Shown here: positions 1-64,000 of the stretch, one piece after another | Layout: each line of letters starts with the position of its first letter | Numbering within the stretch: position 1 is the stretch's first letter | DNA from: an uncultured virus (IMG/VR IMGVR_UViG_3300042864_001264) | Lineage: Duplodnaviria; Heunggongvirae; Uroviricota; Caudoviricetes | Direction: 5' to 3' (one strand) | Virus record (IMG/VR): IMGVR_UViG_3300042864_001264 | Length of the DNA stretch: 64,000 nucleotides | The notes under the pieces: generated by a model | What the model was told of the DNA's origin: nothing | Seen by the model: the letters and a program-made list of their open reading frames with translations, nothing else | Database searches by the model: none | Made by a program: the position numbers and the translations under genes

Positions 1-150
1 TAATGCGCTTGCTAAGTCTTGCTCAGCAATTAACATTAGATTCTTTAGTTCACCGTGCATTATATCTAATCCACTAACACCTGCATTAACCAAACGTTGC
101 AAGTGGGGAGGGAGCACAGGGTCTTCCTCTACTTCTGGATAAAATTGCAT
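1..150 (-). CDS. Hypothetical protein, partial (runs off the window edge)
   Basis: ATG at 150 overlaps the upstream stop (TAATG), with CGAAAGG SD at 159-165. The frame reads MQFYPEVEEDPVLPPHLQRLV... and is open to base 1. Confidence 0.7.
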   Translation of the reverse strand, partial: MQFYPEVEEDPVLPPHLQRLVNAGVSGLDIMHGELKNLMLIAEQDLASAL

Positions 151-386
151 TATTCATACCTTTCGCTAGAAGAGTTCATTATATCAGTAGCCACTGACAA
201 TAAATGCCTGGTTGCTATAATCTGTCCATTTAAAGATATGTCTTCAATCTCTAATGACTGATAGTCCTTTGAATCCATGTTATATTCAAACTGAGACATT
301 TCTTCTTGAACCCGTTCAGAATCTTGTTCTAAACTAATTAGATGTAACTTCATATACTCTAGAAATGTACTAGTCTTGGTAGCCAT
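150..386 (-). CDS. Hypothetical early protein (coiled-coil-like)
   Basis: ORF track 150..425; likely start MATKTST at 386 after GAAGGG. Confidence 0.7.
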   Translation of the reverse strand: MATKTSTFLEYMKLHLISLEQDSERVQEEMSQFEYNMDSKDYQSLEIEDISLNGQIIATRHLLSVATDIMNSSSERYE

Positions 387-555
387 CAAAATACCCTTCT
401 GCCCACAGGCCTTGTAAGAAATCATTTGTCTTTTCCAAGCTTTTAACTAATGGCTCCTTGTCGATCAAATCGGACGGGGTCCTAATGTAGAATAACTTAG
501 CGTCATGTACAGCATTAATCATCTCATTGATATCAGACATTTCATAACCTAGCAT
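370..555 (-). CDS. Hypothetical early protein
   Basis: ORF track; TAATG coupling with the upstream gene and GAGGTGG SD. Confidence 0.75.
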   Translation of the reverse strand: MLGYEMSDINEMINAVHDAKLFYIRTPSDLIDKEPLVKSLEKTNDFLQGLWAEGYFDGYQD

Positions 556-704
556 TAATCCACCTCGTATTCATGTAAATAGTTTAGTACATTATGAATA
601 TTGCAATCACAATCTCCACCCATATTATCCATAAAATCTACATGGCCAAAGTTGTCTTGATAGATTGTATTAATTACTTCATTAAATACTTCTGTTTTTG
701 TCAT
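555..704 (-). CDS. Hypothetical early protein
   Basis: ORF track 555..752. Its 5' part is the promoter at 730-751; likely start MTKTEVF at 704 after GAAAAGGTGG. Confidence 0.7.
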   Translation of the reverse strand: MTKTEVFNEVINTIYQDNFGHVDFMDNMGGDCDCNIHNVLNYLHEYEVD

Positions 705-1474
705 GCTTCCACCTTTTCTGTAGATTCCAATAATACCATGTGGGTCTGACATTTTTTCATAGCCTCTTCATCTTGCCAAGAACCTTGGCTACATTCTGAG
801 CAGAATTCTCCACAGTCATCTTCGCAGTAACTTAATGTGTCATAAGATTGGCATGCATAGCAACGATTCTCCCATTCAACTAATTCTTTTACATCACCAC
901 GAACAATCTCATACTCCCCACCCCAGCCTGTTTCCTCCTCGTATTCTAAAGTTAGAACACAGTTAGGAACAAGTAATGATAGTTTAGTTAGAATAGTTAC
1001 AGCAGGTGACCATGCAGTCTCATACTTATATACAACCCAGTTGTCATCGCCATCTGACTTATATTCAAGTAATTCTGTATTTGGATACTCATCTCCGTCA
1101 CGGACGGCTACATCCCATTTAGTTCCCCAGTTGGTGTTATTCCAAGAATACCAATCCTTCTGAGTTTTAGCGTGAGCAATTTCTTGTGCAAACCAATCAG
1201 GGTCTTTTGTATCTGCACCTGAACGTGTTGGCTGGCAGGCATATTCCTCATCAGTAATTCCGTCATCCTTATATGAATGAATGTTGAAGAAAGAAAAAAC
1301 GGGATTAGAATAAGATACCTGTTCAATCTTAGTAGGAAAGCCCATAGAACTAATATCACCCATACCGAATGTCTCTTGTGCTAGAGTAAATGGAGCATTC
1401 AATCTATCTTTAATTGAATCTACTTGGTCCTTCGGACCTTGGATTGTTAATGTGTTATACACCCAATTTGGCAT
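701..1474 (-). CDS. DUF1281/YubB (Api92-like) family protein with a C-terminal Cys-rich tail
   Basis: MPNWVYNTL N-terminus, WYSWNNTNWGTKWD and ETAWSP motifs typical of this family, C-terminal CxxC clusters, AACGAAAGG SD. Confidence 0.75.
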   Translation of the reverse strand: MPNWVYNTLTIQGPKDQVDSIKDRLNAPFTLAQETFGMGDISSMGFPTKIEQVSYSNPVFSFFNIHSYKDDGITDEEYACQPTRSGADTKDPDWFAQEIAHAKTQKDWYSWNNTNWGTKWDVAVRDGDEYPNTELLEYKSDGDDNWVVYKYETAWSPAVTILTKLSLLVPNCVLTLEYEEETGWGGEYEIVRGDVKELVEWENRCYACQSYDTLSYCEDDCGEFCSECSQGSWQDEEAMKKCQTHMVLLESTEKVEA

Positions 1475-1651
1475 ATGAATATCCTTTCGTTGATATGTTC
1501 TAATTATAGACTAGACCACTGACAAATGGAATAGCAAATGGGTGTGAGTCACACCACATTTTTGATCATTGTGGTCGATATCACAGCAAATTCCAGGGAA
1601 TATAATTGACAGTCGTAAAACAAATATGCTACCCTCAAGTCTTTGCGGGCA

Positions 1652-1702
1652 AAAGAATCCCCCTAGGATCAGAGTTGAAGCTGACTAGGGGGTATGAATA
1701 TG
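1652..1702 (-). terminator. Intrinsic terminator
   Basis: On the minus strand, a CCCCCTAG...CTAGGGGG stem followed by ATTCTTTT. Confidence 0.6.
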
Positions 1703-1816
1703 GCTGCTAGATTTCCAACGAAAGAAATAAACCGCTTTACTTAGCACCTGGCCCGTAGACTAATAGATGCACCATTTCATTCTTCATTAAAAACAAGACC
1801 ATAGGTCCTGGTTTAA

Positions 1817-2182
1817 TTATACCATAACTAGCCTACTATATTTATCGACAAATGCGGCTAATGATAAAGTAAATACAACTGTTTGGAGGTCCTCTTCATA
1901 CAGTGTAAACGTTTGTGTGGCCCAATTGATTACAGGAATCTTGTGCTCGTTGTCTAGGATGTGATTAATGCTAAGGCCCCATCCAGTTGTTTGGGCCCAC
2001 TCATCTCCAACTAAATTAGAGATAGCAATACGTGTTGCATATGAAGGGTCCTGCCACCTTGGCTCTGCAGCGCTTACAGCATTGGCTAGTTTTGCTAGCA
2101 TGTCATAGCCCGCCCAGTGTCCATATAGATATAGTGTATCGCCTTTAGAATCTTTAAATCCAAAGTTTGCTCTGTCGCCCAT
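1817..2182 (-). CDS. Conserved phage hypothetical protein
   Basis: 121-aa ORF (MGDRANF...LYLYGHWAG), closely spaced with its neighbour. Confidence 0.75.
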   Translation of the reverse strand: MGDRANFGFKDSKGDTLYLYGHWAGYDMLAKLANAVSAAEPRWQDPSYATRIAISNLVGDEWAQTTGWGLSINHILDNEHKIPVINWATQTFTLYEEDLQTVVFTLSLAAFVDKYSRLVMV

Positions 2183-2183
2183 T

Positions 2184-2378
2184 TTATTCCGCCGTTTCTA
2201 GTTGAGGTATTACTTCTGCCTTATTCAATTCTATCACTTCATACGAGACCTTGTCAAGGCCTGGCTTAAACTTGTTAAAATGATGACCACAGAAAGCAAG
2301 CTCGCCGCTGACCATCTTAACTAAATACATTGCAGGTACTACTGAATTACATTTATCGCAACCGATCCATTCATTCAT
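2184..2378 (-). CDS. Small Zn-finger-like protein
   Basis: CDKC...FCGHH motif. Confidence 0.7.
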   Translation of the reverse strand: MNEWIGCDKCNSVVPAMYLVKMVSGELAFCGHHFNKFKPGLDKVSYEVIELNKAEVIPQLETAE

Positions 2379-2521
2379 AGCGAGCCTCCTTCAATCATTT
2401 CGGAAAGACGGTCAAGAATCCATGAGTCAATGTCATTGATATCAATCTCTGACAACTTCTCCATGATTTCTTCACGAGCAAACTTATACCCGTCGTCCCA
2501 ACCATCTTTATAATCTGACAT
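2375..2521 (-). CDS. Small hypothetical protein (48 aa, not in ORF track)
   Basis: MSDYKDGWDDGYKFAREE...; AGGAGA SD; ATGA overlap with the next gene. Confidence 0.65.
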   Translation of the reverse strand: MSDYKDGWDDGYKFAREEIMEKLSEIDINDIDSWILDRLSEMIEGGSL

Positions 2522-2529
2522 GTTCTCTC

Positions 2530-2733
2530 CTAATATCCTGTCGCTTCTTTTTCTGACCAGTAACTTTCAGTTAGATTGTACTTGTCACGAATGCGACTTA
2601 CTTTCTCAATACTACCAGTTCCGATGTTGAATGTCAACGGTGGAATAAATTCAGGGTCAAGCCCTGTGATTTGTGCATCCCAATAGGCCCTCTCAAGAGA
2701 GAGCCTATCAGGAGCGGTAAGTTCAAAGTACAT
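2530..2733 (-). CDS. Hypothetical early protein
   Basis: ORF track; TAATG coupling. Confidence 0.75.
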   Translation of the reverse strand: MYFELTAPDRLSLERAYWDAQITGLDPEFIPPLTFNIGTGSIEKVSRIRDKYNLTESYWSEKEATGY

Positions 2734-3356
2734 TAGTAGGCACCTTCTTCTACTCTATCAATCTCATGATTATTAACCTGAATCATAGAGTCATATGAAT
2801 CAACAGTTAGATTAGATGAGATAAAGTCTTCAATGGCATCCATATCTCCGCCGATTTCAACTTCGATTGTCATGTCTACACGAACCCATGCAGTATATTC
2901 AATCTCCTTAGTTAAAGGAATGTCAAACATTTCTGCAATAGCAGTCAAAGACTCTTGGTCCTCTGAGTCTTCAAAGTTGTCGTGAATAAATGTACGAAGT
3001 TGTGATTCCTTCTTGAACCACTCGTTCTGCTTTGTTGTAAGATTCTTAAGTTGCCACACCATGTGACGAACATCTGATTCAGTATATGTCTTGTTGGTAA
3101 CTACATCGTTCTCAATCCAATCAAGTGTCATTACCTGTGGTGTTGTTGTTTCCATTTTATCTTCTTTCGTTGGTAGGGGTGAATCTGTATAAGGTATTGT
3201 AGCATCTTCCACTGACAATAATGTGCAATTTGAATTACAACGGCATGTGAGGTCCATCACACCTGCAGGCCATCCATATCCATCTTTAATTGTATATTCG
3301 ATTAGTGCGTCACAGTCGCCCGTGCACACCCAGGTATACTTCTGATAGTTGGTCAT
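2733..3356 (-). CDS. Hypothetical protein with a Cys-rich N-terminus and a probable second in-frame start at 3155
   Basis: ORF track 2733..3398. ATG 3356 lies 7 nt from the -10 at 3363. An internal promoter (3196-3217) and AACGAAAGAAG SD precede ATG 3155. Confidence 0.7.
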   Translation of the reverse strand: MTNYQKYTWVCTGDCDALIEYTIKDGYGWPAGVMDLTCRCNSNCTLLSVEDATIPYTDSPLPTKEDKMETTTPQVMTLDWIENDVVTNKTYTESDVRHMVWQLKNLTTKQNEWFKKESQLRTFIHDNFEDSEDQESLTAIAEMFDIPLTKEIEYTAWVRVDMTIEVEIGGDMDAIEDFISSNLTVDSYDSMIQVNNHEIDRVEEGAY

Positions 3357-3778
3357 AGCGCTATTGTAGCAGGGACCACTGACATTTTTGATTGCCACAG
3401 GCTACAGTTTCTATCTAGACGATCACCAAAAACTCTAATGTAATCTGATATATCCTCAGTCTGATCAGTTAAGCAAGACTTAACAGTATCTACTGAGATA
3501 AAGACACGGCCATTCCATAGACCCATAGGCCCGATGTTTGTAGGTACCTCTAGGCAACCATATGTATCTTGTTCCCAGCCTACTCCTTCAGAACATACGA
3601 GAGCATATTTAGGATCCCCAAATACATTCTTCTCTTCAAGTTCAATAAATAGCAGATTGTCTACTGTGCATTCAGAAAAGTCTGAACTGTATTGTAAGTT
3701 ATATATACCATTTGCAATTGTGGCAAGCTTCTTGCCGTCTACTAGTGTTCCCATGTAGCCTTTAGTTCGTGATGACAT
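3353..3778 (-). CDS. Hypothetical early protein
   Basis: ORF track 3353..3871; likely start MSSRTKG at 3778 after AACGAAAGG. Confidence 0.7.
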   Translation of the reverse strand: MSSRTKGYMGTLVDGKKLATIANGIYNLQYSSDFSECTVDNLLFIELEEKNVFGDPKYALVCSEGVGWEQDTYGCLEVPTNIGPMGLWNGRVFISVDTVKSCLTDQTEDISDYIRVFGDRLDRNCSLWQSKMSVVPATIAL

Positions 3779-3901
3779 TTTATACCTTTCGTTGTTGTAT
3801 ATAGAGTATTGTACACGACCCCACTGACATTTACAATAAATTCCAGGGAAAATCTTTGTGAGTCGTAACACACTTTTGCGCCCCTTAGCATTGCGGGCGC
3901 C

Positions 3902-3978
3902 TGGCGATCCGTACGAGACTTGAACTCGTGACCTCTACCGTGACAGGGTAGCGCTCTAACCAACTGAGCTAACGGACC
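3902..3978 (-). tRNA. tRNA-Asp(GTC) with encoded CCA
   Basis: Minus strand reads GGTCCGTTAGCTCAGTTGGTTAGAGCG-CTACC-CT-GTC-AC-GGTAG-AGGTC-ACGAG-TTCAAGT-CTCGT-ACGGATC-GCCA, a full cloverleaf. Confidence 0.95.
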
Positions 3979-4018
3979 TAGTGGTGAGCAGTTTTAAATC
4001 ATGCTCAGGATTATTTTA

Positions 4019-5026
4019 TTAAAACGCAGAAATTAATTTCTTAATTTTATTTTTTTCTGCGGTTAAGAGTGGGTCAAAACCAGATGCACCAGCCATAAGT
4101 GTTTCTGAATTTCCGCGACCTGAACGATAGTAGTCAAGGCGCTCAGTAAGTGCATTAAATGCACCCCACTTTGTTCCCTTGATATTAGCATTCGTTGGTG
4201 AGTTATGATAAAGTTCATCAAGCAAGACAACCTTATTTTCCCACTTAGTTAGCGCAACCTTAGCCGCATCCTTGTCAGGCTTTGGATAGATTGTCTGAAT
4301 CAACTTTGAGAATTCTGCATCAGTGATTGCTTGATTAAACATCGCTTGTGCTTCTTTCTCAAATTCATCGAAATACCCAAGAGCAAGCCCAAGAGTTTCA
4401 CGAGCAACTTGAATGCGACCTTCAACAGATTGCGTGTGGCGAATCTTGAAAGATTGCTTTGCATTACGCATTGCAAGATTCAATGTATTTTGGCACACAA
4501 CACGAACAGGGGTAACCGCTGCTTGAACGGCAACAGAACCATCGTGTGATGTCCATACGATTAGATATAACTTTGTCGCATCATTAGCGCCTTGTGGGTC
4601 AAGAACCATTGTGCGAGGAATATCGACAGTGCCGAATACAACTTTGCCCTTCTTAAGAGAACCAGCAGATTCCCAACGGCAGTCAGCATTGGCATCGTGA
4701 ATTGCATCAGCGAATGCAAATAGTTCTTCATTCTGCACTGGCTTGTAACGCTTACCAACAGTTGCAAGAACATCAGTTCCGCCATTGAATGGGTTATCAC
4801 GAATCACGAGAGATGCATTAGATACATCATTCCAAGATTCTGAGATGTGGTCGGTTAGTGGAGAGAGGCGAACATTCCAATTTGCCAACTTTGCTTCTTC
4901 AAGCATTAGGCTAGTTGTAACTTCCTCATCCTTTGTGAAAATACGATTTGCAAGATTGTGCCACGCAGGAGCGCCACGCAATGCAAATGCAACTTCGCCG
5001 TTTTCGGTTTCGAGATTGTGAGCCAT
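4019..5026 (-). CDS. DUF932 family phage/plasmid-like protein
   Basis: MAHNLE start after AACGAAAGG; PAWH.L, YKPVQN, ESAGSL..G, SHDGS, TPVRVVCQNTL and GTKWGAFNALTE motifs. Confidence 0.85.
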   Translation of the reverse strand: MAHNLETENGEVAFALRGAPAWHNLANRIFTKDEEVTTSLMLEEAKLANWNVRLSPLTDHISESWNDVSNASLVIRDNPFNGGTDVLATVGKRYKPVQNEELFAFADAIHDANADCRWESAGSLKKGKVVFGTVDIPRTMVLDPQGANDATKLYLIVWTSHDGSVAVQAAVTPVRVVCQNTLNLAMRNAKQSFKIRHTQSVEGRIQVARETLGLALGYFDEFEKEAQAMFNQAITDAEFSKLIQTIYPKPDKDAAKVALTKWENKVVLLDELYHNSPTNANIKGTKWGAFNALTERLDYYRSGRGNSETLMAGASGFDPLLTAEKNKIKKLISAF

Positions 5027-5223
5027 ATATTTATTACCTTTCGTTTGATTAGTTGTAAGTATAACAGGTGCCACTGACATTATCAATAGATAGTTACAAT
5101 ATGTCCGAATTGATCCATGTGACAAATATCACAAAATTCCAGGGATATCCACAGGCAGTCGTAACGCTGTGGATAACCCCTTAGCTTTGCGGGCCAGGCA
5201 CATGTGCGCCTGGTGCTGGATCC

Positions 5224-5478
5224 TTACAGACCCAGCTCATCCCTAGTCAATTGATTCTTTCGATTGAAGTTAATAACTTCGGACGGCAGATAAAGAGCGG
5301 TTGTCTTTGTCTTCTTTAATGTATCGTATACATAAGCACGTACATCACCAAAGAAATTACTTCGGTTTGAAAAAGCCAACTCAGTTAAATATTCTTTGTC
5401 TACACCTTGCTCTGAATAAATTGTTACATCATTCATTTTGTTTGCGTCATAGATTTCTACACGAAAACGATTTTTCAT
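5224..5478 (-). CDS. Hypothetical early protein
   Basis: ORF track; AACAAAGG SD. Confidence 0.7.
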   Translation of the reverse strand: MKNRFRVEIYDANKMNDVTIYSEQGVDKEYLTELAFSNRSNFFGDVRAYVYDTLKKTKTTALYLPSEVINFNRKNQLTRDELGL

Positions 5479-5577
5479 CTTGTTGCCTTTGTTAGTAGTT
5501 GTCCCCGAAGGGAGAGCAGTTTGGCGACTTACTCAGGTCGTTTGGGTTCAGGACTTTAGTTCTGCCCCCCAAATTAT

Positions 5578-5994
5578 TTAGAGATAACGAGCAATTTGCT
5601 TCATAGTAGAAGCATTTACTGTTTCCTCATCTGTCATCTTGAGAATTGTGAGAGCATTTGTGATGTCCTCTACAATTTCATTGTATGAGTGCTGGTGCAT
5701 AACTGTATAATCACGCTCAGGCTCTTTTGGCAAATCCTTTTCGGATACTGTCAAATCAAAGTCAATGTTGAGTGTGTTATTCCAAGAACGATAAGAGGTG
5801 CGAAGGTTCTCTGACTTCTTGATGTTTGCGATTGCATAGTCCTGAAGTTCTTTCTGCCAAGCCTTACGAGCCTTTTCATACTTAGCCTCGTTTGCACCTT
5901 GCTCTGCATAGTCCTTCTTGATTGTTGCTAACTTTGTTTCCAAAGCCTTGATTACCTTTGGTGTTGCCACCTTTACTGTGATTGCTCTTGACAT
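5578..5994 (-). CDS. Hypothetical early protein (helical)
   Basis: 138 aa, AACGAAAGG SD, own promoter at 6031-6052. Confidence 0.8.
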   Translation of the reverse strand: MSRAITVKVATPKVIKALETKLATIKKDYAEQGANEAKYEKARKAWQKELQDYAIANIKKSENLRTSYRSWNNTLNIDFDLTVSEKDLPKEPERDYTVMHQHSYNEIVEDITNALTILKMTDEETVNASTMKQIARYL

Positions 5995-6077
5995 TGTGTT
6001 ACCTTTCGTTGGTTGGTTTGTGTTATGAGTATTATAGCAGGGGGGTCTGACAAATCTGCGACCCCCCTGCCTTTAGA

Positions 6078-6260
6078 TTATACGCCTAGTAGTGTTTGAG
6101 CAGATACGGAAGTCCAACGAGTTTCCTTGTTGGGCATTTCCAATAGCACACGCACCGAGCCAGATGTTTGTGGGTGGATTTCTTTAATCACACCTGTCTT
6201 TTTTGACTTTAGGGTTGTGAATAAATCTCCAACCTGATACAACTTGTCGTTGATTGTCAT
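6078..6260 (-). CDS. Small KOW/SH3-like protein
   Basis: YQVGD...KTGVIKEI...VRVLL pattern; own promoter at 6289-6310. Confidence 0.65.
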   Translation of the reverse strand: MTINDKLYQVGDLFTTLKSKKTGVIKEIHPQTSGSVRVLLEMPNKETRWTSVSAQTLLGV

Positions 6261-6380
6261 TTTTGCCTCTTTTCTTTGTTAGGTTAGTATTGTAGCATTG
6301 GGGTCTGACATTTATCAAGCCCTATCTTACTATTTGAGATACCAAGCGTGTGATTAATCTCACACGCCTGGTTTTGATCC

Positions 6381-6650
6381 CTAGTCCTCGTATTCTGGAA
6401 GCCACGCCTCTAAGTGGTGAGCATCTACGATTGCAGACGCTGGGCATGAAGTCTGCCCACGCCAAGTGATACCTTCTGGAAGATTAATCTCTCGACTATA
6501 CTCCTCATCATAGAATGCATCAATAGCCTCGATGCAAGGTTGCACCATTGATACGGGAACGGGTGGGTAATGATTACCCTGCAAGTGATAAGCAAGTCCT
6601 GCCTCTAATGACAATTCTTCTTCTAATGCTAATGCTGTTGTGTATCCCAT
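6381..6650 (-). CDS. Hypothetical early protein
   Basis: ORF track; HLQGNHYPP and HHLEAWL motifs; TAATG coupling. Confidence 0.75.
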   Translation of the reverse strand: MGYTTALALEEELSLEAGLAYHLQGNHYPPVPVSMVQPCIEAIDAFYDEEYSREINLPEGITWRGQTSCPASAIVDAHHLEAWLPEYED

Positions 6651-6856
6651 TAGTTAGCCACCTTTAGAATTGCCCATGAGCCACCTGCATTAATTTCATC
6701 TAGTGCAGGTTGTAGTGTTGGTGCAATAAGTTCTTTTAGCATTCCTTCTAGCATAGCAATTTGGTCTGCCTTATCAAGTGCCAATAAGCGAGCACCTGTT
6801 GGATTAGTTTCATCTACTTCAGTTACGAAGCGTAGTACATGTTCGATTGTTGTCAT
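6650..6856 (-). CDS. Hypothetical early protein
   Basis: ORF track; AACGAAAGG SD; promoter at 6886-6907. Confidence 0.75.
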   Translation of the reverse strand: MTTIEHVLRFVTEVDETNPTGARLLALDKADQIAMLEGMLKELIAPTLQPALDEINAGGSWAILKVAN

Positions 6857-7277
6857 TTTTTGCCTTTCGTTGTTGGTATAAGAGTATTATAGCGGATGGC
6901 ACTGACATTATCTAATCCATCCTCGGCGTGTCGCAGCTTTTGTGAGAATGATCACAAAATTCCAGGGGTTGTGGATAAGCCCCGTAACCCTGTGGATAAC
7001 CCCGCACTATTGCGGGCTGCATAAATATTCAATACTTTGAATTTTTATGCTTGCGCTTGCGTGTGTATTTTTTTTTATTGCGAACAGGTTGCGCCGCATT
7101 ACTGCGACGCAATTCCTGAATGCGTTTTACTTTTTCTTTAAGGCTCATTTATCCACTCCGCTATCTCTTGTAATTCTTGTGAACATTCACACGCAGAAAT
7201 TTCTATCATGTCCTCATGCTCTACAATAAAAGCAGAGTCATTACATTCCTCGCAATAAATTGCTGACATTTGCAAAA

Positions 7278-7472
7278 TCATTTTTCTACCTTTCCAAATA
7301 CAGTTGTGTAGTTGCTTGCTTCGTGAAATTTTACAACATCAAAACGCGGATTATCTTTTGCAAACATTTCTGCAAAATCATTTACCATTTTAGAAAATAA
7401 AGCGGGGTGCGTTTTGTTGCTTGCATACTTTAGAATTTCTGCGGTTGCGACATAATCTTTACGAGTCATCAT
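7278..7472 (-). CDS. Hypothetical protein, paralogue of 8669..8857
   Basis: Shared MMTRKDYV...F..DN..F...F.EA pattern. Confidence 0.75.
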   Translation of the reverse strand: MMTRKDYVATAEILKYASNKTHPALFSKMVNDFAEMFAKDNPRFDVVKFHEASNYTTVFGKVEK

Positions 7473-7672
7473 TTTGATACGACCAATCCTGTACGATAGA
7501 AATTTTTGGTATACATTTTGCCAGTTGGCGTCATAAGATTTACAGTTGAGTATTCGTTAGCCCAGCCCCAATCAACAAATGAAAGAAATGCGGTGAACGC
7601 TTCTAAGGCGTCTGCATAGTTCTTATTGAAGTGGATAGGCTTGCCGTCATAGGCGACAGTTATTTGATACAT
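7469..7672 (-). CDS. Hypothetical early protein
   Basis: ORF track; ACGAAAGGG SD; promoter at 7702-7723. Confidence 0.75.
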   Translation of the reverse strand: MYQITVAYDGKPIHFNKNYADALEAFTAFLSFVDWGWANEYSTVNLMTPTGKMYTKNFYRTGLVVSK

Positions 7673-7868
7673 AGGTTTTCCCTTTCGTAGTTGTTTAGAG
7701 TATTGTAGCAGAGGGGTCTGACAAATTAGTCAGATTCGGGGGTACTGAATAAGGCTCCCTCATTAAGTAAGCCTAATTCAATGTTAAACATCTCATCTGG
7801 AGTGGCTTCGGATAAATCTACCCAGCCTGCCCCATTTTGATCCATTCTAAAAATTTCAATGTATCCCA

Positions 7869-8033
7869 TTAGTGTTGTTCCTCGCAATCCTTGTCATAGT
7901 CAAATCCGCAAAAGTAGCAACCCATAAACTCTAGGTGCTCGATACAGTAATACTTAAACTGACTTTCATCACAGCAAAAATGTTGCTCATCTGCGATTTC
8001 ATAAAAATCGGTTTTGTCGATTATGTTTAACAT
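7869..8033 (-). CDS. Small Cys-rich protein (not in ORF track)
   Basis: MLNIIDKTDFYEIADEQHFCCDESQFKYYCIEHLEFMGCYFCGF...; AACGAAAGG SD; coupled to a further small ORF ending near 7726. Confidence 0.6.
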   Translation of the reverse strand: MLNIIDKTDFYEIADEQHFCCDESQFKYYCIEHLEFMGCYFCGFDYDKDCEEQH

Positions 8034-8123
8034 AGTTTTCCTTTCGTTAAAAAAATTGGTGAGAGTTCTTACTTACGACATTGGGCGAGAACACTCTCTA
8101 AACTGCCCCTGTTTCGATTTTAT

Positions 8124-8324
8124 TTAATCGGAAGTTTTTACGGCTAAATAACGATAAGTATCTTTAATCGAATTATAAGGTCGAACCTGAACCTTATAAG
8201 TATCGCACTCGGAATACCAAACATCATTATTTTTTTCGGCTGAGATAATTTCTCCCTTAACCGAATTGGACTGATAGGGCTTGCCTACTAAGAGGCTTTC
8301 GACTGTATAAACATTTGCTGACAT
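8124..8324 (-). CDS. Hypothetical early protein
   Basis: ORF track; AACGAAAGG SD; promoter at 8356-8377. Confidence 0.75.
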   Translation of the reverse strand: MSANVYTVESLLVGKPYQSNSVKGEIISAEKNNDVWYSECDTYKVQVRPYNSIKDTYRYLAVKTSD

Positions 8325-8668
8325 GGTGTCCGCCTTTCGTTGTTGTTATAAGAGTATTTTACCAGAACGGACTGACATTTTCACATTACTAGCCAGTAAG
8401 TCCACATAGTAAGACGCTCAAGCCATGTGATAAAGGTCACATAAAAATGTCCGAATTGTCTGTCAAATCGACACGCCGTAAAATTCCAGGGAATTTATAA
8501 CATCTTCATAACGACACGCCCGACCCCGCTCTTTTGCGGGCCAGCTTGACTTTGTCAAGCCGACACGCCGTCAATTATTTAAAATCTTTAAAGATTTCTT
8601 CTAATTGATTTATTTGCTCATCGTTAAGATGATCGATGCTAATTGCATCACCAAAACCAAATGGGTCT

Positions 8669-8857
8669 TTATCGTTCTGCATATACGGCCTCCTTAAATG
8701 TTTCTCTATTAAAGTTTTTATTATCCGTTTCGAATATCTCGCACATGTTATTTACTAGAAACTTTTTAGCCTCTATGCTAAACATATCGGCGGGGAATCC
8801 ATGGTGCATGGAATTAAGTAGATAAGCAAAACGCACATAGTCTTTTCTGGTCATCAT
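8669..8857 (-). CDS. Hypothetical protein, paralogue of 7278..7472
   Basis: MMTRKDYV N-terminus. Confidence 0.75.
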   Translation of the reverse strand: MMTRKDYVRFAYLLNSMHHGFPADMFSIEAKKFLVNNMCEIFETDNKNFNRETFKEAVYAER

Positions 8858-8961
8858 TATTTAGTAGCCTTTCTTACATATTGTGCAAATAGAATGGTTA
8901 GTGCAATAGCAAGAATTAACATCGCTAACGCTTTCGTTTTCATAGTAGTCATCGTATGACA

Positions 8962-9132
8962 TTAGTTATTCTCCTTATCTAGGCAGTTGATACATTGGCA
9001 ACCCTTAGAACGAATTAAGTAAGTAAGGATTTCTTTACGAGTGTAAGCATCTAATCCATAAGACGATTTAACACCGCCGTTATGGTAATCGTGAACGATT
9101 GTAGAGAATAGAGTTTCGGTTAGTGTAGTCAT
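8962..9132 (-). CDS. Small hypothetical protein (CxCxxC tail)
   Basis: ORF track 8962..9219; likely start MTTLTET at 9132 after GAAAGGTGG. Confidence 0.65.
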   Translation of the reverse strand: MTTLTETLFSTIVHDYHNGGVKSSYGLDAYTRKEILTYLIRSKGCQCINCLDKENN

Positions 9133-9474
9133 ATTGACCACCTTTCTTTTTGTTTGTATGTCGCTAGTATAGCAGGGGGGTCTGACATCTACTGACCAGT
9201 AATCGGTCAAATCGGACATTTTGAAATGTGTTTAATATCACATTGTAAATCTACGCTCAAAAATCCTGGGTGATTAAAATCACACCCGTAACGACACGCC
9301 CGACCCCGCTCTTTTGCGGGCCAGCTTGACTTTGTCAAGCCGACACGCCGTTAGGCTAGTGTGATTCTTGCCACATCTCTCGCATCTCTGCTCTGAAATC
9401 ATGCCACACGATCCTCGCCATGTATAGGGCGGGGATAGCGATAGATAGTTGCACTAGTGTTGTTAGTAGTCTAT

Positions 9475-9642
9475 TCATGCGGTCACCTTTATGTCCATTA
9501 CATTAGCGGTAAACTTTTTACCCTTGCCTAATTCGCTATCATTGAGCGATTGTATTAAGTGGTCGATTGCTTTAATCTCATGCGCTACATTGTCGATTGA
9601 GATTAGTTTAGAGCCTTGCCAAATTGAGTAAGTGATAGTCAT
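9475..9642 (-). CDS. Small hypothetical protein
   Basis: ORF track 9475..9657; likely start MTITYS. Confidence 0.65.
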   Translation of the reverse strand: MTITYSIWQGSKLISIDNVAHEIKAIDHLIQSLNDSELGKGKKFTANVMDIKVTA

Positions 9643-9644
9643 TA

Positions 9645-9833
9645 TTAGTTCTCCCATGTTAGTGCGAATAGTTTTGCTAGTGCCTCATCATCTGAGTCAT
9701 CAAAATCATCAAAGTCATCAGCAGGTGGTTGCTCATCTGACTCATCTAGGTATGTGTATGCGTCTGCGACATCTTGTTGGATAGTATCCCACTTAGACAC
9801 GCTATTAGTTTCGTATGAGTATGCGTATGACAT
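9645..9833 (-). CDS. Small highly acidic protein
   Basis: DESDEQPPADDFDDFDDSDDE tract; AGGAG SD. Confidence 0.7.
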   Translation of the reverse strand: MSYAYSYETNSVSKWDTIQQDVADAYTYLDESDEQPPADDFDDFDDSDDEALAKLFALTWEN

Positions 9834-10034
9834 TATTTATTCATCTCCTTAGCGATAGCCTCTGATTTGGTAAGTGCCTCTAGGGCGATTGCGAGGGAGG
9901 CAAGGCGTTGAGCCTCTACCATTTGCTTGTATTCATCTAGTGTCATTTATTCTGACCTTTCGTTGTTGTTATGTTGTAAGTGTAGCATAGGGGTCTGACA
10001 TTTTGGGGATGTCGTGGGGGTGTGTCGTGTGATA

Positions 10035-10250
10035 CTAGTCACACTCTCCGCAAGGGCATTGAGGAAACTCACGCTCTTGCTTGATACGATTAGCGAGAGC
10101 CATAACCTTGTTATAGGTATCGGCACTAGCACCACGGAAAGAAACTAGTTCGCCATTAGCGACCATTTCCGCACCTAGTCGGATACGCTGTTCGAGGTCA
10201 AGGTGACCAAACTTTGAGTGTTTAATTGTATTTTTATCTAGTGTAGTCAT
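10035..10250 (-). CDS. First gene of the leftward early region, hypothetical
   Basis: ORF track 10035..10301; likely start MTTLDKN at 10250 after GAAAGGTGG; promoter at 10292-10313. Confidence 0.65.
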   Translation of the reverse strand: MTTLDKNTIKHSKFGHLDLEQRIRLGAEMVANGELVSFRGASADTYNKVMALANRIKQEREFPQCPCGECD

Positions 10251-10526
10251 TTTAGACCACCTTTCTTTAATTTGTTTTTCTTTATACCTTAAGCATAACA
10301 CGGGGGTCTGACAAATTGCAACTCTAAAATGTGTATAATTCGGACATTGTGAGGTAAGTCACAAAAAAATCGTGTGAGATAGGTCACAAAACACCCCAAA
10401 ACATGGGCGCACTATCCGAAATGTCCGATTTGCCCAGATTGTGTATCATACATGTAAAATTTCTATTAACATTTTATAGATCTTGATATTGCAGTCGACT
10501 AAAAAATATGATGGTATAATTTATAC

Positions 10527-11159
10527 ATGAATGAAAAATTTAGAGACACCAATTTATCAACTCCACAAAACATAACTAAGCTGGTTTTAGAAGCTAAGTT
10601 AGAAAATTTGCCTTTTGCAATATTAAAGGGGGGAGTTCAAAATCCTCCTACTGAAGAAGTTTTTAATGAATTTAAAAAGCAGCTTGGCACTCAGCAATCA
10701 AGAGTCGGTATCTCAGAAGAAAACTTAGGCTACTTTGAAGAATGGAACAGTATTCAAAGAGCACTAATTAAGATCTACGGAAATCCTACTAAAGCCTACA
10801 ATAGCTTAATGCAAACAAATCATTACTCAGTTGGCAAAGTACATGCAAGCCTACATTGTGATCAATCTGATGTAGTCCATTTAGCTTGCTATGGAAGCGT
10901 AGAATGGCTACTAATTGATCCAGAAGATAAGCAGGAGTACAGAATCGTACTGGAAGCTGGAGATGTTCTATACATGAGAGGATTTGTCTTACATGAGACT
11001 ACTCCTTTATCAGATAGAGGTTCTTTAATATTTATGAATTTATCGTATGACGATTTTCCAGATTATATTACTGGAAGCTTAAAAACTGAAGAAGAGCGGG
11101 AAGCTTTTAATAAGAAACAAAGAGCAGATTTCCTTGAAGGTTTAAATAAAAACCACTAA
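10527..11159 (+). CDS. JmjC/cupin-like dioxygenase
   Basis: HxD (LHCDQSDV), G..EW, LEAGDVLYM..FVLHET cupin motifs. Confidence 0.75.
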   Translation: MNEKFRDTNLSTPQNITKLVLEAKLENLPFAILKGGVQNPPTEEVFNEFKKQLGTQQSRVGISEENLGYFEEWNSIQRALIKIYGNPTKAYNSLMQTNHYSVGKVHASLHCDQSDVVHLACYGSVEWLLIDPEDKQEYRIVLEAGDVLYMRGFVLHETTPLSDRGSLIFMNLSYDDFPDYITGSLKTEEEREAFNKKQRADFLEGLNKNH

Positions 11160-11199
11160 ACCTATTGACTCATGAATTTTCCTAATGTTATACTTAGGA

Positions 11200-11340
11200 A
11201 GGTTTCGGGGGGTTACACTAAGGAACTCAATACACCAAGTAGTACTTGGGATTTGATTTCAGACTCTCTCCTATCTTTCCAAAAAGTTAAAATTTGGGGG
11301 GTAGGGGGGGTTTGCTAAAAAATCTAATTCCCAAGTAATC
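11200..11340 (+). ncRNA. Candidate structured non-coding RNA or leader
   Basis: TTGACT-N18-TATACT promoter at 11165-11194, no ORF, and a ~95-nt G-U-rich hairpin at 11243-11337. Confidence 0.45.
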
Positions 11341-11471
11341 AATATAAAGAATATAATATATATAGGCAATAGGCAATAGCTGAAAAAAATTTTATTAACA
11401 TTTATGAGATCTTGATATTTCAGTCAACTAGAATATATAGTATAATTGATAAAGAGATGGGGATTAAATAA

Positions 11472-12308
11472 ATGACAAACGAATTTAAGAACTTTTATTT
11501 TTTACATATAAGAAAAACTGGCGGAAGATACTTTAAAGAATACATTTTAAAGCAGCTCGAAGACAAAGTAGAAAAACTTCCAATTAAAGATAGACATGAA
11601 GGCTGGAAGAAAGAAATAGACGATAACACATATGTCTTTTCAATACTAAGAGATCCAGTAGAGTACATATGCAGTGTTTATGCACATATGATATCTACTA
11701 GAGCTGGATTGCTTCATCCATCAAATGAAAACGGCAAGCATACAGATTCTATAAAAGATAATATAGTAAATATTGAACTAGACAAGAAGTATATGTTTGA
11801 GTGGATAAGATATAACAAATGGACTCATAATCTACAAAGCAAAGAAATACTACATACTTCAGAAGAATATAACAATATCCTAAATATAATAATTAAAAAA
11901 TATTCTAAAGATAATAATGTCGACAAAGAGTTATTATATGAAAGATTAAATAGAATCAATCTTCTTGTAAGACAAGTATCTCTTAAAAATCCAGAAAGCA
12001 TAGTCAAAAAACTATGTGATGACTTAAACATAGAATTGGCGGGGGAAATCCAGAAAGATACTTTAACTTACCACAATATGGCATCAACTAATCTATATAA
12101 CAGTCTAACTGAAGAAGATAAGATCGAGATAAGACAGATGTTTGATATAGACAATGAAATCTATAACAATCATAGTATTTTTAGTCAACTAGATAATGTA
12201 TGCTCATTCTGTGGAGAGTACTCATATACTACTAAATTCGACTCATCCTGGAAGAAGTATTCATATTGCTCAAATTGCATAGAATCGGGAAAAGCTCTCC
12301 TTGGCTAA
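11472..12308 (+). CDS. Sulfotransferase family protein
   Basis: FLHIRKTGG (5'-PSB) and ILRDPVE..CS (3'-PB) motifs; C-terminal CxxC...CxxC. Confidence 0.8.
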   Translation: MTNEFKNFYFLHIRKTGGRYFKEYILKQLEDKVEKLPIKDRHEGWKKEIDDNTYVFSILRDPVEYICSVYAHMISTRAGLLHPSNENGKHTDSIKDNIVNIELDKKYMFEWIRYNKWTHNLQSKEILHTSEEYNNILNIIIKKYSKDNNVDKELLYERLNRINLLVRQVSLKNPESIVKKLCDDLNIELAGEIQKDTLTYHNMASTNLYNSLTEEDKIEIRQMFDIDNEIYNNHSIFSQLDNVCSFCGEYSYTTKFDSSWKKYSYCSNCIESGKALLG

Positions 12309-12564
12309 TATAAGACACGAACTTCATCTTCTTGGCCCAGAAGCCCAGGAGATACTTAAAAAGTATTTACAGGGCAAGCTAGGCCTTTGTCTGAATGCTT
12401 CTGCAAATGGTGGCATATGTGATTTATTGTGGAAGCATGATGACTGTAGTATAATTATGAATATGTTATATGATCTTACATCCGACGAGATGTATAGGGT
12501 CAAAGGAAATATGGGGTGCTCTCTATTTTCCGCCGCACTTTTTTCGCACTTAAATGAGGAGTAA
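12301..12564 (+). CDS. Hypothetical protein
   Basis: ORF track; overlaps the upstream stop (TTG start). Confidence 0.55.
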   Translation: MANIRHELHLLGPEAQEILKKYLQGKLGLCLNASANGGICDLLWKHDDCSIIMNMLYDLTSDEMYRVKGNMGCSLFSAALFSHLNEE

Positions 12565-12567
12565 ATT

Positions 12568-13167
12568 ATGTTCTATGATGATCCAAATATAGTTAAGGTA
12601 AAAGAAGAAGGAGTGTGGATAGGCAAGGGCTTTGTTTCTCCAGAAGACTGCAAGGAGATAATGCACCACGTAGATTCCTTTGAGGAAAAAGACTGGCTAG
12701 ATGGATGGGCTAGGCATCAAGGAACATTATTTTATAAAAACGAAGCTTCCTCTGAAAAGCCTATTGCGGAATGGTGGAGCGACAAGGTTAGCCCTCCAGT
12801 TCTTATTCCTTCAGTAACAAATATTAATGCAAAGCTCAAATCTCTTTTTTCACCAGATTATGTTTTTCTTCCAGAGTATAAAGTTGTCAGACTTAAGCCT
12901 GGACATAACATGAAGTCTCATAGAGATAATAGAGATGGGGATCATAATCTTGATGTGGAGACTAAACAAGAATTTACAATTCAATGTGCCTACACAATTT
13001 ATTTAAGTGACTTTAAGGGTGGTGAAATAAACTACCCAGAGCTAGAGTATACCCATATACCAGAACCAGGAGACATAGTTATACATTCTGGACGAGTTCT
13101 TCATGAGGTTTTTGATGTAATTGAAGGAAACAGATATACTATAACTGGATGGCTATTAGGTAAATAG
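12568..13167 (+). CDS. 2OG-Fe(II) oxygenase (prolyl-4-hydroxylase-like)
   Basis: HRD...IYLSDFKGGE...HEV..V..GNRY. Confidence 0.85.
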   Translation: MFYDDPNIVKVKEEGVWIGKGFVSPEDCKEIMHHVDSFEEKDWLDGWARHQGTLFYKNEASSEKPIAEWWSDKVSPPVLIPSVTNINAKLKSLFSPDYVFLPEYKVVRLKPGHNMKSHRDNRDGDHNLDVETKQEFTIQCAYTIYLSDFKGGEINYPELEYTHIPEPGDIVIHSGRVLHEVFDVIEGNRYTITGWLLGK

Positions 13168-13245
13168 GCCCCATACAAAGGCGGATTCGTATGGAGCCTA
13201 TTCTGCACCTTCGTGCACGTAAGGAACTAAAAGCTCAACTTACGT
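13161..13245 (-). ncRNA. Candidate small RNA with three stem-loops
   Basis: TTGACT-N17-TATAAT promoter at 13279-13251, three consecutive hairpins, the last terminator-like. Confidence 0.55.
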
Positions 13246-13445
13246 ATATTATTATAAGATAGTATTGTGTTTAAGTCAACGGTTTCTGAAAAGTATTTTT
13301 TTCTTTATTATATAAATAGCGTTGTAAAATTTTAATTGAATTTTTTGCTCAAGCTTTCCAGCATAAGTCTCATTCTTGTAATGATCAGTTTGAAAGTAAG
13401 GACTTTGCATCATTTTGGAAAAATGTCTTGGGCTCATAAATATAA

Positions 13446-13640
13446 TTATACATCATCATTTCCTCTAAATGCAGGAGCTGGCCCAAGCAGGAATCCATCT
13501 TCGTGATACTTGACCATTTTTGCGACATCTTCAGGACCAGCAGTTGCTTTAGCCATTAATGTCATCATGTCATATATTCTATGAAGCATTATGTAGTTTA
13601 CCATTGGAAGATTGTCTTCTAGATTACTGCTCTCGTTCAC
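13446..13640 (-). CDS. Hypothetical protein
   Basis: ORF track; in an operon with neighbouring minus-strand genes. Confidence 0.65.
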   Translation of the reverse strand: MNESSNLEDNLPMVNYIMLHRIYDMMTLMAKATAGPEDVAKMVKYHEDGFLLGPAPAFRGNDDV

Positions 13641-13815
13641 TAATCATCCTTTCCAAATCTTGGGATAAATCAAGTAAAGTTTTTTCTGTTTCAATAGCTG
13701 AATCAATGTATTGCTTAAACTCTTTAATGGCTTTTAGAGCCATAGGAAGAGCTGGCATGTGCATGCATGGAATTCCCATTCCAACAGCTCTAAGTAAATC
13801 TTTATCGTATGGCAT
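13624..13815 (-). CDS. Hypothetical protein
   Basis: ORF track; overlapping operon arrangement. Confidence 0.65.
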   Translation of the reverse strand: MPYDKDLLRAVGMGIPCMHMPALPMALKAIKEFKQYIDSAIETEKTLLDLSQDLERMISEREQ

Positions 13816-14014
13816 TGTCTACTAACCCCTTTATGTTATCGTAAAACTGCAATCCTATATATTTTTTATAATTGCATGACAAGCAATATAGAAATATTTG
13901 ATCATCTTGATCTGTGTTACATAGAAGAGAGCCCTGATCCGTTGGACAATATATCCTTGGAACAAGGCCCTCTTCTGATAAGGAGATGTACTTAGACACA
14001 TACTGTATCTTCAT
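13802..14014 (-). CDS. Small Zn-ribbon protein
   Basis: CPTD...YCLSCNY; GAGGAGG SD. Confidence 0.7.
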   Translation of the reverse strand: MKIQYVSKYISLSEEGLVPRIYCPTDQGSLLCNTDQDDQIFLYCLSCNYKKYIGLQFYDNIKGLVDNAIR

Positions 14015-14024
14015 ACTTCCTCCT

Positions 14025-14579
14025 CTAGTTGTTTGGAAATTTTAAGTAAAATTCCTTTGCTCTTGGGGTCATACCCTTCCAAGCTGACCAATCACTACCG
14101 CCATCGGTCATATAGTACGTTATCTCTGCGTTTGTTACTGGGTCGAATAACTCCTTGTTACTCTGCAGATTAAATTTCTCAAGTCTTTCAGGACCAAGAT
14201 TTCCAATCATATTTATTTGAAATAATCCGTAAGAATTATCTCCTGTATTCCTATTCCCGTTATATGCAAGCGGTCTTCCATTAGATTCACGCTTTGCTAT
14301 TGACCAGGCTTTCTTAAGGCCTAGTCCTTCGAATCCTACAGTCTTAAGTAGTTTAACTAGCTCTTCGTCTGTAAGCATCTCAGATGGCTTGTAAATCTCT
14401 TTACTAAAACTATCTAAGACTTCTTGCTTTAATTGGGCTTCAGTTTTCACTAAAGGTTTTACTGCAGTTACAGCAATTGCTGGTTGAGTTCCAGAAAACA
14501 AAAACAGTGTTACCACTGCTATTATTGTCCAGTCACGAACCAAATCGCTAAACTGCGTTTTTATATTCTCCATTGGCAT
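14025..14579 (-). CDS. Lytic transglycosylase (SLT/lysozyme-like) with an N-terminal signal/TM segment
   Basis: IAKRESNG (catalytic Glu), YGLFQIN, LFDPVTNA and WSAW motifs; hydrophobic N-terminus; GGAGG SD. Confidence 0.85.
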   Translation of the reverse strand: MPMENIKTQFSDLVRDWTIIAVVTLFLFSGTQPAIAVTAVKPLVKTEAQLKQEVLDSFSKEIYKPSEMLTDEELVKLLKTVGFEGLGLKKAWSIAKRESNGRPLAYNGNRNTGDNSYGLFQINMIGNLGPERLEKFNLQSNKELFDPVTNAEITYYMTDGGSDWSAWKGMTPRAKEFYLKFPNN

Positions 14580-14776
14580 TTCCTCCTATAGAGATAACGA
14601 ACTCTAAGAATAGCATTGCATTGATATATATGTCAAGTCAGTTGACTGAAATTGCATCTCACATATTGATATATATAAAAATATTTTTAACCCCTAGACC
14701 GCTAAATAAAAGTTTGATACACTAGGACTTCATTCAAAAAATAGCACCGCAAGGCGGAGAAAAGGTCGTATAATAA

Positions 14777-16711
14777 ATGTCGCAGACTATTGAAAATCCT
14801 TATGAAAATTTTATTGCTCTATCTAGATATGCAAAATGGGTAGAGGCAGAAGGTCGTAGAGAAACATGGGGAGAAACAGTAGATCGATATTTTTCTTTTA
14901 TGACCAATCACTTAAAAGCAAATCACAATTATATTCCAAATGAAAAGCTAGTTGCGGAATTAAAAGAGTTCGTATTTGAACGAAATGTAATGCCCTCCAT
15001 GAGATCTGTTATGACCTCTGGAGCCGCACTTGAAAGAGATAATGTTGCTGGATATAATTGCGCTTTTCTGCCAGTTGATTCCCCTCGCTCATTTGATGAG
15101 ACAATGTATGTACTTATGTGTGGAACTGGTGTTGGATTCTCGGTAGAATATAAGTATATCAATAAGCTACCACCAGTACCAGAAAAACTTGAAAAATCAG
15201 ATACTGTAATTGTTGTTGAAGATTCAAAACAAGGTTGGGCTAAAGCTTATCGTGAATTACTTGCTTTGCTTTGGACAGGACACATTCCAGCAATTGATGT
15301 TTCTAAAGTTCGTCCAGCTGGAGCAAGACTTAAGACAATGGGTGGAAGATCTTCAGGTCCACAGCCATTAGTCAATCTTTTTGATTTTACTATTGCAAAA
15401 TTTAAGAATGCAGCTGGAAGAAGCCTTAAGCCAATCGAATGCCATGACATTATGTGCAAGATTGGTGAAGTAGTAGTTGTTGGAGGCGTAAGACGCTCAG
15501 CAATGATTTCTTTATCTAACATTAATGATATTGAAATGGCTCAAGCAAAAGCAGGAAATTGGTGGGAAGCAAGTCCACAACGTGCTTTGTCAAATAACTC
15601 TGTTGCGTATTCTCGTAAACCAGAGATGGAACAATTTATTGCAGAATGGAAGTCTTTATATGACTCAAAATCTGGCGAACGTGGAATCTATAATGTTGCG
15701 GCAGCGCAGGCGCAAGCAGCTAAATTTGGTCGTAGAAACCCTGAAATCCATTATGGAACGAACCCATGTTCAGAAATTATTCTTCGTCCTTATCAGTTTT
15801 GTAATCTTTCAGAAGTCGTATTACGTGAAAGTGATACAAAGGAAGATATCCAGCGCAAAGTTGAGCTTGCTACAATCCTTGGAACGTGGCAGTCAACATT
15901 AACAGACTTCAAATATCTTCGTAAAATATGGAAAGATAATACGGAAGAAGAAAGACTGCTTGGGGTATCTTTAACAGGACAGTTCGGACATAAGTTTATG
16001 TCTGGAAAGCAAGATATTATTGCTCTTGAAGCATTTTTAATGTCAATGCGTGATCGTGCAAGAGAAGTAAATAAAGAAGAGTCTGGGAAAATTGGGATTC
16101 CTGAGTCTGCAGCTATTACATGCGTAAAGCCTTCTGGAACAGTGTCTCAATTGGTCGGGGTATCTTCAGGAATGCATCCATGGCATTCGCCATATTATAT
16201 TCGTACAGTGCGTGGCTCAAAGGGAGATCCAATCTCTACATTTTTAAAGGAAGTTGGAATTCCAGTAGAAGATGACGTAATGAAACCAAACGATACATAC
16301 GTGTTTTCATTTCCAGTAAAAGCTCCAGAAGGAGCAATTGTTAGAAATGATTTAACAGCTATTGATCACCTTAACATTTGGTTAGTCTACCAGAGAGCCT
16401 GGTGCGAACACAAGCCTTCAATTACAGTTTCTGTAAAAGAAGATGAATGGATGGAGGTTGGAGCTTGGGTTTATAAAAACTTTGATGAGGTTTCTGGAAT
16501 ATCATTCTTGCCTCATTCGGAGCATACTTACAAGCAAGCTCCTTATCAGGAAGTTACAAAAGAAGAATATGATGCTCTTGTTTCAAAAATGCCTAAAAGT
16601 ATTCGTTGGGAAGACTTGTCATTTTATGAGATAGAGGACGGAACTTCACCAACAGCAACTCTAGCCTGTAGCTCAGATGGTAATTGCGAATTGGTAGATA
16701 TCAGCGCATAG
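14777..16711 (+). CDS. nrdJ: Class II (adenosylcobalamin-dependent) ribonucleotide reductase
   Basis: YNCAF, VGGVRRSA, TNPCSEI, FCNLSE and TCVKPSGT motifs; C-terminal Cys pair; no beta subunit nearby. Confidence 0.92.
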   Translation: MSQTIENPYENFIALSRYAKWVEAEGRRETWGETVDRYFSFMTNHLKANHNYIPNEKLVAELKEFVFERNVMPSMRSVMTSGAALERDNVAGYNCAFLPVDSPRSFDETMYVLMCGTGVGFSVEYKYINKLPPVPEKLEKSDTVIVVEDSKQGWAKAYRELLALLWTGHIPAIDVSKVRPAGARLKTMGGRSSGPQPLVNLFDFTIAKFKNAAGRSLKPIECHDIMCKIGEVVVVGGVRRSAMISLSNINDIEMAQAKAGNWWEASPQRALSNNSVAYSRKPEMEQFIAEWKSLYDSKSGERGIYNVAAAQAQAAKFGRRNPEIHYGTNPCSEIILRPYQFCNLSEVVLRESDTKEDIQRKVELATILGTWQSTLTDFKYLRKIWKDNTEEERLLGVSLTGQFGHKFMSGKQDIIALEAFLMSMRDRAREVNKEESGKIGIPESAAITCVKPSGTVSQLVGVSSGMHPWHSPYYIRTVRGSKGDPISTFLKEVGIPVEDDVMKPNDTYVFSFPVKAPEGAIVRNDLTAIDHLNIWLVYQRAWCEHKPSITVSVKEDEWMEVGAWVYKNFDEVSGISFLPHSEHTYKQAPYQEVTKEEYDALVSKMPKSIRWEDLSFYEIEDGTSPTATLACSSDGNCELVDISA

Positions 16712-16784
16712 TGGTACAATAATATAATTGGGCTAACACCCAAAATTCCTAGGCTTCCCGCCTAGAAATAAGGAGGATCAAAAA

Positions 16785-17018
16785 ATGGCAAAAGCTAAAG
16801 AAGATCTAAACGGAGATGGAAAGGTTACAATGCAAGAGAAGATTCTAGCAGCACTAGCAAGTTATGGACGTCATTTTCTAGGAGCAGCAATTGCCCTATA
16901 CATGACTGGCAACACTAGTCCAAGAGACCTACTATTGGGCGGATTTGCTGCCACAGCACCCGTAATTTTGAAGGCATTAAACCCAAATGAGAAGTCATTC
17001 GGGTTTACAAACAAGTAA
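16785..17018 (+). CDS. Holin-like small membrane protein
   Basis: Two hydrophobic segments, an ALNP..FG tail and an N-terminal DLNGDGKVT loop. Confidence 0.55.
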   Translation: MAKAKEDLNGDGKVTMQEKILAALASYGRHFLGAAIALYMTGNTSPRDLLLGGFAATAPVILKALNPNEKSFGFTNK

Positions 17019-17093
17019 ACAAAAATAGTCAATTAGAAATACTCCTGTGCTAAAATTAGTACAGGAGTATTCCTATTTAGGAGACTATGGCAA

Positions 17094-17441
17094 ATGGCAG
17101 GACAAAAAAATTTCGACGTAGATCAAAATGCAACATTTAGCTTTGTAGTAGAATATAAAGACGAAAATGATAATGTGATTGATCTAACTGGCGCATCTGC
17201 AAAAATGCAGGTACGTGATGTAAAGGGTGGCTCGAAGCTAGCAGTAACTTTAACATCTCCAAGTGGTGGAATTGTAATAAACGGATCCCTTGGAAAATTA
17301 ACTGTAACACTTACACCAACTCAAACAAATAAACTTTTTTATCCTAAGTCAGTATATGACATAATGGTTGTAGATTCTAATGGTAATAAAATTAAGCTCC
17401 TTGAAGGGTTTATGACCCTAAATAGATCGGTAACTATATAG
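17094..17441 (+). CDS. Virion structural protein (beta-sandwich)
   Basis: DQNATF...IDLTGASAKMQVR...YDI...LLEG pattern common in phage fibre-base proteins. Confidence 0.65.
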   Translation: MAGQKNFDVDQNATFSFVVEYKDENDNVIDLTGASAKMQVRDVKGGSKLAVTLTSPSGGIVINGSLGKLTVTLTPTQTNKLFYPKSVYDIMVVDSNGNKIKLLEGFMTLNRSVTI

Positions 17442-17881
17442 TGATTGAATCTGTAGTTGTTAAAGAGCAAATAAATAAAGTTGTAATTTCTTCTCCTGGA
17501 CCCCAAGGTCCAAGAGGAAGAACCATACTTAATGGTACGGGAGACCCAGCAGCAAATCTAGGTCTTACTGGGGATTTTTATTTTGATACAACATCAGCAG
17601 CTTTTCACGGACCAAAAGTGTCTGACACTACTTGGTCGGGATCTAATAAGATATTTCTAACAAATAACACGTTGGCTTATTCCTGGGAGCTATCTCAGCT
17701 TACAGGACCATCCAATGGAATTTATTCTCTTGTTATAACTCACGGACTAGGCTATCAGCCAAACGTAACGGTTAAATCAAGCGCTGGAGATATTTTGGAA
17801 ACTGGAATAGACTACAATAGTACTAATCAGATAACGCTGACAATGGCTCAACCATTTTCAGGGACAGCATACCTGTCATAA
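17441..17881 (+). CDS. Fibre-associated structural protein
   Basis: Short collagen-like PGPQGPRG, GDFYFDT and HGLG..P.V motifs. Confidence 0.65.
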   Translation: MIESVVVKEQINKVVISSPGPQGPRGRTILNGTGDPAANLGLTGDFYFDTTSAAFHGPKVSDTTWSGSNKIFLTNNTLAYSWELSQLTGPSNGIYSLVITHGLGYQPNVTVKSSAGDILETGIDYNSTNQITLTMAQPFSGTAYLS

Positions 17882-17892
17882 GGAGATAGCAA

Positions 17893-19173
17893 ATGGCAAG
17901 AAAATTTTTAGTTAGCGTTGATCTCAACAAGAATGAGTTGCTCAATGCTAGAATTCAAAACTTAGGCGCTGCGCCTTCAAATCCAGTATCAGGTCAGATA
18001 TACTACAACACTGGTACAAATATTCTTTTCTTCTACAATGGATCAGAGTGGACCCCCACATCTGGATCTACAGAAGTTATTCAAGACGTAATTGGGTCAA
18101 CCGTAGTTGCTGGAACTGGTTTAACAGCAACTTATAATGATCCAGCAGGTAGCCATACAATCAGACTAAACGATACATCAGTCGTTGCTGGAACATATGG
18201 ATCTACAACAAAGATTCCTTCATTTACAGTAGACGGACAAGGTCGTTTAACAGCTGCAAATGAAGCAGATGTAGCTACAAACCTCTCAATAGCTGGTGAC
18301 ACTGGAACAGACACAGTTAACTTATTAACTGATACATTAACTGTTGCAGGAGGAGAAGGAATTGATGTTGCTGTAACAGATAACACAATTACAGTTTCAG
18401 CTGAAGATGCAACCTATACAAATAAAGGTGTAGCTTCATTTAGTTCAACAGATTTTACAGTTACAGCAGGGGCAGTATCTCTTAATAAAGATCCAGTAAT
18501 CACACTCTCAGGAGATGTGACTGGATCAGCAACAATGACCAATTTAGGTGATGTTACAATATCAACTACAATTGAGCCAAACTCTGTTGCATTAGGAACT
18601 GACACAACTGGAAGCTACATTTCAACAATTACTGGTACACCTGGTGAAATTATTGTTTCAGGTTCAGGATCAGAGTCAGCGGCAGTAACAATTGGATTAC
18701 CAGATGATTTAACAGTTGCTGGAGACTTGACAGTAAATGGAAATCTTGATGTACAGGGATCTATTAACTCAATCAGCACAACTGAAGTTAATATTGTTGA
18801 TAATAAAGTTGTTCTCAATACAAATGTAACTGGAGCACCATCAGCAGATGCTGGTTTAAAGGTAAATCGTGGAACTTCAGCAGACGTAGAGTTGCTGTGG
18901 AATGAAACTTCAGATCAATGGACATTAACCAATGATGGAACAAATTATCATGAAATTACAAGAAAGTATAAGACAACTCTTAATACATCAGCAACATCTT
19001 ATACTGTAACTCATAATTTAGGTACAAAAGATATAGTCGTTTCTATATATGAAGTTGCTTCTCCATTTGCAGAAATTATTGCAGACGTAGAGCATACATC
19101 AGATACAGCAGCAACAATTAAATTTGCAGTTGCACCAGCATCTGGAGAATATAGAGTAGTTGTAATAGGATAA
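17893..19173 (+). CDS. Fibre/decoration protein
   Basis: Thr/Val/Gly-rich; GQIYYN, AGTYGS..VDGQGRLTAA and HNLGT motifs. Confidence 0.7.
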   Translation: MARKFLVSVDLNKNELLNARIQNLGAAPSNPVSGQIYYNTGTNILFFYNGSEWTPTSGSTEVIQDVIGSTVVAGTGLTATYNDPAGSHTIRLNDTSVVAGTYGSTTKIPSFTVDGQGRLTAANEADVATNLSIAGDTGTDTVNLLTDTLTVAGGEGIDVAVTDNTITVSAEDATYTNKGVASFSSTDFTVTAGAVSLNKDPVITLSGDVTGSATMTNLGDVTISTTIEPNSVALGTDTTGSYISTITGTPGEIIVSGSGSESAAVTIGLPDDLTVAGDLTVNGNLDVQGSINSISTTEVNIVDNKVVLNTNVTGAPSADAGLKVNRGTSADVELLWNETSDQWTLTNDGTNYHEITRKYKTTLNTSATSYTVTHNLGTKDIVVSIYEVASPFAEIIADVEHTSDTAATIKFAVAPASGEYRVVVIG

Positions 19174-19183
19174 GGATTTTAAA

Positions 19184-19561
19184 ATGGCCAAAAAGTTTAA
19201 GTCCTTATTAAATCTTCTTACACTTGCAGAAGATCCGCTTATCGGATCAACTGGAGATGTTTACTTTAATGTTACAAGTAAAAACATTAAGATATACAAC
19301 GGTGCAGTGTGGGTTGACTTAACTCCAGGCTCTTCAGATCCCGCTCCATTCTACATGCACACACATACATACGACGGAGATGTTCATACTATTAACCTTC
19401 AGGAAACTATTAACTTTAATACTGATATTAATAATAATGCCAGCGTAGTAGAAACAATTCCTGCTATAATTGGCATAGACGGTGGTTCTCCAACATCATC
19501 GTATGTAAAACCAAATTATACACAGTTAACATTGTTGGACGGAGGACAAATTGGCAACTAA
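19184..19561 (+). CDS. Structural protein, hypothetical
   Basis: GDVYFN...IYNGAVW and IDGG motifs. Confidence 0.6.
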   Translation: MAKKFKSLLNLLTLAEDPLIGSTGDVYFNVTSKNIKIYNGAVWVDLTPGSSDPAPFYMHTHTYDGDVHTINLQETINFNTDINNNASVVETIPAIIGIDGGSPTSSYVKPNYTQLTLLDGGQIGN

Positions 19562-20096
19562 TTACCCAACATCTATAGATAATCTATCTAATCCAGAATC
19601 AAATGACTCAATGGCAGGCCATGCAGCATTGCATAGCAATGTAAATGACGCAATTGAAGCCCTAGAGTTAAAGCTAGGAATTGATGGATCGACAGATGCA
19701 AATTCAATAGATTATAAAATCACACAACTTGAATCAAACTTGGCAGCCATTGATTCCGAGAACGCAGCAGAGCTTCTTGGACTAGAAGGCAATAACGATC
19801 TTACAGTTTATGGTATTGAAAATCCAACAAGCATAGATTCATTTGCAAAAAGTGCCTGGAGAACCGTAAGGTATAACATCCAGGTAGTAAAAAACTCAGA
19901 TGTTTACGCATCAGAAATACTAGCTTCACATAACGGAACAGACATTATGGTTTCAGAGTCAAACATAATATCAAACACAAACACAAGCTTATTTACTTAT
20001 GCATTTGAAGAAAATTCAGGTATAATTAGTTTCAGGGTCACCCCTGTTTCTGGTTCAATCTCAGTAAGATTTATAAGAACAGCGCTTAAAGCATAA
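19551..20096 (+). CDS. Structural protein, hypothetical
   Basis: TTG start; NDAIEALELKLG coiled segment; C-terminal domain similar to that of 20124..21656. Confidence 0.6.
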   Translation: MATNYPTSIDNLSNPESNDSMAGHAALHSNVNDAIEALELKLGIDGSTDANSIDYKITQLESNLAAIDSENAAELLGLEGNNDLTVYGIENPTSIDSFAKSAWRTVRYNIQVVKNSDVYASEILASHNGTDIMVSESNIISNTNTSLFTYAFEENSGIISFRVTPVSGSISVRFIRTALKA

Positions 20097-20123
20097 AAAA
20101 AAGCAACAAGAGGAGTCATATAA

Positions 20124-21656
20124 ATGGCAACAGTAGTAAAAAACTTTAGAATTAAATCAGGCCTTGTAGTTGAGGGTGCAACAGGTACAATCAATGGCCA
20201 AAATATACTTACAGAGACAGGCGGAGATGCTTATATTCTCAACCTTGTAGGTGGAGCAACTCTTGTAAAATCAGTAGAGGCGACACAGCTTGAAGTAAGC
20301 GGCGCTGGAAAACTATCTGTAAAATCTGGCGTATTTGATGCAGCAGGCGCAGCAGCAGCAGCACAATCTGCAGCAGAAGCCACAGCAGCATCTGATGCCA
20401 CATCAAAGGCTAACGCAGCACAGTCTGCAGCAATTACTGCTGCAGCAACAGATGCTACAACTAAGGTAGCAGCAGAAGCAGCACTTAGAGTATCAGGCGA
20501 CGCAGCTTCAGTTTCAACTGCAGCAGCAGACGCTACTTCAAAGGCTAATGCCGCTCAGGCAGCTGCAGAAGCAACTGCAGCATCAGCACTTTCAACACAT
20601 AACGATGACACTACTAACGTACACGGAATTGCAGACACATCCTTATTAGCTACTACATCAAATGTAGCAACCGCTAAGTCAGAAGCTATTTCTGCAGCAG
20701 CGACAGATGCTACAACTAAGGCAAATGCAGCGCAAGCAGCCGCAGAGGCCACTGCAGCATCAGCACTTTCAACTGCAATATCAACAGAGGTTTCAAATCG
20801 CAATACAGCAATTTCAGCTGCAGTAGATGGACTTGTAGACGGAGCTCCAAACCTACTTAATACATTAAATGAATTAGCAGCAGCAATTAATGACGATGCT
20901 AATTACACAACAACTATTACAACTGCTCTCGGAACAAAGGCTAATTCAGCTGATGTAACTTCAGCAATTTCAACAGCAGCTTCAAATGCCGCTTCAGATG
21001 CTACCACTAAGGCCAATGCTGCTCAAGCAGCCGCAGAGGCCACCGCAGCATCTGCTCTCTCAACACACAGCTCTGACACTACTAACGTTCATGGAATTGC
21101 TGACACATCTCTATTGGCTACTACAGCAAATGTAGCAACAGCTAAATCAGAGGCAATATCATCAGCTTCTACAGATGCTACCACCAAGGCCAATGCTGCT
21201 CAAGCAGCTGCAGAAGCTACAGCAGCAGCAGATGCTACCACTAAGGCCAATGCTGCTCAAGCAGCCGCAGAGGCCACAGCAGCGGCAGCTAATACTGCAC
21301 AGCAAAATGGTACAACATCTTTTACAGCATTAAACGTTAACGACCAGGCTAAGCAAATTGCAGCCTCATCTTCTGGAACAGCAACAGTCGCTGGAACAGC
21401 TTATGAGTGGGCAAAAGCTGATTACCGTTCAGGTAAGTTCCTTGTTAAAATTGATAATGAGACTCACAATGAAATATCAGAAATTCTAGTAACACTAGAT
21501 TCATCAGATAACGTAGCAATTACAGAATATGCAATTGTTGGAACTAATGGATCAAGAGGAACAATTACAGCAGATGTTTCAGGTTCAAACGTAAGAATAC
21601 GGGTTACTCCAGTAAATAACTCAACAGTTAAAGTATCTGGAACACTAATTAAATAA
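20124..21656 (+). CDS. Ala-rich coiled-coil fibre protein
   Basis: Repeated DATTKANAAQAAAEATAA units, duplicated TTNVHGIADTSLLATT, and a GAP..LNTLNELAAA motif. Confidence 0.75.
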   Translation: MATVVKNFRIKSGLVVEGATGTINGQNILTETGGDAYILNLVGGATLVKSVEATQLEVSGAGKLSVKSGVFDAAGAAAAAQSAAEATAASDATSKANAAQSAAITAAATDATTKVAAEAALRVSGDAASVSTAAADATSKANAAQAAAEATAASALSTHNDDTTNVHGIADTSLLATTSNVATAKSEAISAAATDATTKANAAQAAAEATAASALSTAISTEVSNRNTAISAAVDGLVDGAPNLLNTLNELAAAINDDANYTTTITTALGTKANSADVTSAISTAASNAASDATTKANAAQAAAEATAASALSTHSSDTTNVHGIADTSLLATTANVATAKSEAISSASTDATTKANAAQAAAEATAAADATTKANAAQAAAEATAAAANTAQQNGTTSFTALNVNDQAKQIAASSSGTATVAGTAYEWAKADYRSGKFLVKIDNETHNEISEILVTLDSSDNVAITEYAIVGTNGSRGTITADVSGSNVRIRVTPVNNSTVKVSGTLIK

Positions 21657-21721
21657 TTAAATAAAAGGTAAGGGGTCCTTTCAAAACCCCACCAAAACAA
21701 TTAGGGGATATGTGAACTTAA

Positions 21722-22087
21722 ATGGCAACAACAGATAAAAACTTTAGAGTAAAAAATGGACTCAATGTAGCAGGTACTGCGACATTTGGGTCTAATGTCG
21801 TTTTGGGCGAGACACCTCTTAGATTTGACACAGTAACAAATAAACTACAGATCCAGCTAAATGGTACCTGGGTACCAGTGGCCTTGGCATCAGATATTCC
21901 AGACACATCTTCACAGATTAGTTTCATGGATATTGGCTTATCTATTGATTATAACGGTCAACCAATATATACAGTCCAGGCAAACGGAGTAACACCTTCA
22001 TCTACTAGCAAGTTTGTAGATGGCGGAACCCCGTCTTCAACAGATTCTGATGTTTCTATGGTATTTGATTCTGGGGTTATAGTTTAA
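21722..22087 (+). CDS. Structural protein, hypothetical
   Basis: KNFRVKNGL N-terminus shared with 20124..21656. Confidence 0.6.
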   Translation: MATTDKNFRVKNGLNVAGTATFGSNVVLGETPLRFDTVTNKLQIQLNGTWVPVALASDIPDTSSQISFMDIGLSIDYNGQPIYTVQANGVTPSSTSKFVDGGTPSSTDSDVSMVFDSGVIV

Positions 22088-22140
22088 AGCAATAAATGAT
22101 ACAATAGCAGTATAAATCAAAAAATATAAGGGGTATTAAA

Positions 22141-24228
22141 ATGGCAACAGTAAGATTACAATTAAGAAGAGGTATCGCAGACGATTGGTTCGATGCTAAC
22201 CCAGTTCTAGCAGCTGGAGAAATTGGTATTGAAACAGATACTAACACATTTAAATTTGGCGATGGCACCACAGCGTGGAATAGCCTTGAATACGCCCTTT
22301 CAGGCACAGTAGATGACTACATTGCTTTGAGTACAAAAGGAGTTGCAAACGGAGTAGCCTCACTAGACGGTTCTGGCTTAATCCCACTTGCTCAGCTTCC
22401 TGGAGCAGCAGCATTAGATGCAGAAGTATCTACAGCAGTTACAAATCATAATAACGCTACTACTTCAGTACATGGAATTGCAAATACAGCAAATCTTGTA
22501 ACATTAGATGCTAATCAGACACTAACAGCAAAAACTTTATCATCACCAGCTTTGACTGGAACACCAACAGCACCAACAGCTTCAGTAGGAACAGATACAA
22601 CTCAGGTTGCAACAACAGCGTTTGTTCAGGATGCAATTGAGGTAGTAGTTGGAGCGGCTCCAGCAGCATTAAATACACTAGCAGAAATTGCAACATCTTT
22701 AGCAGACAATGCTGACCTTTCAGGTACATTAACAACAGCAATTTCAGGTAAGGTAGCAAAGTCTGGCGATACAATGTCAGGTGTCCTTAATATGGATACA
22801 AACAAGATTACAGCACTTGGTACAGCAACAACAGATTATGATGCTACAAATAAATTTTATGTAGATCAAAGAACTGCTAATGCTGTAGGAACACACAAAG
22901 ATACTACAACCAACATTCACGGCATTTCAGATACAGCTAGCCTTGTTTACACAGGAGACTATAGACTACAAGATGCAAGAAACCCATTAGATCTTTCAGT
23001 AACTGAAGGAAAGATTACAGATCTTGCAGTTACAACTGCAAAGATTGCAGATTCTGCAGTTACAACTTCCAAACTTGGTGATACATCCGTAACAACAATA
23101 AAGATTGCAGATGATGCTGTAACTTCTGATAAAATTGCAGATAACGCAATCCTACAAATACACCTTTCAGATGATTCTGTAGGAACAAATGAAATTAGTG
23201 GTCTTGCAGTAACAACTGCAAAGATTGCAGATGATGCAGTTACAACTGCAAAGATTGCAGATTCAAATATTACTACTGCTAAAATTAACAATGATGCAGT
23301 AACATCTGACAAAATTGCATCACTTGCTGTAACAGCTGACAAAATTGGATCACTTGCTGTAACAGAAGGAAAGATTGCAGATTCAGCAGTTACAACAGGT
23401 AAAATTGCAAACGGAACAATTGTTGATGCAGATGTAAATTCAGCGGCAGCAATTGCTCAGTCAAAGATTGACGGCCTTGGAGCAGCACTTGATGCTAAGC
23501 TAGCATCTGCAACAGCAGCATCAACATACGCACCAATTGATTCACCAACATTTACTGGAACAGTTGCTGGTGTTACAAAAGCACACGTAGGCCTTGGAAA
23601 TGTTGATAATACAGCAGATGCCTCAAAGCCAGTCTCTACAGCACAGGCAACAGCAATTGCTACAGCTAAATCAGAAGCTATTGCAGATGCAACATCACAG
23701 GTTAACGCACTTCTAGCAGGTGCTCCAGCAGCACTCAATACACTTGATGAACTAGCAGCAGCACTAGGTGATGACGCAAACTTTGCATCAACAGTTACAA
23801 CTAATTTAGCAGCAAAAGCACCAATTGCTTCACCAACATTTACTGGAACAGTAACAGTTGCAGCAGCAGGAGTAGCATTTACAGACAAGACACAGACAAA
23901 GGCTGGAGTTCCATCTCTAACTACAATAGCATCAGCAATTTCATCAAATACAACACTTGATGCACTTGGCACTGACGCTGCAGTAAGAGACTCCTTAATT
24001 CCTCTATCAGGAGCAGTAGGAATAACATTTGAAGCTACAGGAAATGCTAAATATGCAATCGGTTCTTCTATAAGCTTCTATCAGTCAGCTGGAACAGGTG
24101 CAAACTTTATTGAAAGCGGAATTACAGTTCTAGCCACACCAGGTCGGATTCTTAGAACAACAAATTCATCAGTTACAGCAACAAAAATTGCAGCTACAAC
24201 ATGGTTGTTAGCTGGAGATTTAAGATAA
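22141..24228 (+). CDS. Fibre protein with an Mtd-N/hyaluronidase-like N-terminus and VTTAKIAD repeats
   Basis: LQLRRG...NPVLAAGEIGIETDT..FKFGDG..AWNSL; about 15 tandem 10-aa AVTTAKIADD-type repeats; SPTFTGT motifs. Confidence 0.8.
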   Translation: MATVRLQLRRGIADDWFDANPVLAAGEIGIETDTNTFKFGDGTTAWNSLEYALSGTVDDYIALSTKGVANGVASLDGSGLIPLAQLPGAAALDAEVSTAVTNHNNATTSVHGIANTANLVTLDANQTLTAKTLSSPALTGTPTAPTASVGTDTTQVATTAFVQDAIEVVVGAAPAALNTLAEIATSLADNADLSGTLTTAISGKVAKSGDTMSGVLNMDTNKITALGTATTDYDATNKFYVDQRTANAVGTHKDTTTNIHGISDTASLVYTGDYRLQDARNPLDLSVTEGKITDLAVTTAKIADSAVTTSKLGDTSVTTIKIADDAVTSDKIADNAILQIHLSDDSVGTNEISGLAVTTAKIADDAVTTAKIADSNITTAKINNDAVTSDKIASLAVTADKIGSLAVTEGKIADSAVTTGKIANGTIVDADVNSAAAIAQSKIDGLGAALDAKLASATAASTYAPIDSPTFTGTVAGVTKAHVGLGNVDNTADASKPVSTAQATAIATAKSEAIADATSQVNALLAGAPAALNTLDELAAALGDDANFASTVTTNLAAKAPIASPTFTGTVTVAAAGVAFTDKTQTKAGVPSLTTIASAISSNTTLDALGTDAAVRDSLIPLSGAVGITFEATGNAKYAIGSSISFYQSAGTGANFIESGITVLATPGRILRTTNSSVTATKIAATTWLLAGDLR

Positions 24229-24248
24229 TAGGAAATAGGGGATAAAAT

Positions 24249-25562
24249 ATGTCAAAAAATATAGGTAGAAGAGCATCAGCCCAGGATAACTTTACTGGCC
24301 CGCTTGCTCCGACCAACTTAACAGCCACAAACGTGCCTTCTGGCAGAGCATTTAATGATGGAAGAATAGATCTCTCATGGACTGCTTCTGAAGGAGCAAA
24401 TACCCCAACATCTTATAAGGTATTTAGAAGTGGAACAGAAATTGCAACTGTTTCTCATCCCACAACAACATACTCACATACTGGGCTATCTTCAGCTAGC
24501 TCTAATTCTTATACAGTACGAGCAGCTGATTCTTACGGAACTTCAACAGATTCAAATACTGCAACTGCAACAGCTACAACAGTTCCAGCTACCATGTCTG
24601 CCCCGTCAGCAACTGCTGGTGTAAATGCAGACAGTATTTCATTTACAGCTCCATCCGACGGTGGATCAGCAATAACTTTATATCGCTGGACAAGCTCCGA
24701 CGGTAAAACTGGAACTTCAGCATCTTCTCCAATATCTATTACGCAAGAGGCAAGTACTGCTCAGACGTATCAGATACGGGCTGAAAATGCCAACGGTGCA
24801 GGAGGGTATTCTGGAGCTTCTAACCAGGTTACAACACAGGCCCCAAGCTTCTTCGGACCACCAAGCTTCTTCGGTCCTCCAGGATTCTTTGCACCTCCAG
24901 GTTTCTTTGGTCCTCCAGGGTTCTTTGCCCCACCAGGGTTCTTTGCCCCACCAGGGTTCTTCGCCCCACCAGGGTTCTTCGCCCCACCAGGGTTCTTCTC
25001 ACCACCTAGCTTTATTAAGTCTGTCGGAGTGAACACTCTTTTGAGAACTCCTACAGGAATGGTTTCAGCTGGTCAAATTGAAGTAGGAGATGCAGTAATA
25101 GGGTTAAGAATTCCAGGAATTCCAGACGACTACTGGCTACTTGATGATGGTTCATACGGATCTTATTCAGACTATGTTATTACTCAAGAGCAAATTGACG
25201 GCGCAGAAGAAACAGAAGTAACTGTTGTCGGAAAAATGTTGCACGAGAACTTAGGTGCAGCAGCAGTAAATGGTGATATATATACACTAAATCACTTTAT
25301 ACTTGCAAAGCGTGATAACGAAATTAGATCGCTAAACGTAAAAGATTTACTAAATACTGATTTAATTTACAACTTCCAATCAAAAGACTTTGTTGCGATT
25401 GAATCGTTAGAGTTAAATGAAGACATTACAATTCAGTCTTATTCTATAAACGTAGAGCCATGGGACTTCTACTTTACAGAAAACGGAGTTACATTTGATA
25501 TGCATGCACATAGCACCACCCTATTTGGATCTAATGATCCAGATGGTCCTGGCCCCCTATAA
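24249..25562 (+). CDS. FN3 domain + (PPGFFA)n repeat + Hint-like domain protein
   Basis: Two FN3-like repeats, about 10 hexapeptide repeats (24840-25013), and Hint-like blocks SVGVNTLLRTPTG..IEVGD, TLNH and YSINVEPWDFYF. Confidence 0.75.
   Translation: MSKNIGRRASAQDNFTGPLAPTNLTATNVPSGRAFNDGRIDLSWTASEGANTPTSYKVFRSGTEIATVSHPTTTYSHTGLSSASSNSYTVRAADSYGTSTDSNTATATATTVPATMSAPSATAGVNADSISFTAPSDGGSAITLYRWTSSDGKTGTSASSPISITQEASTAQTYQIRAENANGAGGYSGASNQVTTQAPSFFGPPSFFGPPGFFAPPGFFGPPGFFAPPGFFAPPGFFAPPGFFAPPGFFSPPSFIKSVGVNTLLRTPTGMVSAGQIEVGDAVIGLRIPGIPDDYWLLDDGSYGSYSDYVITQEQIDGAEETEVTVVGKMLHENLGAAAVNGDIYTLNHFILAKRDNEIRSLNVKDLLNTDLIYNFQSKDFVAIESLELNEDITIQSYSINVEPWDFYFTENGVTFDMHAHSTTLFGSNDPDGPGPL
24840..25013 (+). 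repeat. 18-bp tandem repeat encoding PP(G/S)FF(A/G/S)
   Basis: CCACCAGGGTTCTT(T/C)GCC and variants, about 10 units. Confidence 0.95.
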
Positions 25563-25572
25563 AATGCATTAG

Positions 25573-26121
25573 ATGAAATTCAAAGTAGGTGACGCTGGAG
25601 AGGAGATAGAGAAATCTATCTCCTACCAGTCTTTTCCAGAAGCCTTATATAATGAAGGCATATGGGGACATTTTGCATTTATTCATGATAAAGATTACCA
25701 CATAAGAGTTATATGCTCTGCTTACAATACAGACAGATATAAGCCAGGAACAGTTGTAGTTTCCAATAAGATATTTAACGAATTTCCAATAGCACAAAGC
25801 GCTTGGAATATGAATAATCAAATAAGTAGAATGTATGTAGACCCTTTTTATAGAGGAAAAGGAGTTGCAACTTATAGTGTAATAACAAACGATATGCTTG
25901 CAAGAAAATTAGGTTATGAAATTTGGTCAGCAATTTATGGACTTAAAGGTGGGACGGTAGCTGGAGATCAGCTTTACAACAAGATATATAGCCTAGGATT
26001 TGAAGAAAAAAAGATAGATATAGACTTAAACGATATATTTCAATACAGAAATTTTTCGTATCCAGTTAATTACATAGATAAGAGAATGGTTTATGTTGAA
26101 CCAGACATACAGCAAAACTAA
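25573..26121 (+). CDS. GNAT-family acetyltransferase-like protein
   Basis: MYVDPFYRGKGVAT acetyl-CoA-binding motif A. Confidence 0.7.
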   Translation: MKFKVGDAGEEIEKSISYQSFPEALYNEGIWGHFAFIHDKDYHIRVICSAYNTDRYKPGTVVVSNKIFNEFPIAQSAWNMNNQISRMYVDPFYRGKGVATYSVITNDMLARKLGYEIWSAIYGLKGGTVAGDQLYNKIYSLGFEEKKIDIDLNDIFQYRNFSYPVNYIDKRMVYVEPDIQQN

Positions 26122-26671
26122 TTTTATTAAAAGTCATTCTAATATAGGTTTTGATATTGATTTATTAGAAGAGATGTCGTATAAAAAAGATGAAATTTAT
26201 TACACTAAAGACGGCGATTTAGAGTTAGATCATGAAGTTATAATAAAAAGCAAAAACCTTTTTTCTGTGTATAATGACAATATATACAGCCTATATTTAG
26301 AAATTTCTGATCTTATAAAAGAAGCTTGTCGTGTTTATGAAATAGATAAAAATAAACAAAAATACATGATATACGCCAAGATCTCACAGTACGGTCCAGG
26401 TACTAATCCAAATTGGTATGACTTCCCAGGAATAAATATACCATATTTGCACGGAATGTATTTCCCAGCGGGTACTGAGTACAGCTTGTCTTTTATGAAT
26501 AATGGTATATATACCAAGGAAATATTTAATAAAAATGACATGTATATAAATAAGCCAACAGATGTAATAAATATTAAAACCGACAGCTGGAATGATGTAA
26601 TAGAGTTTTACGTTGTTCCACTATACTCTTTAAAGCATAATGAGCCAGGTGTATGGGTTCCAATAAATTAA
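26093..26671 (+). CDS. Hypothetical protein (possibly a degenerate double-stranded beta-helix fold)
   Basis: ORF track; lies within the modification cluster; no intact metal motif seen. Confidence 0.55.
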   Translation: MLNQTYSKTNFIKSHSNIGFDIDLLEEMSYKKDEIYYTKDGDLELDHEVIIKSKNLFSVYNDNIYSLYLEISDLIKEACRVYEIDKNKQKYMIYAKISQYGPGTNPNWYDFPGINIPYLHGMYFPAGTEYSLSFMNNGIYTKEIFNKNDMYINKPTDVINIKTDSWNDVIEFYVVPLYSLKHNEPGVWVPIN

Positions 26672-26712
26672 AATAAATGATACAATATATATAACCACAG
26701 AAAAGAGAAAAC

Positions 26713-27411
26713 ATGTTAGAAAATGCAGAATACCTAGCTACAGGAATAGTCGTATATAGAGATGTTTTTACCAAAGATAAACAGTATATTGAAAGACTAG
26801 AAAACACCCTAGGCTCAGAGTCTAATACAAGATACAGCTGGAAGCCAGGATACACGGGCTACGGAGCAAAAAACCTTAGTTACAGAGACTGTGTAGATTT
26901 CAAACTTAAGTACAATGAAGATAAATCTTTGTCCGCACATATGGATAACGTTAGCCAAGAAAAACAAGATGAAACCGATAAAGATCTAATTAGAATTTGG
27001 GAAGATGCATACTATGCACAGCTTCCAGCAGTTGATGACTATAGAAATATGTTTAGCCTTGCCCCTCTAAAATACTGGGAATCATTTAACTTTATTAGAT
27101 ACGGAGCTGGACAGCATTTTCAAGTCCATTCAGATCATGGATACTCTTATACATGCGTACTGTCTTTAGTAGGGTATTTAAACGATGATTACGAAGGCGG
27201 AGAGTTATTTTTTGATAAACTTAACTTAAAGATTAAGCCTAAAGCTGGAGATCTTTATCTATTTCCTTCTTCTTATGTTTATTCACACGCCGCAATGCCA
27301 GTTACTTCGGGAGTAAAGTATTCTATAGTAACAATGCTTGACTATTTAGAAACCGCTCATACTCCAGAATACAGAAACTTAGAGGCACAGTATTCAAAGA
27401 GCTTGCTCTAA
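26713..27411 (+). CDS. 2OG-Fe(II) oxygenase, P4H-like
   Basis: HSD...YLNDDYEGGEL...HAAMPV.SG.KY. Confidence 0.88.
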   Translation: MLENAEYLATGIVVYRDVFTKDKQYIERLENTLGSESNTRYSWKPGYTGYGAKNLSYRDCVDFKLKYNEDKSLSAHMDNVSQEKQDETDKDLIRIWEDAYYAQLPAVDDYRNMFSLAPLKYWESFNFIRYGAGQHFQVHSDHGYSYTCVLSLVGYLNDDYEGGELFFDKLNLKIKPKAGDLYLFPSSYVYSHAAMPVTSGVKYSIVTMLDYLETAHTPEYRNLEAQYSKSLL

Positions 27412-28109
27412 TGTATTCTATAAAAGCATTTAAAACAACAGGCCTGTCTAACATATCTCAATCCCCAGTAAAAAGAGACTGGATGGATGAGACTTACGAT
27501 AGACATGCATATAACTGCTTTCCTGTTACTGTGACTAATTCTTTGGGATGGAGCATATCTTTTCCAGAAGAAATATCATTTGTCTGGGATGGAATTTCAG
27601 ACTCTTCTCCCCATCACGTAAAAGTTCTTTCGGGGGAAAAATATGTGTCCACTGGAAGGGCTAATGGAACAATTAGTTTTAATTCAGGTATAGGATTTAA
27701 GACAGATAGCAATTTAAGTCTTTTATGTATTCCAACCCCTAATCTATTTATTAGAGGGGTTCAATGTTTTACAACTTTAATAAGCACTTCATTTTTTCAT
27801 GGAGATTTCCCAATAGCCTGGAAGATAACAGAACCAATGGTAAAAATAACAATTCCAGCAAATACACCAATTGCAAATATAGTCCCTATATCATTGGGGG
27901 AATTGCAAAACTCTGAAATTAAATTTGTAGATCAAAATGAAATACCGCATACTAACTGTGACCCGCAAGCCTCAATGAAAAAAATAAAAGAAATAACTGA
28001 GTCGGGCAGCTGGACTAATTTTTATAGAGACTCAGTTGACCCGTGTGGTAATAAGTTGGGTGAGCACGAAGTCAAGTCTATAAGGCTTAAGGTTATTGAT
28101 AATGCCTAA
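27411..28109 (+). CDS. DUF6065-like protein
   Basis: RDWMD...HAYNCFP...N..GW N-terminus and NFYRD C-terminus. Confidence 0.65.
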   Translation: MYSIKAFKTTGLSNISQSPVKRDWMDETYDRHAYNCFPVTVTNSLGWSISFPEEISFVWDGISDSSPHHVKVLSGEKYVSTGRANGTISFNSGIGFKTDSNLSLLCIPTPNLFIRGVQCFTTLISTSFFHGDFPIAWKITEPMVKITIPANTPIANIVPISLGELQNSEIKFVDQNEIPHTNCDPQASMKKIKEITESGSWTNFYRDSVDPCGNKLGEHEVKSIRLKVIDNA

Positions 28110-28806
28110 AATTACATTTCATTCCAATAGAGTATACAACTCTATGAGCTTAGAATTTGCACCAGAAACTACAAAAAAGAATATACCTAGTTGGTTTGTA
28201 GAATCAAGCAGATATTGGTTCCCAGAAAATAAAGACTCCCTTTCATTTAAAGCTTGTCCAGCTTTAATAGATGCCTTTGTTACAGGGTATGTTTTAAAAA
28301 CTCCATGTGATATCTATATGTCTATTACAAAAGACGAAGCAGGTAACGAATACACCGTTCCAATGTCTCCAGGCGGATACGAAGATTTTTGTGGAATTAG
28401 GCCAGATATGCCAGGATTTCCAAAACCACTTGGAACAGATAAGCATTTCCATTGGTATCCAAATTGGATGCCAGGGCTAGAGCCTGGGTATAGTGCTTTA
28501 TATATTCATCCACTAAATAGACACGACCTACCATTTATAACCCTCTCTGGTATAATTGATAACGACAAGATGGATACCCCAGGACTTATGCCATTCTTTT
28601 TAAAAAGCGGGTTTGAGGGAATGATTCCTAAAGGAACTCCTTATGCTCAGATTATTCCGTTTAAAAGAGAAGATTGGGAATCAGATCAAAAGATGTATAC
28701 TCAGGAACAAATAATAGAGAGGCATCATTATCAGGCAAATAAATTTAGAGTCCCCGAAGGTGGGGCCTACAAGAAAAAAGTATGGTCAAGAAAGAGGTAT
28801 GAATAA
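28096..28806 (+). CDS. DUF6065-related hypothetical protein (dUTPase-like fold)
   Basis: KACP...DA...GY...P...GIIDND...IPKGTPYAQIIPFKRE.W pattern seen in phage oxygenase clusters. Confidence 0.6.
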   Translation: MIMPKITFHSNRVYNSMSLEFAPETTKKNIPSWFVESSRYWFPENKDSLSFKACPALIDAFVTGYVLKTPCDIYMSITKDEAGNEYTVPMSPGGYEDFCGIRPDMPGFPKPLGTDKHFHWYPNWMPGLEPGYSALYIHPLNRHDLPFITLSGIIDNDKMDTPGLMPFFLKSGFEGMIPKGTPYAQIIPFKREDWESDQKMYTQEQIIERHHYQANKFRVPEGGAYKKKVWSRKRYE

Positions 28807-29519
28807 TGGATATGAACAAATGGGACACTTCTAAAAATGTTTCTAACTTTAATGCTAAATCTATAACACCCTCTGGATTTTTTGGAGACTCAGATAAAAA
28901 TATAGTAGAAGTAGAAAATTTTATTACAGAAGAAGAGCAGTCTATTCTACTTTCATTTTCTAAAAATAATAGTTCATTTGATGACATTCCAACAGAGTTT
29001 AATGAGAATGGAACAGTTATTTATGACGACAGGCCATGGGCCAACAGAGTTGTTACTGGGGAGCAGCTATTAAAAAATGGTGCACATGATATTATCGAGA
29101 TATTAAATAATATTGTACGTAGATTCAAGCCAGTAATTGAAAATTTCTTTGAGGTTGAGTGCTTTGCGACAGGACCAGCATTAGTTAGATGGCCAGTTGG
29201 AGCAAGACAAGAGCCTCACGCAGATAAAGAGCTTCATGAAGGCCCAGATGCAGGAACACCGAACTCTTTTCCATGGTATGACATAGGAACAGTTTTTTAT
29301 ATTAACGATGACTATGAAGGCGGAGAGCTATATTTTCCAAAACAGGGAATAGAGTTTAAGCCCAAAGCACGAGCTGGATACTTCTTTCCTGGAGACTTAA
29401 ACTATATTCATGGAGTTAGACCAATAGTAAGCGGGTGTAGATATACTTCACCTTATTTCTGGACAATAAGTGTCTTGCCAGAAAAATTTAGCGGGCCAAA
29501 GGATTTTAAAAATGAGTAG
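28806..29519 (+). CDS. 2OG-Fe(II) oxygenase, P4H-like
   Basis: HAD...YINDDYEGGELYF...HGV..I.SG.RY. Confidence 0.88.
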   Translation: MDMNKWDTSKNVSNFNAKSITPSGFFGDSDKNIVEVENFITEEEQSILLSFSKNNSSFDDIPTEFNENGTVIYDDRPWANRVVTGEQLLKNGAHDIIEILNNIVRRFKPVIENFFEVECFATGPALVRWPVGARQEPHADKELHEGPDAGTPNSFPWYDIGTVFYINDDYEGGELYFPKQGIEFKPKARAGYFFPGDLNYIHGVRPIVSGCRYTSPYFWTISVLPEKFSGPKDFKNE

Positions 29520-30234
29520 CTGGATAACAATGCATAAGGAAGAATGTTTTACTGCTGATAACTTTTTATCAGAATCAGAATGCAAGTCTATAATTTCTTA
29601 TCTTGAATGGTTGGTAGACAATAAGATTTTAGAATGGAATCAAATATCCTTTTATGATTCATTTGCCATGGGATTTTGGCCTTACGATCCAAACCTAGAA
29701 CTATTTGGATTGCCTTCTAATTATTTTAATGAAGTATTAAAAAAAAGAATAAAAGACCTAGCAGAAAACGTTTTGTTAAAAGAATTATCTGAGGTAAGCT
29801 ATCATGCTCAAAAATGGACAGATGGAGCATATGCATCATTTCATTCTGACAATTCAGATGAAGATGGGAATCCTACTGAATTTGAAAGTAGCAAGTATGC
29901 TGCGTTTATATATCTAAATAATGATTTTGAAGGTGGGTACTTAAACTTTAAAAATTATGATATTAACATTAAGCCATCTATAGGAAAGATAGCAATTTTT
30001 GCTGGAGGACACACAAATGAGCACGAAGTTACAAAAGTCCACGGTGGAACACGATACACAATAGGATCATTTTGGGACACTGCAGATTCTGTTTATAGCG
30101 AAGAAAGATTAAAAGAAAGAGCTGAGCGCCTTAAGAAAACTAGAGAAGAGCAGGATCGGACATATGAGTCCTGGAAAAAAGAAAAAGAGATGGGCATAAC
30201 GCAAGACTACATTGGAAAGTATGGTGAGAAATGA
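29512..30234 (+). CDS. 2OG-Fe(II) oxygenase, P4H-like
   Basis: HSD...YLNNDFEGG...HEV..V.GGTRY; start moved to ATG 29512. Confidence 0.88.
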   Translation: MSSWITMHKEECFTADNFLSESECKSIISYLEWLVDNKILEWNQISFYDSFAMGFWPYDPNLELFGLPSNYFNEVLKKRIKDLAENVLLKELSEVSYHAQKWTDGAYASFHSDNSDEDGNPTEFESSKYAAFIYLNNDFEGGYLNFKNYDINIKPSIGKIAIFAGGHTNEHEVTKVHGGTRYTIGSFWDTADSVYSEERLKERAERLKKTREEQDRTYESWKKEKEMGITQDYIGKYGEK

Positions 30235-31085
30235 ACAAGCTAGAGATATATCCAAAAGTTATTGTTTATAAAAATATGCTTCCTAGGTGGAAAGAATATA
30301 CTGATCTTTTAAAACAGTCTGAGGAAAAGTTGCCCGAAGGATTATTTACAGAGTGGCAAGACTGGTATGGATTTGGCAAGATGATGAACCTTTCTATGAA
30401 TAGACAAAACGATGAGTATACGACAGATATCCAGAATGAGTATACCTTATTGCAAAAAGATTTTCTTACAGATGTTACAAATGCTTATTATGCATGTACA
30501 GAAGATTATGTTAAAACAAATGATATTTCTTTACCAAATTGGGTAAACAATGGAATTTCAATTTGCAAGTATTGGGAAACATCAAAGCAAAATGAAATGG
30601 CTATGCATTATCATACAGATTACAGAGGATTCGATAGCGAGTCCCCAGGAAAAAAATTTGCAATTACATGTACCGTATATATTAATGACGACTACGACGG
30701 TGGAGGACTATCTTTCCTTAAAGATGATACTGGGGATGTTATTGACTACAAGCCAGAGGCTGGAGACATAGTTGTTTTTCCATCAGGTGACCCAGTAACT
30801 GGAGGATCACATTACTTCCATGGAGTAGATAGAGTTGATAATGGAGAAAAATATTTCATAAGATGCTTCTGGTCTTATGATTTTGACGGAAGCCCAGAAT
30901 GGCATGCTAATAAAGAAAAGTACGGCGACGAGTGGGATAAAATGGATTCCGAAAGAATGAAAGAAGAAATTCAGTCTGGAATATGGCATAAGTACCTAGT
31001 TAAGTATGGAGAAGAAGATCCTAAGCTAGACAAGTCTACTCCATTTTTTATGAGGGATGAAAATGCTTATAGAAAAATTAGATAA
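30231..31085 (+). CDS. 2OG-Fe(II) oxygenase, P4H-like
   Basis: HTD...YINDDYDGG...HGV..V..GEKY. Confidence 0.88.
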   Translation: MNKLEIYPKVIVYKNMLPRWKEYTDLLKQSEEKLPEGLFTEWQDWYGFGKMMNLSMNRQNDEYTTDIQNEYTLLQKDFLTDVTNAYYACTEDYVKTNDISLPNWVNNGISICKYWETSKQNEMAMHYHTDYRGFDSESPGKKFAITCTVYINDDYDGGGLSFLKDDTGDVIDYKPEAGDIVVFPSGDPVTGGSHYFHGVDRVDNGEKYFIRCFWSYDFDGSPEWHANKEKYGDEWDKMDSERMKEEIQSGIWHKYLVKYGEEDPKLDKSTPFFMRDENAYRKIR

Positions 31086-31680
31086 TCAAATATTTTATTA
31101 TAAAAATTTGCTTAGCAATCCAAAGCAGTTTGTAGATAAGATTGAGTATTTAGAATCTGCTAACACCAATACTTCGCAGCTTTCAAAATGGAAAACCTGG
31201 AAAGCTAGTGATCAAGATACAGAGTATGGTGTTTCAAAAGATGGAATGTTTTCTAATATGCAATATAAAAATGATCTTGACCTAGAGACATCCATGCTGG
31301 TTTATAAAATTAAATCAATATCTGATTTATGTTTTGTAAACTATGCATACAATACAGGGTCTAGACAGCTCAAGCTTCCAGATTATTTTAGTATAAGAAA
31401 ATATAACTCTCTTGCAGATATGGGGAAACATGTTGATGCAGAAGATCCAACAGACAAAGCCCACCCAGTAGTTTCTGGAGTTCTTTACCTTAACGATGAT
31501 TATGAGGGTGGAGAAATTTATTTCCCAGAGCAAGATGTAAAGATTAAGCCAGAGGCTGGAAGTTTAATTATGTTTCCTGCATACAGGCCATACTTCCATC
31601 ACCCTTTGCCAGTAACTTCTGGGAGCAAGTACATGGTTCCATTTTTTTGGTACGACCTAGAAACAAATTGGAGTAATTAA
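31057..31680 (+). CDS. 2OG-Fe(II) oxygenase, P4H-like
   Basis: HVD...YLNDDYEGGE...HH...V.SG.KY. Confidence 0.88.
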   Translation: MKMLIEKLDNQIFYYKNLLSNPKQFVDKIEYLESANTNTSQLSKWKTWKASDQDTEYGVSKDGMFSNMQYKNDLDLETSMLVYKIKSISDLCFVNYAYNTGSRQLKLPDYFSIRKYNSLADMGKHVDAEDPTDKAHPVVSGVLYLNDDYEGGEIYFPEQDVKIKPEAGSLIMFPAYRPYFHHPLPVTSGSKYMVPFFWYDLETNWSN

Positions 31681-31682
31681 TT

Positions 31683-32288
31683 ATGATGCATTTGCCAGCG
31701 ATACTAGATAGCGATTGTCTCTATTTTCAAAACAATCTAACCGAATCAGACACCCTACTTAGATTTATTGAGGAGTGCGATTTAGACGAATCAACTCACG
31801 GATACATATCTCCATGGACCACATTTAATGAATTTACTGTATACAAAACTTTTAACAAAAATACAAGCATGATGTCTGAAAGAATGTTGCAGAAATGCTT
31901 GTATATATATAACAGCTTTAAATCAGGTTTATCTTTTTGTAAAGAGCACTACTCTAATTATATAATGAGAGAAACAGGCGACCTAGAAGAAATAACACTT
32001 TTTAAATCACTGCCAATGCTGGAGTTTAGTAGAGAGCAGCTATTTGAAAATACATATGATGAAAACTCTGTATCTGTTTACTTATTGATAAACACGGAAC
32101 TGTCCTCTTCTCCATTTTGCGTTGATAGATCTAAAGGTATCTATATTAATCCAGAGCCAGGAACGGCACTAATGATTAGAGACATGGTAGATCATTCTCA
32201 AGGCATGAACAAGGTAGAGCCACTGTATTACATTAAGTGTAAGTTTACTTTAAAGGAAGAAAAGACTAGCAAGACTAATCTGCTATAA
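31683..32288 (+). CDS. Degenerate 2OG-Fe(II) oxygenase paralogue
   Basis: N-terminus resembles its neighbours and INPEPG...DH is retained, but HxD is absent. Confidence 0.5.
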   Translation: MMHLPAILDSDCLYFQNNLTESDTLLRFIEECDLDESTHGYISPWTTFNEFTVYKTFNKNTSMMSERMLQKCLYIYNSFKSGLSFCKEHYSNYIMRETGDLEEITLFKSLPMLEFSREQLFENTYDENSVSVYLLINTELSSSPFCVDRSKGIYINPEPGTALMIRDMVDHSQGMNKVEPLYYIKCKFTLKEEKTSKTNLL

Positions 32289-32295
32289 TATAAAT

Positions 32296-34059
32296 ATGTC
32301 TTATTATTTGTCAGTATTAAAAAATTCACCCATAGGCCTTTGGAAAATGGACGAGCCTTCTGGATCAGTAGCGTACGACTCATCTGGATGTGGAAACAAT
32401 GGAACATATGTTGGACAAATTGTTAAGTCTGGAATGCCCATAGTTTCTGGAGGAGACCACTCAAATAAAATAGATAACTCTAATTATGTTCAGTTCAACC
32501 TATCAAAAGACTTTTCTGGTACAAATGGAACTGGCGGATTTGCAACAGAAGATACTTACGATAATGACTTTACAATAGAGGTATGGATACATCCAAAAAC
32601 AATTACATCTTTAACTCCTATATTTGCAGATTCTAGCGGCATAGGCTTGTACTGGGATAAAGGCAATATTGTATTTAAGTTAGAAAATGAAAGAATTGAT
32701 TACTCTGTACCAAATTCAAATAGAGCAATTCATGTTGTTGCAGTTTATTCAGTTACATCAATGAGTCTGTACGTAAACGGAGTAAGAGTTGCAACAAAAG
32801 ATATTAGAATTAAATTTACAAACTCTAGTGTGTTGCTGTCTTGCGGACCAGCAAATTCTGGAGAATATTTTTTAATTGACAGTCCCGCAGTATATAGATA
32901 TGGCTTGTCTCCAGAAGCAATATTATCACACTATAAAGATTTTCTTTTAACTAATGATGAGCAGGTTTCTGTTCCAGAGCTGGGTCAGCTTTTTGTAGCA
33001 TCAGAAAAATACAACAGGGTAGATACAATATACTCTTACCCACAACAAGAAAGTTGGAGTTCTTTAATATATGACAATGTAAATCTTTCTTATGATGATA
33101 CTAATAATAGTATTTACTTGTCTCCAGGATCAACATCAGGAGAGTTTGTAGAAGATTTAGTTTTAAATATAACAAAAGAGTACATATCTTCAAAGATTGA
33201 TTGGATTGCATCAACTGGAGTTGATGTTTATGTTTCAGAAGTTTCAGAAACTGGTCCGTGGACTCAATGCATAAATGGATCTTCTATCCCAGGATTTACT
33301 CAAGGCTCTAACTTTTCTTCAACAAAAATTCTATATTTTAAAATACAATTTTCATCAACAAATTCTTCTTTGTATAAGCCAGAGCTTTACTCATTAAATA
33401 TTTCTTTTTACTTGGAAAAAAGATTATTTTCTCATAATAGCGGCAATATAATTTCAACATCACAGCCAAGCTCAGGATCAGTTTGGGACATAGACATAGG
33501 ATCTAAAAGCCATACTGTAAGAAGCAGAGAATACAATAATGGAGTTAAAACAAAATCATCAGCATTTTTTATAGACCTGCTAGATGAGGCAAGGTCTATA
33601 GAGATGATCCTTACTCCAAAATCTTTATCTAGCGGTCACTTGGTTTTTAATAAAACAGGCAACACAGAGACATCCCTCTCTTGGTCTACAAATGGAACAA
33701 TATCGAAATCTAATATTAGCGGACTTTATATAAATGGACAAGTAGCAACTTCTGCTACAGATATATCTTCATATTTATATATAGATGAGCCAAACTATAT
33801 TCTTATTGTAACTACAAACCCCGTTTCTGGCCAGCTTTGGATTAATGGTAAGCAGATTGAGGGCGTAAGGTCTGGCGTTCTAGATGATAATATTTACCAA
33901 AATATTGCTACCTATTTAAGCCCATCAATTAATCACCTTGATCACTATCAATTATATATTGGGAAGCCAGCCTCTATCGGAGAAGATTCGTCACTGTCCC
34001 TGACAGAAGAGTCTGTATCAACCTACTCTAGAGACAGAGTAATCTTCCAAATATTATAA
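32296..34059 (+). CDS. LamG/concanavalin-A-like domain virion protein
   Basis: P.GLW.MDE.SG..AYDSSG.GNNGTY, FTIEVW and HVVAVY....LYVNG motifs. Confidence 0.8.
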   Translation: MSYYLSVLKNSPIGLWKMDEPSGSVAYDSSGCGNNGTYVGQIVKSGMPIVSGGDHSNKIDNSNYVQFNLSKDFSGTNGTGGFATEDTYDNDFTIEVWIHPKTITSLTPIFADSSGIGLYWDKGNIVFKLENERIDYSVPNSNRAIHVVAVYSVTSMSLYVNGVRVATKDIRIKFTNSSVLLSCGPANSGEYFLIDSPAVYRYGLSPEAILSHYKDFLLTNDEQVSVPELGQLFVASEKYNRVDTIYSYPQQESWSSLIYDNVNLSYDDTNNSIYLSPGSTSGEFVEDLVLNITKEYISSKIDWIASTGVDVYVSEVSETGPWTQCINGSSIPGFTQGSNFSSTKILYFKIQFSSTNSSLYKPELYSLNISFYLEKRLFSHNSGNIISTSQPSSGSVWDIDIGSKSHTVRSREYNNGVKTKSSAFFIDLLDEARSIEMILTPKSLSSGHLVFNKTGNTETSLSWSTNGTISKSNISGLYINGQVATSATDISSYLYIDEPNYILIVTTNPVSGQLWINGKQIEGVRSGVLDDNIYQNIATYLSPSINHLDHYQLYIGKPASIGEDSSLSLTEESVSTYSRDRVIFQIL

Positions 34060-34122
34060 TTTTGTCACTTTGCATGACAAAAAGCTGGACTTGTAGAGAC
34101 AAAGATGGTAAAATAATTAACT

Positions 34123-34467
34123 ATGGACATAAAAAGAATTAACGCCCAAATGAAATCTGGTGAGACCAGATTAGGTGTATACGTATGGGAAATGCCAGAC
34201 GGCAGATGGATCGGCGACGAAGATAATAATTTTCTTTCAATACAATCTATGTTTGGCAATAAAGAAAGAATTGAGTTGTTGGCAAAAGCCGTATCTCATT
34301 ACGGTATAGAAGAAGGTCAACCTAAATTTATTGAGGGAAGCCGACAAATTGATGAAGAAGAGTTTGAATATCAAAAACAAAGATTAAGGTGGGGATTAAC
34401 CCCAGATCCTTTGGACATAGGAGTTCACAAGGAAGAAATGGCTAAGCTTAAGGGTCCTAAAAAATGA
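34123..34467 (+). CDS. Conserved hypothetical protein upstream of the portal
   Basis: 114-aa ORF with ATGA overlap to the portal; own extended -10 promoter. Confidence 0.75.
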   Translation: MDIKRINAQMKSGETRLGVYVWEMPDGRWIGDEDNNFLSIQSMFGNKERIELLAKAVSHYGIEEGQPKFIEGSRQIDEEEFEYQKQRLRWGLTPDPLDIGVHKEEMAKLKGPKK

Positions 34468-36044
34468 GAGAATACGAAGAAGACTCAGTTGCAGATAGTG
34501 TAGAGATATCTAATGTTGCGGATTGGATGAAGTTTAATAATCCAACAACTCAAAAAAATGATGACCTATTTGATATAGATGCTGAAGAGGTTTTAAAGCT
34601 ATCTGGTTTAGGCGCATCATTTAGAAGAAAGGTCTCTAGAGATATTCAAAAAGCTTTTGTTGGAAAAGATGGATCTGTTAGCCAGCAGCTTCAGCATCAA
34701 CAGGCAGTTAGCGGATATGCCACATTTGATTTAATTCAGCCAGAGTATAACCTAGATTATCTTTCAACAATTTATGAAATTTCGCCATATAACTATGCGG
34801 CAATAAATGCAAAGGTTGCAAACATAGTTGGACTAGGATTTGATTTTATTGAATCTAAAAAAACAACAGACACTCTTGAAGAAATAGAAGATGAAAAACA
34901 GCTTGAGAGAGCACGTAAAAAGCTAAATAGAATTAAGCAAGACCTCCATCAGTGGCTTGAAGACTGCAATGAGGATGAAACATTTAAAGAAACCCTTATT
35001 AAGTTCTACACAGACGTAGAAGCTACTGGCAACGGGTACCTGGAGGTCGGTAGAACGACAACTGGCAAGATAGGGTATATCGGACATATCCCTTCAAAGA
35101 CAATGCGTGTAAGACGCTTCAGAGACGGTTTTATACAGTTGTTGTATGGCAAGGCTGTATTTTTTAGAAACTTTGGAGATACAAAAACTCCTAATCCAAT
35201 TGCAGGTCAAGAAGATAGACCTAATGAAATTATTCACTTAAAAAAATACACTCCAAAAAATAATTATTATGGAATTCCAGATATTATTGCTGCCCAAAAT
35301 GCAATGGCTGGAAATGAGTTCGCTGGAAAGTATAACCTAGACTACTTTGAAAATAAGGCGGTTCCTCGTTATATTATCACAGTAAAAGGAGCTAAGCTTT
35401 CACCAGAGTCTGAAAGAAAATTGCTTGAGTTTTTCCAGGTAGGGCTAAGAGGTAAAAATCACAGATCTTTATATATTCCTCTTCCTCCAGACTCCCCAGA
35501 CTCAAAGACTGAATTTAAAATGGAGCCTATTGAGGCAGGATCTCAAGAGTCCTCATTTAATATTTATCGTCAGTCAAATAGAGATGAAATACTAATGGCT
35601 CATAGAGTTCCTATTAATAAAATTGGAACACCAGCTGGAATAAATCTGGCTGCTGCTCGTGATGCAGATAAAACATTTAAAGAGCAGGTCTGCAGACCAG
35701 CCCAAGAGAATTTAGAAAAGAAATTAAATAAAATAGTTCAAGAAATGACAGATGCCCTAGAGCTTAAATTTAATGAATTAAGTTTAACGGATGCAGATAC
35801 CCAATCAAAGATTGACGAAAGATATCTTAGATTCCAGGTAATAACTCCAAATGAAATTAGAGTTAGAATGGGCATGGTACCAAGAGAAGGCGGAGATGTC
35901 CCAGTAGACCTTGCAGCCCAAGCAGCCGAAATAAAAGCTCAGGCTAACCAAAGTAGAACTCGTGACCAAGAAAGGTCAGCCAACTCCCCAGACAAATCGG
36001 GAGAGGGAAGAAATTCAAAGGGAGATGGAAGACAAGTCGACTAG
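34464..36044 (+). CDS. Portal protein
   Basis: GNGYLE, EIIHLK....YYGIP, YFENKAVP, ILMAHRVP and TPNEIR motifs; first in the head module. Confidence 0.9.
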   Translation: MREYEEDSVADSVEISNVADWMKFNNPTTQKNDDLFDIDAEEVLKLSGLGASFRRKVSRDIQKAFVGKDGSVSQQLQHQQAVSGYATFDLIQPEYNLDYLSTIYEISPYNYAAINAKVANIVGLGFDFIESKKTTDTLEEIEDEKQLERARKKLNRIKQDLHQWLEDCNEDETFKETLIKFYTDVEATGNGYLEVGRTTTGKIGYIGHIPSKTMRVRRFRDGFIQLLYGKAVFFRNFGDTKTPNPIAGQEDRPNEIIHLKKYTPKNNYYGIPDIIAAQNAMAGNEFAGKYNLDYFENKAVPRYIITVKGAKLSPESERKLLEFFQVGLRGKNHRSLYIPLPPDSPDSKTEFKMEPIEAGSQESSFNIYRQSNRDEILMAHRVPINKIGTPAGINLAAARDADKTFKEQVCRPAQENLEKKLNKIVQEMTDALELKFNELSLTDADTQSKIDERYLRFQVITPNEIRVRMGMVPREGGDVPVDLAAQAAEIKAQANQSRTRDQERSANSPDKSGEGRNSKGDGRQVD

Positions 36045-36100
36045 TCCTGCTCAACTAGTTATTTGCCTTTTTATAGAACAATCTCTATAATATATAACAT

Positions 36101-37417
36101 ATGATTATCGAAAAGTCACATTGGTCTTCCAATGGAAACGCTATCAACCTAGCTGTTCCATTTACAAAGGTCAATAGAGAAAAAAGAACAGTCTCAGGAT
36201 TCGCAACATTAGACAACCTGGATCAGACTGGTGATGTCGTTACGCAAGAAGCAAGCATGAAAGCATTTGAAAACTTTAGAGGTAATCTAAGAGAAATGCA
36301 TCAGCCACTTGCAGTAGGTAAAGTAGCATCATTTAGACCAGAAACTTTTTATGATCCAACAACAAAAGAGTTTTATAACGGAGTTTACGTAGACGCATAT
36401 ATATCTAAGGGAGCTCAGGACACTTGGGAAAAGGTTTTAGACGGAACCCTAACAGGATTTTCAATTGGCGGAAAGATTCTTGAATCAGATAACGAAGTAA
36501 ACAAATCAACAGGTGCATCGGTAAGATTTATTAAAGATTATGCATTAGTCGAGCTATCAATCGTTGATTCACCAGCAAACGAACTATGTAACATTTTATC
36601 TATTGAAAAAGTAAATGGACAAATGATTTTTAAAGGCATCGCAGCAGATGTAAAGATGGAAAATATTTTTTATTGCGTAGACAGTGATTCTGTATTTATG
36701 TCAACAGAATCAGAATACCTATCACCAGTGACTGGTAAAAAGACAGAGCTCATCGGATGGGTAGAATCAAACGATGTAAACAAAGGAAAAGAAATAGAAA
36801 AGATTCTTGATTCACGTAGATCAAGATTGCAAACATTGCCTGACAACACAAATATAAATATGGCAATTGCAGAAGGAGGAAATGAAGTGGAAAAGCTTAA
36901 CACAACAGAAGCAACTCCAGTAGTAGAAGAAGCAGTAGCTACAGAAGCACCTGCAGAAATTATTGAAGAAGTTGCACCAGTAGAACAAGATTCTGCTGAA
37001 ATTGTAGCTGAAGAAACTTCTGCCGAAGTTCTGGAAAAATCAGCAGAACTAACAACTCAGGAATCCCCTGATTTTGTTAAAATGCTAGGCGACCTTAAGG
37101 GTTTCTTCTCAGAGACTTTGGAAAAGGCCTCTGAGGCAAACGCTGCTCAGGTTTCAACAATCAAGGAGACAGTCGAAGCTTTTAGCAAGAATGTCGATTT
37201 GAGAATTTCAGAATTAGCAGAAAAGCACACAGAACTTTCATCAGCTGTAGATTCAATTAAATCAATAATGGATACAGTTGAAAAGAGAGTAGACGCAGTA
37301 GAATCAGACACTGCAATCAAGAAGTCCTCTGACCTTGGCGGGTCAGCAGGGGTAACAATCAAAAAATCAAAATGGAACGGCACTTTCCTCGGTTCCGTTA
37401 GCGAATTAACAAAATAA
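36101..37417 (+). CDS. Prohead protease with a C-terminal scaffold domain
   Basis: VSGFA..D...D, LREMH, GFSIGG and ELSIVDSPAN (HK97-type protease) motifs; acidic coiled-coil C-terminus. Confidence 0.88.
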   Translation: MIIEKSHWSSNGNAINLAVPFTKVNREKRTVSGFATLDNLDQTGDVVTQEASMKAFENFRGNLREMHQPLAVGKVASFRPETFYDPTTKEFYNGVYVDAYISKGAQDTWEKVLDGTLTGFSIGGKILESDNEVNKSTGASVRFIKDYALVELSIVDSPANELCNILSIEKVNGQMIFKGIAADVKMENIFYCVDSDSVFMSTESEYLSPVTGKKTELIGWVESNDVNKGKEIEKILDSRRSRLQTLPDNTNINMAIAEGGNEVEKLNTTEATPVVEEAVATEAPAEIIEEVAPVEQDSAEIVAEETSAEVLEKSAELTTQESPDFVKMLGDLKGFFSETLEKASEANAAQVSTIKETVEAFSKNVDLRISELAEKHTELSSAVDSIKSIMDTVEKRVDAVESDTAIKKSSDLGGSAGVTIKKSKWNGTFLGSVSELTK

Positions 37418-37435
37418 GGGTATGGTGAAAAACTA

Positions 37436-38485
37436 ATGAGTAATGAACTATTAGCTAAAGCAGCAGAAGCAAATTCTACTTTAACAGGTAGCATGACAGG
37501 TTCTGCAAACCCTACCGACGGAATTCACGTAGGTTCCGAGGGTAAGGGAGGCTTGCTCAATCCTGAGCAATCCGCAAGATTCCTTGATTACATGTTCGAT
37601 GCAACAGTAATCGGTAAAGTAGCACGTACAGTTCGAATGAGAGCTGACACTACAGAGATTGATCGTATCGGCGTCGGTGAGAAGCTTATGAAGCTTGCAG
37701 CTGAAGCAGAGAACACAGGCACAAATGCTGCCGTACAGTTCTCAAAGATTTCTCTCACAACAAAGAAGCTTCGCCTAGATTGGGAGCTTTCAACTGAGTC
37801 TCTAGAAGACAATATTGAAGGTGCTGATCTCGAAGATCACATTGCAAGACTTATGGCAACACAGGCTGGTAACGACCTTGAGGACGTAGTCCTTAACGGT
37901 AACACAGCTCTAACTGGAGATGCACTTTATAAGTCATTCGACGGTGTTGTTAAGATTGCAAAGGCAAATGGCCATGTAGTAGCAGGAGCGGGCGCAGCAA
38001 TTTCCCGTGATATCTTCAACAAGGCACTTAAGGCAATGCCACGTAAGTACAAGCAGCGTCGTCCAGACCTACGCTTCCTTGCTGGCTCAAACTTAATTCA
38101 AGACTACTTATACTCAACATCACAGAACATCCAGAATGTTAACCCACAAGATATTGCTTCAAGCATTATCCGTGGTGACCAGGGTGGTCTAGGTGGTCCA
38201 GCAGGTTTCGTAGCACCATTCGCATTTGGTATTCCAATTGTTGAAGTTCCGCTACTTAAAGAAACTCAGACTGGCTCATATGCAACACCAACAGGAGAGC
38301 ACGGAGACGTCCACTTGACATTCCCAAATAACGTTGTTATTGGTATCAAGCGCGATGTAACTGTTTACCGCTTCTTCTGGCCAAAGAAGGACTCAATCGA
38401 ATATACAATGTATACTCGCGTTGGAACCCAAATTGAGCAGGCAGATGCATGGGTTGTAGTTAAAGACGTTAAGGTTGCTTCTTAA
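37436..38485 (+). CDS. Major capsid protein (HK97 fold)
   Basis: GGLLNPEQ..RF and LEDNIEG motifs, position after the protease, strong codon bias, followed by a terminator. Confidence 0.9.
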   Translation: MSNELLAKAAEANSTLTGSMTGSANPTDGIHVGSEGKGGLLNPEQSARFLDYMFDATVIGKVARTVRMRADTTEIDRIGVGEKLMKLAAEAENTGTNAAVQFSKISLTTKKLRLDWELSTESLEDNIEGADLEDHIARLMATQAGNDLEDVVLNGNTALTGDALYKSFDGVVKIAKANGHVVAGAGAAISRDIFNKALKAMPRKYKQRRPDLRFLAGSNLIQDYLYSTSQNIQNVNPQDIASSIIRGDQGGLGGPAGFVAPFAFGIPIVEVPLLKETQTGSYATPTGEHGDVHLTFPNNVVIGIKRDVTVYRFFWPKKDSIEYTMYTRVGTQIEQADAWVVVKDVKVAS

Positions 38486-38507
38486 TTAAATAAGAATTAA
38501 CTACCGA

Positions 38508-38540
38508 AAGGCCCCCAATTAATTTTGGGGGCTTTTCATT
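38508..38540 (+). terminator. Intrinsic terminator
   Basis: GCCCCCAA-loop-TTGGGGGC followed by TTTT. Confidence 0.85.
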
Positions 38541-38586
38541 TTAATTTTATAGTGCTATAATTTATATACTTACCAAAGGAGTAAAT

Positions 38587-38985
38587 ATGTCATTTGACAC
38601 ACTTAAGGTCAAAGATCTAAAGACGCTAGCAGCAAACTTTGCAGTTGACGTCGATGGACTAAAAAATAAAGCTGATGTAATTGCAGCTCTAACAGAAGAA
38701 GGGGTTACCTGGGCAGTCTACCAAGGAACACTAAAAAACATAGAGAATTCAAAAGAAGACGCAGATGAAATTCTTCCTAGACTAGATCCAAATCAGAAGC
38801 TTGATGAAGATATGATTCTAGTAAAGATGGATCGACCAAATGCTAGATATGATGCCCTAGGATTTACATTTACAAGAGATCATCCTTTTGTAGCAATGAA
38901 ACCAGATGTGGCTCAAGAAATTTTTGATAAGGAGGAAGGGTTTAGATTAGCTACGCCTAGAGAAGTACAGGAGTACTATAACTAA
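38587..38985 (+). CDS. Hypothetical protein with a SAP/Rho-N-like N-terminus
   Basis: LKVKDLKTLA...GLKNKADVIAAL. Confidence 0.6.
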   Translation: MSFDTLKVKDLKTLAANFAVDVDGLKNKADVIAALTEEGVTWAVYQGTLKNIENSKEDADEILPRLDPNQKLDEDMILVKMDRPNARYDALGFTFTRDHPFVAMKPDVAQEIFDKEEGFRLATPREVQEYYN

Positions 38986-38994
38986 GCCTAACAA

Positions 38995-39978
38995 ATGGCA
39001 GAGATATATAAGTATAGTAATACAGCAGTATCAAATAAGTTATATGTAAATGGAGAAGCAATTGAGCCAGACGGCGCAGTCACGGTAAACGTATTTGATA
39101 TAACTAAAGATCCTCTTGTGTCTCCACGAATTGATCCAACACAATCTTTAACATTGCAAACTGCTCTACCTTCCGAGGTAGATACTGGGGTTTACAGTTT
39201 TTATTTGCCATTGGGTTATACATCAAGAGATAGAAAATTCCGTTTAGTATGGAACTATGCTTATAAATCAGTCATGCATCAGCACGTAACTTACCTAGAT
39301 GTAGTTACACCATACGTTTCTATACAAGAAGCAATAGAAGATTTAGGATTTGGTTCTGATGCAAATGATCCAAATTATAAAACATATCATGAAATAAGGA
39401 TGGCAGAAAAATATGCCAGAAAAATGGTAGAGTTTTACACTGGGCAAAAGTTCTTTTTGTTTGACGATACATTTACAGTAATGGGAAATGATTCAGACAC
39501 GCTGCCATTGCCTAGGAAAATTCATACACTTTTTACTTTAGAGCAAAATGACCAGATGCTAGTAGATAAGTTAAACGACGTATCTTATGTTGGATACGAT
39601 ATTGAGCCTACTACAAGTGGTTTTGGAATTAGAGTAAATGTGGTTAATTTTGTAGATAACGATGTTTATATTGCAAATGGAATGGTTCCTCCGTCTATAC
39701 ATGACTCAAGCCCAAATATTTTTAGAAGGAATAAGCATTATGATATCTATGCAAGATTTGGATGGGAATATGTTCCAGATGAAGTAGAGCAGGCAACCAT
39801 TGAAATAATGCGTACCTATTTTGCTAAAGATAGGGCATGGAAAGATAGATATATAAATAAAATTTCTACAACAGACTGGAATTTCCAATACGGTTCAGAC
39901 GCATTTACTGGAACAGGATCTGCATACGCAGATAAGCTTCTTCTAGACTATGTGGTCACACAAATGGTAGTGGTGTAA
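38995..39978 (+). CDS. Head-to-tail adaptor
   Basis: Position; YTGQKF and FGW..VPDEVEQAT motifs. Confidence 0.7.
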   Translation: MAEIYKYSNTAVSNKLYVNGEAIEPDGAVTVNVFDITKDPLVSPRIDPTQSLTLQTALPSEVDTGVYSFYLPLGYTSRDRKFRLVWNYAYKSVMHQHVTYLDVVTPYVSIQEAIEDLGFGSDANDPNYKTYHEIRMAEKYARKMVEFYTGQKFFLFDDTFTVMGNDSDTLPLPRKIHTLFTLEQNDQMLVDKLNDVSYVGYDIEPTTSGFGIRVNVVNFVDNDVYIANGMVPPSIHDSSPNIFRRNKHYDIYARFGWEYVPDEVEQATIEIMRTYFAKDRAWKDRYINKISTTDWNFQYGSDAFTGTGSAYADKLLLDYVVTQMVVV

Positions 39979-40403
39979 TGCTAGACGTAGTTGATGGATT
40001 GATGTCTATGAAGATGGACATATATGCTCAAAGTGAACAACAGGATCCAGACACTGGTGCAATCGTAAGAGAGTTTTCTTACATAAAAACAATAGACTGC
40101 TATGCCAGAGGAATAATTACAGAAAGCCGAAATAGAAGTAATGACAATCAAAGCTTTTCAAATAAGTATTCTAATAACCAATACATAGAAGCTAGAACAT
40201 CAGAAAGGCTAACGCCAAGAGATAAGATAAAAAACATTAGGGACGCCAGTGGTAAACCAATATGGTATGAGCTTAACTATCCAAGTGACACCCCAACAGT
40301 GTTTGACGTTGTAGGAACAACACCCATATCAGATCCTTTTGGAAATGTACTAGGGTACAACTCATCATTACAAAGAGCGGAGAACCAGCAAATTGGCATC
40401 TGA
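39978..40403 (+). CDS. Head closure (stopper) protein
   Basis: Position and size; QDPDTG motif. Confidence 0.6.
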   Translation: MLDVVDGLMSMKMDIYAQSEQQDPDTGAIVREFSYIKTIDCYARGIITESRNRSNDNQSFSNKYSNNQYIEARTSERLTPRDKIKNIRDASGKPIWYELNYPSDTPTVFDVVGTTPISDPFGNVLGYNSSLQRAENQQIGI

Positions 40404-41184
40404 AATTTTAGCAATTAGAGCAGCAAGCGGCTTAGTTAATTTAATGTCTAAGAAGCCAGTAAGTGGTGCAATAAAAGACAGTACAGTCGCACAAATATCT
40501 GCAGCTCTTTTTTATAAAACAAATGTAATGGCAAAGCTTGCGTCAAACCCGCAGTTTCAATCAGCATTTAGGAATATTATATTTGATCAGCTTCAGGTTG
40601 ATTTTGGAGATTACATTGATGCAAAAGCCAGATCGGGCCCCAAATCTTTTCACCATGTATATGAATGGGGAAGGATTGGAGATGACGAAGCTCGATTATT
40701 TAAATTAAATAAGTTGCCAGCAGATGGACTATCTTTAAAAGTTAATTATGAATTAATAGACTCTCAGTCGTTTGTTCCATCTGAGAATTCTAATAATAAA
40801 CATGTATTTATTAAAAAAGCAGAAGTTATGGAAGAGGGAAAGCCTGTAGTCATTGCGCCACGATTTTCTGAAAGACTAGTATTTGATGTAAGTGGATATA
40901 CTGTATTCATGCCAAAGGGGCAACCTGTTACTGTAAGAAAGCCAGGCGGGGCTGGAACTAAAAACTCTTTCTTTTCTGCATATAAGTATTTTTTTACTGG
41001 TCAACTTGTCAGTATGTCTATTAAAAAATCTGGATTCCAAAGACTTTTTAATTCATCTTTATCCAGAGCACTTGGAGTGCCAGTTCAAATTAAAACAGTT
41101 AAATATAGTTTTTCTGCCAACCAGCTAGCAAACGAGGCAGATGTTGCAATATCATCATCTTTTGCGAGGTTGGCAAATGGCTAA
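40393..41184 (+). CDS. Neck/tail-completion protein
   Basis: Position between the stopper and the tail terminator. Confidence 0.55.
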   Translation: MASEILAIRAASGLVNLMSKKPVSGAIKDSTVAQISAALFYKTNVMAKLASNPQFQSAFRNIIFDQLQVDFGDYIDAKARSGPKSFHHVYEWGRIGDDEARLFKLNKLPADGLSLKVNYELIDSQSFVPSENSNNKHVFIKKAEVMEEGKPVVIAPRFSERLVFDVSGYTVFMPKGQPVTVRKPGGAGTKNSFFSAYKYFFTGQLVSMSIKKSGFQRLFNSSLSRALGVPVQIKTVKYSFSANQLANEADVAISSSFARLANG

Positions 41185-41686
41185 TTATAAACTAGATGCA
41201 ATGTTTGAAATAAGAAAGTTTTTGTGGGGTAGGCTAACTGCTCTTAATATATTTGATCAAGAAGATTACTATTCGGATAATCTTAGAGAGTCTCTTATCC
41301 CAATAGTTCCAGTTCAACAGCAGCCAGAAATGAATCAATTTTTAAGTGGGAAAAAACATATAGTTTATGACAAGGTCGGGATGTCATATGAGAATAACTG
41401 GATGATATGTTGCGAGCAGATACTGTTAACTATATATTCACCAGATCTTTTAGATATTGTCGAGATAAGAAACTTCCTGACTGATGAGTTTAGAAGAATG
41501 GACGAGTCGGCTAGAGATATGAACAGGTGGGCTGGCCTATCAGATAAATTTAAGTTCCATAGTATTCATATAGCCGATATATCTTCTACAGCTCCATCAG
41601 AAGAAATACAGGGATTCTTTGCAGCAGATGTAATATTGGAAGCAAAATACTCCAGAATAACCAATGGCCAAGGCAGATTTGCCTAA
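41177..41686 (+). CDS. Tail terminator-like protein
   Basis: Directly before the tail tube gene; likely start MANYK at 41177. Confidence 0.55.
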   Translation: MANYKLDAMFEIRKFLWGRLTALNIFDQEDYYSDNLRESLIPIVPVQQQPEMNQFLSGKKHIVYDKVGMSYENNWMICCEQILLTIYSPDLLDIVEIRNFLTDEFRRMDESARDMNRWAGLSDKFKFHSIHIADISSTAPSEEIQGFFAADVILEAKYSRITNGQGRFA

Positions 41687-41787
41687 CTTGCCTTTTATAA
41701 AATAGTAGAGTAAAATTAGAACAGAGGAAAGGGCCTAGCCAGCCAATATATATATATTAATTTCATATGAAATCAGGAGGAAATACA

Positions 41788-42531
41788 ATGGCACAATCAC
41801 AAGGAGACGCCCGCAATATTCTCGTAGGCGCATCACCGCTATTTTTATCAGTAGAAGATTCAACATCAGCTGGTTATGATTCAAGCATGGAAGCAGGCGT
41901 ACTAAACGCATTTGTTGCAAACAAGAATCAGTATGTACCAGCTTTTGAATCAGGAAAGTCTTACACAACAACACTAAACAGTGTTTTGACTGAAAAAGCA
42001 GCAACACAAACAACAGCACCAGCAGAAGCAAAGGGTGGAGCTTACAGAAACGTAGGATTTACAAATAACGGTCTTCAGATCAGCTACCAGCCAACATTTG
42101 ACTCAGTAACTGTTGACCAGTTGCTAGATACAGCTAAGTTGTTTAAGTCTGCAATGCAGGTTCAAATTTCAACAGAAATGTCAGAAGGTACTCTAGAGAA
42201 CATTCTTGCAGTATTCGGACAGAAGTCATCAACACTTACATCAGCAGGAACAGGTGCAACAGCAGTTGACACACTAGGTTTGGAAGCAGGTGCACTTGGT
42301 GCAGCTCCAACAGAGCGTCAGCTAATTGCAGTTGGACAGGCTCCAACTTCAGAGGCATCAGAAACTGAGCGTGTATATTATGCACGTCGTGTTCTTTCTG
42401 TTGAGCAGTCACAGTTCTCTTTGGCTCGTACAGCAGCAACAACATTCCCAGTAACATTCCGTCTGCTACCAGACGTAAATGCTGTTGGTTCAGAATACGG
42501 TAAGATTATTGACCGTGTTATAACACTTTAA
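41788..42531 (+). CDS. Major tail (tube) protein
   Basis: NILVGA, VGFTNNGL..SYQP and VDQLLD motifs; AGGAGG SD; highly expressed codon usage; followed by a terminator. Confidence 0.85.
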   Translation: MAQSQGDARNILVGASPLFLSVEDSTSAGYDSSMEAGVLNAFVANKNQYVPAFESGKSYTTTLNSVLTEKAATQTTAPAEAKGGAYRNVGFTNNGLQISYQPTFDSVTVDQLLDTAKLFKSAMQVQISTEMSEGTLENILAVFGQKSSTLTSAGTGATAVDTLGLEAGALGAAPTERQLIAVGQAPTSEASETERVYYARRVLSVEQSQFSLARTAATTFPVTFRLLPDVNAVGSEYGKIIDRVITL

Positions 42532-42551
42532 TTATTAATATAATTAATATC

Positions 42552-42580
42552 AAAGCCCCCAAGAAATTGGGGGCTTTGGT
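42552..42580 (+). terminator. Intrinsic terminator
   Basis: AAAGCCCCCAA-GAAA-TTGGGGGCTTT. Confidence 0.85.
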
Positions 42581-42638
42581 GTTGTATCCGTATAATGGTT
42601 ATGCTATAATAATTTAGACGATCCTTAAGGAGGATAAA

Positions 42639-42971
42639 ATGGCAACAACAGTATATGACGTAGAAGAGATTGAACTACAAAGCGGGGCTAAAGTAAAGCT
42701 CAAGCCATTATCAATCAAGCAACTACGCAAGTTTATGGAAGTAATTAAGAAAGTGCAAGATGCAGAAGACGAGACTGCAACACTTGGAATTTTAGTTGAA
42801 GCATGCGGAGTAGCATTAGAAGTTCAACTACCAGATCTTGTTAAGGATATAGACAAGCTTGAAGAAGCATTAGACGTTCCAACAATCAATCGCATTCTTG
42901 AAGTTTGCGGAGGAATTAAGATGGACGACCCAAACCTAATAGCGGCAGCGGTACTGGCTGGTCAGAACTAG
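42639..42971 (+). CDS. Tail assembly chaperone (G)
   Basis: Between the tail tube and TMP genes; slippery C-CCA-AAC at 42929-42935. Confidence 0.85.
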   Translation: MATTVYDVEEIELQSGAKVKLKPLSIKQLRKFMEVIKKVQDAEDETATLGILVEACGVALEVQLPDLVKDIDKLEEALDVPTINRILEVCGGIKMDDPNLIAAAVLAGQN

Positions 42972-43306
42972 ATTTAGCCGCTTTAGAGGGTCAAGTTTTT
43001 CTTCTAGGACACTGGAAGAATTACGAAGAACTAGAAGAAAATTTATCGATGCCAGAGTTAGTTCAAACAATAACAGCGATAAATGAAAAAGAGCATAACC
43101 AGAGAAGATTTGCAGCATCACTAAAAGGAATACAATTAGATGATGCTGTAGAAGAAAAAGAAAAAGGTTCTACCTTTGAAGACATCCAAAGAAGAGCCCT
43201 TGGAATACATACATCAGCAGATGATGTTGTTAGTTTACAAGGACCCTTTGCAGCACAAGCTGGATTTGGAATCGGAGCAGGGTTAGGATACTCTAGGAGT
43301 GATTAG
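42929..43306 (+). CDS. Tail assembly chaperone -1 frameshift extension (GT)
   Basis: The -1 frame is open from the slippery site: PKPNSGSGTGWSELDLAALEGQVFLLGHWKNYEELEENLSMPEL... to the stop at 43306. Confidence 0.8.
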   Translation, partial: PKPNSGSGTGWSELDLAALEGQVFLLGHWKNYEELEENLSMPELVQTITAINEKEHNQRRFAASLKGIQLDDAVEEKEKGSTFEDIQRRALGIHTSADDVVSLQGPFAAQAGFGIGAGLGYSRSD

Positions 43307-46300
43307 TGGCTGACGAACAAATTGTAACGAGTATAGTCGCCAAAGCCGACTTGTCTAGCCTTGTGTCTGAAGTACACAGGGCTAGTTCCAGTCTCCAACA
43401 ATTACAAAGAGAGCTTCTTTCTTCAAACAGAGCAATAGCTTCTTCAACAAAGTTAGCAAACAACTTATTTAGAGATACATTAACAGGTAGCGGGCAGTTC
43501 TCTAGTCACTTTGTAAACCTTAATTCAGATGTAGACAAGTTTGGTAAAAACTTAGATGCTGGAAGATTAAAGCTTAAGAACTACTTCTCAACATTTAGAG
43601 AACATGCCACTACCCAAAAGGGTATGATTAGGGAACTTGCTAAAGAGCAAGTAATGCTTCAAAATTCAGTACTACAGCCGTTGGGAAGAAATGCCCAGGG
43701 GCTAATGCAGTATAACGTAATGATTCCAAGAGGTCTTGATGCTGTAAAGAATAGTGCACAGCTAGCTAGAATGGAAATGCAGATTATGAATCGTGCATTG
43801 TCAGAAGGAGCTGGATCTTTAATTAACTGGGGTAAAAATACTCAGTGGGCTGGTAGACAGCTTACAGTAGGATTAACTGTCCCTCTTACAATGTTCGGTG
43901 CTGCAGCAGGAAAAGCTTTTAGAGAAGCAGATCAAGAGCTTGTAAGACTAACAAAGGTTTATGGTGGATTAGCTTCAACTTCAGCAGCAGATTTAAAAGC
44001 AATTAGAGAAGAAGTTGTTCAGACAGCAAAGTCTTTATCTCAAACTATGGGAGCTTCTTTTAAAGACACAATTGCTTTAGGTGCTGATATTGCTGCAACT
44101 GGAAAAATGGGTAACGATCTTTTAGGTTCTATAGAAGAAACAACAAGACTAGCAATACTTGGTGAAGTAGATAGACAAGATGCTATGAAAGCAACTCTTT
44201 CAATTCAAACAGCATTTAAGCAAAATACAGAAGAGCTTACGGCATCAATTAACTTTCTTAACGCAGTTGAAAACCAAACATCTACAACACTTAATGATTT
44301 AGTAGAAGCAATTCCAAAAGCTGGTCCAGTTGTACAGCAGCTTGGCGGCAGCATTGAAGACTTAGCCCTTTATATGACTGCAATGAGAGAGGGTGGAATT
44401 AATGCTTCAGAAGGCGCAAACGCATTAAAGTCAGGTTTAGCTTCTTTAATTAATCCAACAAAACAAACAATCGGAATGATGTCAGATTTTGGTATAGATG
44501 TAATGGGAATGGTTGCAAAAAATACTGGAGACACAACTGGGTTATTAATGGATTTGCAATTTGCTCTAGATAAACTGGATCCTTTAAGTAAGGCTAGAGC
44601 AATGGAGCAGATGTTTGGAAAGTTCCAGTTTGCAAGAATGAGCGCACTTTTAAATAACCTAGGTAAAGAGGGAAGCCAGACTTTACAGGTTATGGAATTA
44701 ATGAAAGCAAGCACTTCAGATTTAGCAGGAATTGCTGAGCGAGAATTAGGAATGATAACAGAGTCAGCTTCTGGAAAATACAGAAGAGCAATGGAATCGC
44801 TAAAAGCATCTCTTGCAGATATTGGAGAAGACTTTCTTCCAGTTGCAACAAAGCTTATAAATGCCGCATCAAAGATACTAGACTTCTTTAGTAATTTACC
44901 AGCACCAATTAAAAAAGCAGTAACATTTATGGCAGGATTTACTGCATTAGTTGGACCACTTATTATGTTAACGGGTGTGCTTGCTAACTTCTTTGGATAT
45001 ATAACAAAAGGAATTGTACAGCTTAGAGCATTTTTCATGAAAGCAAGCGGATGGAAAATGCTTACTCCAGAAATTATTGCCGCACAAAAAGCAGCAGAGA
45101 TGGTCGAGAATGCATTTTATTCAGATGCAGCTGCGGCTCAGGTTCTTCACAATGCATTACAAAAACTTGTTTTAGATTATCAAAACCTTCAAGCTGCATC
45201 AATGAAGGGTGCAGTTCCAGTAAATCCAGGAGTAAGCACAGTTGGTGGATCCACAATAGTTACTGCTGGAAGAAGAATTGTAGATGCTTCTGATCCTTAT
45301 GTGGGAGATCCTAATACAAGGGCAATGTCACACATTAATCCTAGAGACCCAAATAATCCTGCAACAATATTTGGAGGGGTCCCAGGAGCAGTTCCAGTAA
45401 ACAGAGGAATAGCAAGAACTCCTCAAATGTACATGCATGATAGACTTCCAAACGTTGAGGGTCTAACAAGTGTTAAGGGAATATCAACTGGAATTGTTCC
45501 AGGAGAGGCAGCAAAATTCCATGCATTAATGGCAACACTTGGAATGCAGACAGAGCAAGAAGTAGCATCATTAAAGAAAACAATTGCTATGGGTGGAACA
45601 GTAAGCAGAGAACTTCTGGATACATTCGATGATATTCTTCCAATAACTCAAAGATTTGCCGACAGCGCAGCAACACAAGCAGCAGCAATAGTTCAACAAT
45701 TAAGAAATTCAGAAATAACAGTTGAGCAAGCAAAGGCAAGAATACTTGCACTAAACGCACAAATAGAAGCAGACATGGGTGCTGCAGTAACTGCATACGC
45801 TGCATCACGAGGAAGAACAATTGATTTAACAAGAGCTCCAATGATGGGCCAGCCAGTCGTTGATGCAAATGGACAGTTTACGCTAAGAGATTTATATAAG
45901 AAAAAAGCAAATGCTTCTGTAATGGAAGAGTTTGGAAGACTTCGAGGCATAAGAACATTTGGAGCTCCTTACAGTATTCAAACTACTAGAATGCCTAGAT
46001 TTAATGATGGTGGAGGCATCGAGTCTTTTGGCCCAGGCAAGACTATGGTTTCTGGACCATCTTCAATTAATTATGATGACAGACTTGGCAGTGTTCCAGT
46101 TGGCGGGTATGTATTAAATCAGCAAGCCGCAATGGATCCAGCTAATGCTGCATTAGTAGCTATGGCACCAAGTACTTATTTAAATAACGGTGGAAATATT
46201 ACTGCAGCTCTTACTCCACGGGAAGTAGTATTCGGACCTCAAATTCAAAGAATGCCTGAGCTATATGCAGCAGTAGATGCAGCAAACAATGGTTATAATT

Positions 46301-49300
46301 TTGGCGGGCAGATCATGGATGGAGTTACTGGCTATGGAAAGAAAACTGCAAGAACTCCAAATGTAGAAGATAAAGCTTATTACAAGAAGCAGTTAAAAGA
46401 ATATTTAAGATTTATTAATAACCCAAGATATGAAGACGACATCAGAGTAAGAATGATTATGCTTGATGCTGCAGAGCTAGCACATACAGCAGGTATACCA
46501 GTAGACAAGGCTATAAAAATTGCTTCGAGTAATTTTGATTTAGCAAAGAGTGCATCTGGTGGATCAATTGAAAAGTTTATTGAACAAAGAATTAAGCAGG
46601 TCAAGGGCCTAGAGAGAAGATATCCATCATTAAAACATCCAGATTCTTCATCTACAAGAACTCCTAATAGCAAGGCTTTAAACTACAAGCTAAATGATGT
46701 TAGATCGGCAATGCTTAGGAGCCCAAGATTTAAAAATGTTTTTGATTTAATTGATGGAATATCTCCAACCACAATAAAGAACCCTGGTGGAATGCCTTTG
46801 CTAGAAGGACTTCATGTTAGAGGCCACGTACTTAGACACGGACAGGTAGGATACGCAACCAGAGGTCATATGGGAGTTGCAGCAGTACTTCCTCATGGAA
46901 TTAATAGTTTAATGTCACGACTTCAGGGGATAGGAATTTCTCCAGATGTACTAAGTTTAACAGGCCCAGATGCAAGAAAGAATTTTGAAATAGCGCTAAA
47001 GTCTGTCGGAATGCACAGAATGACAAGCGTAGACGACATTGCAACAGCGCTAGAAGACAATAATTTATTTAAGAGCAAATCAGAAATTCAATCAGGAAGA
47101 GCAATTAGAGCAACCTCAAAACAAAGAAATGATTTGCAAATGTTCCTAGAGGCAGTAATGTCTAGGAAAAAATGGGTTATGATCCCTAGAGGAAGACCTC
47201 CTATTATGACTCCAGTTCTTGCAAAATTAAATAAGGGTGGAATGATCCCAGGCGGAAGTATATCTAGGGGTAGAAGTTCTTATGGCAACCCAATGCCTTT
47301 ATTGGCACCAGAGAAGATGCTTAAAATTTTAACAACAGCAAAGCAATTAAGCTCAAGAGAAGCACTAGGCTCATTTGCCGATACACCAATAACTCAGTAC
47401 GGACATAGAATTGCTGGCAGCTCTGGCATGAGCTACCCGATACCTGGTGTATCTGGTGTATACAGAGACGCTAAAGGTAAACTAGTTTTTGTTAAAGGCG
47501 TCTCACATGAAGCAGTTGCAATTCATGAGCCAATAGGGGCGGACATTGTTAGAAAGGGGTTTAAGATAAATACCCCAGTAATGGGAGCTAGAACAGTATC
47601 TAATCCTTTAGACCCAACAAAAAATAGTAAACTTCTTGCTCTAGAATCAGACTACGACCCACGCTTTGTAAAAACTAATGTGCCATGGGATGAAGGTACA
47701 GTAATTAGACAGCTTGCCGCTTCTCTTCTTATGAATAATAAAGATTTGTCTAGGTCAAATGTATTTGGTAACTTTAATCCAGATGTTGGACAATCTGGAG
47801 TATTTACTAGAGCATCTGGAAATACAGCAGTCGCAAAAGCTGAAGAAATGAACTCAATGGAAAAACAAGCAATGATTAACTTGCTTGCTGTTAGAGGCGG
47901 AGCAAGAAAAGACTTTGCACGTGATACAGCTCCAATAGTTGCTAAGATGAGCCCAAGAAGATATGGTCGACTAATGAAGGATGCATTAGTGCAAGCTCGT
48001 CCAGAATTAGTAAAGATTATAAACGGATTGCCTAAAGAAATTCGTGGCCCTTATATTGCAATGCTTAAAAGGTTGGATGATGGAATCGAAGTTGATTGGA
48101 GTAAATACCATTCTTTGCATGCTAATCCAACATACCTTAATGCTGGAGGTCCAATCGGCGGAGGCTTAATTAGAAGAGGTAGATATGCCTACGGTGCTAA
48201 AAAAGATGGATCAAGAAGATCAGGAAATCCAGCAAAAAGAGCTGAGCAAGAAAGATTAAGAGCAGAAAGAGCAGCATCTTATCAGCCAACAAGATCTGGC
48301 TCTTCTTACACAGCTACTGGTAATCCACAAGTACAGGTTACCCGTGTCCCTTATGTTGGAGGAACTGGAGTACGTGGAAACGCTTACACTGGACAACTTA
48401 CTCCTTCTGCAGCTAGAACTATTAGCACAATGAGGCTGGCACAATTCCCTTATATGAATATGCCAACTATGCCAATGAACATTCCAGGGATTGGAAATAC
48501 AGCAGCAATAACACAAGCATTTTCGTCTGTATCTTCTTCTATACAAAAGGGTTCAATAAGATTCAACCTAGAGCTACTCAACGCAGCTAGTAAAATGGGA
48601 ATTGCCTATAAGCAGTCTACAATGTCAATCATAAATGTTTCAAAGACTGCAGTAGCAACAGCTAGAAATTTTGCAACATCATCAGCTGATATGGCTAAAG
48701 GTTTTGTGCAAAGAAGACAAGCTGAAATATTAAGAGAGCAGGCTTTAGTTACAGCAAGACATTATCCTAATGGAGGATTCGATCCTTATCAAAGATCATA
48801 CTTCGGGCCTGGAATGGTCGGAGACTGGAGAAGCACTGGTCAAGATGGAATACAGAAAAGAAAAGTAGGAAGCCTCGGATTTAGAAAAACAGAGTATATG
48901 ATTGATGGTCAGCATATGACTAAGGCTCAAGCAAAGGCAGCAGGAGTTGCTTTGCCTCCAAGAGGTATGGGCATGGGCAGCCAAATGGGAATCGGAATGG
49001 CTGGATCAATGGGCGGTATGGCCTTGATGCAGAAAGAAAAGGTTAACGTACTTGGTTATGAAATGTCTGGAGCATCAGCAGGAATGGGTGTTATGGCTGC
49101 AAGCAGCATACTTCCATTCTTACCATATGCAAAAATGGGTGCTGGACTTAAGAGCGCAGGAACTGCATCAGTAGGTCTTGCAAAAGGAATGGCAGCGGCA
49201 GCTAAAGCTGGAACATTCTTTATAAAAATACTTCCAAAATTGCTACACTTTGCCAAAGCCTTTGGCCCAATCGGATTAGTTATAACAGCAGCTGCAACCG

Positions 49301-52300
49301 CATTCTCAATATTTAAGGCCAATAACGACGCATGGCAAGATGCCAGAATGGGTCTTTCTATGACCGAAAAGGCGGCAGAGCAGGCTGGAGTTAAATACTT
49401 TAACCTTCAAGAAACAATGCAAGGCTATCTTGATAAGCAAAAGGCTGTAGCAATTGCAGGCAAGGCCTCACAGTATAATTCAATAGGAATGCCTGGACTT
49501 CCACAGTCTATAGAAGACATGAAGAAGGCAAAAGAAGAGGGTAAGGGCCTAACAGATTTAATTGAATCTATTAATAGGTCTACAAGTGCTGCTGAAACTA
49601 AGAGACTCGTAGCAAATCAAAAAGCACAATATATTGCAGGTGGAATGAGCATAGCGGACGCAAATAGAAAAATATACGGAGCGATGCTTAACAGTGAAAA
49701 ATCAGGTCAAGTATTTAATATTATAGGCAACAGTGCATTTGGATCAATTACTGATAAGGCTTCAGCAGCAGAATATTCTGTTAAGAGCTTAATCAATACA
49801 TTAAATAATGGCGACGGAACCGCTGACTGGGGCAAAGAAGTTGGCGTAGGCTTTGAAGGATTAATAAATGTATTTAGCTCAGCTACAAATTCTTTGATTG
49901 GAACAAAAGATGCTTTAGGAAATGTAATAGACGAGTACACTGCATATCAAATGGTTATGAGTGATGCAGAAAGTAATAATCCAAAAATTAATGAGGCAAT
50001 AGGACAAAGTGTTTATTCAAATTTAATTGACTCACAGCCACTGTTAGAGCTAATTGCAAATAAATCAGATAGCATTAAAGGCATATTGGCAAAGTGGAAG
50101 TTGTTTACATCTGGAGTTAATATAGACTTAAGTAAGATTGATTCAACCTTAGCAATTAAATTAGCTGGATTTTCCCAAGCAATTGGAACAGGAATTCAAA
50201 AATTAACTAATTCAGCTGATAATGCAACTACATTCTCTTCAGTTGGATCGGCACTAGAAAGATTAAAGAAGACCATCGGATCTGTATCTGCAGCATCTCA
50301 AAGAGCAGCTAATGCTGCACAAAGAAGTGCACAAGAAGAGTTAAAGCTAATTTCCAAAAAGATTAAACTTATTGATGATGAAAAAAATAAAAAGCTGGAA
50401 GCGCTAAGAGCAACACAAGAAGCATCTAACTATGCGCTATCTTTGCAAAAGCTACAGATAGAATATGCTGATGCGGTATCTCGTGGAGACATGGCTACAG
50501 CAAATCGTGCTCAGCTAGAGATAGATCAGCTTACAATGAACAGGCAAACAGAACTTGCCACTAAAGCAATTGAAGATGCTGCAGCAAAAGCTAAGGCACC
50601 ACTAGAAAAGAAGGCGACTGACATACAGGATGCCTCAGATAAACGATCTAATACTATTGCAACAAATCAAGACAAAGCCGCTTCTGCATCAGAAATAGCT
50701 GCAAAGCTTACAGAGTTCCAAGAAAAATATAACGAAATAGTTGAAAGAGGAATTCAGGCTCAGGTACTTCCAGATGCAGAAAGAAAGAAAGAAGAAAAAG
50801 CAGTTAGAGAGTCTTTACTTGCATTTGCTAAAGAAGTTCAAAATGCTGGAACTGGAAGCTCTGCTCTTTCAAAAGAAATACGTAACGCATTCTTTAAGCT
50901 AGGGCTATTTGACAAAGATGGAAAAGCAATTCCAGTAACTACAACAAAACCTACAGGCGGAATGCCAACAGGAGTTGATGCAAACGGCAAACCAATAATT
51001 CCAACTACCACTACAATAAACTCAGGGCTAACAGAGCAATTTGCTAAAGATATGAAGGCAGTAACCTCCCTTGCACTAGATATAACTGGAGGAACTACTT
51101 TAAATCAACTCAGACTAGATTTGCTAAAAGCTCTAGGAAAAAGCAGTTCAGCAACAGCTGACCCAACAACAGTTGGAGGCAAGGTTGTGCCTGGTAAAGG
51201 TGGAAATCCAACAAAGTACTTTGACTCTAAGGGTAACCAGATAACAAAAGAGCAATATGAAAGTATGCCATCTTCTTCACCTGGCGGCGGAACTAATTTT
51301 TCAGTACCTATAGATGGATTAAAGAGCAAATCTTTTGGAAGCATGTCTGCTGTACAGAGAGAATTTTTTGAGTTAAATGGTGGTAAAGGAGAGTACAAGA
51401 GTGTTGATGGATATAAATACTTAGCAAATGGTTTGGTCTACAAAGACAAAGCTATTGTAGGCCGATGGTGGCATTTCTTGCCAAATGGTAATGGCAGAGT
51501 TAAAACTTATAGTGAGGGATCCCCTGGAGGAGTTGTATCTGGTCCAGGAACTGGAACATCTGATTCTATTCCAGCAATGCTTTCAAATGGAGAGTATGTA
51601 ATAAAAGCAGCTTCTGTTGCGAAATATGGAACTCAAACATTTGATGCACTGAATGCTGGAAAATATGCAGATGGTGGTTTAGTACTTAATGAGCCAAGGC
51701 CTGCAGTCGACTATACCCCACTTCCCTCTACACCAATATCAAAGCTAGGTAAAACTACACAAGCGCAGATTAAGTATTTAAGAGATTGGACCAATTTATT
51801 AAACACCTACTATGCTGCAAAGTACAAGGACATTTTTAGCTTTAAGCCAGGAGAAAAAATTGTAACTTCATTAGATACAATGCCTGTTGTCAAAGGCACC
51901 AAGGTAGTTAAAGATCCAGATAAAGCTTTACTTGATACCCAACAGTACGGGGGGCAATATAGACATTACGATTCTTCAATAACTATGGGCTTAGGCTTGG
52001 CTGGAAAACCAATGTTTATACCAAATCCAATAAATGAACCATCCACAATGAAAAATCTTAATCTAATCTCGTCCTTTCCGTTTTTAGCAAAAGGAATGTC
52101 TCCAGTTGATTACATAGAATCTATTTCAAAGGATGCACAAAAAAATCCATATGGAAGAATGGAAATTTTAACTACATTATTCCATGAATTTGCTCATGCG
52201 CTACAATTTAGAATAAACGGATACATAAAAAATTCACAAAAATCAAGAGGATTAACTGATGTAGGAGATCCCAATAAGCCAACTCCAGGATTCCTTAATA

Positions 52301-54681
52301 TAGAATCTGGAGCCGATGTAATGGCTGGCGGTATATTTAAAGAAATGTATTCCAACGGATATATTCCTCAAATAAAAAAGTCTGTTATAGACACGCTTCT
52401 TAAAAGCCAAACTCTGACTGCATCTTACGGAGATGTCCCAGCATTTGATAAAAGAGATCCATCTTCTGAAAACTTCACCTGGCATCCATATAACAATAAT
52501 TTTAGATTTAAATCTGTTATGACAGGATTTGGAATGGGTGACAGTGCATCTTTTGACGATACACTTACACTTAGAAAACAGTACCTCACAGAAAATGGTG
52601 GAGTTCCAATAACATTTGCAGAAATAGGCGACTCTGCTGCAGCAATTGCTGCAATAACTCCAAACATGATTCCAAAGGGATTTCATAAAGGAGGGCCAGT
52701 CGGTCATAGGCATGGAAGAAATGCTCCTTCAACATCTGGCAATACAGCTCCTTCACAAGGTTCTTGGTGGGATAAACTTGGATTAAAGATGTCTTATAAG
52801 CCAGACGGAATGATGAACCCTGTAGGAATGACTGGGTTTGGCATTCTTGATGCAATAAAATCTTTAGGTGCCGTAGCTATCGGCAGTGTTGTTCCATCTC
52901 TTCCTGCAAGAGAAAGAGACATAGCAAGCGCTGCAGAAACAACACTTGTAGGTCCAGCATCCAGATTATTTGGAAGTGAAAGATTCCCAAGTCCATGGGG
53001 AGAATCAGGGCTAGGAATGTCAAGCGGATGGTCAAAAGGAATGGATGTGGCTTCTATATTAGCAGCCGTTGTACCATTTGGAATGGTAGCCAGAACTTCT
53101 CAACAAACAGCAGTAAATGCTGCAGCATTTCCAGCAGCAAGAGCAGCAGCATCAGTAGGTCTTGCTAAACCAAAACCAACATTGCCATCACTGATGCCTG
53201 ATGTCTTAAAGCCCAAAAAAGTCATGCCATCCGAATATTCTTTAGCCTATGATGCATCTGGATCTATGCATAGAATAGAAGTTAAATTAGGAGATGAGGT
53301 TGCAGGATACCTAACATGGGATAAAGAGACGGGGGTTGTTGAAAACTTACAGGTATACCCTAAACACCAAGGCAAGAATGTTGCAACAGCAATGTACAAC
53401 AAGGCTCAAACAATTGCCCCAATTACACACAGCTCATACAGAACTCCAGCTGGTGATATATTTGCACACAGCATTGGAGACCCAGTTGTACCTTTAAACG
53501 ATAGTTGGCTTCCAGGAGATTGGACACAGGCGCAACTTGACGCAGCAAAACTTAGAAATAAAAATCATGTAGTTACACAATTACCTAAAGTTAAAGATCC
53601 AGACCTAGATGGCTTCTCTGGACCAGATATAGTTGGAGGACAAAGGGTAGTAGGAACTGAAAACTGGGGCAGCCTAATAACAGAAAATAGTGATATTATG
53701 AAAATATTAACTGAATTAAGCGCATTTTATAAAGTTGATGTTCGTCCTTCAGTTATTAGACAGAAAATGACTCCTGGCACCGCTGGATATCATCGCAGTG
53801 ACACACAGTCAGTGTATTTCCCAGATAAAACTAGGGGTGCCGTTGTAGCTCATGAAATAACGCATGCGGCGGACTTTCAGGGAGCTTATTGGTCTTTTGA
53901 GGACATGCTGAAGTATCTATTAAAGACAGATAGAAAAGCCGCAGAGATAGTATTTAATGAATCAATGATGAATTCTTATGGCGTAGCTAAAAGTGGTGGA
54001 AATAGACCAGCATGGCTTTATGATTCGGTAGCCAGCAATCTAGAAACATATGCACCACAGCATCTACCATACTGGAGAGGCCTATTAGAAAAAAATGCAA
54101 ATTCGCAAATACCTAATATAAAGCCTGCAGGATTAGATTTGGGCAATCCTTATGCTGATATATATGGATTTAAATTAGCTTCAATGCTTAAGTCATCTAT
54201 GCGTGAAGGGTCCACACACTATAGAAGTCCTAAATTTTGGGAAGCACTAATAGCAGATGAAAATATTCCTTCCCACCTTGCTAAAAAAGGAGAAGGTTAT
54301 ATCGCGGCATTAAATAGATATCGTGTGGATGAAACTACACCAAATGATTCATTCCAGCTTAAAAAATTATTGGAGTACGCAATAGCGACTAAAATGGCTA
54401 AGGGTGGATTAGTGGGAATACCTAAATTTGAAGCGGGAATTAATGTGGTCCCAGCTGACATGTTAGCAATGATTCATAAGAATGAAGCGGTAATTCCAGC
54501 CAACATGAATCCATTTAATCCAAATGCTACATCTTCCGCCGTGGCATCAGGATCAGTATATAATATTAATGTAGAGCTAAACGGAACTACAGTAACAGCA
54601 AAAGACGTTGCAATGGAAATACATAGAGAGATGAGAATAAAAGAAATGGCAGCTGGAGTAAATAGAACGGTGGGCAAATAA
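43306..54681 (+). CDS. Tape measure protein, 3791 aa, with embedded enzymatic modules
   Basis: N-terminal TP901-type TMP core, GPGTGTSDSIPAMLSNGEYV motif, position after the chaperones, and internal kinase-like, HExxH and GNAT segments. Confidence 0.92.
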   Translation: MADEQIVTSIVAKADLSSLVSEVHRASSSLQQLQRELLSSNRAIASSTKLANNLFRDTLTGSGQFSSHFVNLNSDVDKFGKNLDAGRLKLKNYFSTFREHATTQKGMIRELAKEQVMLQNSVLQPLGRNAQGLMQYNVMIPRGLDAVKNSAQLARMEMQIMNRALSEGAGSLINWGKNTQWAGRQLTVGLTVPLTMFGAAAGKAFREADQELVRLTKVYGGLASTSAADLKAIREEVVQTAKSLSQTMGASFKDTIALGADIAATGKMGNDLLGSIEETTRLAILGEVDRQDAMKATLSIQTAFKQNTEELTASINFLNAVENQTSTTLNDLVEAIPKAGPVVQQLGGSIEDLALYMTAMREGGINASEGANALKSGLASLINPTKQTIGMMSDFGIDVMGMVAKNTGDTTGLLMDLQFALDKLDPLSKARAMEQMFGKFQFARMSALLNNLGKEGSQTLQVMELMKASTSDLAGIAERELGMITESASGKYRRAMESLKASLADIGEDFLPVATKLINAASKILDFFSNLPAPIKKAVTFMAGFTALVGPLIMLTGVLANFFGYITKGIVQLRAFFMKASGWKMLTPEIIAAQKAAEMVENAFYSDAAAAQVLHNALQKLVLDYQNLQAASMKGAVPVNPGVSTVGGSTIVTAGRRIVDASDPYVGDPNTRAMSHINPRDPNNPATIFGGVPGAVPVNRGIARTPQMYMHDRLPNVEGLTSVKGISTGIVPGEAAKFHALMATLGMQTEQEVASLKKTIAMGGTVSRELLDTFDDILPITQRFADSAATQAAAIVQQLRNSEITVEQAKARILALNAQIEADMGAAVTAYAASRGRTIDLTRAPMMGQPVVDANGQFTLRDLYKKKANASVMEEFGRLRGIRTFGAPYSIQTTRMPRFNDGGGIESFGPGKTMVSGPSSINYDDRLGSVPVGGYVLNQQAAMDPANAALVAMAPSTYLNNGGNITAALTPREVVFGPQIQRMPELYAAVDAANNGYNFGGQIMDGVTGYGKKTARTPNVEDKAYYKKQLKEYLRFINNPRYEDDIRVRMIMLDAAELAHTAGIPVDKAIKIASSNFDLAKSASGGSIEKFIEQRIKQVKGLERRYPSLKHPDSSSTRTPNSKALNYKLNDVRSAMLRSPRFKNVFDLIDGISPTTIKNPGGMPLLEGLHVRGHVLRHGQVGYATRGHMGVAAVLPHGINSLMSRLQGIGISPDVLSLTGPDARKNFEIALKSVGMHRMTSVDDIATALEDNNLFKSKSEIQSGRAIRATSKQRNDLQMFLEAVMSRKKWVMIPRGRPPIMTPVLAKLNKGGMIPGGSISRGRSSYGNPMPLLAPEKMLKILTTAKQLSSREALGSFADTPITQYGHRIAGSSGMSYPIPGVSGVYRDAKGKLVFVKGVSHEAVAIHEPIGADIVRKGFKINTPVMGARTVSNPLDPTKNSKLLALESDYDPRFVKTNVPWDEGTVIRQLAASLLMNNKDLSRSNVFGNFNPDVGQSGVFTRASGNTAVAKAEEMNSMEKQAMINLLAVRGGARKDFARDTAPIVAKMSPRRYGRLMKDALVQARPELVKIINGLPKEIRGPYIAMLKRLDDGIEVDWSKYHSLHANPTYLNAGGPIGGGLIRRGRYAYGAKKDGSRRSGNPAKRAEQERLRAERAASYQPTRSGSSYTATGNPQVQVTRVPYVGGTGVRGNAYTGQLTPSAARTISTMRLAQFPYMNMPTMPMNIPGIGNTAAITQAFSSVSSSIQKGSIRFNLELLNAASKMGIAYKQSTMSIINVSKTAVATARNFATSSADMAKGFVQRRQAEILREQALVTARHYPNGGFDPYQRSYFGPGMVGDWRSTGQDGIQKRKVGSLGFRKTEYMIDGQHMTKAQAKAAGVALPPRGMGMGSQMGIGMAGSMGGMALMQKEKVNVLGYEMSGASAGMGVMAASSILPFLPYAKMGAGLKSAGTASVGLAKGMAAAAKAGTFFIKILPKLLHFAKAFGPIGLVITAAATAFSIFKANNDAWQDARMGLSMTEKAAEQAGVKYFNLQETMQGYLDKQKAVAIAGKASQYNSIGMPGLPQSIEDMKKAKEEGKGLTDLIESINRSTSAAETKRLVANQKAQYIAGGMSIADANRKIYGAMLNSEKSGQVFNIIGNSAFGSITDKASAAEYSVKSLINTLNNGDGTADWGKEVGVGFEGLINVFSSATNSLIGTKDALGNVIDEYTAYQMVMSDAESNNPKINEAIGQSVYSNLIDSQPLLELIANKSDSIKGILAKWKLFTSGVNIDLSKIDSTLAIKLAGFSQAIGTGIQKLTNSADNATTFSSVGSALERLKKTIGSVSAASQRAANAAQRSAQEELKLISKKIKLIDDEKNKKLEALRATQEASNYALSLQKLQIEYADAVSRGDMATANRAQLEIDQLTMNRQTELATKAIEDAAAKAKAPLEKKATDIQDASDKRSNTIATNQDKAASASEIAAKLTEFQEKYNEIVERGIQAQVLPDAERKKEEKAVRESLLAFAKEVQNAGTGSSALSKEIRNAFFKLGLFDKDGKAIPVTTTKPTGGMPTGVDANGKPIIPTTTTINSGLTEQFAKDMKAVTSLALDITGGTTLNQLRLDLLKALGKSSSATADPTTVGGKVVPGKGGNPTKYFDSKGNQITKEQYESMPSSSPGGGTNFSVPIDGLKSKSFGSMSAVQREFFELNGGKGEYKSVDGYKYLANGLVYKDKAIVGRWWHFLPNGNGRVKTYSEGSPGGVVSGPGTGTSDSIPAMLSNGEYVIKAASVAKYGTQTFDALNAGKYADGGLVLNEPRPAVDYTPLPSTPISKLGKTTQAQIKYLRDWTNLLNTYYAAKYKDIFSFKPGEKIVTSLDTMPVVKGTKVVKDPDKALLDTQQYGGQYRHYDSSITMGLGLAGKPMFIPNPINEPSTMKNLNLISSFPFLAKGMSPVDYIESISKDAQKNPYGRMEILTTLFHEFAHALQFRINGYIKNSQKSRGLTDVGDPNKPTPGFLNIESGADVMAGGIFKEMYSNGYIPQIKKSVIDTLLKSQTLTASYGDVPAFDKRDPSSENFTWHPYNNNFRFKSVMTGFGMGDSASFDDTLTLRKQYLTENGGVPITFAEIGDSAAAIAAITPNMIPKGFHKGGPVGHRHGRNAPSTSGNTAPSQGSWWDKLGLKMSYKPDGMMNPVGMTGFGILDAIKSLGAVAIGSVVPSLPARERDIASAAETTLVGPASRLFGSERFPSPWGESGLGMSSGWSKGMDVASILAAVVPFGMVARTSQQTAVNAAAFPAARAAASVGLAKPKPTLPSLMPDVLKPKKVMPSEYSLAYDASGSMHRIEVKLGDEVAGYLTWDKETGVVENLQVYPKHQGKNVATAMYNKAQTIAPITHSSYRTPAGDIFAHSIGDPVVPLNDSWLPGDWTQAQLDAAKLRNKNHVVTQLPKVKDPDLDGFSGPDIVGGQRVVGTENWGSLITENSDIMKILTELSAFYKVDVRPSVIRQKMTPGTAGYHRSDTQSVYFPDKTRGAVVAHEITHAADFQGAYWSFEDMLKYLLKTDRKAAEIVFNESMMNSYGVAKSGGNRPAWLYDSVASNLETYAPQHLPYWRGLLEKNANSQIPNIKPAGLDLGNPYADIYGFKLASMLKSSMREGSTHYRSPKFWEALIADENIPSHLAKKGEGYIAALNRYRVDETTPNDSFQLKKLLEYAIATKMAKGGLVGIPKFEAGINVVPADMLAMIHKNEAVIPANMNPFNPNATSSAVASGSVYNINVELNGTTVTAKDVAMEIHREMRIKEMAAGVNRTVGK

Positions 54682-55271
54682 TGAGTTTTCAAAAACTACC
54701 CAAAGGATCAATTCTATACATTGAGGCAACAGACCCATATGCAATTGATACAGCTACTAACTCTTTTGATTATAAAGGCGGAACTGCAGTTGCTCCAGGA
54801 AACACATATACATCTGCAGTAGCAACAACCAACGGGCTAGCCCTAAGCTCAAAAACACAATTAAGATTTAGAAGAGTTTCAGAGCATAATAGAAGTCCAT
54901 TGTCTTTTAATAATAATAGAATTGAGCAGTCTACCAGAATGGCAAACGGAACCCTTAGAAGATATTTTGTTGCAGATAAATTAAATATATCTATGTCCTG
55001 GGAAATGCTTCCATCTTTTCGAAATGAAACAGTTGACGGAGGTTGGGGGGCTGAAGATTTAAAGAATTTTTATGAGAGCCCAGCTGGCCGTGGCCCCTTT
55101 AGAATAAAACTTAATCCAACAGCTTTTAATCCAGAGTTAGTTGAACAAGCCGATGGATTTTTAGCAGATGACTATACGTATACGGTTATGTTTACTTCAT
55201 GTGATTTTTCTATTGTAAAAAGAGGACTTCAGACCTACTGGAATGTTACCATATCACTGGAGCAAGTATGA
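54681..55271 (+). CDS. Distal tail-like protein
   Basis: Immediately after the TMP; RMANGTLR and W.V.ISLEQV motifs. Confidence 0.7.
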   Translation: MSFQKLPKGSILYIEATDPYAIDTATNSFDYKGGTAVAPGNTYTSAVATTNGLALSSKTQLRFRRVSEHNRSPLSFNNNRIEQSTRMANGTLRRYFVADKLNISMSWEMLPSFRNETVDGGWGAEDLKNFYESPAGRGPFRIKLNPTAFNPELVEQADGFLADDYTYTVMFTSCDFSIVKRGLQTYWNVTISLEQV

Positions 55272-58200
55272 TACCTGTATCAACCGCTACAAGAGATTTA
55301 TTAAAAAAAGGATATTCTATTTCGACTTCGGCGGGAGCAACAATTGAGTACAACTTAAACTCAATGGTAGAAAATGTATCTGCAACTTCAGATGCAATGA
55401 CAAATAATTATAGCGTGGCATTTAAAAAGCTTTTCCCAATAGATACAATATATAAGCCATTCAGACCACTATCACCAGGAATTAAATATTTAGTGCATAC
55501 AACTAATAGCACAGATACCCCTAAAGATTCTTTTGAAAACCCTAGAGATGTGTCATTAGGAACAAAGCCTAGGCTGTACTATCCTGGCCCAGACATTGTG
55601 TATAAATATTGGTTGGCACCAAAAGATACTAATATTAATATATCTGTAAACTATTTTGTAGATGATACTGTTACATCTGAACCTAAGATAATACCTGTTA
55701 ACAAAATTATTGCAAGATTTGAAACAAATCATGACAAACCAACTTCGTGGACCATAACTGGAGTTAAGCCAGACAACACAACAATATCTGTAACTGGTAC
55801 AACACTTAATTCAAATGGAGAAGCAGTAATATACTACAACGGATCCACATGGTCTACAACAGAGCCAGCAACTTACACTACTACTCAAAACCTAAAAAGA
55901 ATATCTTTATCCGCTGTAAACTCAAAGACTGGAAAATTTATTGGAGTTATTGAGTTTAGTCCTAGGTGGGTTATAAATGTTGATTCTGACATTATGTCAT
56001 TTTTGGTCAATAAAGAAACAACATCAGATGATACATCAATTGTCCCAGTTGGAATAATTACAGCAAACTATTTAAATATGTTTATATCTAAGCCGCATAC
56101 AACTTCCAGGTCAATTGTTGAGTATGATAGGAATGCAGCAATTGATAGTACTAAAATTTATTTATTAAAAAATGCATTAATTAAGCCATATATAAATGTT
56201 GGAGATGGAGCAACATCTCAAAAGGTTCCTCAAGGATCATTCTACGTAAATACATGGTCATTATCAGAATTTGGAGAAGCTTCAATAGATGCTACAGATG
56301 CTGCAAAAATATTGCAAGATACATTATGCCCACAGTTGCTAGTACAAGACTCACCAATAACTTCAATTATAAAAAGAATATTAGACTCAATTGGATTTTC
56401 TACATATAAAATTAACGTTAAGACGGTAGATGGTAAAGTTGATGATGACTCCATTCCTTCCCTGTCTTACTGGTGGTCTGACGGAGATAAGACAGTGTGG
56501 GATGTTTTACAAGAATTATGTAGAGACATACAGATGAATGCTTTTGTAGATGAATATAATACACTAAACTTTTACAGCAGAAATTTTATATATGATAAAA
56601 CAAGAGAGCCATCGTGGACATTTACAAGCGAAAATATAAATGTTAACTCTGTGCTAGATTATGCCCCTAACATACAATCATTATCAACTAAAGAACTTTT
56701 TTCTGCAAACCAAGTAAGGGTTAGATACTCTACTGCATTTACAGCATCTAATACTGAGTCATCATCCCCACTTTGGAAATCAGATACATCATTTCTTGGA
56801 GCTGGAGCATTAACAAAAAAAATTGATCTTTCTAGCACAGACTTTTCGCTTCAGCCTAGCGTAGTTAATTCTGATAGAACAGATAGAATACTTGATCAGT
56901 TTAGCGGATATGTTTTAATTAACGGCGAAATTATTGAATATGATGGAGTATATTATCAGTATGTTCCAGTAAACGGAACTACTCCAATAGAAGTATTAAT
57001 TAAAAGCCAATCCGATATTTGGAAATACTCAGCATTGGCAAAACCAGGTTATAAGAATTTTCAACCAACTAACAGATATAGTATTAAAACAAGAGGTGCA
57101 TTATCAACATCTAAATCAGTTCATGAAGTTGCTCCAGATTCTTATATAAATAAAGCAGGAGAGAATGATACAAATAAATTTAATAAATATTCAATCACAT
57201 TAGCAACACCAGATATAGCAAAAGATAAGCCAGGTTCGGGTAATTACTTTATTCCAACTGGAAGTACAAGTAAAGGAATTAGAAAAGGGTTTTTAGCTAT
57301 TTCTAATCTAGACCAAAATAAAAAAAGTTTTGATATTGCAATTAAAAAATTTGAATCAATAGCACCCTCTGGCCCTTATTTTTCATTTGGCACTAGAATG
57401 TTTTTTGAAAGTCAGCTTAATACACCAGAGCAGGTAGGGGGAATAGGATTCTGTTTAGATTCTGACGGTAAAAATGGATATTATTTGCTAGTAAGAACAA
57501 CTGCATATGCAGAGCTACAAAAAGATATAATGCTAGTAAAAGTTCAAAATGGAAGACTTACTGTTTTAAAAGATAGCCAGCAAAGCTCCACAAAAACACT
57601 AGCTGGAATATATGCTGGCGTTTCTTATAATATTGATATTTTACTTAAGCCTTCGGAGCCACTGCCTGGGGGAGCATTTAAAAATATAATTACAGTATTT
57701 ATTAATGGATATAAAATAACAGCGGTAGATTCAGGATATGACGGTCCAAGCATTTACGTACCACCGATATCAATAACAAAAAATGTCGGTGTTCATTGCG
57801 GTCAAGGAGTTGCATATTTTGAATACCTTTATGCTAAAACAATTCCACAAGCAGTTTATGAGAAAAATAGCAAGGCAATTATATATGAATATAATGGCGT
57901 ATATTCAGATGACACTGTCTCAATGCTGTATGGAGATATTATATATAATGATGGAGAATCAGTTTCTGACAACACTGGCCCAGTATTTGAATTTGGAACT
58001 ACGGCCAGAGAGATTAAAAAAACAAAAATATCATATGAAGATAGACCAGCCATACCAATTACTTTTAGAACATCTTTAAATAAATATGTAACTGTATTAG
58101 ATCAGAGATTACAGCCATTTGGAGCAGAGAGCTATGTTCTAAATAACACATCTACTACAGTAGCTCTAGATGATAATAATAATACAAGCTTTTATGTTTT

Positions 58201-58537
58201 AGGTAACTCAATTCAAAGATCGGGAGTTATAGACTATGATACAGACCAGTCTACAGATTCTTCAAATAAAGAGTCCGTAGTATTTGACTCAGTATGGATT
58301 CAAAGAGAGCAAGACGCTAAAGCTCTTGCTGAATGGATTAAGTCCAATGTATTAAATAAAGGAAGATTTGTAGACATGACGGTCTTCGGTAACCCAATAA
58401 TTTCGGCTGGAGATATAGTTAGAATTAACTATCCAATACTAGGTATGGATACAGCAACTAATAAATATATAGTTACAAAATGCACCCTAGAATATAGAGA
58501 GGGGCTTACCACAACAATTGCATGTAGAGCAATCTAA
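55268..58537 (+). CDS. Tail tip/hub minor tail protein
   Basis: Position; TVWDVLQEL..FVDEY..LNF hub motif; C-terminal GNP.I..GD.V.I. Confidence 0.75.
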   Translation: MIPVSTATRDLLKKGYSISTSAGATIEYNLNSMVENVSATSDAMTNNYSVAFKKLFPIDTIYKPFRPLSPGIKYLVHTTNSTDTPKDSFENPRDVSLGTKPRLYYPGPDIVYKYWLAPKDTNINISVNYFVDDTVTSEPKIIPVNKIIARFETNHDKPTSWTITGVKPDNTTISVTGTTLNSNGEAVIYYNGSTWSTTEPATYTTTQNLKRISLSAVNSKTGKFIGVIEFSPRWVINVDSDIMSFLVNKETTSDDTSIVPVGIITANYLNMFISKPHTTSRSIVEYDRNAAIDSTKIYLLKNALIKPYINVGDGATSQKVPQGSFYVNTWSLSEFGEASIDATDAAKILQDTLCPQLLVQDSPITSIIKRILDSIGFSTYKINVKTVDGKVDDDSIPSLSYWWSDGDKTVWDVLQELCRDIQMNAFVDEYNTLNFYSRNFIYDKTREPSWTFTSENINVNSVLDYAPNIQSLSTKELFSANQVRVRYSTAFTASNTESSSPLWKSDTSFLGAGALTKKIDLSSTDFSLQPSVVNSDRTDRILDQFSGYVLINGEIIEYDGVYYQYVPVNGTTPIEVLIKSQSDIWKYSALAKPGYKNFQPTNRYSIKTRGALSTSKSVHEVAPDSYINKAGENDTNKFNKYSITLATPDIAKDKPGSGNYFIPTGSTSKGIRKGFLAISNLDQNKKSFDIAIKKFESIAPSGPYFSFGTRMFFESQLNTPEQVGGIGFCLDSDGKNGYYLLVRTTAYAELQKDIMLVKVQNGRLTVLKDSQQSSTKTLAGIYAGVSYNIDILLKPSEPLPGGAFKNIITVFINGYKITAVDSGYDGPSIYVPPISITKNVGVHCGQGVAYFEYLYAKTIPQAVYEKNSKAIIYEYNGVYSDDTVSMLYGDIIYNDGESVSDNTGPVFEFGTTAREIKKTKISYEDRPAIPITFRTSLNKYVTVLDQRLQPFGAESYVLNNTSTTVALDDNNNTSFYVLGNSIQRSGVIDYDTDQSTDSSNKESVVFDSVWIQREQDAKALAEWIKSNVLNKGRFVDMTVFGNPIISAGDIVRINYPILGMDTATNKYIVTKCTLEYREGLTTTIACRAI

Positions 58538-58560
58538 AGGCATAATGGTATAATAAATAA

Positions 58561-58887
58561 ATGGGAATTCAAGCAGGTAAAACGGTAGTACTATATGACG
58601 ATGACCCACGCCTTGCCGATGTGTGGAAAGGCAACACTGGAGAAACCAAGTCCAGGACTGAATCTGGAGACGGCGGCGGCGGAGACGGCGGCGGTGGAGA
58701 CGGCGGAGATGGCCCTACAAGACCACAGCTTAACGATATAATACTAAAAGGATTTGAAACATATAATGATTCAAATGGCATGCAAAAGCAAAAAGCAAAG
58801 TTTAGAATTTATAACTCAAGCAAGCAAGAAATAGATGGCTTCTTATTTGCTTTGACCATATCTGATACTCAAGGAGGAAGAGCATGA
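58561..58887 (+). CDS. Small tail-associated protein with a Gly/Asp linker
   Basis: ORF track; GDGGGG repeats. Confidence 0.6.
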   Translation: MGIQAGKTVVLYDDDPRLADVWKGNTGETKSRTESGDGGGGDGGGGDGGDGPTRPQLNDIILKGFETYNDSNGMQKQKAKFRIYNSSKQEIDGFLFALTISDTQGGRA

Positions 58888-59744
58888 TAACAAAGTTTGG
58901 AAAAAGATTCTTGACCAACTTTATAGCTGGTAACTCATCTCTTTCGTCAAAAGAAATGGCTATAGGAATTGCAACTTCAACAGAGTATCCTCTTGCAGAT
59001 ACTAACTCAAGACTAGGATTTGAATTCTATAGAATTCCAATTAGGCAGGGCGGAATAGATATTGATGCAACCTCATCACCAACAAAGTACACAGTAATAT
59101 TTTCTGCAACTCTTCCTACAAACATAGCAGGAAAAATTAACGAGATAGGAATATATTCTGGACAATCTTCTACCAGAAATATTTACGATAGTAAGTTCCT
59201 TTCAAATTTTGAATTGCCATACCAATGGACTCCAGAGCCAGAATTAGATCAGGTAAATAGCAGAGTATTAGATAGCTCTTTGACATTTACTTCAAACTCA
59301 ACATCTCCAAGGGAGTACACTTACCCAATACTTGACTTGGATATCTCTGGATATAATCCACTTGATACAATGTGTCTTTCATACAGGGCAAATGACGCAA
59401 ACCTGTCTTCTGTGAAAGCAAGACTATACAGCTCTGATTCAGACTATATGGAGTTTACTTTTACAGGGCATTCTGTAGGAAACAATATAAAGTCTTTATA
59501 TATGTCTCAAGGTGTTACTACTGGTACATTTAATTCACAAGGTATAAATAAGCTTGGAATAATAATTACTCCAACCACTTCTGCAACTTCAGTATCTATG
59601 GACGGGCTAAGAATAAATGATGAGGACACTTTTGACCCAGACTATGGATTAATTGCTAGATCTATATTAGACTCAACAATGGTTAAAGTAATTGGAAGAG
59701 AAGCAGCAATAGAGTTTAAACTAGATTTATCGTTTGGTAGCTAG
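58884..59744 (+). CDS. Minor tail protein
   Basis: MITKFGKRF...L.FEFYR.P...INEIGIY pattern. Confidence 0.65.
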   Translation: MITKFGKRFLTNFIAGNSSLSSKEMAIGIATSTEYPLADTNSRLGFEFYRIPIRQGGIDIDATSSPTKYTVIFSATLPTNIAGKINEIGIYSGQSSTRNIYDSKFLSNFELPYQWTPEPELDQVNSRVLDSSLTFTSNSTSPREYTYPILDLDISGYNPLDTMCLSYRANDANLSSVKARLYSSDSDYMEFTFTGHSVGNNIKSLYMSQGVTTGTFNSQGINKLGIIITPTTSATSVSMDGLRINDEDTFDPDYGLIARSILDSTMVKVIGREAAIEFKLDLSFGS

Positions 59745-59745
59745 C

Positions 59746-62700
59746 ATGTCTGAGCAATATAAAGATTTAGGAATTACTCAAAGTAAAGACGGAGACTATT
59801 GGGATATAGTCATTCCAGATTTAGACTTTGATACAGACTATGCTTTACAAGCAGGATGGGTCTATACAGATAAGTCAAAAGGAACAAGTGAGTTATCAGA
59901 TAGATTTAATTTTACAACTGATGATCAGGTAGGACTGCTTGCACCTCAATTTACATTAAACGATTTATCTGCCGAAGGCTCCATACTTTATATAAACTGG
60001 AACGGAAAAGATTCTAGCGGACTTGAATATCCCAGCTCTATTTTAAAACAGGTAAACGTATGGATTAAAGGTGGAGACTTCGGAACTGAATTTAAGCAGT
60101 ATGGAACATCTTTTACAAAAGCTGGTCTTATACAGATTAATGCAACAAAAAAAGCTACCTATTGTGTAAAGCTACAGGCGGAAACAAAGCTAAATAAATT
60201 CTCTTCATTCTCAAGCTCATTTTGTGTAACAATGTTAAGAGAGCCAAAGGCTGTATATGACATTAGACATCAGTGGGATAATGTAGGCAACTTGTCAGTA
60301 TTTTGGAAGTTTGATCCAACATTCAAAGATGATAATTTTGACAATACACTTGCAGACTCGTTTGGATTGCAGATGCTCGATACTGCAAATGATACTGATG
60401 CTACATGGTGGACATCTGTAGAAAAAACTAAGTTGCCTCCACTTGAGCAAAAAATAACAATTTCTGTAAACCAGCTTCAAAAAGTATTTGGTCAGTCTAC
60501 AGCATTTGAAATTGACTACGACACATTTATATATGTAAGAGATAAAAATTTACAAACAAGCTTAGTAACTGGCTACTTGCTCACAAAATATTCAGATCCT
60601 CTTACTGCTCCATCTATATCTGCAGTAAAGTCACCAATGGCATACAATGTTTCATATACAGCCAATTCACTTTTTGATAAAATATACGTAGAAGACAGCA
60701 CAAATAACGGAGCAACATGGAATGTTGTTGCTGTTACTTCGTCTAACCCAGCCTATATTGCTACTACCAATTCACTAGAAAGAATGGTTAGGGCTAAGTT
60801 TTCAAAGAGGCTGGGTGGGTTTACTGGGTATAGCAATATTGTAACAGTTACACCAGACAAGATAGATCCAACAGATACAACAGCACCAGCAAATCCTACA
60901 GATGTTTCAGCAACAGCAACAGTTGATGCAAAAGACGGAACTGGATTTAGTGTTCAGGCAACAATATCTTTTACAAAATCTCCTGACTCAGATTGTCGTG
61001 GATATAGAGTAAGATGGACAACTCAAACAGAAAATCCTATTTATGAATATGGATATATTGATAATCCATCAAGTGGAACAACAGTTTCTTTTACTGTATC
61101 GGGACTAATACCTAATACAACATATTACTATCAAGTAGCATCTGTTGATCAGTTTAATAACACTCAGTCTTATACAACAGCAGGAACGTTTACAGCACAA
61201 GACAGCATTGCAACTGCTGAAGGCTCTCTTGCCAGATTAAAATCTTTTATATCAATTGGTGGTGCAACAGGAAACCTGTTTAAGCTTGGAACTGGAATAT
61301 TAGATTCAATTAATACAAGTACAACAATAACTCCATCAATTACCGCTGCCCCACTCACTGGTTATCATGGAATACTTCTTAATAAGACTGGAAATAAAAA
61401 TAACTTTTGGCTAACAACTGGTCAAATAAGAGTTGGTACCGATACACAGTTTATGTATTTTGATGGGGAAGATCTTTACTTAACGGGAGACATTAATGCA
61501 AGATCTGGATCTATAACTGGAAACCTAACCATGACTGGCGGAGGGTCTGTTATTGCCAAGACTACATCTAATGCGCTAAATAAGGTTACACTCAGCCACC
61601 TAGGACTATTTGCATATGATGCCGCAGGTACAGAAACAACACAAATTATTTCAAATGCTGCAATAGGAGCTCCAACCTTTACAACAGTAAAAGCTTTAAT
61701 AGGAAACTGGACAGTCGGAACAAATACAATATCTGCAGGCGGAGTCACATTAAACTCGTTGGGATCTATAGTAGCAACAAATAGCGGATCATATGTAGGA
61801 ATAAGACCACGCACTAGCTCTGGAACAGATGTTGTTCTATGGGCAGGAAATACAGAGTCTCCAGCAGCAAATAGTGCTGCATCAGGTCAGGCAGGATTTC
61901 AAGTAAACGCTAATGGACAGATGTATGCCACAGGAGCAATAATATCTGGTATTGTTACATTAGAATCTGGGTCCTCACTTGGTGGATTAGTTCCAGACTC
62001 ATCTAAGGTTTATTATTCAGCGACAGCACCGACCCCACCTACTGGCGGTCATAAAGAGGGAGATGCCTGGGTTGATACAGCAAACGGGAATCGCATAAAT
62101 GTTTGGAATGGAACTGCCTGGGTAATAGCACAAGATTCTGAAGCTGTAAAAGCAACTGTAGCACAAAAAAATAAAACAACCTATGGAGCAACACAGCCTT
62201 CTAGTCCTGTAATGGGAGACATCTGGTTCGATACTAATACTGGAATAAACTATTTTAAAGTTTATAACGGCTCAGCGTGGGTCAGAATGAAAGACTCAGA
62301 TATTACCGACGCTCAGGAGCTTGCCGCAGCCGCACAGTCTTCTGCAGATTCAAAAGCACAAACTACATACGGAACAACAGAGCCAACCTCTCCAAAAGCT
62401 GGAGATATTTGGTTTGATACAAATTTTGGATACTTTAAAAGATACAGCGGAACAGCTTGGGTACGAATGAAGGATGCAGACATTACAGCTGCTCAAGAAG
62501 CTGCTGCTAATGCCGCAACTAACGCAGGGCAAGCATTGCTTAAAGCATCAGCATTTGGAGTAGATGGATCTCTTGTATCAAGTTTAGGGGTAAAGCTAAA
62601 TAACGGAGGCTCTATATATTCAACCTATACTCAGGGCGCAACAACATTTGCTAAGACGTCATATTCAAGCACAACACCAGGCTATTTTATTGGATGGGAA

Positions 62701-63375
62701 AATCAATCAGGAGTAATTTATCCAGCGTTTAATGTAGGTAATGATGCTGCATATGTTAGATACTCAAACTATACTCAGTCTCTTGAAGTAAAAGGTAATA
62801 TTGTTAATGGTGGAGACTACTGGAATGGGAATGGATCATTTCAGTTTGGAGGACCAGCGGGAATAACAAAAGGCACATCAGGTAAAGTAACAGTTGGATC
62901 AGATGTTATAGTTCAGGGAGACATTACAGCTAAGGCGCTGCTTTCTGTAAATGGCACCAAGACAGTTGATATAAATAATGCTACAATTACATTGAAAGAT
63001 ACAGGCTCTGATTTTGGTTCATTTGGGGCTATGTATATATATAACAATAACTTTGCTGACACAGCTTCATTTGGAGCAACTGGCATTAGCATGAGTCAAG
63101 GTTTACAAACTTATGCACAATTTTGGAATGGAACCGATTATAAGTTTGCAGTAGGTTCTGGGAACTCAATAACTATTGAGTCAAATGGTGGAGGCGGAGG
63201 CACTGCACGGCCAATATATTTAAATGGAGTTGTTCAAATGGTTTTTGGTATAGGGCCAACAACAGTAGTCCAAGCAACTGGAACCGATCAATTTACAAGA
63301 GCATTAAGAAATATAACAGTAGCAACTGTTGCGCCATCAGGCGGCATACAGGGAGACATCTGGATACAGATATAG
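59746..63375 (+). CDS. Tail fibre/central tail protein with FN3 domains
   Basis: FN3 motif GLIPNTTYYYQVASVD and three P...GD.W.DT...Y.G.AW repeats; likely start MSEQY. Confidence 0.75.
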   Translation: MSEQYKDLGITQSKDGDYWDIVIPDLDFDTDYALQAGWVYTDKSKGTSELSDRFNFTTDDQVGLLAPQFTLNDLSAEGSILYINWNGKDSSGLEYPSSILKQVNVWIKGGDFGTEFKQYGTSFTKAGLIQINATKKATYCVKLQAETKLNKFSSFSSSFCVTMLREPKAVYDIRHQWDNVGNLSVFWKFDPTFKDDNFDNTLADSFGLQMLDTANDTDATWWTSVEKTKLPPLEQKITISVNQLQKVFGQSTAFEIDYDTFIYVRDKNLQTSLVTGYLLTKYSDPLTAPSISAVKSPMAYNVSYTANSLFDKIYVEDSTNNGATWNVVAVTSSNPAYIATTNSLERMVRAKFSKRLGGFTGYSNIVTVTPDKIDPTDTTAPANPTDVSATATVDAKDGTGFSVQATISFTKSPDSDCRGYRVRWTTQTENPIYEYGYIDNPSSGTTVSFTVSGLIPNTTYYYQVASVDQFNNTQSYTTAGTFTAQDSIATAEGSLARLKSFISIGGATGNLFKLGTGILDSINTSTTITPSITAAPLTGYHGILLNKTGNKNNFWLTTGQIRVGTDTQFMYFDGEDLYLTGDINARSGSITGNLTMTGGGSVIAKTTSNALNKVTLSHLGLFAYDAAGTETTQIISNAAIGAPTFTTVKALIGNWTVGTNTISAGGVTLNSLGSIVATNSGSYVGIRPRTSSGTDVVLWAGNTESPAANSAASGQAGFQVNANGQMYATGAIISGIVTLESGSSLGGLVPDSSKVYYSATAPTPPTGGHKEGDAWVDTANGNRINVWNGTAWVIAQDSEAVKATVAQKNKTTYGATQPSSPVMGDIWFDTNTGINYFKVYNGSAWVRMKDSDITDAQELAAAAQSSADSKAQTTYGTTEPTSPKAGDIWFDTNFGYFKRYSGTAWVRMKDADITAAQEAAANAATNAGQALLKASAFGVDGSLVSSLGVKLNNGGSIYSTYTQGATTFAKTSYSSTTPGYFIGWENQSGVIYPAFNVGNDAAYVRYSNYTQSLEVKGNIVNGGDYWNGNGSFQFGGPAGITKGTSGKVTVGSDVIVQGDITAKALLSVNGTKTVDINNATITLKDTGSDFGSFGAMYIYNNNFADTASFGATGISMSQGLQTYAQFWNGTDYKFAVGSGNSITIESNGGGGGTARPIYLNGVVQMVFGIGPTTVVQATGTDQFTRALRNITVATVAPSGGIQGDIWIQI

Positions 63376-63383
63376 GATAGTTT

Positions 63384-64000
63384 ATGCCATCAGATATATA
63401 TGCAAAAACGTCAAGCGGCTGGTCTGGAGCTGTAAAAAAGATATATGCAAAAACAGGATCAAGCTGGTCAGCAGCAGCCAGATTTGTCTATGCCTATATA
63501 AATAGTGGTTGGACAAGAGTATGGCCGCTTTCTGGAATATATTCAACAACAAGTCCTTTTGTATCAAGAACAAATTCTTCTTCAGAATTAAGTTACGGAA
63601 CGGTACTAAGAGTTGGGTCAACAATTAGAGGTAATAGGGGAACATGGAACCCTAATGGATATACCATATCTTCATATGAATATAAATGGAGGGCATACAC
63701 TACCGAAACTGGATTAGGAACTCAATACGACTCAGGGCTCTCAACCCTTTCTGGTACTACCAATGATCAATTAATAGATGGAACAAGTTTTGATAGAGGA
63801 TGGCTAACTTTTTTTGTTAGGGCAAAGGCATCTGGAGGATCTGCATATGACGGATCCGATGAATCTTTAAGGTACTACGTTGTCAGACAAAGGCCACGCA
63901 TATCTATTGGCACAACACCGTCATTTAATAATAATTCTCCAAAAGTTGATGATGTCATGTCGTACTCCTCTTCATGGGATACATCAGATGCATATTTGCC
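63384..64000 (+). CDS. Tail-associated protein, partial
   Basis: ATG 63384, MPSDIYAKTSSGWSGAVKKIYAKTGSSW...; the frame appears open to the window end. Confidence 0.65.
   Translation, partial: MPSDIYAKTSSGWSGAVKKIYAKTGSSWSAAARFVYAYINSGWTRVWPLSGIYSTTSPFVSRTNSSSELSYGTVLRVGSTIRGNRGTWNPNGYTISSYEYKWRAYTTETGLGTQYDSGLSTLSGTTNDQLIDGTSFDRGWLTFFVRAKASGGSAYDGSDESLRYYVVRQRPRISIGTTPSFNNNSPKVDDVMSYSSSWDTSDAYL

What the first reader, a model, noticed from the sequence alone, without database searches (positions are those of the whole stretch)
46000..54500. Polyvalent tape measure protein carrying effector cassettes delimited by a recurring xxx-GG motif
Seen: the 3791-aa TMP contains non-helical inserts. These are a kinase-like segment (GVYRD..GKLVFVK...LLMNNKDLSRSNV...PDVGQSG, ~47400-48120), two zincin HExxH motifs (LFHEFAH at 52183, VAHEITH at 53851), a GNAT (LQVYPKHQGKNVATAMY, ~53260-53480) and a His-rich unknown segment (~46340-47220). 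The modules are bounded by similar motifs: RFNDGG, YLNNGG, KLNKGG, YLNAGG, KYADGG, GFHKGG and KMAKGG. Established: TMPs are ejected into the cell, and phage polyvalent proteins combine metallopeptidase, GNAT and kinase domains. Inference: an injected effector polyprotein whose GG motifs are processing sites or cassette-exchange junctions.
Basis: partly seen in the sequence, partly recalled or inferred. Interest (0 to 1): 0.82.

Follow-up and report, generated by a model that had tools for sequence, protein, structure and literature searches.

The report
Phage tail ruler with swappable enzymes
A lake phage's giant tail-ruler protein carries several enzyme-like modules, separated by a short repeated peptide where related phages exchange modules and which resembles the spot where phage T5 cuts its own ruler, so the tail probably delivers a customisable set of enzymes into the host, although no cut or activity has been shown.

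Summary
Observation confirmed. The 3791-aa tape measure protein (TMP; 43306-54681) of an uncultured lake siphophage, distantly related to Streptomyces phages, has 8 copies of [FYLM][ANH]xGGx[IV] (0.19 expected). In 58 relatives, 463 of 464 copies lie in two cargo zones. Cassette exchange at the motif is shown: 67 of 166 homology breakpoints fall within 15 aa of a motif (10 expected), ordinary GG pairs show no excess, and 44 long relatives have 36 cassette strings. Cargo here: an atypical kinase fold (CotH/CtkA/HipA-like, Z 8-11), two zincins with all metal ligands, a minimal GNAT, and a possible His-Me nuclease (motif and topology only). Cleavage is inferred, not shown. T5's mapped TMP cut (after R1127) falls in an invariant RAxGG, and one family variant aligns with it in register (E 3e-4). 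The motif opens a generic TMP C-terminal module that this family has multiplied. Corrections: the GNAT and the second zincin share one cassette, and the zincins cannot be the obligatory protease (43 of 70 relatives lack them). This scan noted the same pattern earlier on other DNA (four notes); nine paper searches found no description. New variant of a known kind.

The parts
43306..54681 (+). Tape measure protein gene, 3791 aa, between the tail tube/chaperone genes and the next tail genes (54681-55271, taken as distal tail by position; 55268-58537, minor tail protein)
   Evidence: PF10145 aa 239-438, E 4.7e-26; phrog_10030 E 1e-118; about 32% identity to Streptomyces phage TMPs over aa 46-681
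43306..45999 (+). Conserved N-terminal ruler (aa 1-898), one hydrophobic segment at aa 541-559, no motif
   Evidence: 77-100% identity in 43 of 43 non-redundant loci proteins; hydropathy
46000..46314 (+). Junction block with three motifs (aa 899, 959, 997); reads as a degenerate copy of the TMP C-terminal module
   Evidence: 63-100% identity in 43 of 43; the module assignment is by inspection only
46309..47226 (+). Fixed slot 1 (aa 1002-1307): folded domain, candidate His-Me finger (beta-beta-alpha) nuclease with H1174 and N1200; alleles swap between motifs
   Evidence: AF2 strand 1170-1174, strand 1192-1196, helix 1197-1207; N1200 invariant in 29 of 29; [RK][GAS]H...N pattern in 117 of 195 proteins; no library hit; swap against L047 runs from codon 1002 to 1308
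47227..47247 (+). Motif LNKGGMI, in a predicted unstructured linker between slots 1 and 2
   Evidence: pLDDT < 50 at model residues 306-333 = aa 1305-1332
47242..48135 (+). Fixed slot 2 (aa 1313-1610): atypical kinase fold (CotH/CtkA/PI4K/HipA-like); K1397, E1408, D1480, N1485 and D1493 invariant
   Evidence: VIA-align Z 11.1 (rmsd 4.1, 214 aligned) CotH, 9.7 MavQ and CtkA, 8.4 HipA; invariant columns in 35 of 35
48136..48156 (+). Motif LNAGGPI closing the kinase slot
48151..51495 (+). Second ruler-like segment (aa 1616-2730), with a hydrophobic stretch near aa 1979 and no motif
   Evidence: no Pfam hit at or above cut-off
51508..51684 (+). Generic TMP C-terminal module (GG...DSIPAMLSNGEY...LN), closed by the motif YADGGLV
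   Evidence: 271 phage records match; 35 of the 40 rows shown are annotated as TMP; Douge TMP has two copies and JBD30 one at aa 1019-1066
51679..52680 (+). Optional cassette K10 (aa 2792-3125): zincin, H2960-E-x-x-H2964 plus E3000
   Evidence: ligands conserved in 6 of 6 aligned alleles; 6 of 117 cassettes are homologous; SprT-like only at E 0.16; atlas lead 0.84, weak
52681..52701 (+). Motif FHKGGPV between cassettes K10 and K6
52696..54393 (+). Optional cassette K6 (aa 3131-3696): hydrophobic leader (aa 3131-3300), minimal GNAT (aa ~3310-3400), zincin H3516-E-x-x-H3520-x-x-D plus E3595; no motif inside
   Evidence: PF00583 E 5.3e-4, 20.7 bits = cut-off, on the isolated piece; GNAT homologues in 14 of 117 cassettes; zincin ligands invariant in 11 of 11; M13/PepO E 0.013 and 7.5e-4
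54394..54681 (+). Last motif MAKGGLV and conserved C-terminal block, the likely tail-tip anchor
   Evidence: the anchor role is inferred from T5, JBD30 and Douge

Best explanation
This is the tape measure protein of a freshwater siphophage family related to the Streptomyces BE-like phages. The family has multiplied the short phi/R-[ANH]-x-G-G-x-[IV] joint that opens the ordinary TMP C-terminal module and uses it as the boundary of exchangeable cargo. Shown: two fixed slots after the N-terminal ruler, whose alleles reassort; and a C-terminal zone holding zero to five optional cassettes that are gained, lost and recombined at the joint. The joint is kept at the protein level, not as a DNA repeat. 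Inferred (about 0.55-0.6): the joint is the TMP maturation cut, between the first residue and [ANH]xGG as in T5. It would be cut by a protease other than the cargo zincins. Inferred (about 0.7): the TMP is loaded unfolded with its chaperones, the pieces leave the tail at infection and refold. Wall hydrolases (in relatives) would act in the envelope, and the kinase, GNAT, zincins and possible nuclease would act on host proteins or DNA ahead of the genome. No immunity gene is needed if the cargo stays unfolded until ejection.
For: Motif confined to the cargo zones. Breakpoints at motifs: 67 of 166 against 10.4 expected; stricter test 16 of 25 starts and 23 of 41 ends against 2.3 and 3.3; decoy GG pairs 5 of 63 against 11.7. 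36 cassette strings in 44 long relatives, and 26 of 70 with no C-terminal cargo. 18 slot-1 alleles and 8 slot-2 alleles in 33 combinations among 63 proteins. Window against L047: about 60-75% nucleotide identity from codon 1002 to 1308, 91-100% on either side. 14 of 16 Gly-Gly codon pairs are used, and the 81-nt windows around the 8 motifs are at most 47% identical. T5 is cut after R1127 in an RAxGG invariant in 5 of 5 T5-family proteins; the L056/L069 module aligns in register, E 2.9e-4; R/K-start variants are common in the family. Linker disorder. Kinase fold and residues. Zincin ligands. The next tail gene follows directly in 66 of 70 complete loci, 4 too short to test.
Against: No cleavage, activity or delivery was measured. 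The T5 link rests on a 7-residue motif plus one pairwise profile match (probability 40%) chosen after inspection. The window-type module gave E 0.32 to T5 and 0.022 to lambda, and family HMMs missed both (iE 5.6 and 0.52). 99 of 166 breakpoints are not within 15 aa of a motif, and a swap at codons 1660-1750 against L047 has no motif. In short relatives the motif recurs every 8-13 aa, which also fits a structural repeat. JBD30's authors predicted a folded 'hook' for this module and speculated a cut at its other end. No candidate protease was identified. Foldseek alone gave no PDB match at E <= 0.001.
Confidence: 0.58

Rival explanations
1. The motif is a structural joint, a short strand-turn that docks on the hub, tube or a chaperone, or a flexible hinge. 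The protein is ejected whole, with the enzymes tethered to the TMP channel. Cassettes swap there only because it is the shared homologous linker.
For: Tandem copies 8-13 aa apart in short relatives. The module is predicted to fold as a hook in JBD30. The passages read on P23-45's TMP-fused RNA polymerase mention no processing. Some polyvalent proteins are delivered uncut.
Against: T5's mapped cut falls exactly at the same kind of motif. Ordinary GG pairs are not breakpoints. The motif flanks each enzyme module on both sides.
Confidence: 0.27
2. The motif is cut, but the cargo is removed during tail assembly or acts late inside the producer cell (assembly aid, superinfection exclusion, competition). 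It is not delivered to the next host.
For: Folded 300-aa domains cannot sit in a tail lumen of a few nanometres (established knowledge). TMP length varies from 2706 to 4576 aa among close relatives, which would mean very different tail lengths if all of it were inside. Half of lambda's gpHC copies may be lost from the particle.
Against: T5's cut fragment stays in the virion and is proposed to be expelled and refolded. CHAP, LysM and lysozyme cassettes make most sense at entry. The cassettes lie upstream of the C-terminal anchor.
Confidence: 0.1
3. The modules are decayed passengers or filler that only lengthen the tail.
For: The C-terminal cassettes are dispensable in 26 of 70 relatives. Library hits are weak or absent.
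Against: Catalytic-type residues are invariant in the kinase (35 of 35) and in both zincins. Slots 1 and 2 are kept in 42 of 43 proteins.
Confidence: 0.05

Closest known systems
Phage T5 TMP pb2 and its maturation to pb2* plus pb2C (PMC10038345; passages read)
   Same: A siphophage TMP cut near its C-terminus, releasing a fragment with a proposed wall-degrading motif that stays in the virion and is expelled at infection. The cut lies in RAxGG.
   Different: T5 has one such site and one small fragment; this protein has 8 motifs, two cargo zones and exchangeable 150-800-aa cassettes. Cleavage is untested here, and the sequence homology is only moderate and indirect.
Phage lambda gpH to gpH* plus gpHC (PMC12617516; passages read)
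   Same: gpH carries the motif at aa 733 and 778. A cut after 733 would leave 79.8 kDa and free about 12.5 kDa, near the reported ~14 kDa.
   Different: The lambda site and catalyst are stated to be unknown; the paper places the gpHC start near residue 690. No enzyme cargo is known in gpH.
Polyvalent proteins of phages and conjugative elements (Iyer et al. 2017, PMC5512222; sections 6, 8, 11 and passages read)
   Same: Unrelated enzymes (zincin MPTases, GNAT, kinase) in one late-gene polypeptide, with proposed delivery and processing.
   Different: The word 'tape' occurs 0 times in its main text (supplements not seen), and its phage members are said to be likely capsid-packaged. Here the carrier is the TMP and the joints are a fixed peptide. 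The kinase keeps a C-terminal helical lobe, unlike the truncated polyvalent kinase. The MPTase is optional.
Thermus phage P23-45 gp96, a TMP fused to a virion RNA polymerase (PMC10770324; passages read)
   Same: A giant TMP (5002 aa) with a cytoplasm-acting enzyme and a metallopeptidase domain.
   Different: One N-terminal enzyme; no repeated joint or cassette exchange in the passages read.
TMPs of mycobacteriophage Douge and Pseudomonas phage JBD30 (PMC13033339, PMC11445458; passages read)
   Same: Both carry the motif-opened module: two copies in Douge, one in JBD30.
   Different: Douge: no 'cleav' in the main text. JBD30: the module is a predicted hook, with a cut speculated at R1066. Neither describes exchangeable cargo.

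Membership tests
Siphophage tape measure protein | Long gene after the tail tube and G/GT chaperone genes, before the distal tail and hub genes, with a TMP domain | tested here: met
   frameshift-type heptamer at 42929, present in 82 of 82 loci
Cleaved TMPs (T5 pb2, lambda gpH) | Sequence at the joint homologous to the mapped T5 cut | tested here: inconclusive
   motif in register and E 2.9e-4 for the L056/L069 variant; not significant for the window-type module
Cleaved TMPs (T5 pb2, lambda gpH) | Proteolytic cut in mature virions | not testable with these tools
   needs virion proteomics; uncultured phage
Polyvalent proteins (Iyer 2017) | Two or more unrelated enzymatic domains in one polypeptide among late virion genes | tested here: met
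   kinase fold, zincins and GNAT
Polyvalent proteins (Iyer 2017) | Zincin MPTase with HExxH and a downstream Glu; one phage clade adds an Asp three residues after the motif | tested here: met
   E3000 and E3595; HExxHxxD invariant in 11 of 11 for the second zincin (feature). Clade assignment not tested.
Polyvalent proteins (Iyer 2017) | Polyvalent-type kinase lacking the C-terminal subdomain | tested here: not met
   the model has a helical C-lobe aligned to CotH/CtkA over about 200 residues
Polyvalent proteins (Iyer 2017) | Packaged and delivered with the DNA | not testable with these tools
   inferred from TMP biology only
Atypical kinases (CotH/CtkA/PI4K/HipA-like) | Fold plus Lys, Glu, catalytic Asp, Asn and metal-binding Asp (roles recalled) | tested here: met
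   subfamily unresolved, activity untested
His-Me finger nucleases | Beta-beta-alpha unit with a His ending strand 1 and an Asn in the helix (pattern recalled) | tested here: inconclusive
   topology and residues fit; no profile hit; the domain was not folded and searched alone
Polymorphic toxin systems | Immunity gene and orphan cassettes next to the toxin gene (definition recalled, and passage) | tested here: not met
   the next tail gene follows within 60 nt in 66 of 70 complete loci, 4 too short; no stand-alone or other-fusion homologues found in two weak searches

The most novel reading that the evidence does not exclude
phi/R-[ANH]-x-G-G is the general maturation signal of many siphophage tape measure proteins (T5 mapped; predicted after F733 in lambda and F1019 in JBD30). 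This phage family has turned it into a polyprotein code that lets the tail carry and release five or more interchangeable, ready-made enzymes, among them a kinase and a His-Me nuclease.
Probability: 0.4. Interest if true: 0.88.

Novelty: new variant of a known kind. Interest (0 to 1): 0.72.

Why it matters
If the joints are cut, the tail is a modular protein-delivery device, comparable to head-packaged polyvalent proteins but with a defined peptide boundary. The motif also gives a precise prediction for an open question, since the lambda gpH cleavage site and its catalyst are stated to be unknown (PMC12617516). That can be tested today in lambda, T5 and JBD30. Even if uncut, cassette shuffling inside a tape measure protein marks a diversifying host-interaction zone in a lake phage family found in many samples.

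Tried and rejected
Single-sequence AF2 of the kinase segment was uninformative (pLDDT 41). PDB sequence searches found nothing for the kinase, slot 1 or the GNAT. PHROGs and NCBIfam gave no cassette hit at a curated level. The slot-1 profile against 1.84 billion proteins gave 18 hits, mostly family members; three that I read (P0128, P0130, P0132) look unrelated. The atlas gave only unnamed viral clusters at 0.75-0.76. PF13930 was not found in two related genomes. The fold searches were filled by the kinase, so slot 1 is barely tested. The slot-2 HMM found no convincing match among the C-terminal cassettes (best E 0.0013, short), so the kinase-like cassettes K15 and K23 are a different lineage or unrelated. 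A DNA-level recombination repeat was rejected. Cargo zincins as the obligatory protease were rejected: only 27 of 70 representatives have HExxH after the anchor, while all 58 full-length ones have 5-12 motifs. A double-glycine/C39 leader or ubiquitin-like cut after GG was considered (recalled); the T5 mapping puts the cut before the AxGG instead. The L056 C-terminus had no match in phage records. Dropped rows: 47 of 204 proteins lacked the anchor or the C-terminus and were left out of the tail analysis. In 16 of 44 long tails the first junction was set by default. No whole genome is held. No complex was predicted, because no binding is claimed.

Full report
Setting. The window holds the late region of a phage: portal, prohead protease, capsid, tail tube, two chaperone-like ORFs, the 3791-aa ORF, a 196-aa ORF and a minor tail protein. 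The large ORF is a tape measure protein (PF10145 at aa 239-438; 13 of 16 PHROG hits are labelled TMP). Its best cultured matches are Streptomyces phages at about 32% identity over aa 46-681. Eighteen public runs hold at least half of the sampled words; all are lake or freshwater metagenomes, and four may be the source of this DNA. An actinobacterial host is my inference from those relatives; it was not tested. Contigs from run X5 cover nearly all of 46322-54534 with 5 differences, and one X12 contig spans all the C-terminal cassettes, so the gene is real.

The motif. The pattern [FYLM][ANH]xGGx[IVL] occurs at aa 899, 959, 997, 1308, 1611, 2787, 3126 and 3697, which is 8 of the 39 GG pairs; the shuffle mean is 0.185. 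Because the pattern was fitted afterwards, I tested it elsewhere. A wider version hits 2 times in 14,204 aa of 48 other window ORFs. In 58 full-length relatives it occurs 262 times in aa 880-1700, 201 times beyond aa 2600, once in aa 1-880 and never in aa 1700-2600; there are 5-12 copies per protein, rising with length (Spearman 0.73). It is a protein motif: 14 of 16 Gly-Gly codon pairs occur among 470 sites, and the 81-nt windows around the 8 copies in this gene are at most 47% identical.

Cassette exchange. I fetched 74 viral and 35 metagenome loci and 120 proteins. Complete TMPs run from 2706 aa to 4576 aa, while aa 1-898 are 77-100% identical. Of 204 proteins, 157 had the anchor and the C-terminus; they reduce to 70 representatives, 26 with a bare 136-144-aa tail and 44 with cargo. 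The 44 split into 117 segments in 37 clusters, giving 36 distinct strings. The window is K10+K6; K6 also follows K2 or K28, and K10 also precedes K14. Ends of high-identity matches fall within 15 aa of a motif in 67 of 166 cases (null 10.4, maximum 21 in 1000), and 56 of 80 internal motifs carry such an end. A stricter run gave 16 of 25 starts and 23 of 41 ends, while non-motif GG pairs gave 5 of 63 against 11.7 expected. The two N-terminal slots are present in 42 of 43 proteins but reassort: 18 and 8 alleles in 33 combinations among 63 proteins. Against L047, divergence starts at codon 1002 and ends at 1308, which is from one motif to the next. Against this reading, 99 of 166 breakpoints are elsewhere, and another swap at codons 1660-1750 has no motif.

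Cargo. An AF2 model of aa 1000-1615 from 35 sequences (mean pLDDT 78.6) gives two folded domains joined by a low-confidence linker that contains the motif. The second domain matches atypical kinases: CotH Z 11.1 (rmsd 4.1, 214 aligned), MavQ and CtkA 9.7, PI4KII 9.3, HipA 8.4. Foldseek gave no PDB hit at E <= 0.001, though most listed rows were kinase-fold proteins, and 9 viral hits at E <= 0.001, some annotated as portal or ADP-ribosyltransferase fusions. K1397, E1408, D1480, N1485 and D1493 are invariant in 35 of 35; their catalytic roles are recalled. The first domain has no library match. Its strand ending in R-G-H1174, second strand, and helix with invariant N1200 fit the recalled His-Me finger nuclease layout; I put this at about 0.5. 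Both zincins keep HExxH and a third-ligand Glu (6 of 6 and 11 of 11), and the second has the Asp three residues after the motif that is described for a phage polyvalent clade. The GNAT reaches Pfam's cut-off only as an isolated piece and recurs in 14 of 117 cassettes. It shares cassette K6 with the second zincin behind a hydrophobic leader, with no motif between them. Relatives carry CHAP (4 of 21 cluster representatives scanned), LysM (2 of 21) and a phage lysozyme. Others look kinase-like or ADP-ribosyltransferase-like by eye only.

Origin and meaning of the joint. The segment aa 2735-2791 is a common TMP module: 271 phage records match it, and 35 of 40 rows shown are annotated as TMP. Douge has two copies and JBD30 one. 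An earlier scan note pointed to T5, which I checked. T5 pb2 is cut after R1127 (PMC10038345), and the residues there read R then AEGG, invariant as RAxGG in 5 of 5 T5-family proteins. R/K-start variants are common in this family, and the L056/L069 module aligns to the T5 family in register over 37 columns (E 2.9e-4, probability 40%). The window-type module does not align significantly. Lambda gpH has the motif at 733 and 778; a cut after 733 frees about 12.5 kDa against a reported ~14 kDa, and the site and catalyst are stated to be unknown (PMC12617516). JBD30's authors predicted a hook for residues 1022-1066 and speculated a cut at 1066 (PMC11445458), which supports the structural rival. The cargo zincins are not the general protease, as 27 of 70 representatives have one.

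Mechanism. Shown: ruler, slots, cassettes, exchange at a protein-level joint, enzyme-type folds or ligands, and no adjacent immunity gene (66 of 70 complete loci, 4 too short). Inferred: cutting before [ANH]xGG, unfolded storage, ejection and refolding (proposed for T5 pb2C), and action on the envelope and the cytoplasm. Overall confidence 0.58; uncut tethered cargo 0.27.

Literature. Nine searches were run, seen as listings with abstract starts. None showed a paper on this motif or on cassette exchange in TMPs. Passages were read from PMC5512222 (plus sections 6, 8, 11), PMC10038345, PMC10770324, PMC13033339, PMC10713586, PMC12617516, PMC11445458, PMC7824862, PMC9503650 and bioRxiv 10.64898/2026.02.24.707460. 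PMC10713586 reports no conserved motif among the extreme C-terminal fragments of three TMPs. No supplements were seen; the architecture lists of PMC5512222 could hold TMP fusions, and subscription papers are not covered. Four earlier notes of this scan describe the same pattern on other DNA; they are not independent evidence.

Verdict. Real, and a new variant of known kinds (enzyme-bearing cleaved TMPs; polyvalent proteins). Interest 0.72.

Noticed in passing
window:42929-42935: The heptamer CCCAAAC near the end of the 110-aa chaperone ORF, with an open -1 frame running into 43049-43306, fits a G/GT programmed frameshift; a heptamer of this kind is present in 82 of 82 loci.
   Followed up: partly
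window:26713-31680 and 12568-13167: A run of ORFs with 2OG-Fe(II) oxygenase-type PHROG hits sits among the structural genes.
   Followed up: no
window:14777-16711: Ribonucleotide reductase with a B12-dependent insertion domain hit.
   Followed up: no
window:3902-3978: tRNA-Asp (gtc) on the minus strand.
   Followed up: no
L034:10968-11390 (cluster K1) and L011:18843-19043 (K3): The commonest cassettes are 60-140-aa Gly/Pro/Trp-rich peptides with no family hit; K1 is in 23 of 44 long tails but absent from the window.
   Followed up: partly
L003, TMP aa 3079-3218: A roughly 65-aa stretch is duplicated in tandem across a motif, a possible snapshot of cassette duplication.
   Followed up: no
L015:14088-15590, L051:20117-21385, L021:13505-14431, L046:17554-18219: Cassettes K14, K20, K21 and K35 look ADP-ribosyltransferase-like by eye; no library hit.
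   Followed up: partly
L104, L107, P0059, P0062 C-termini: Some relatives have a different C-terminal block with no clear GG motif in the last 150 aa.
   Followed up: no
window:36101-37417 aa 120 and window:59734-63375 aa 955: Single motif-like strings in the prohead protease and in a tail protein; may be chance.
   Followed up: no
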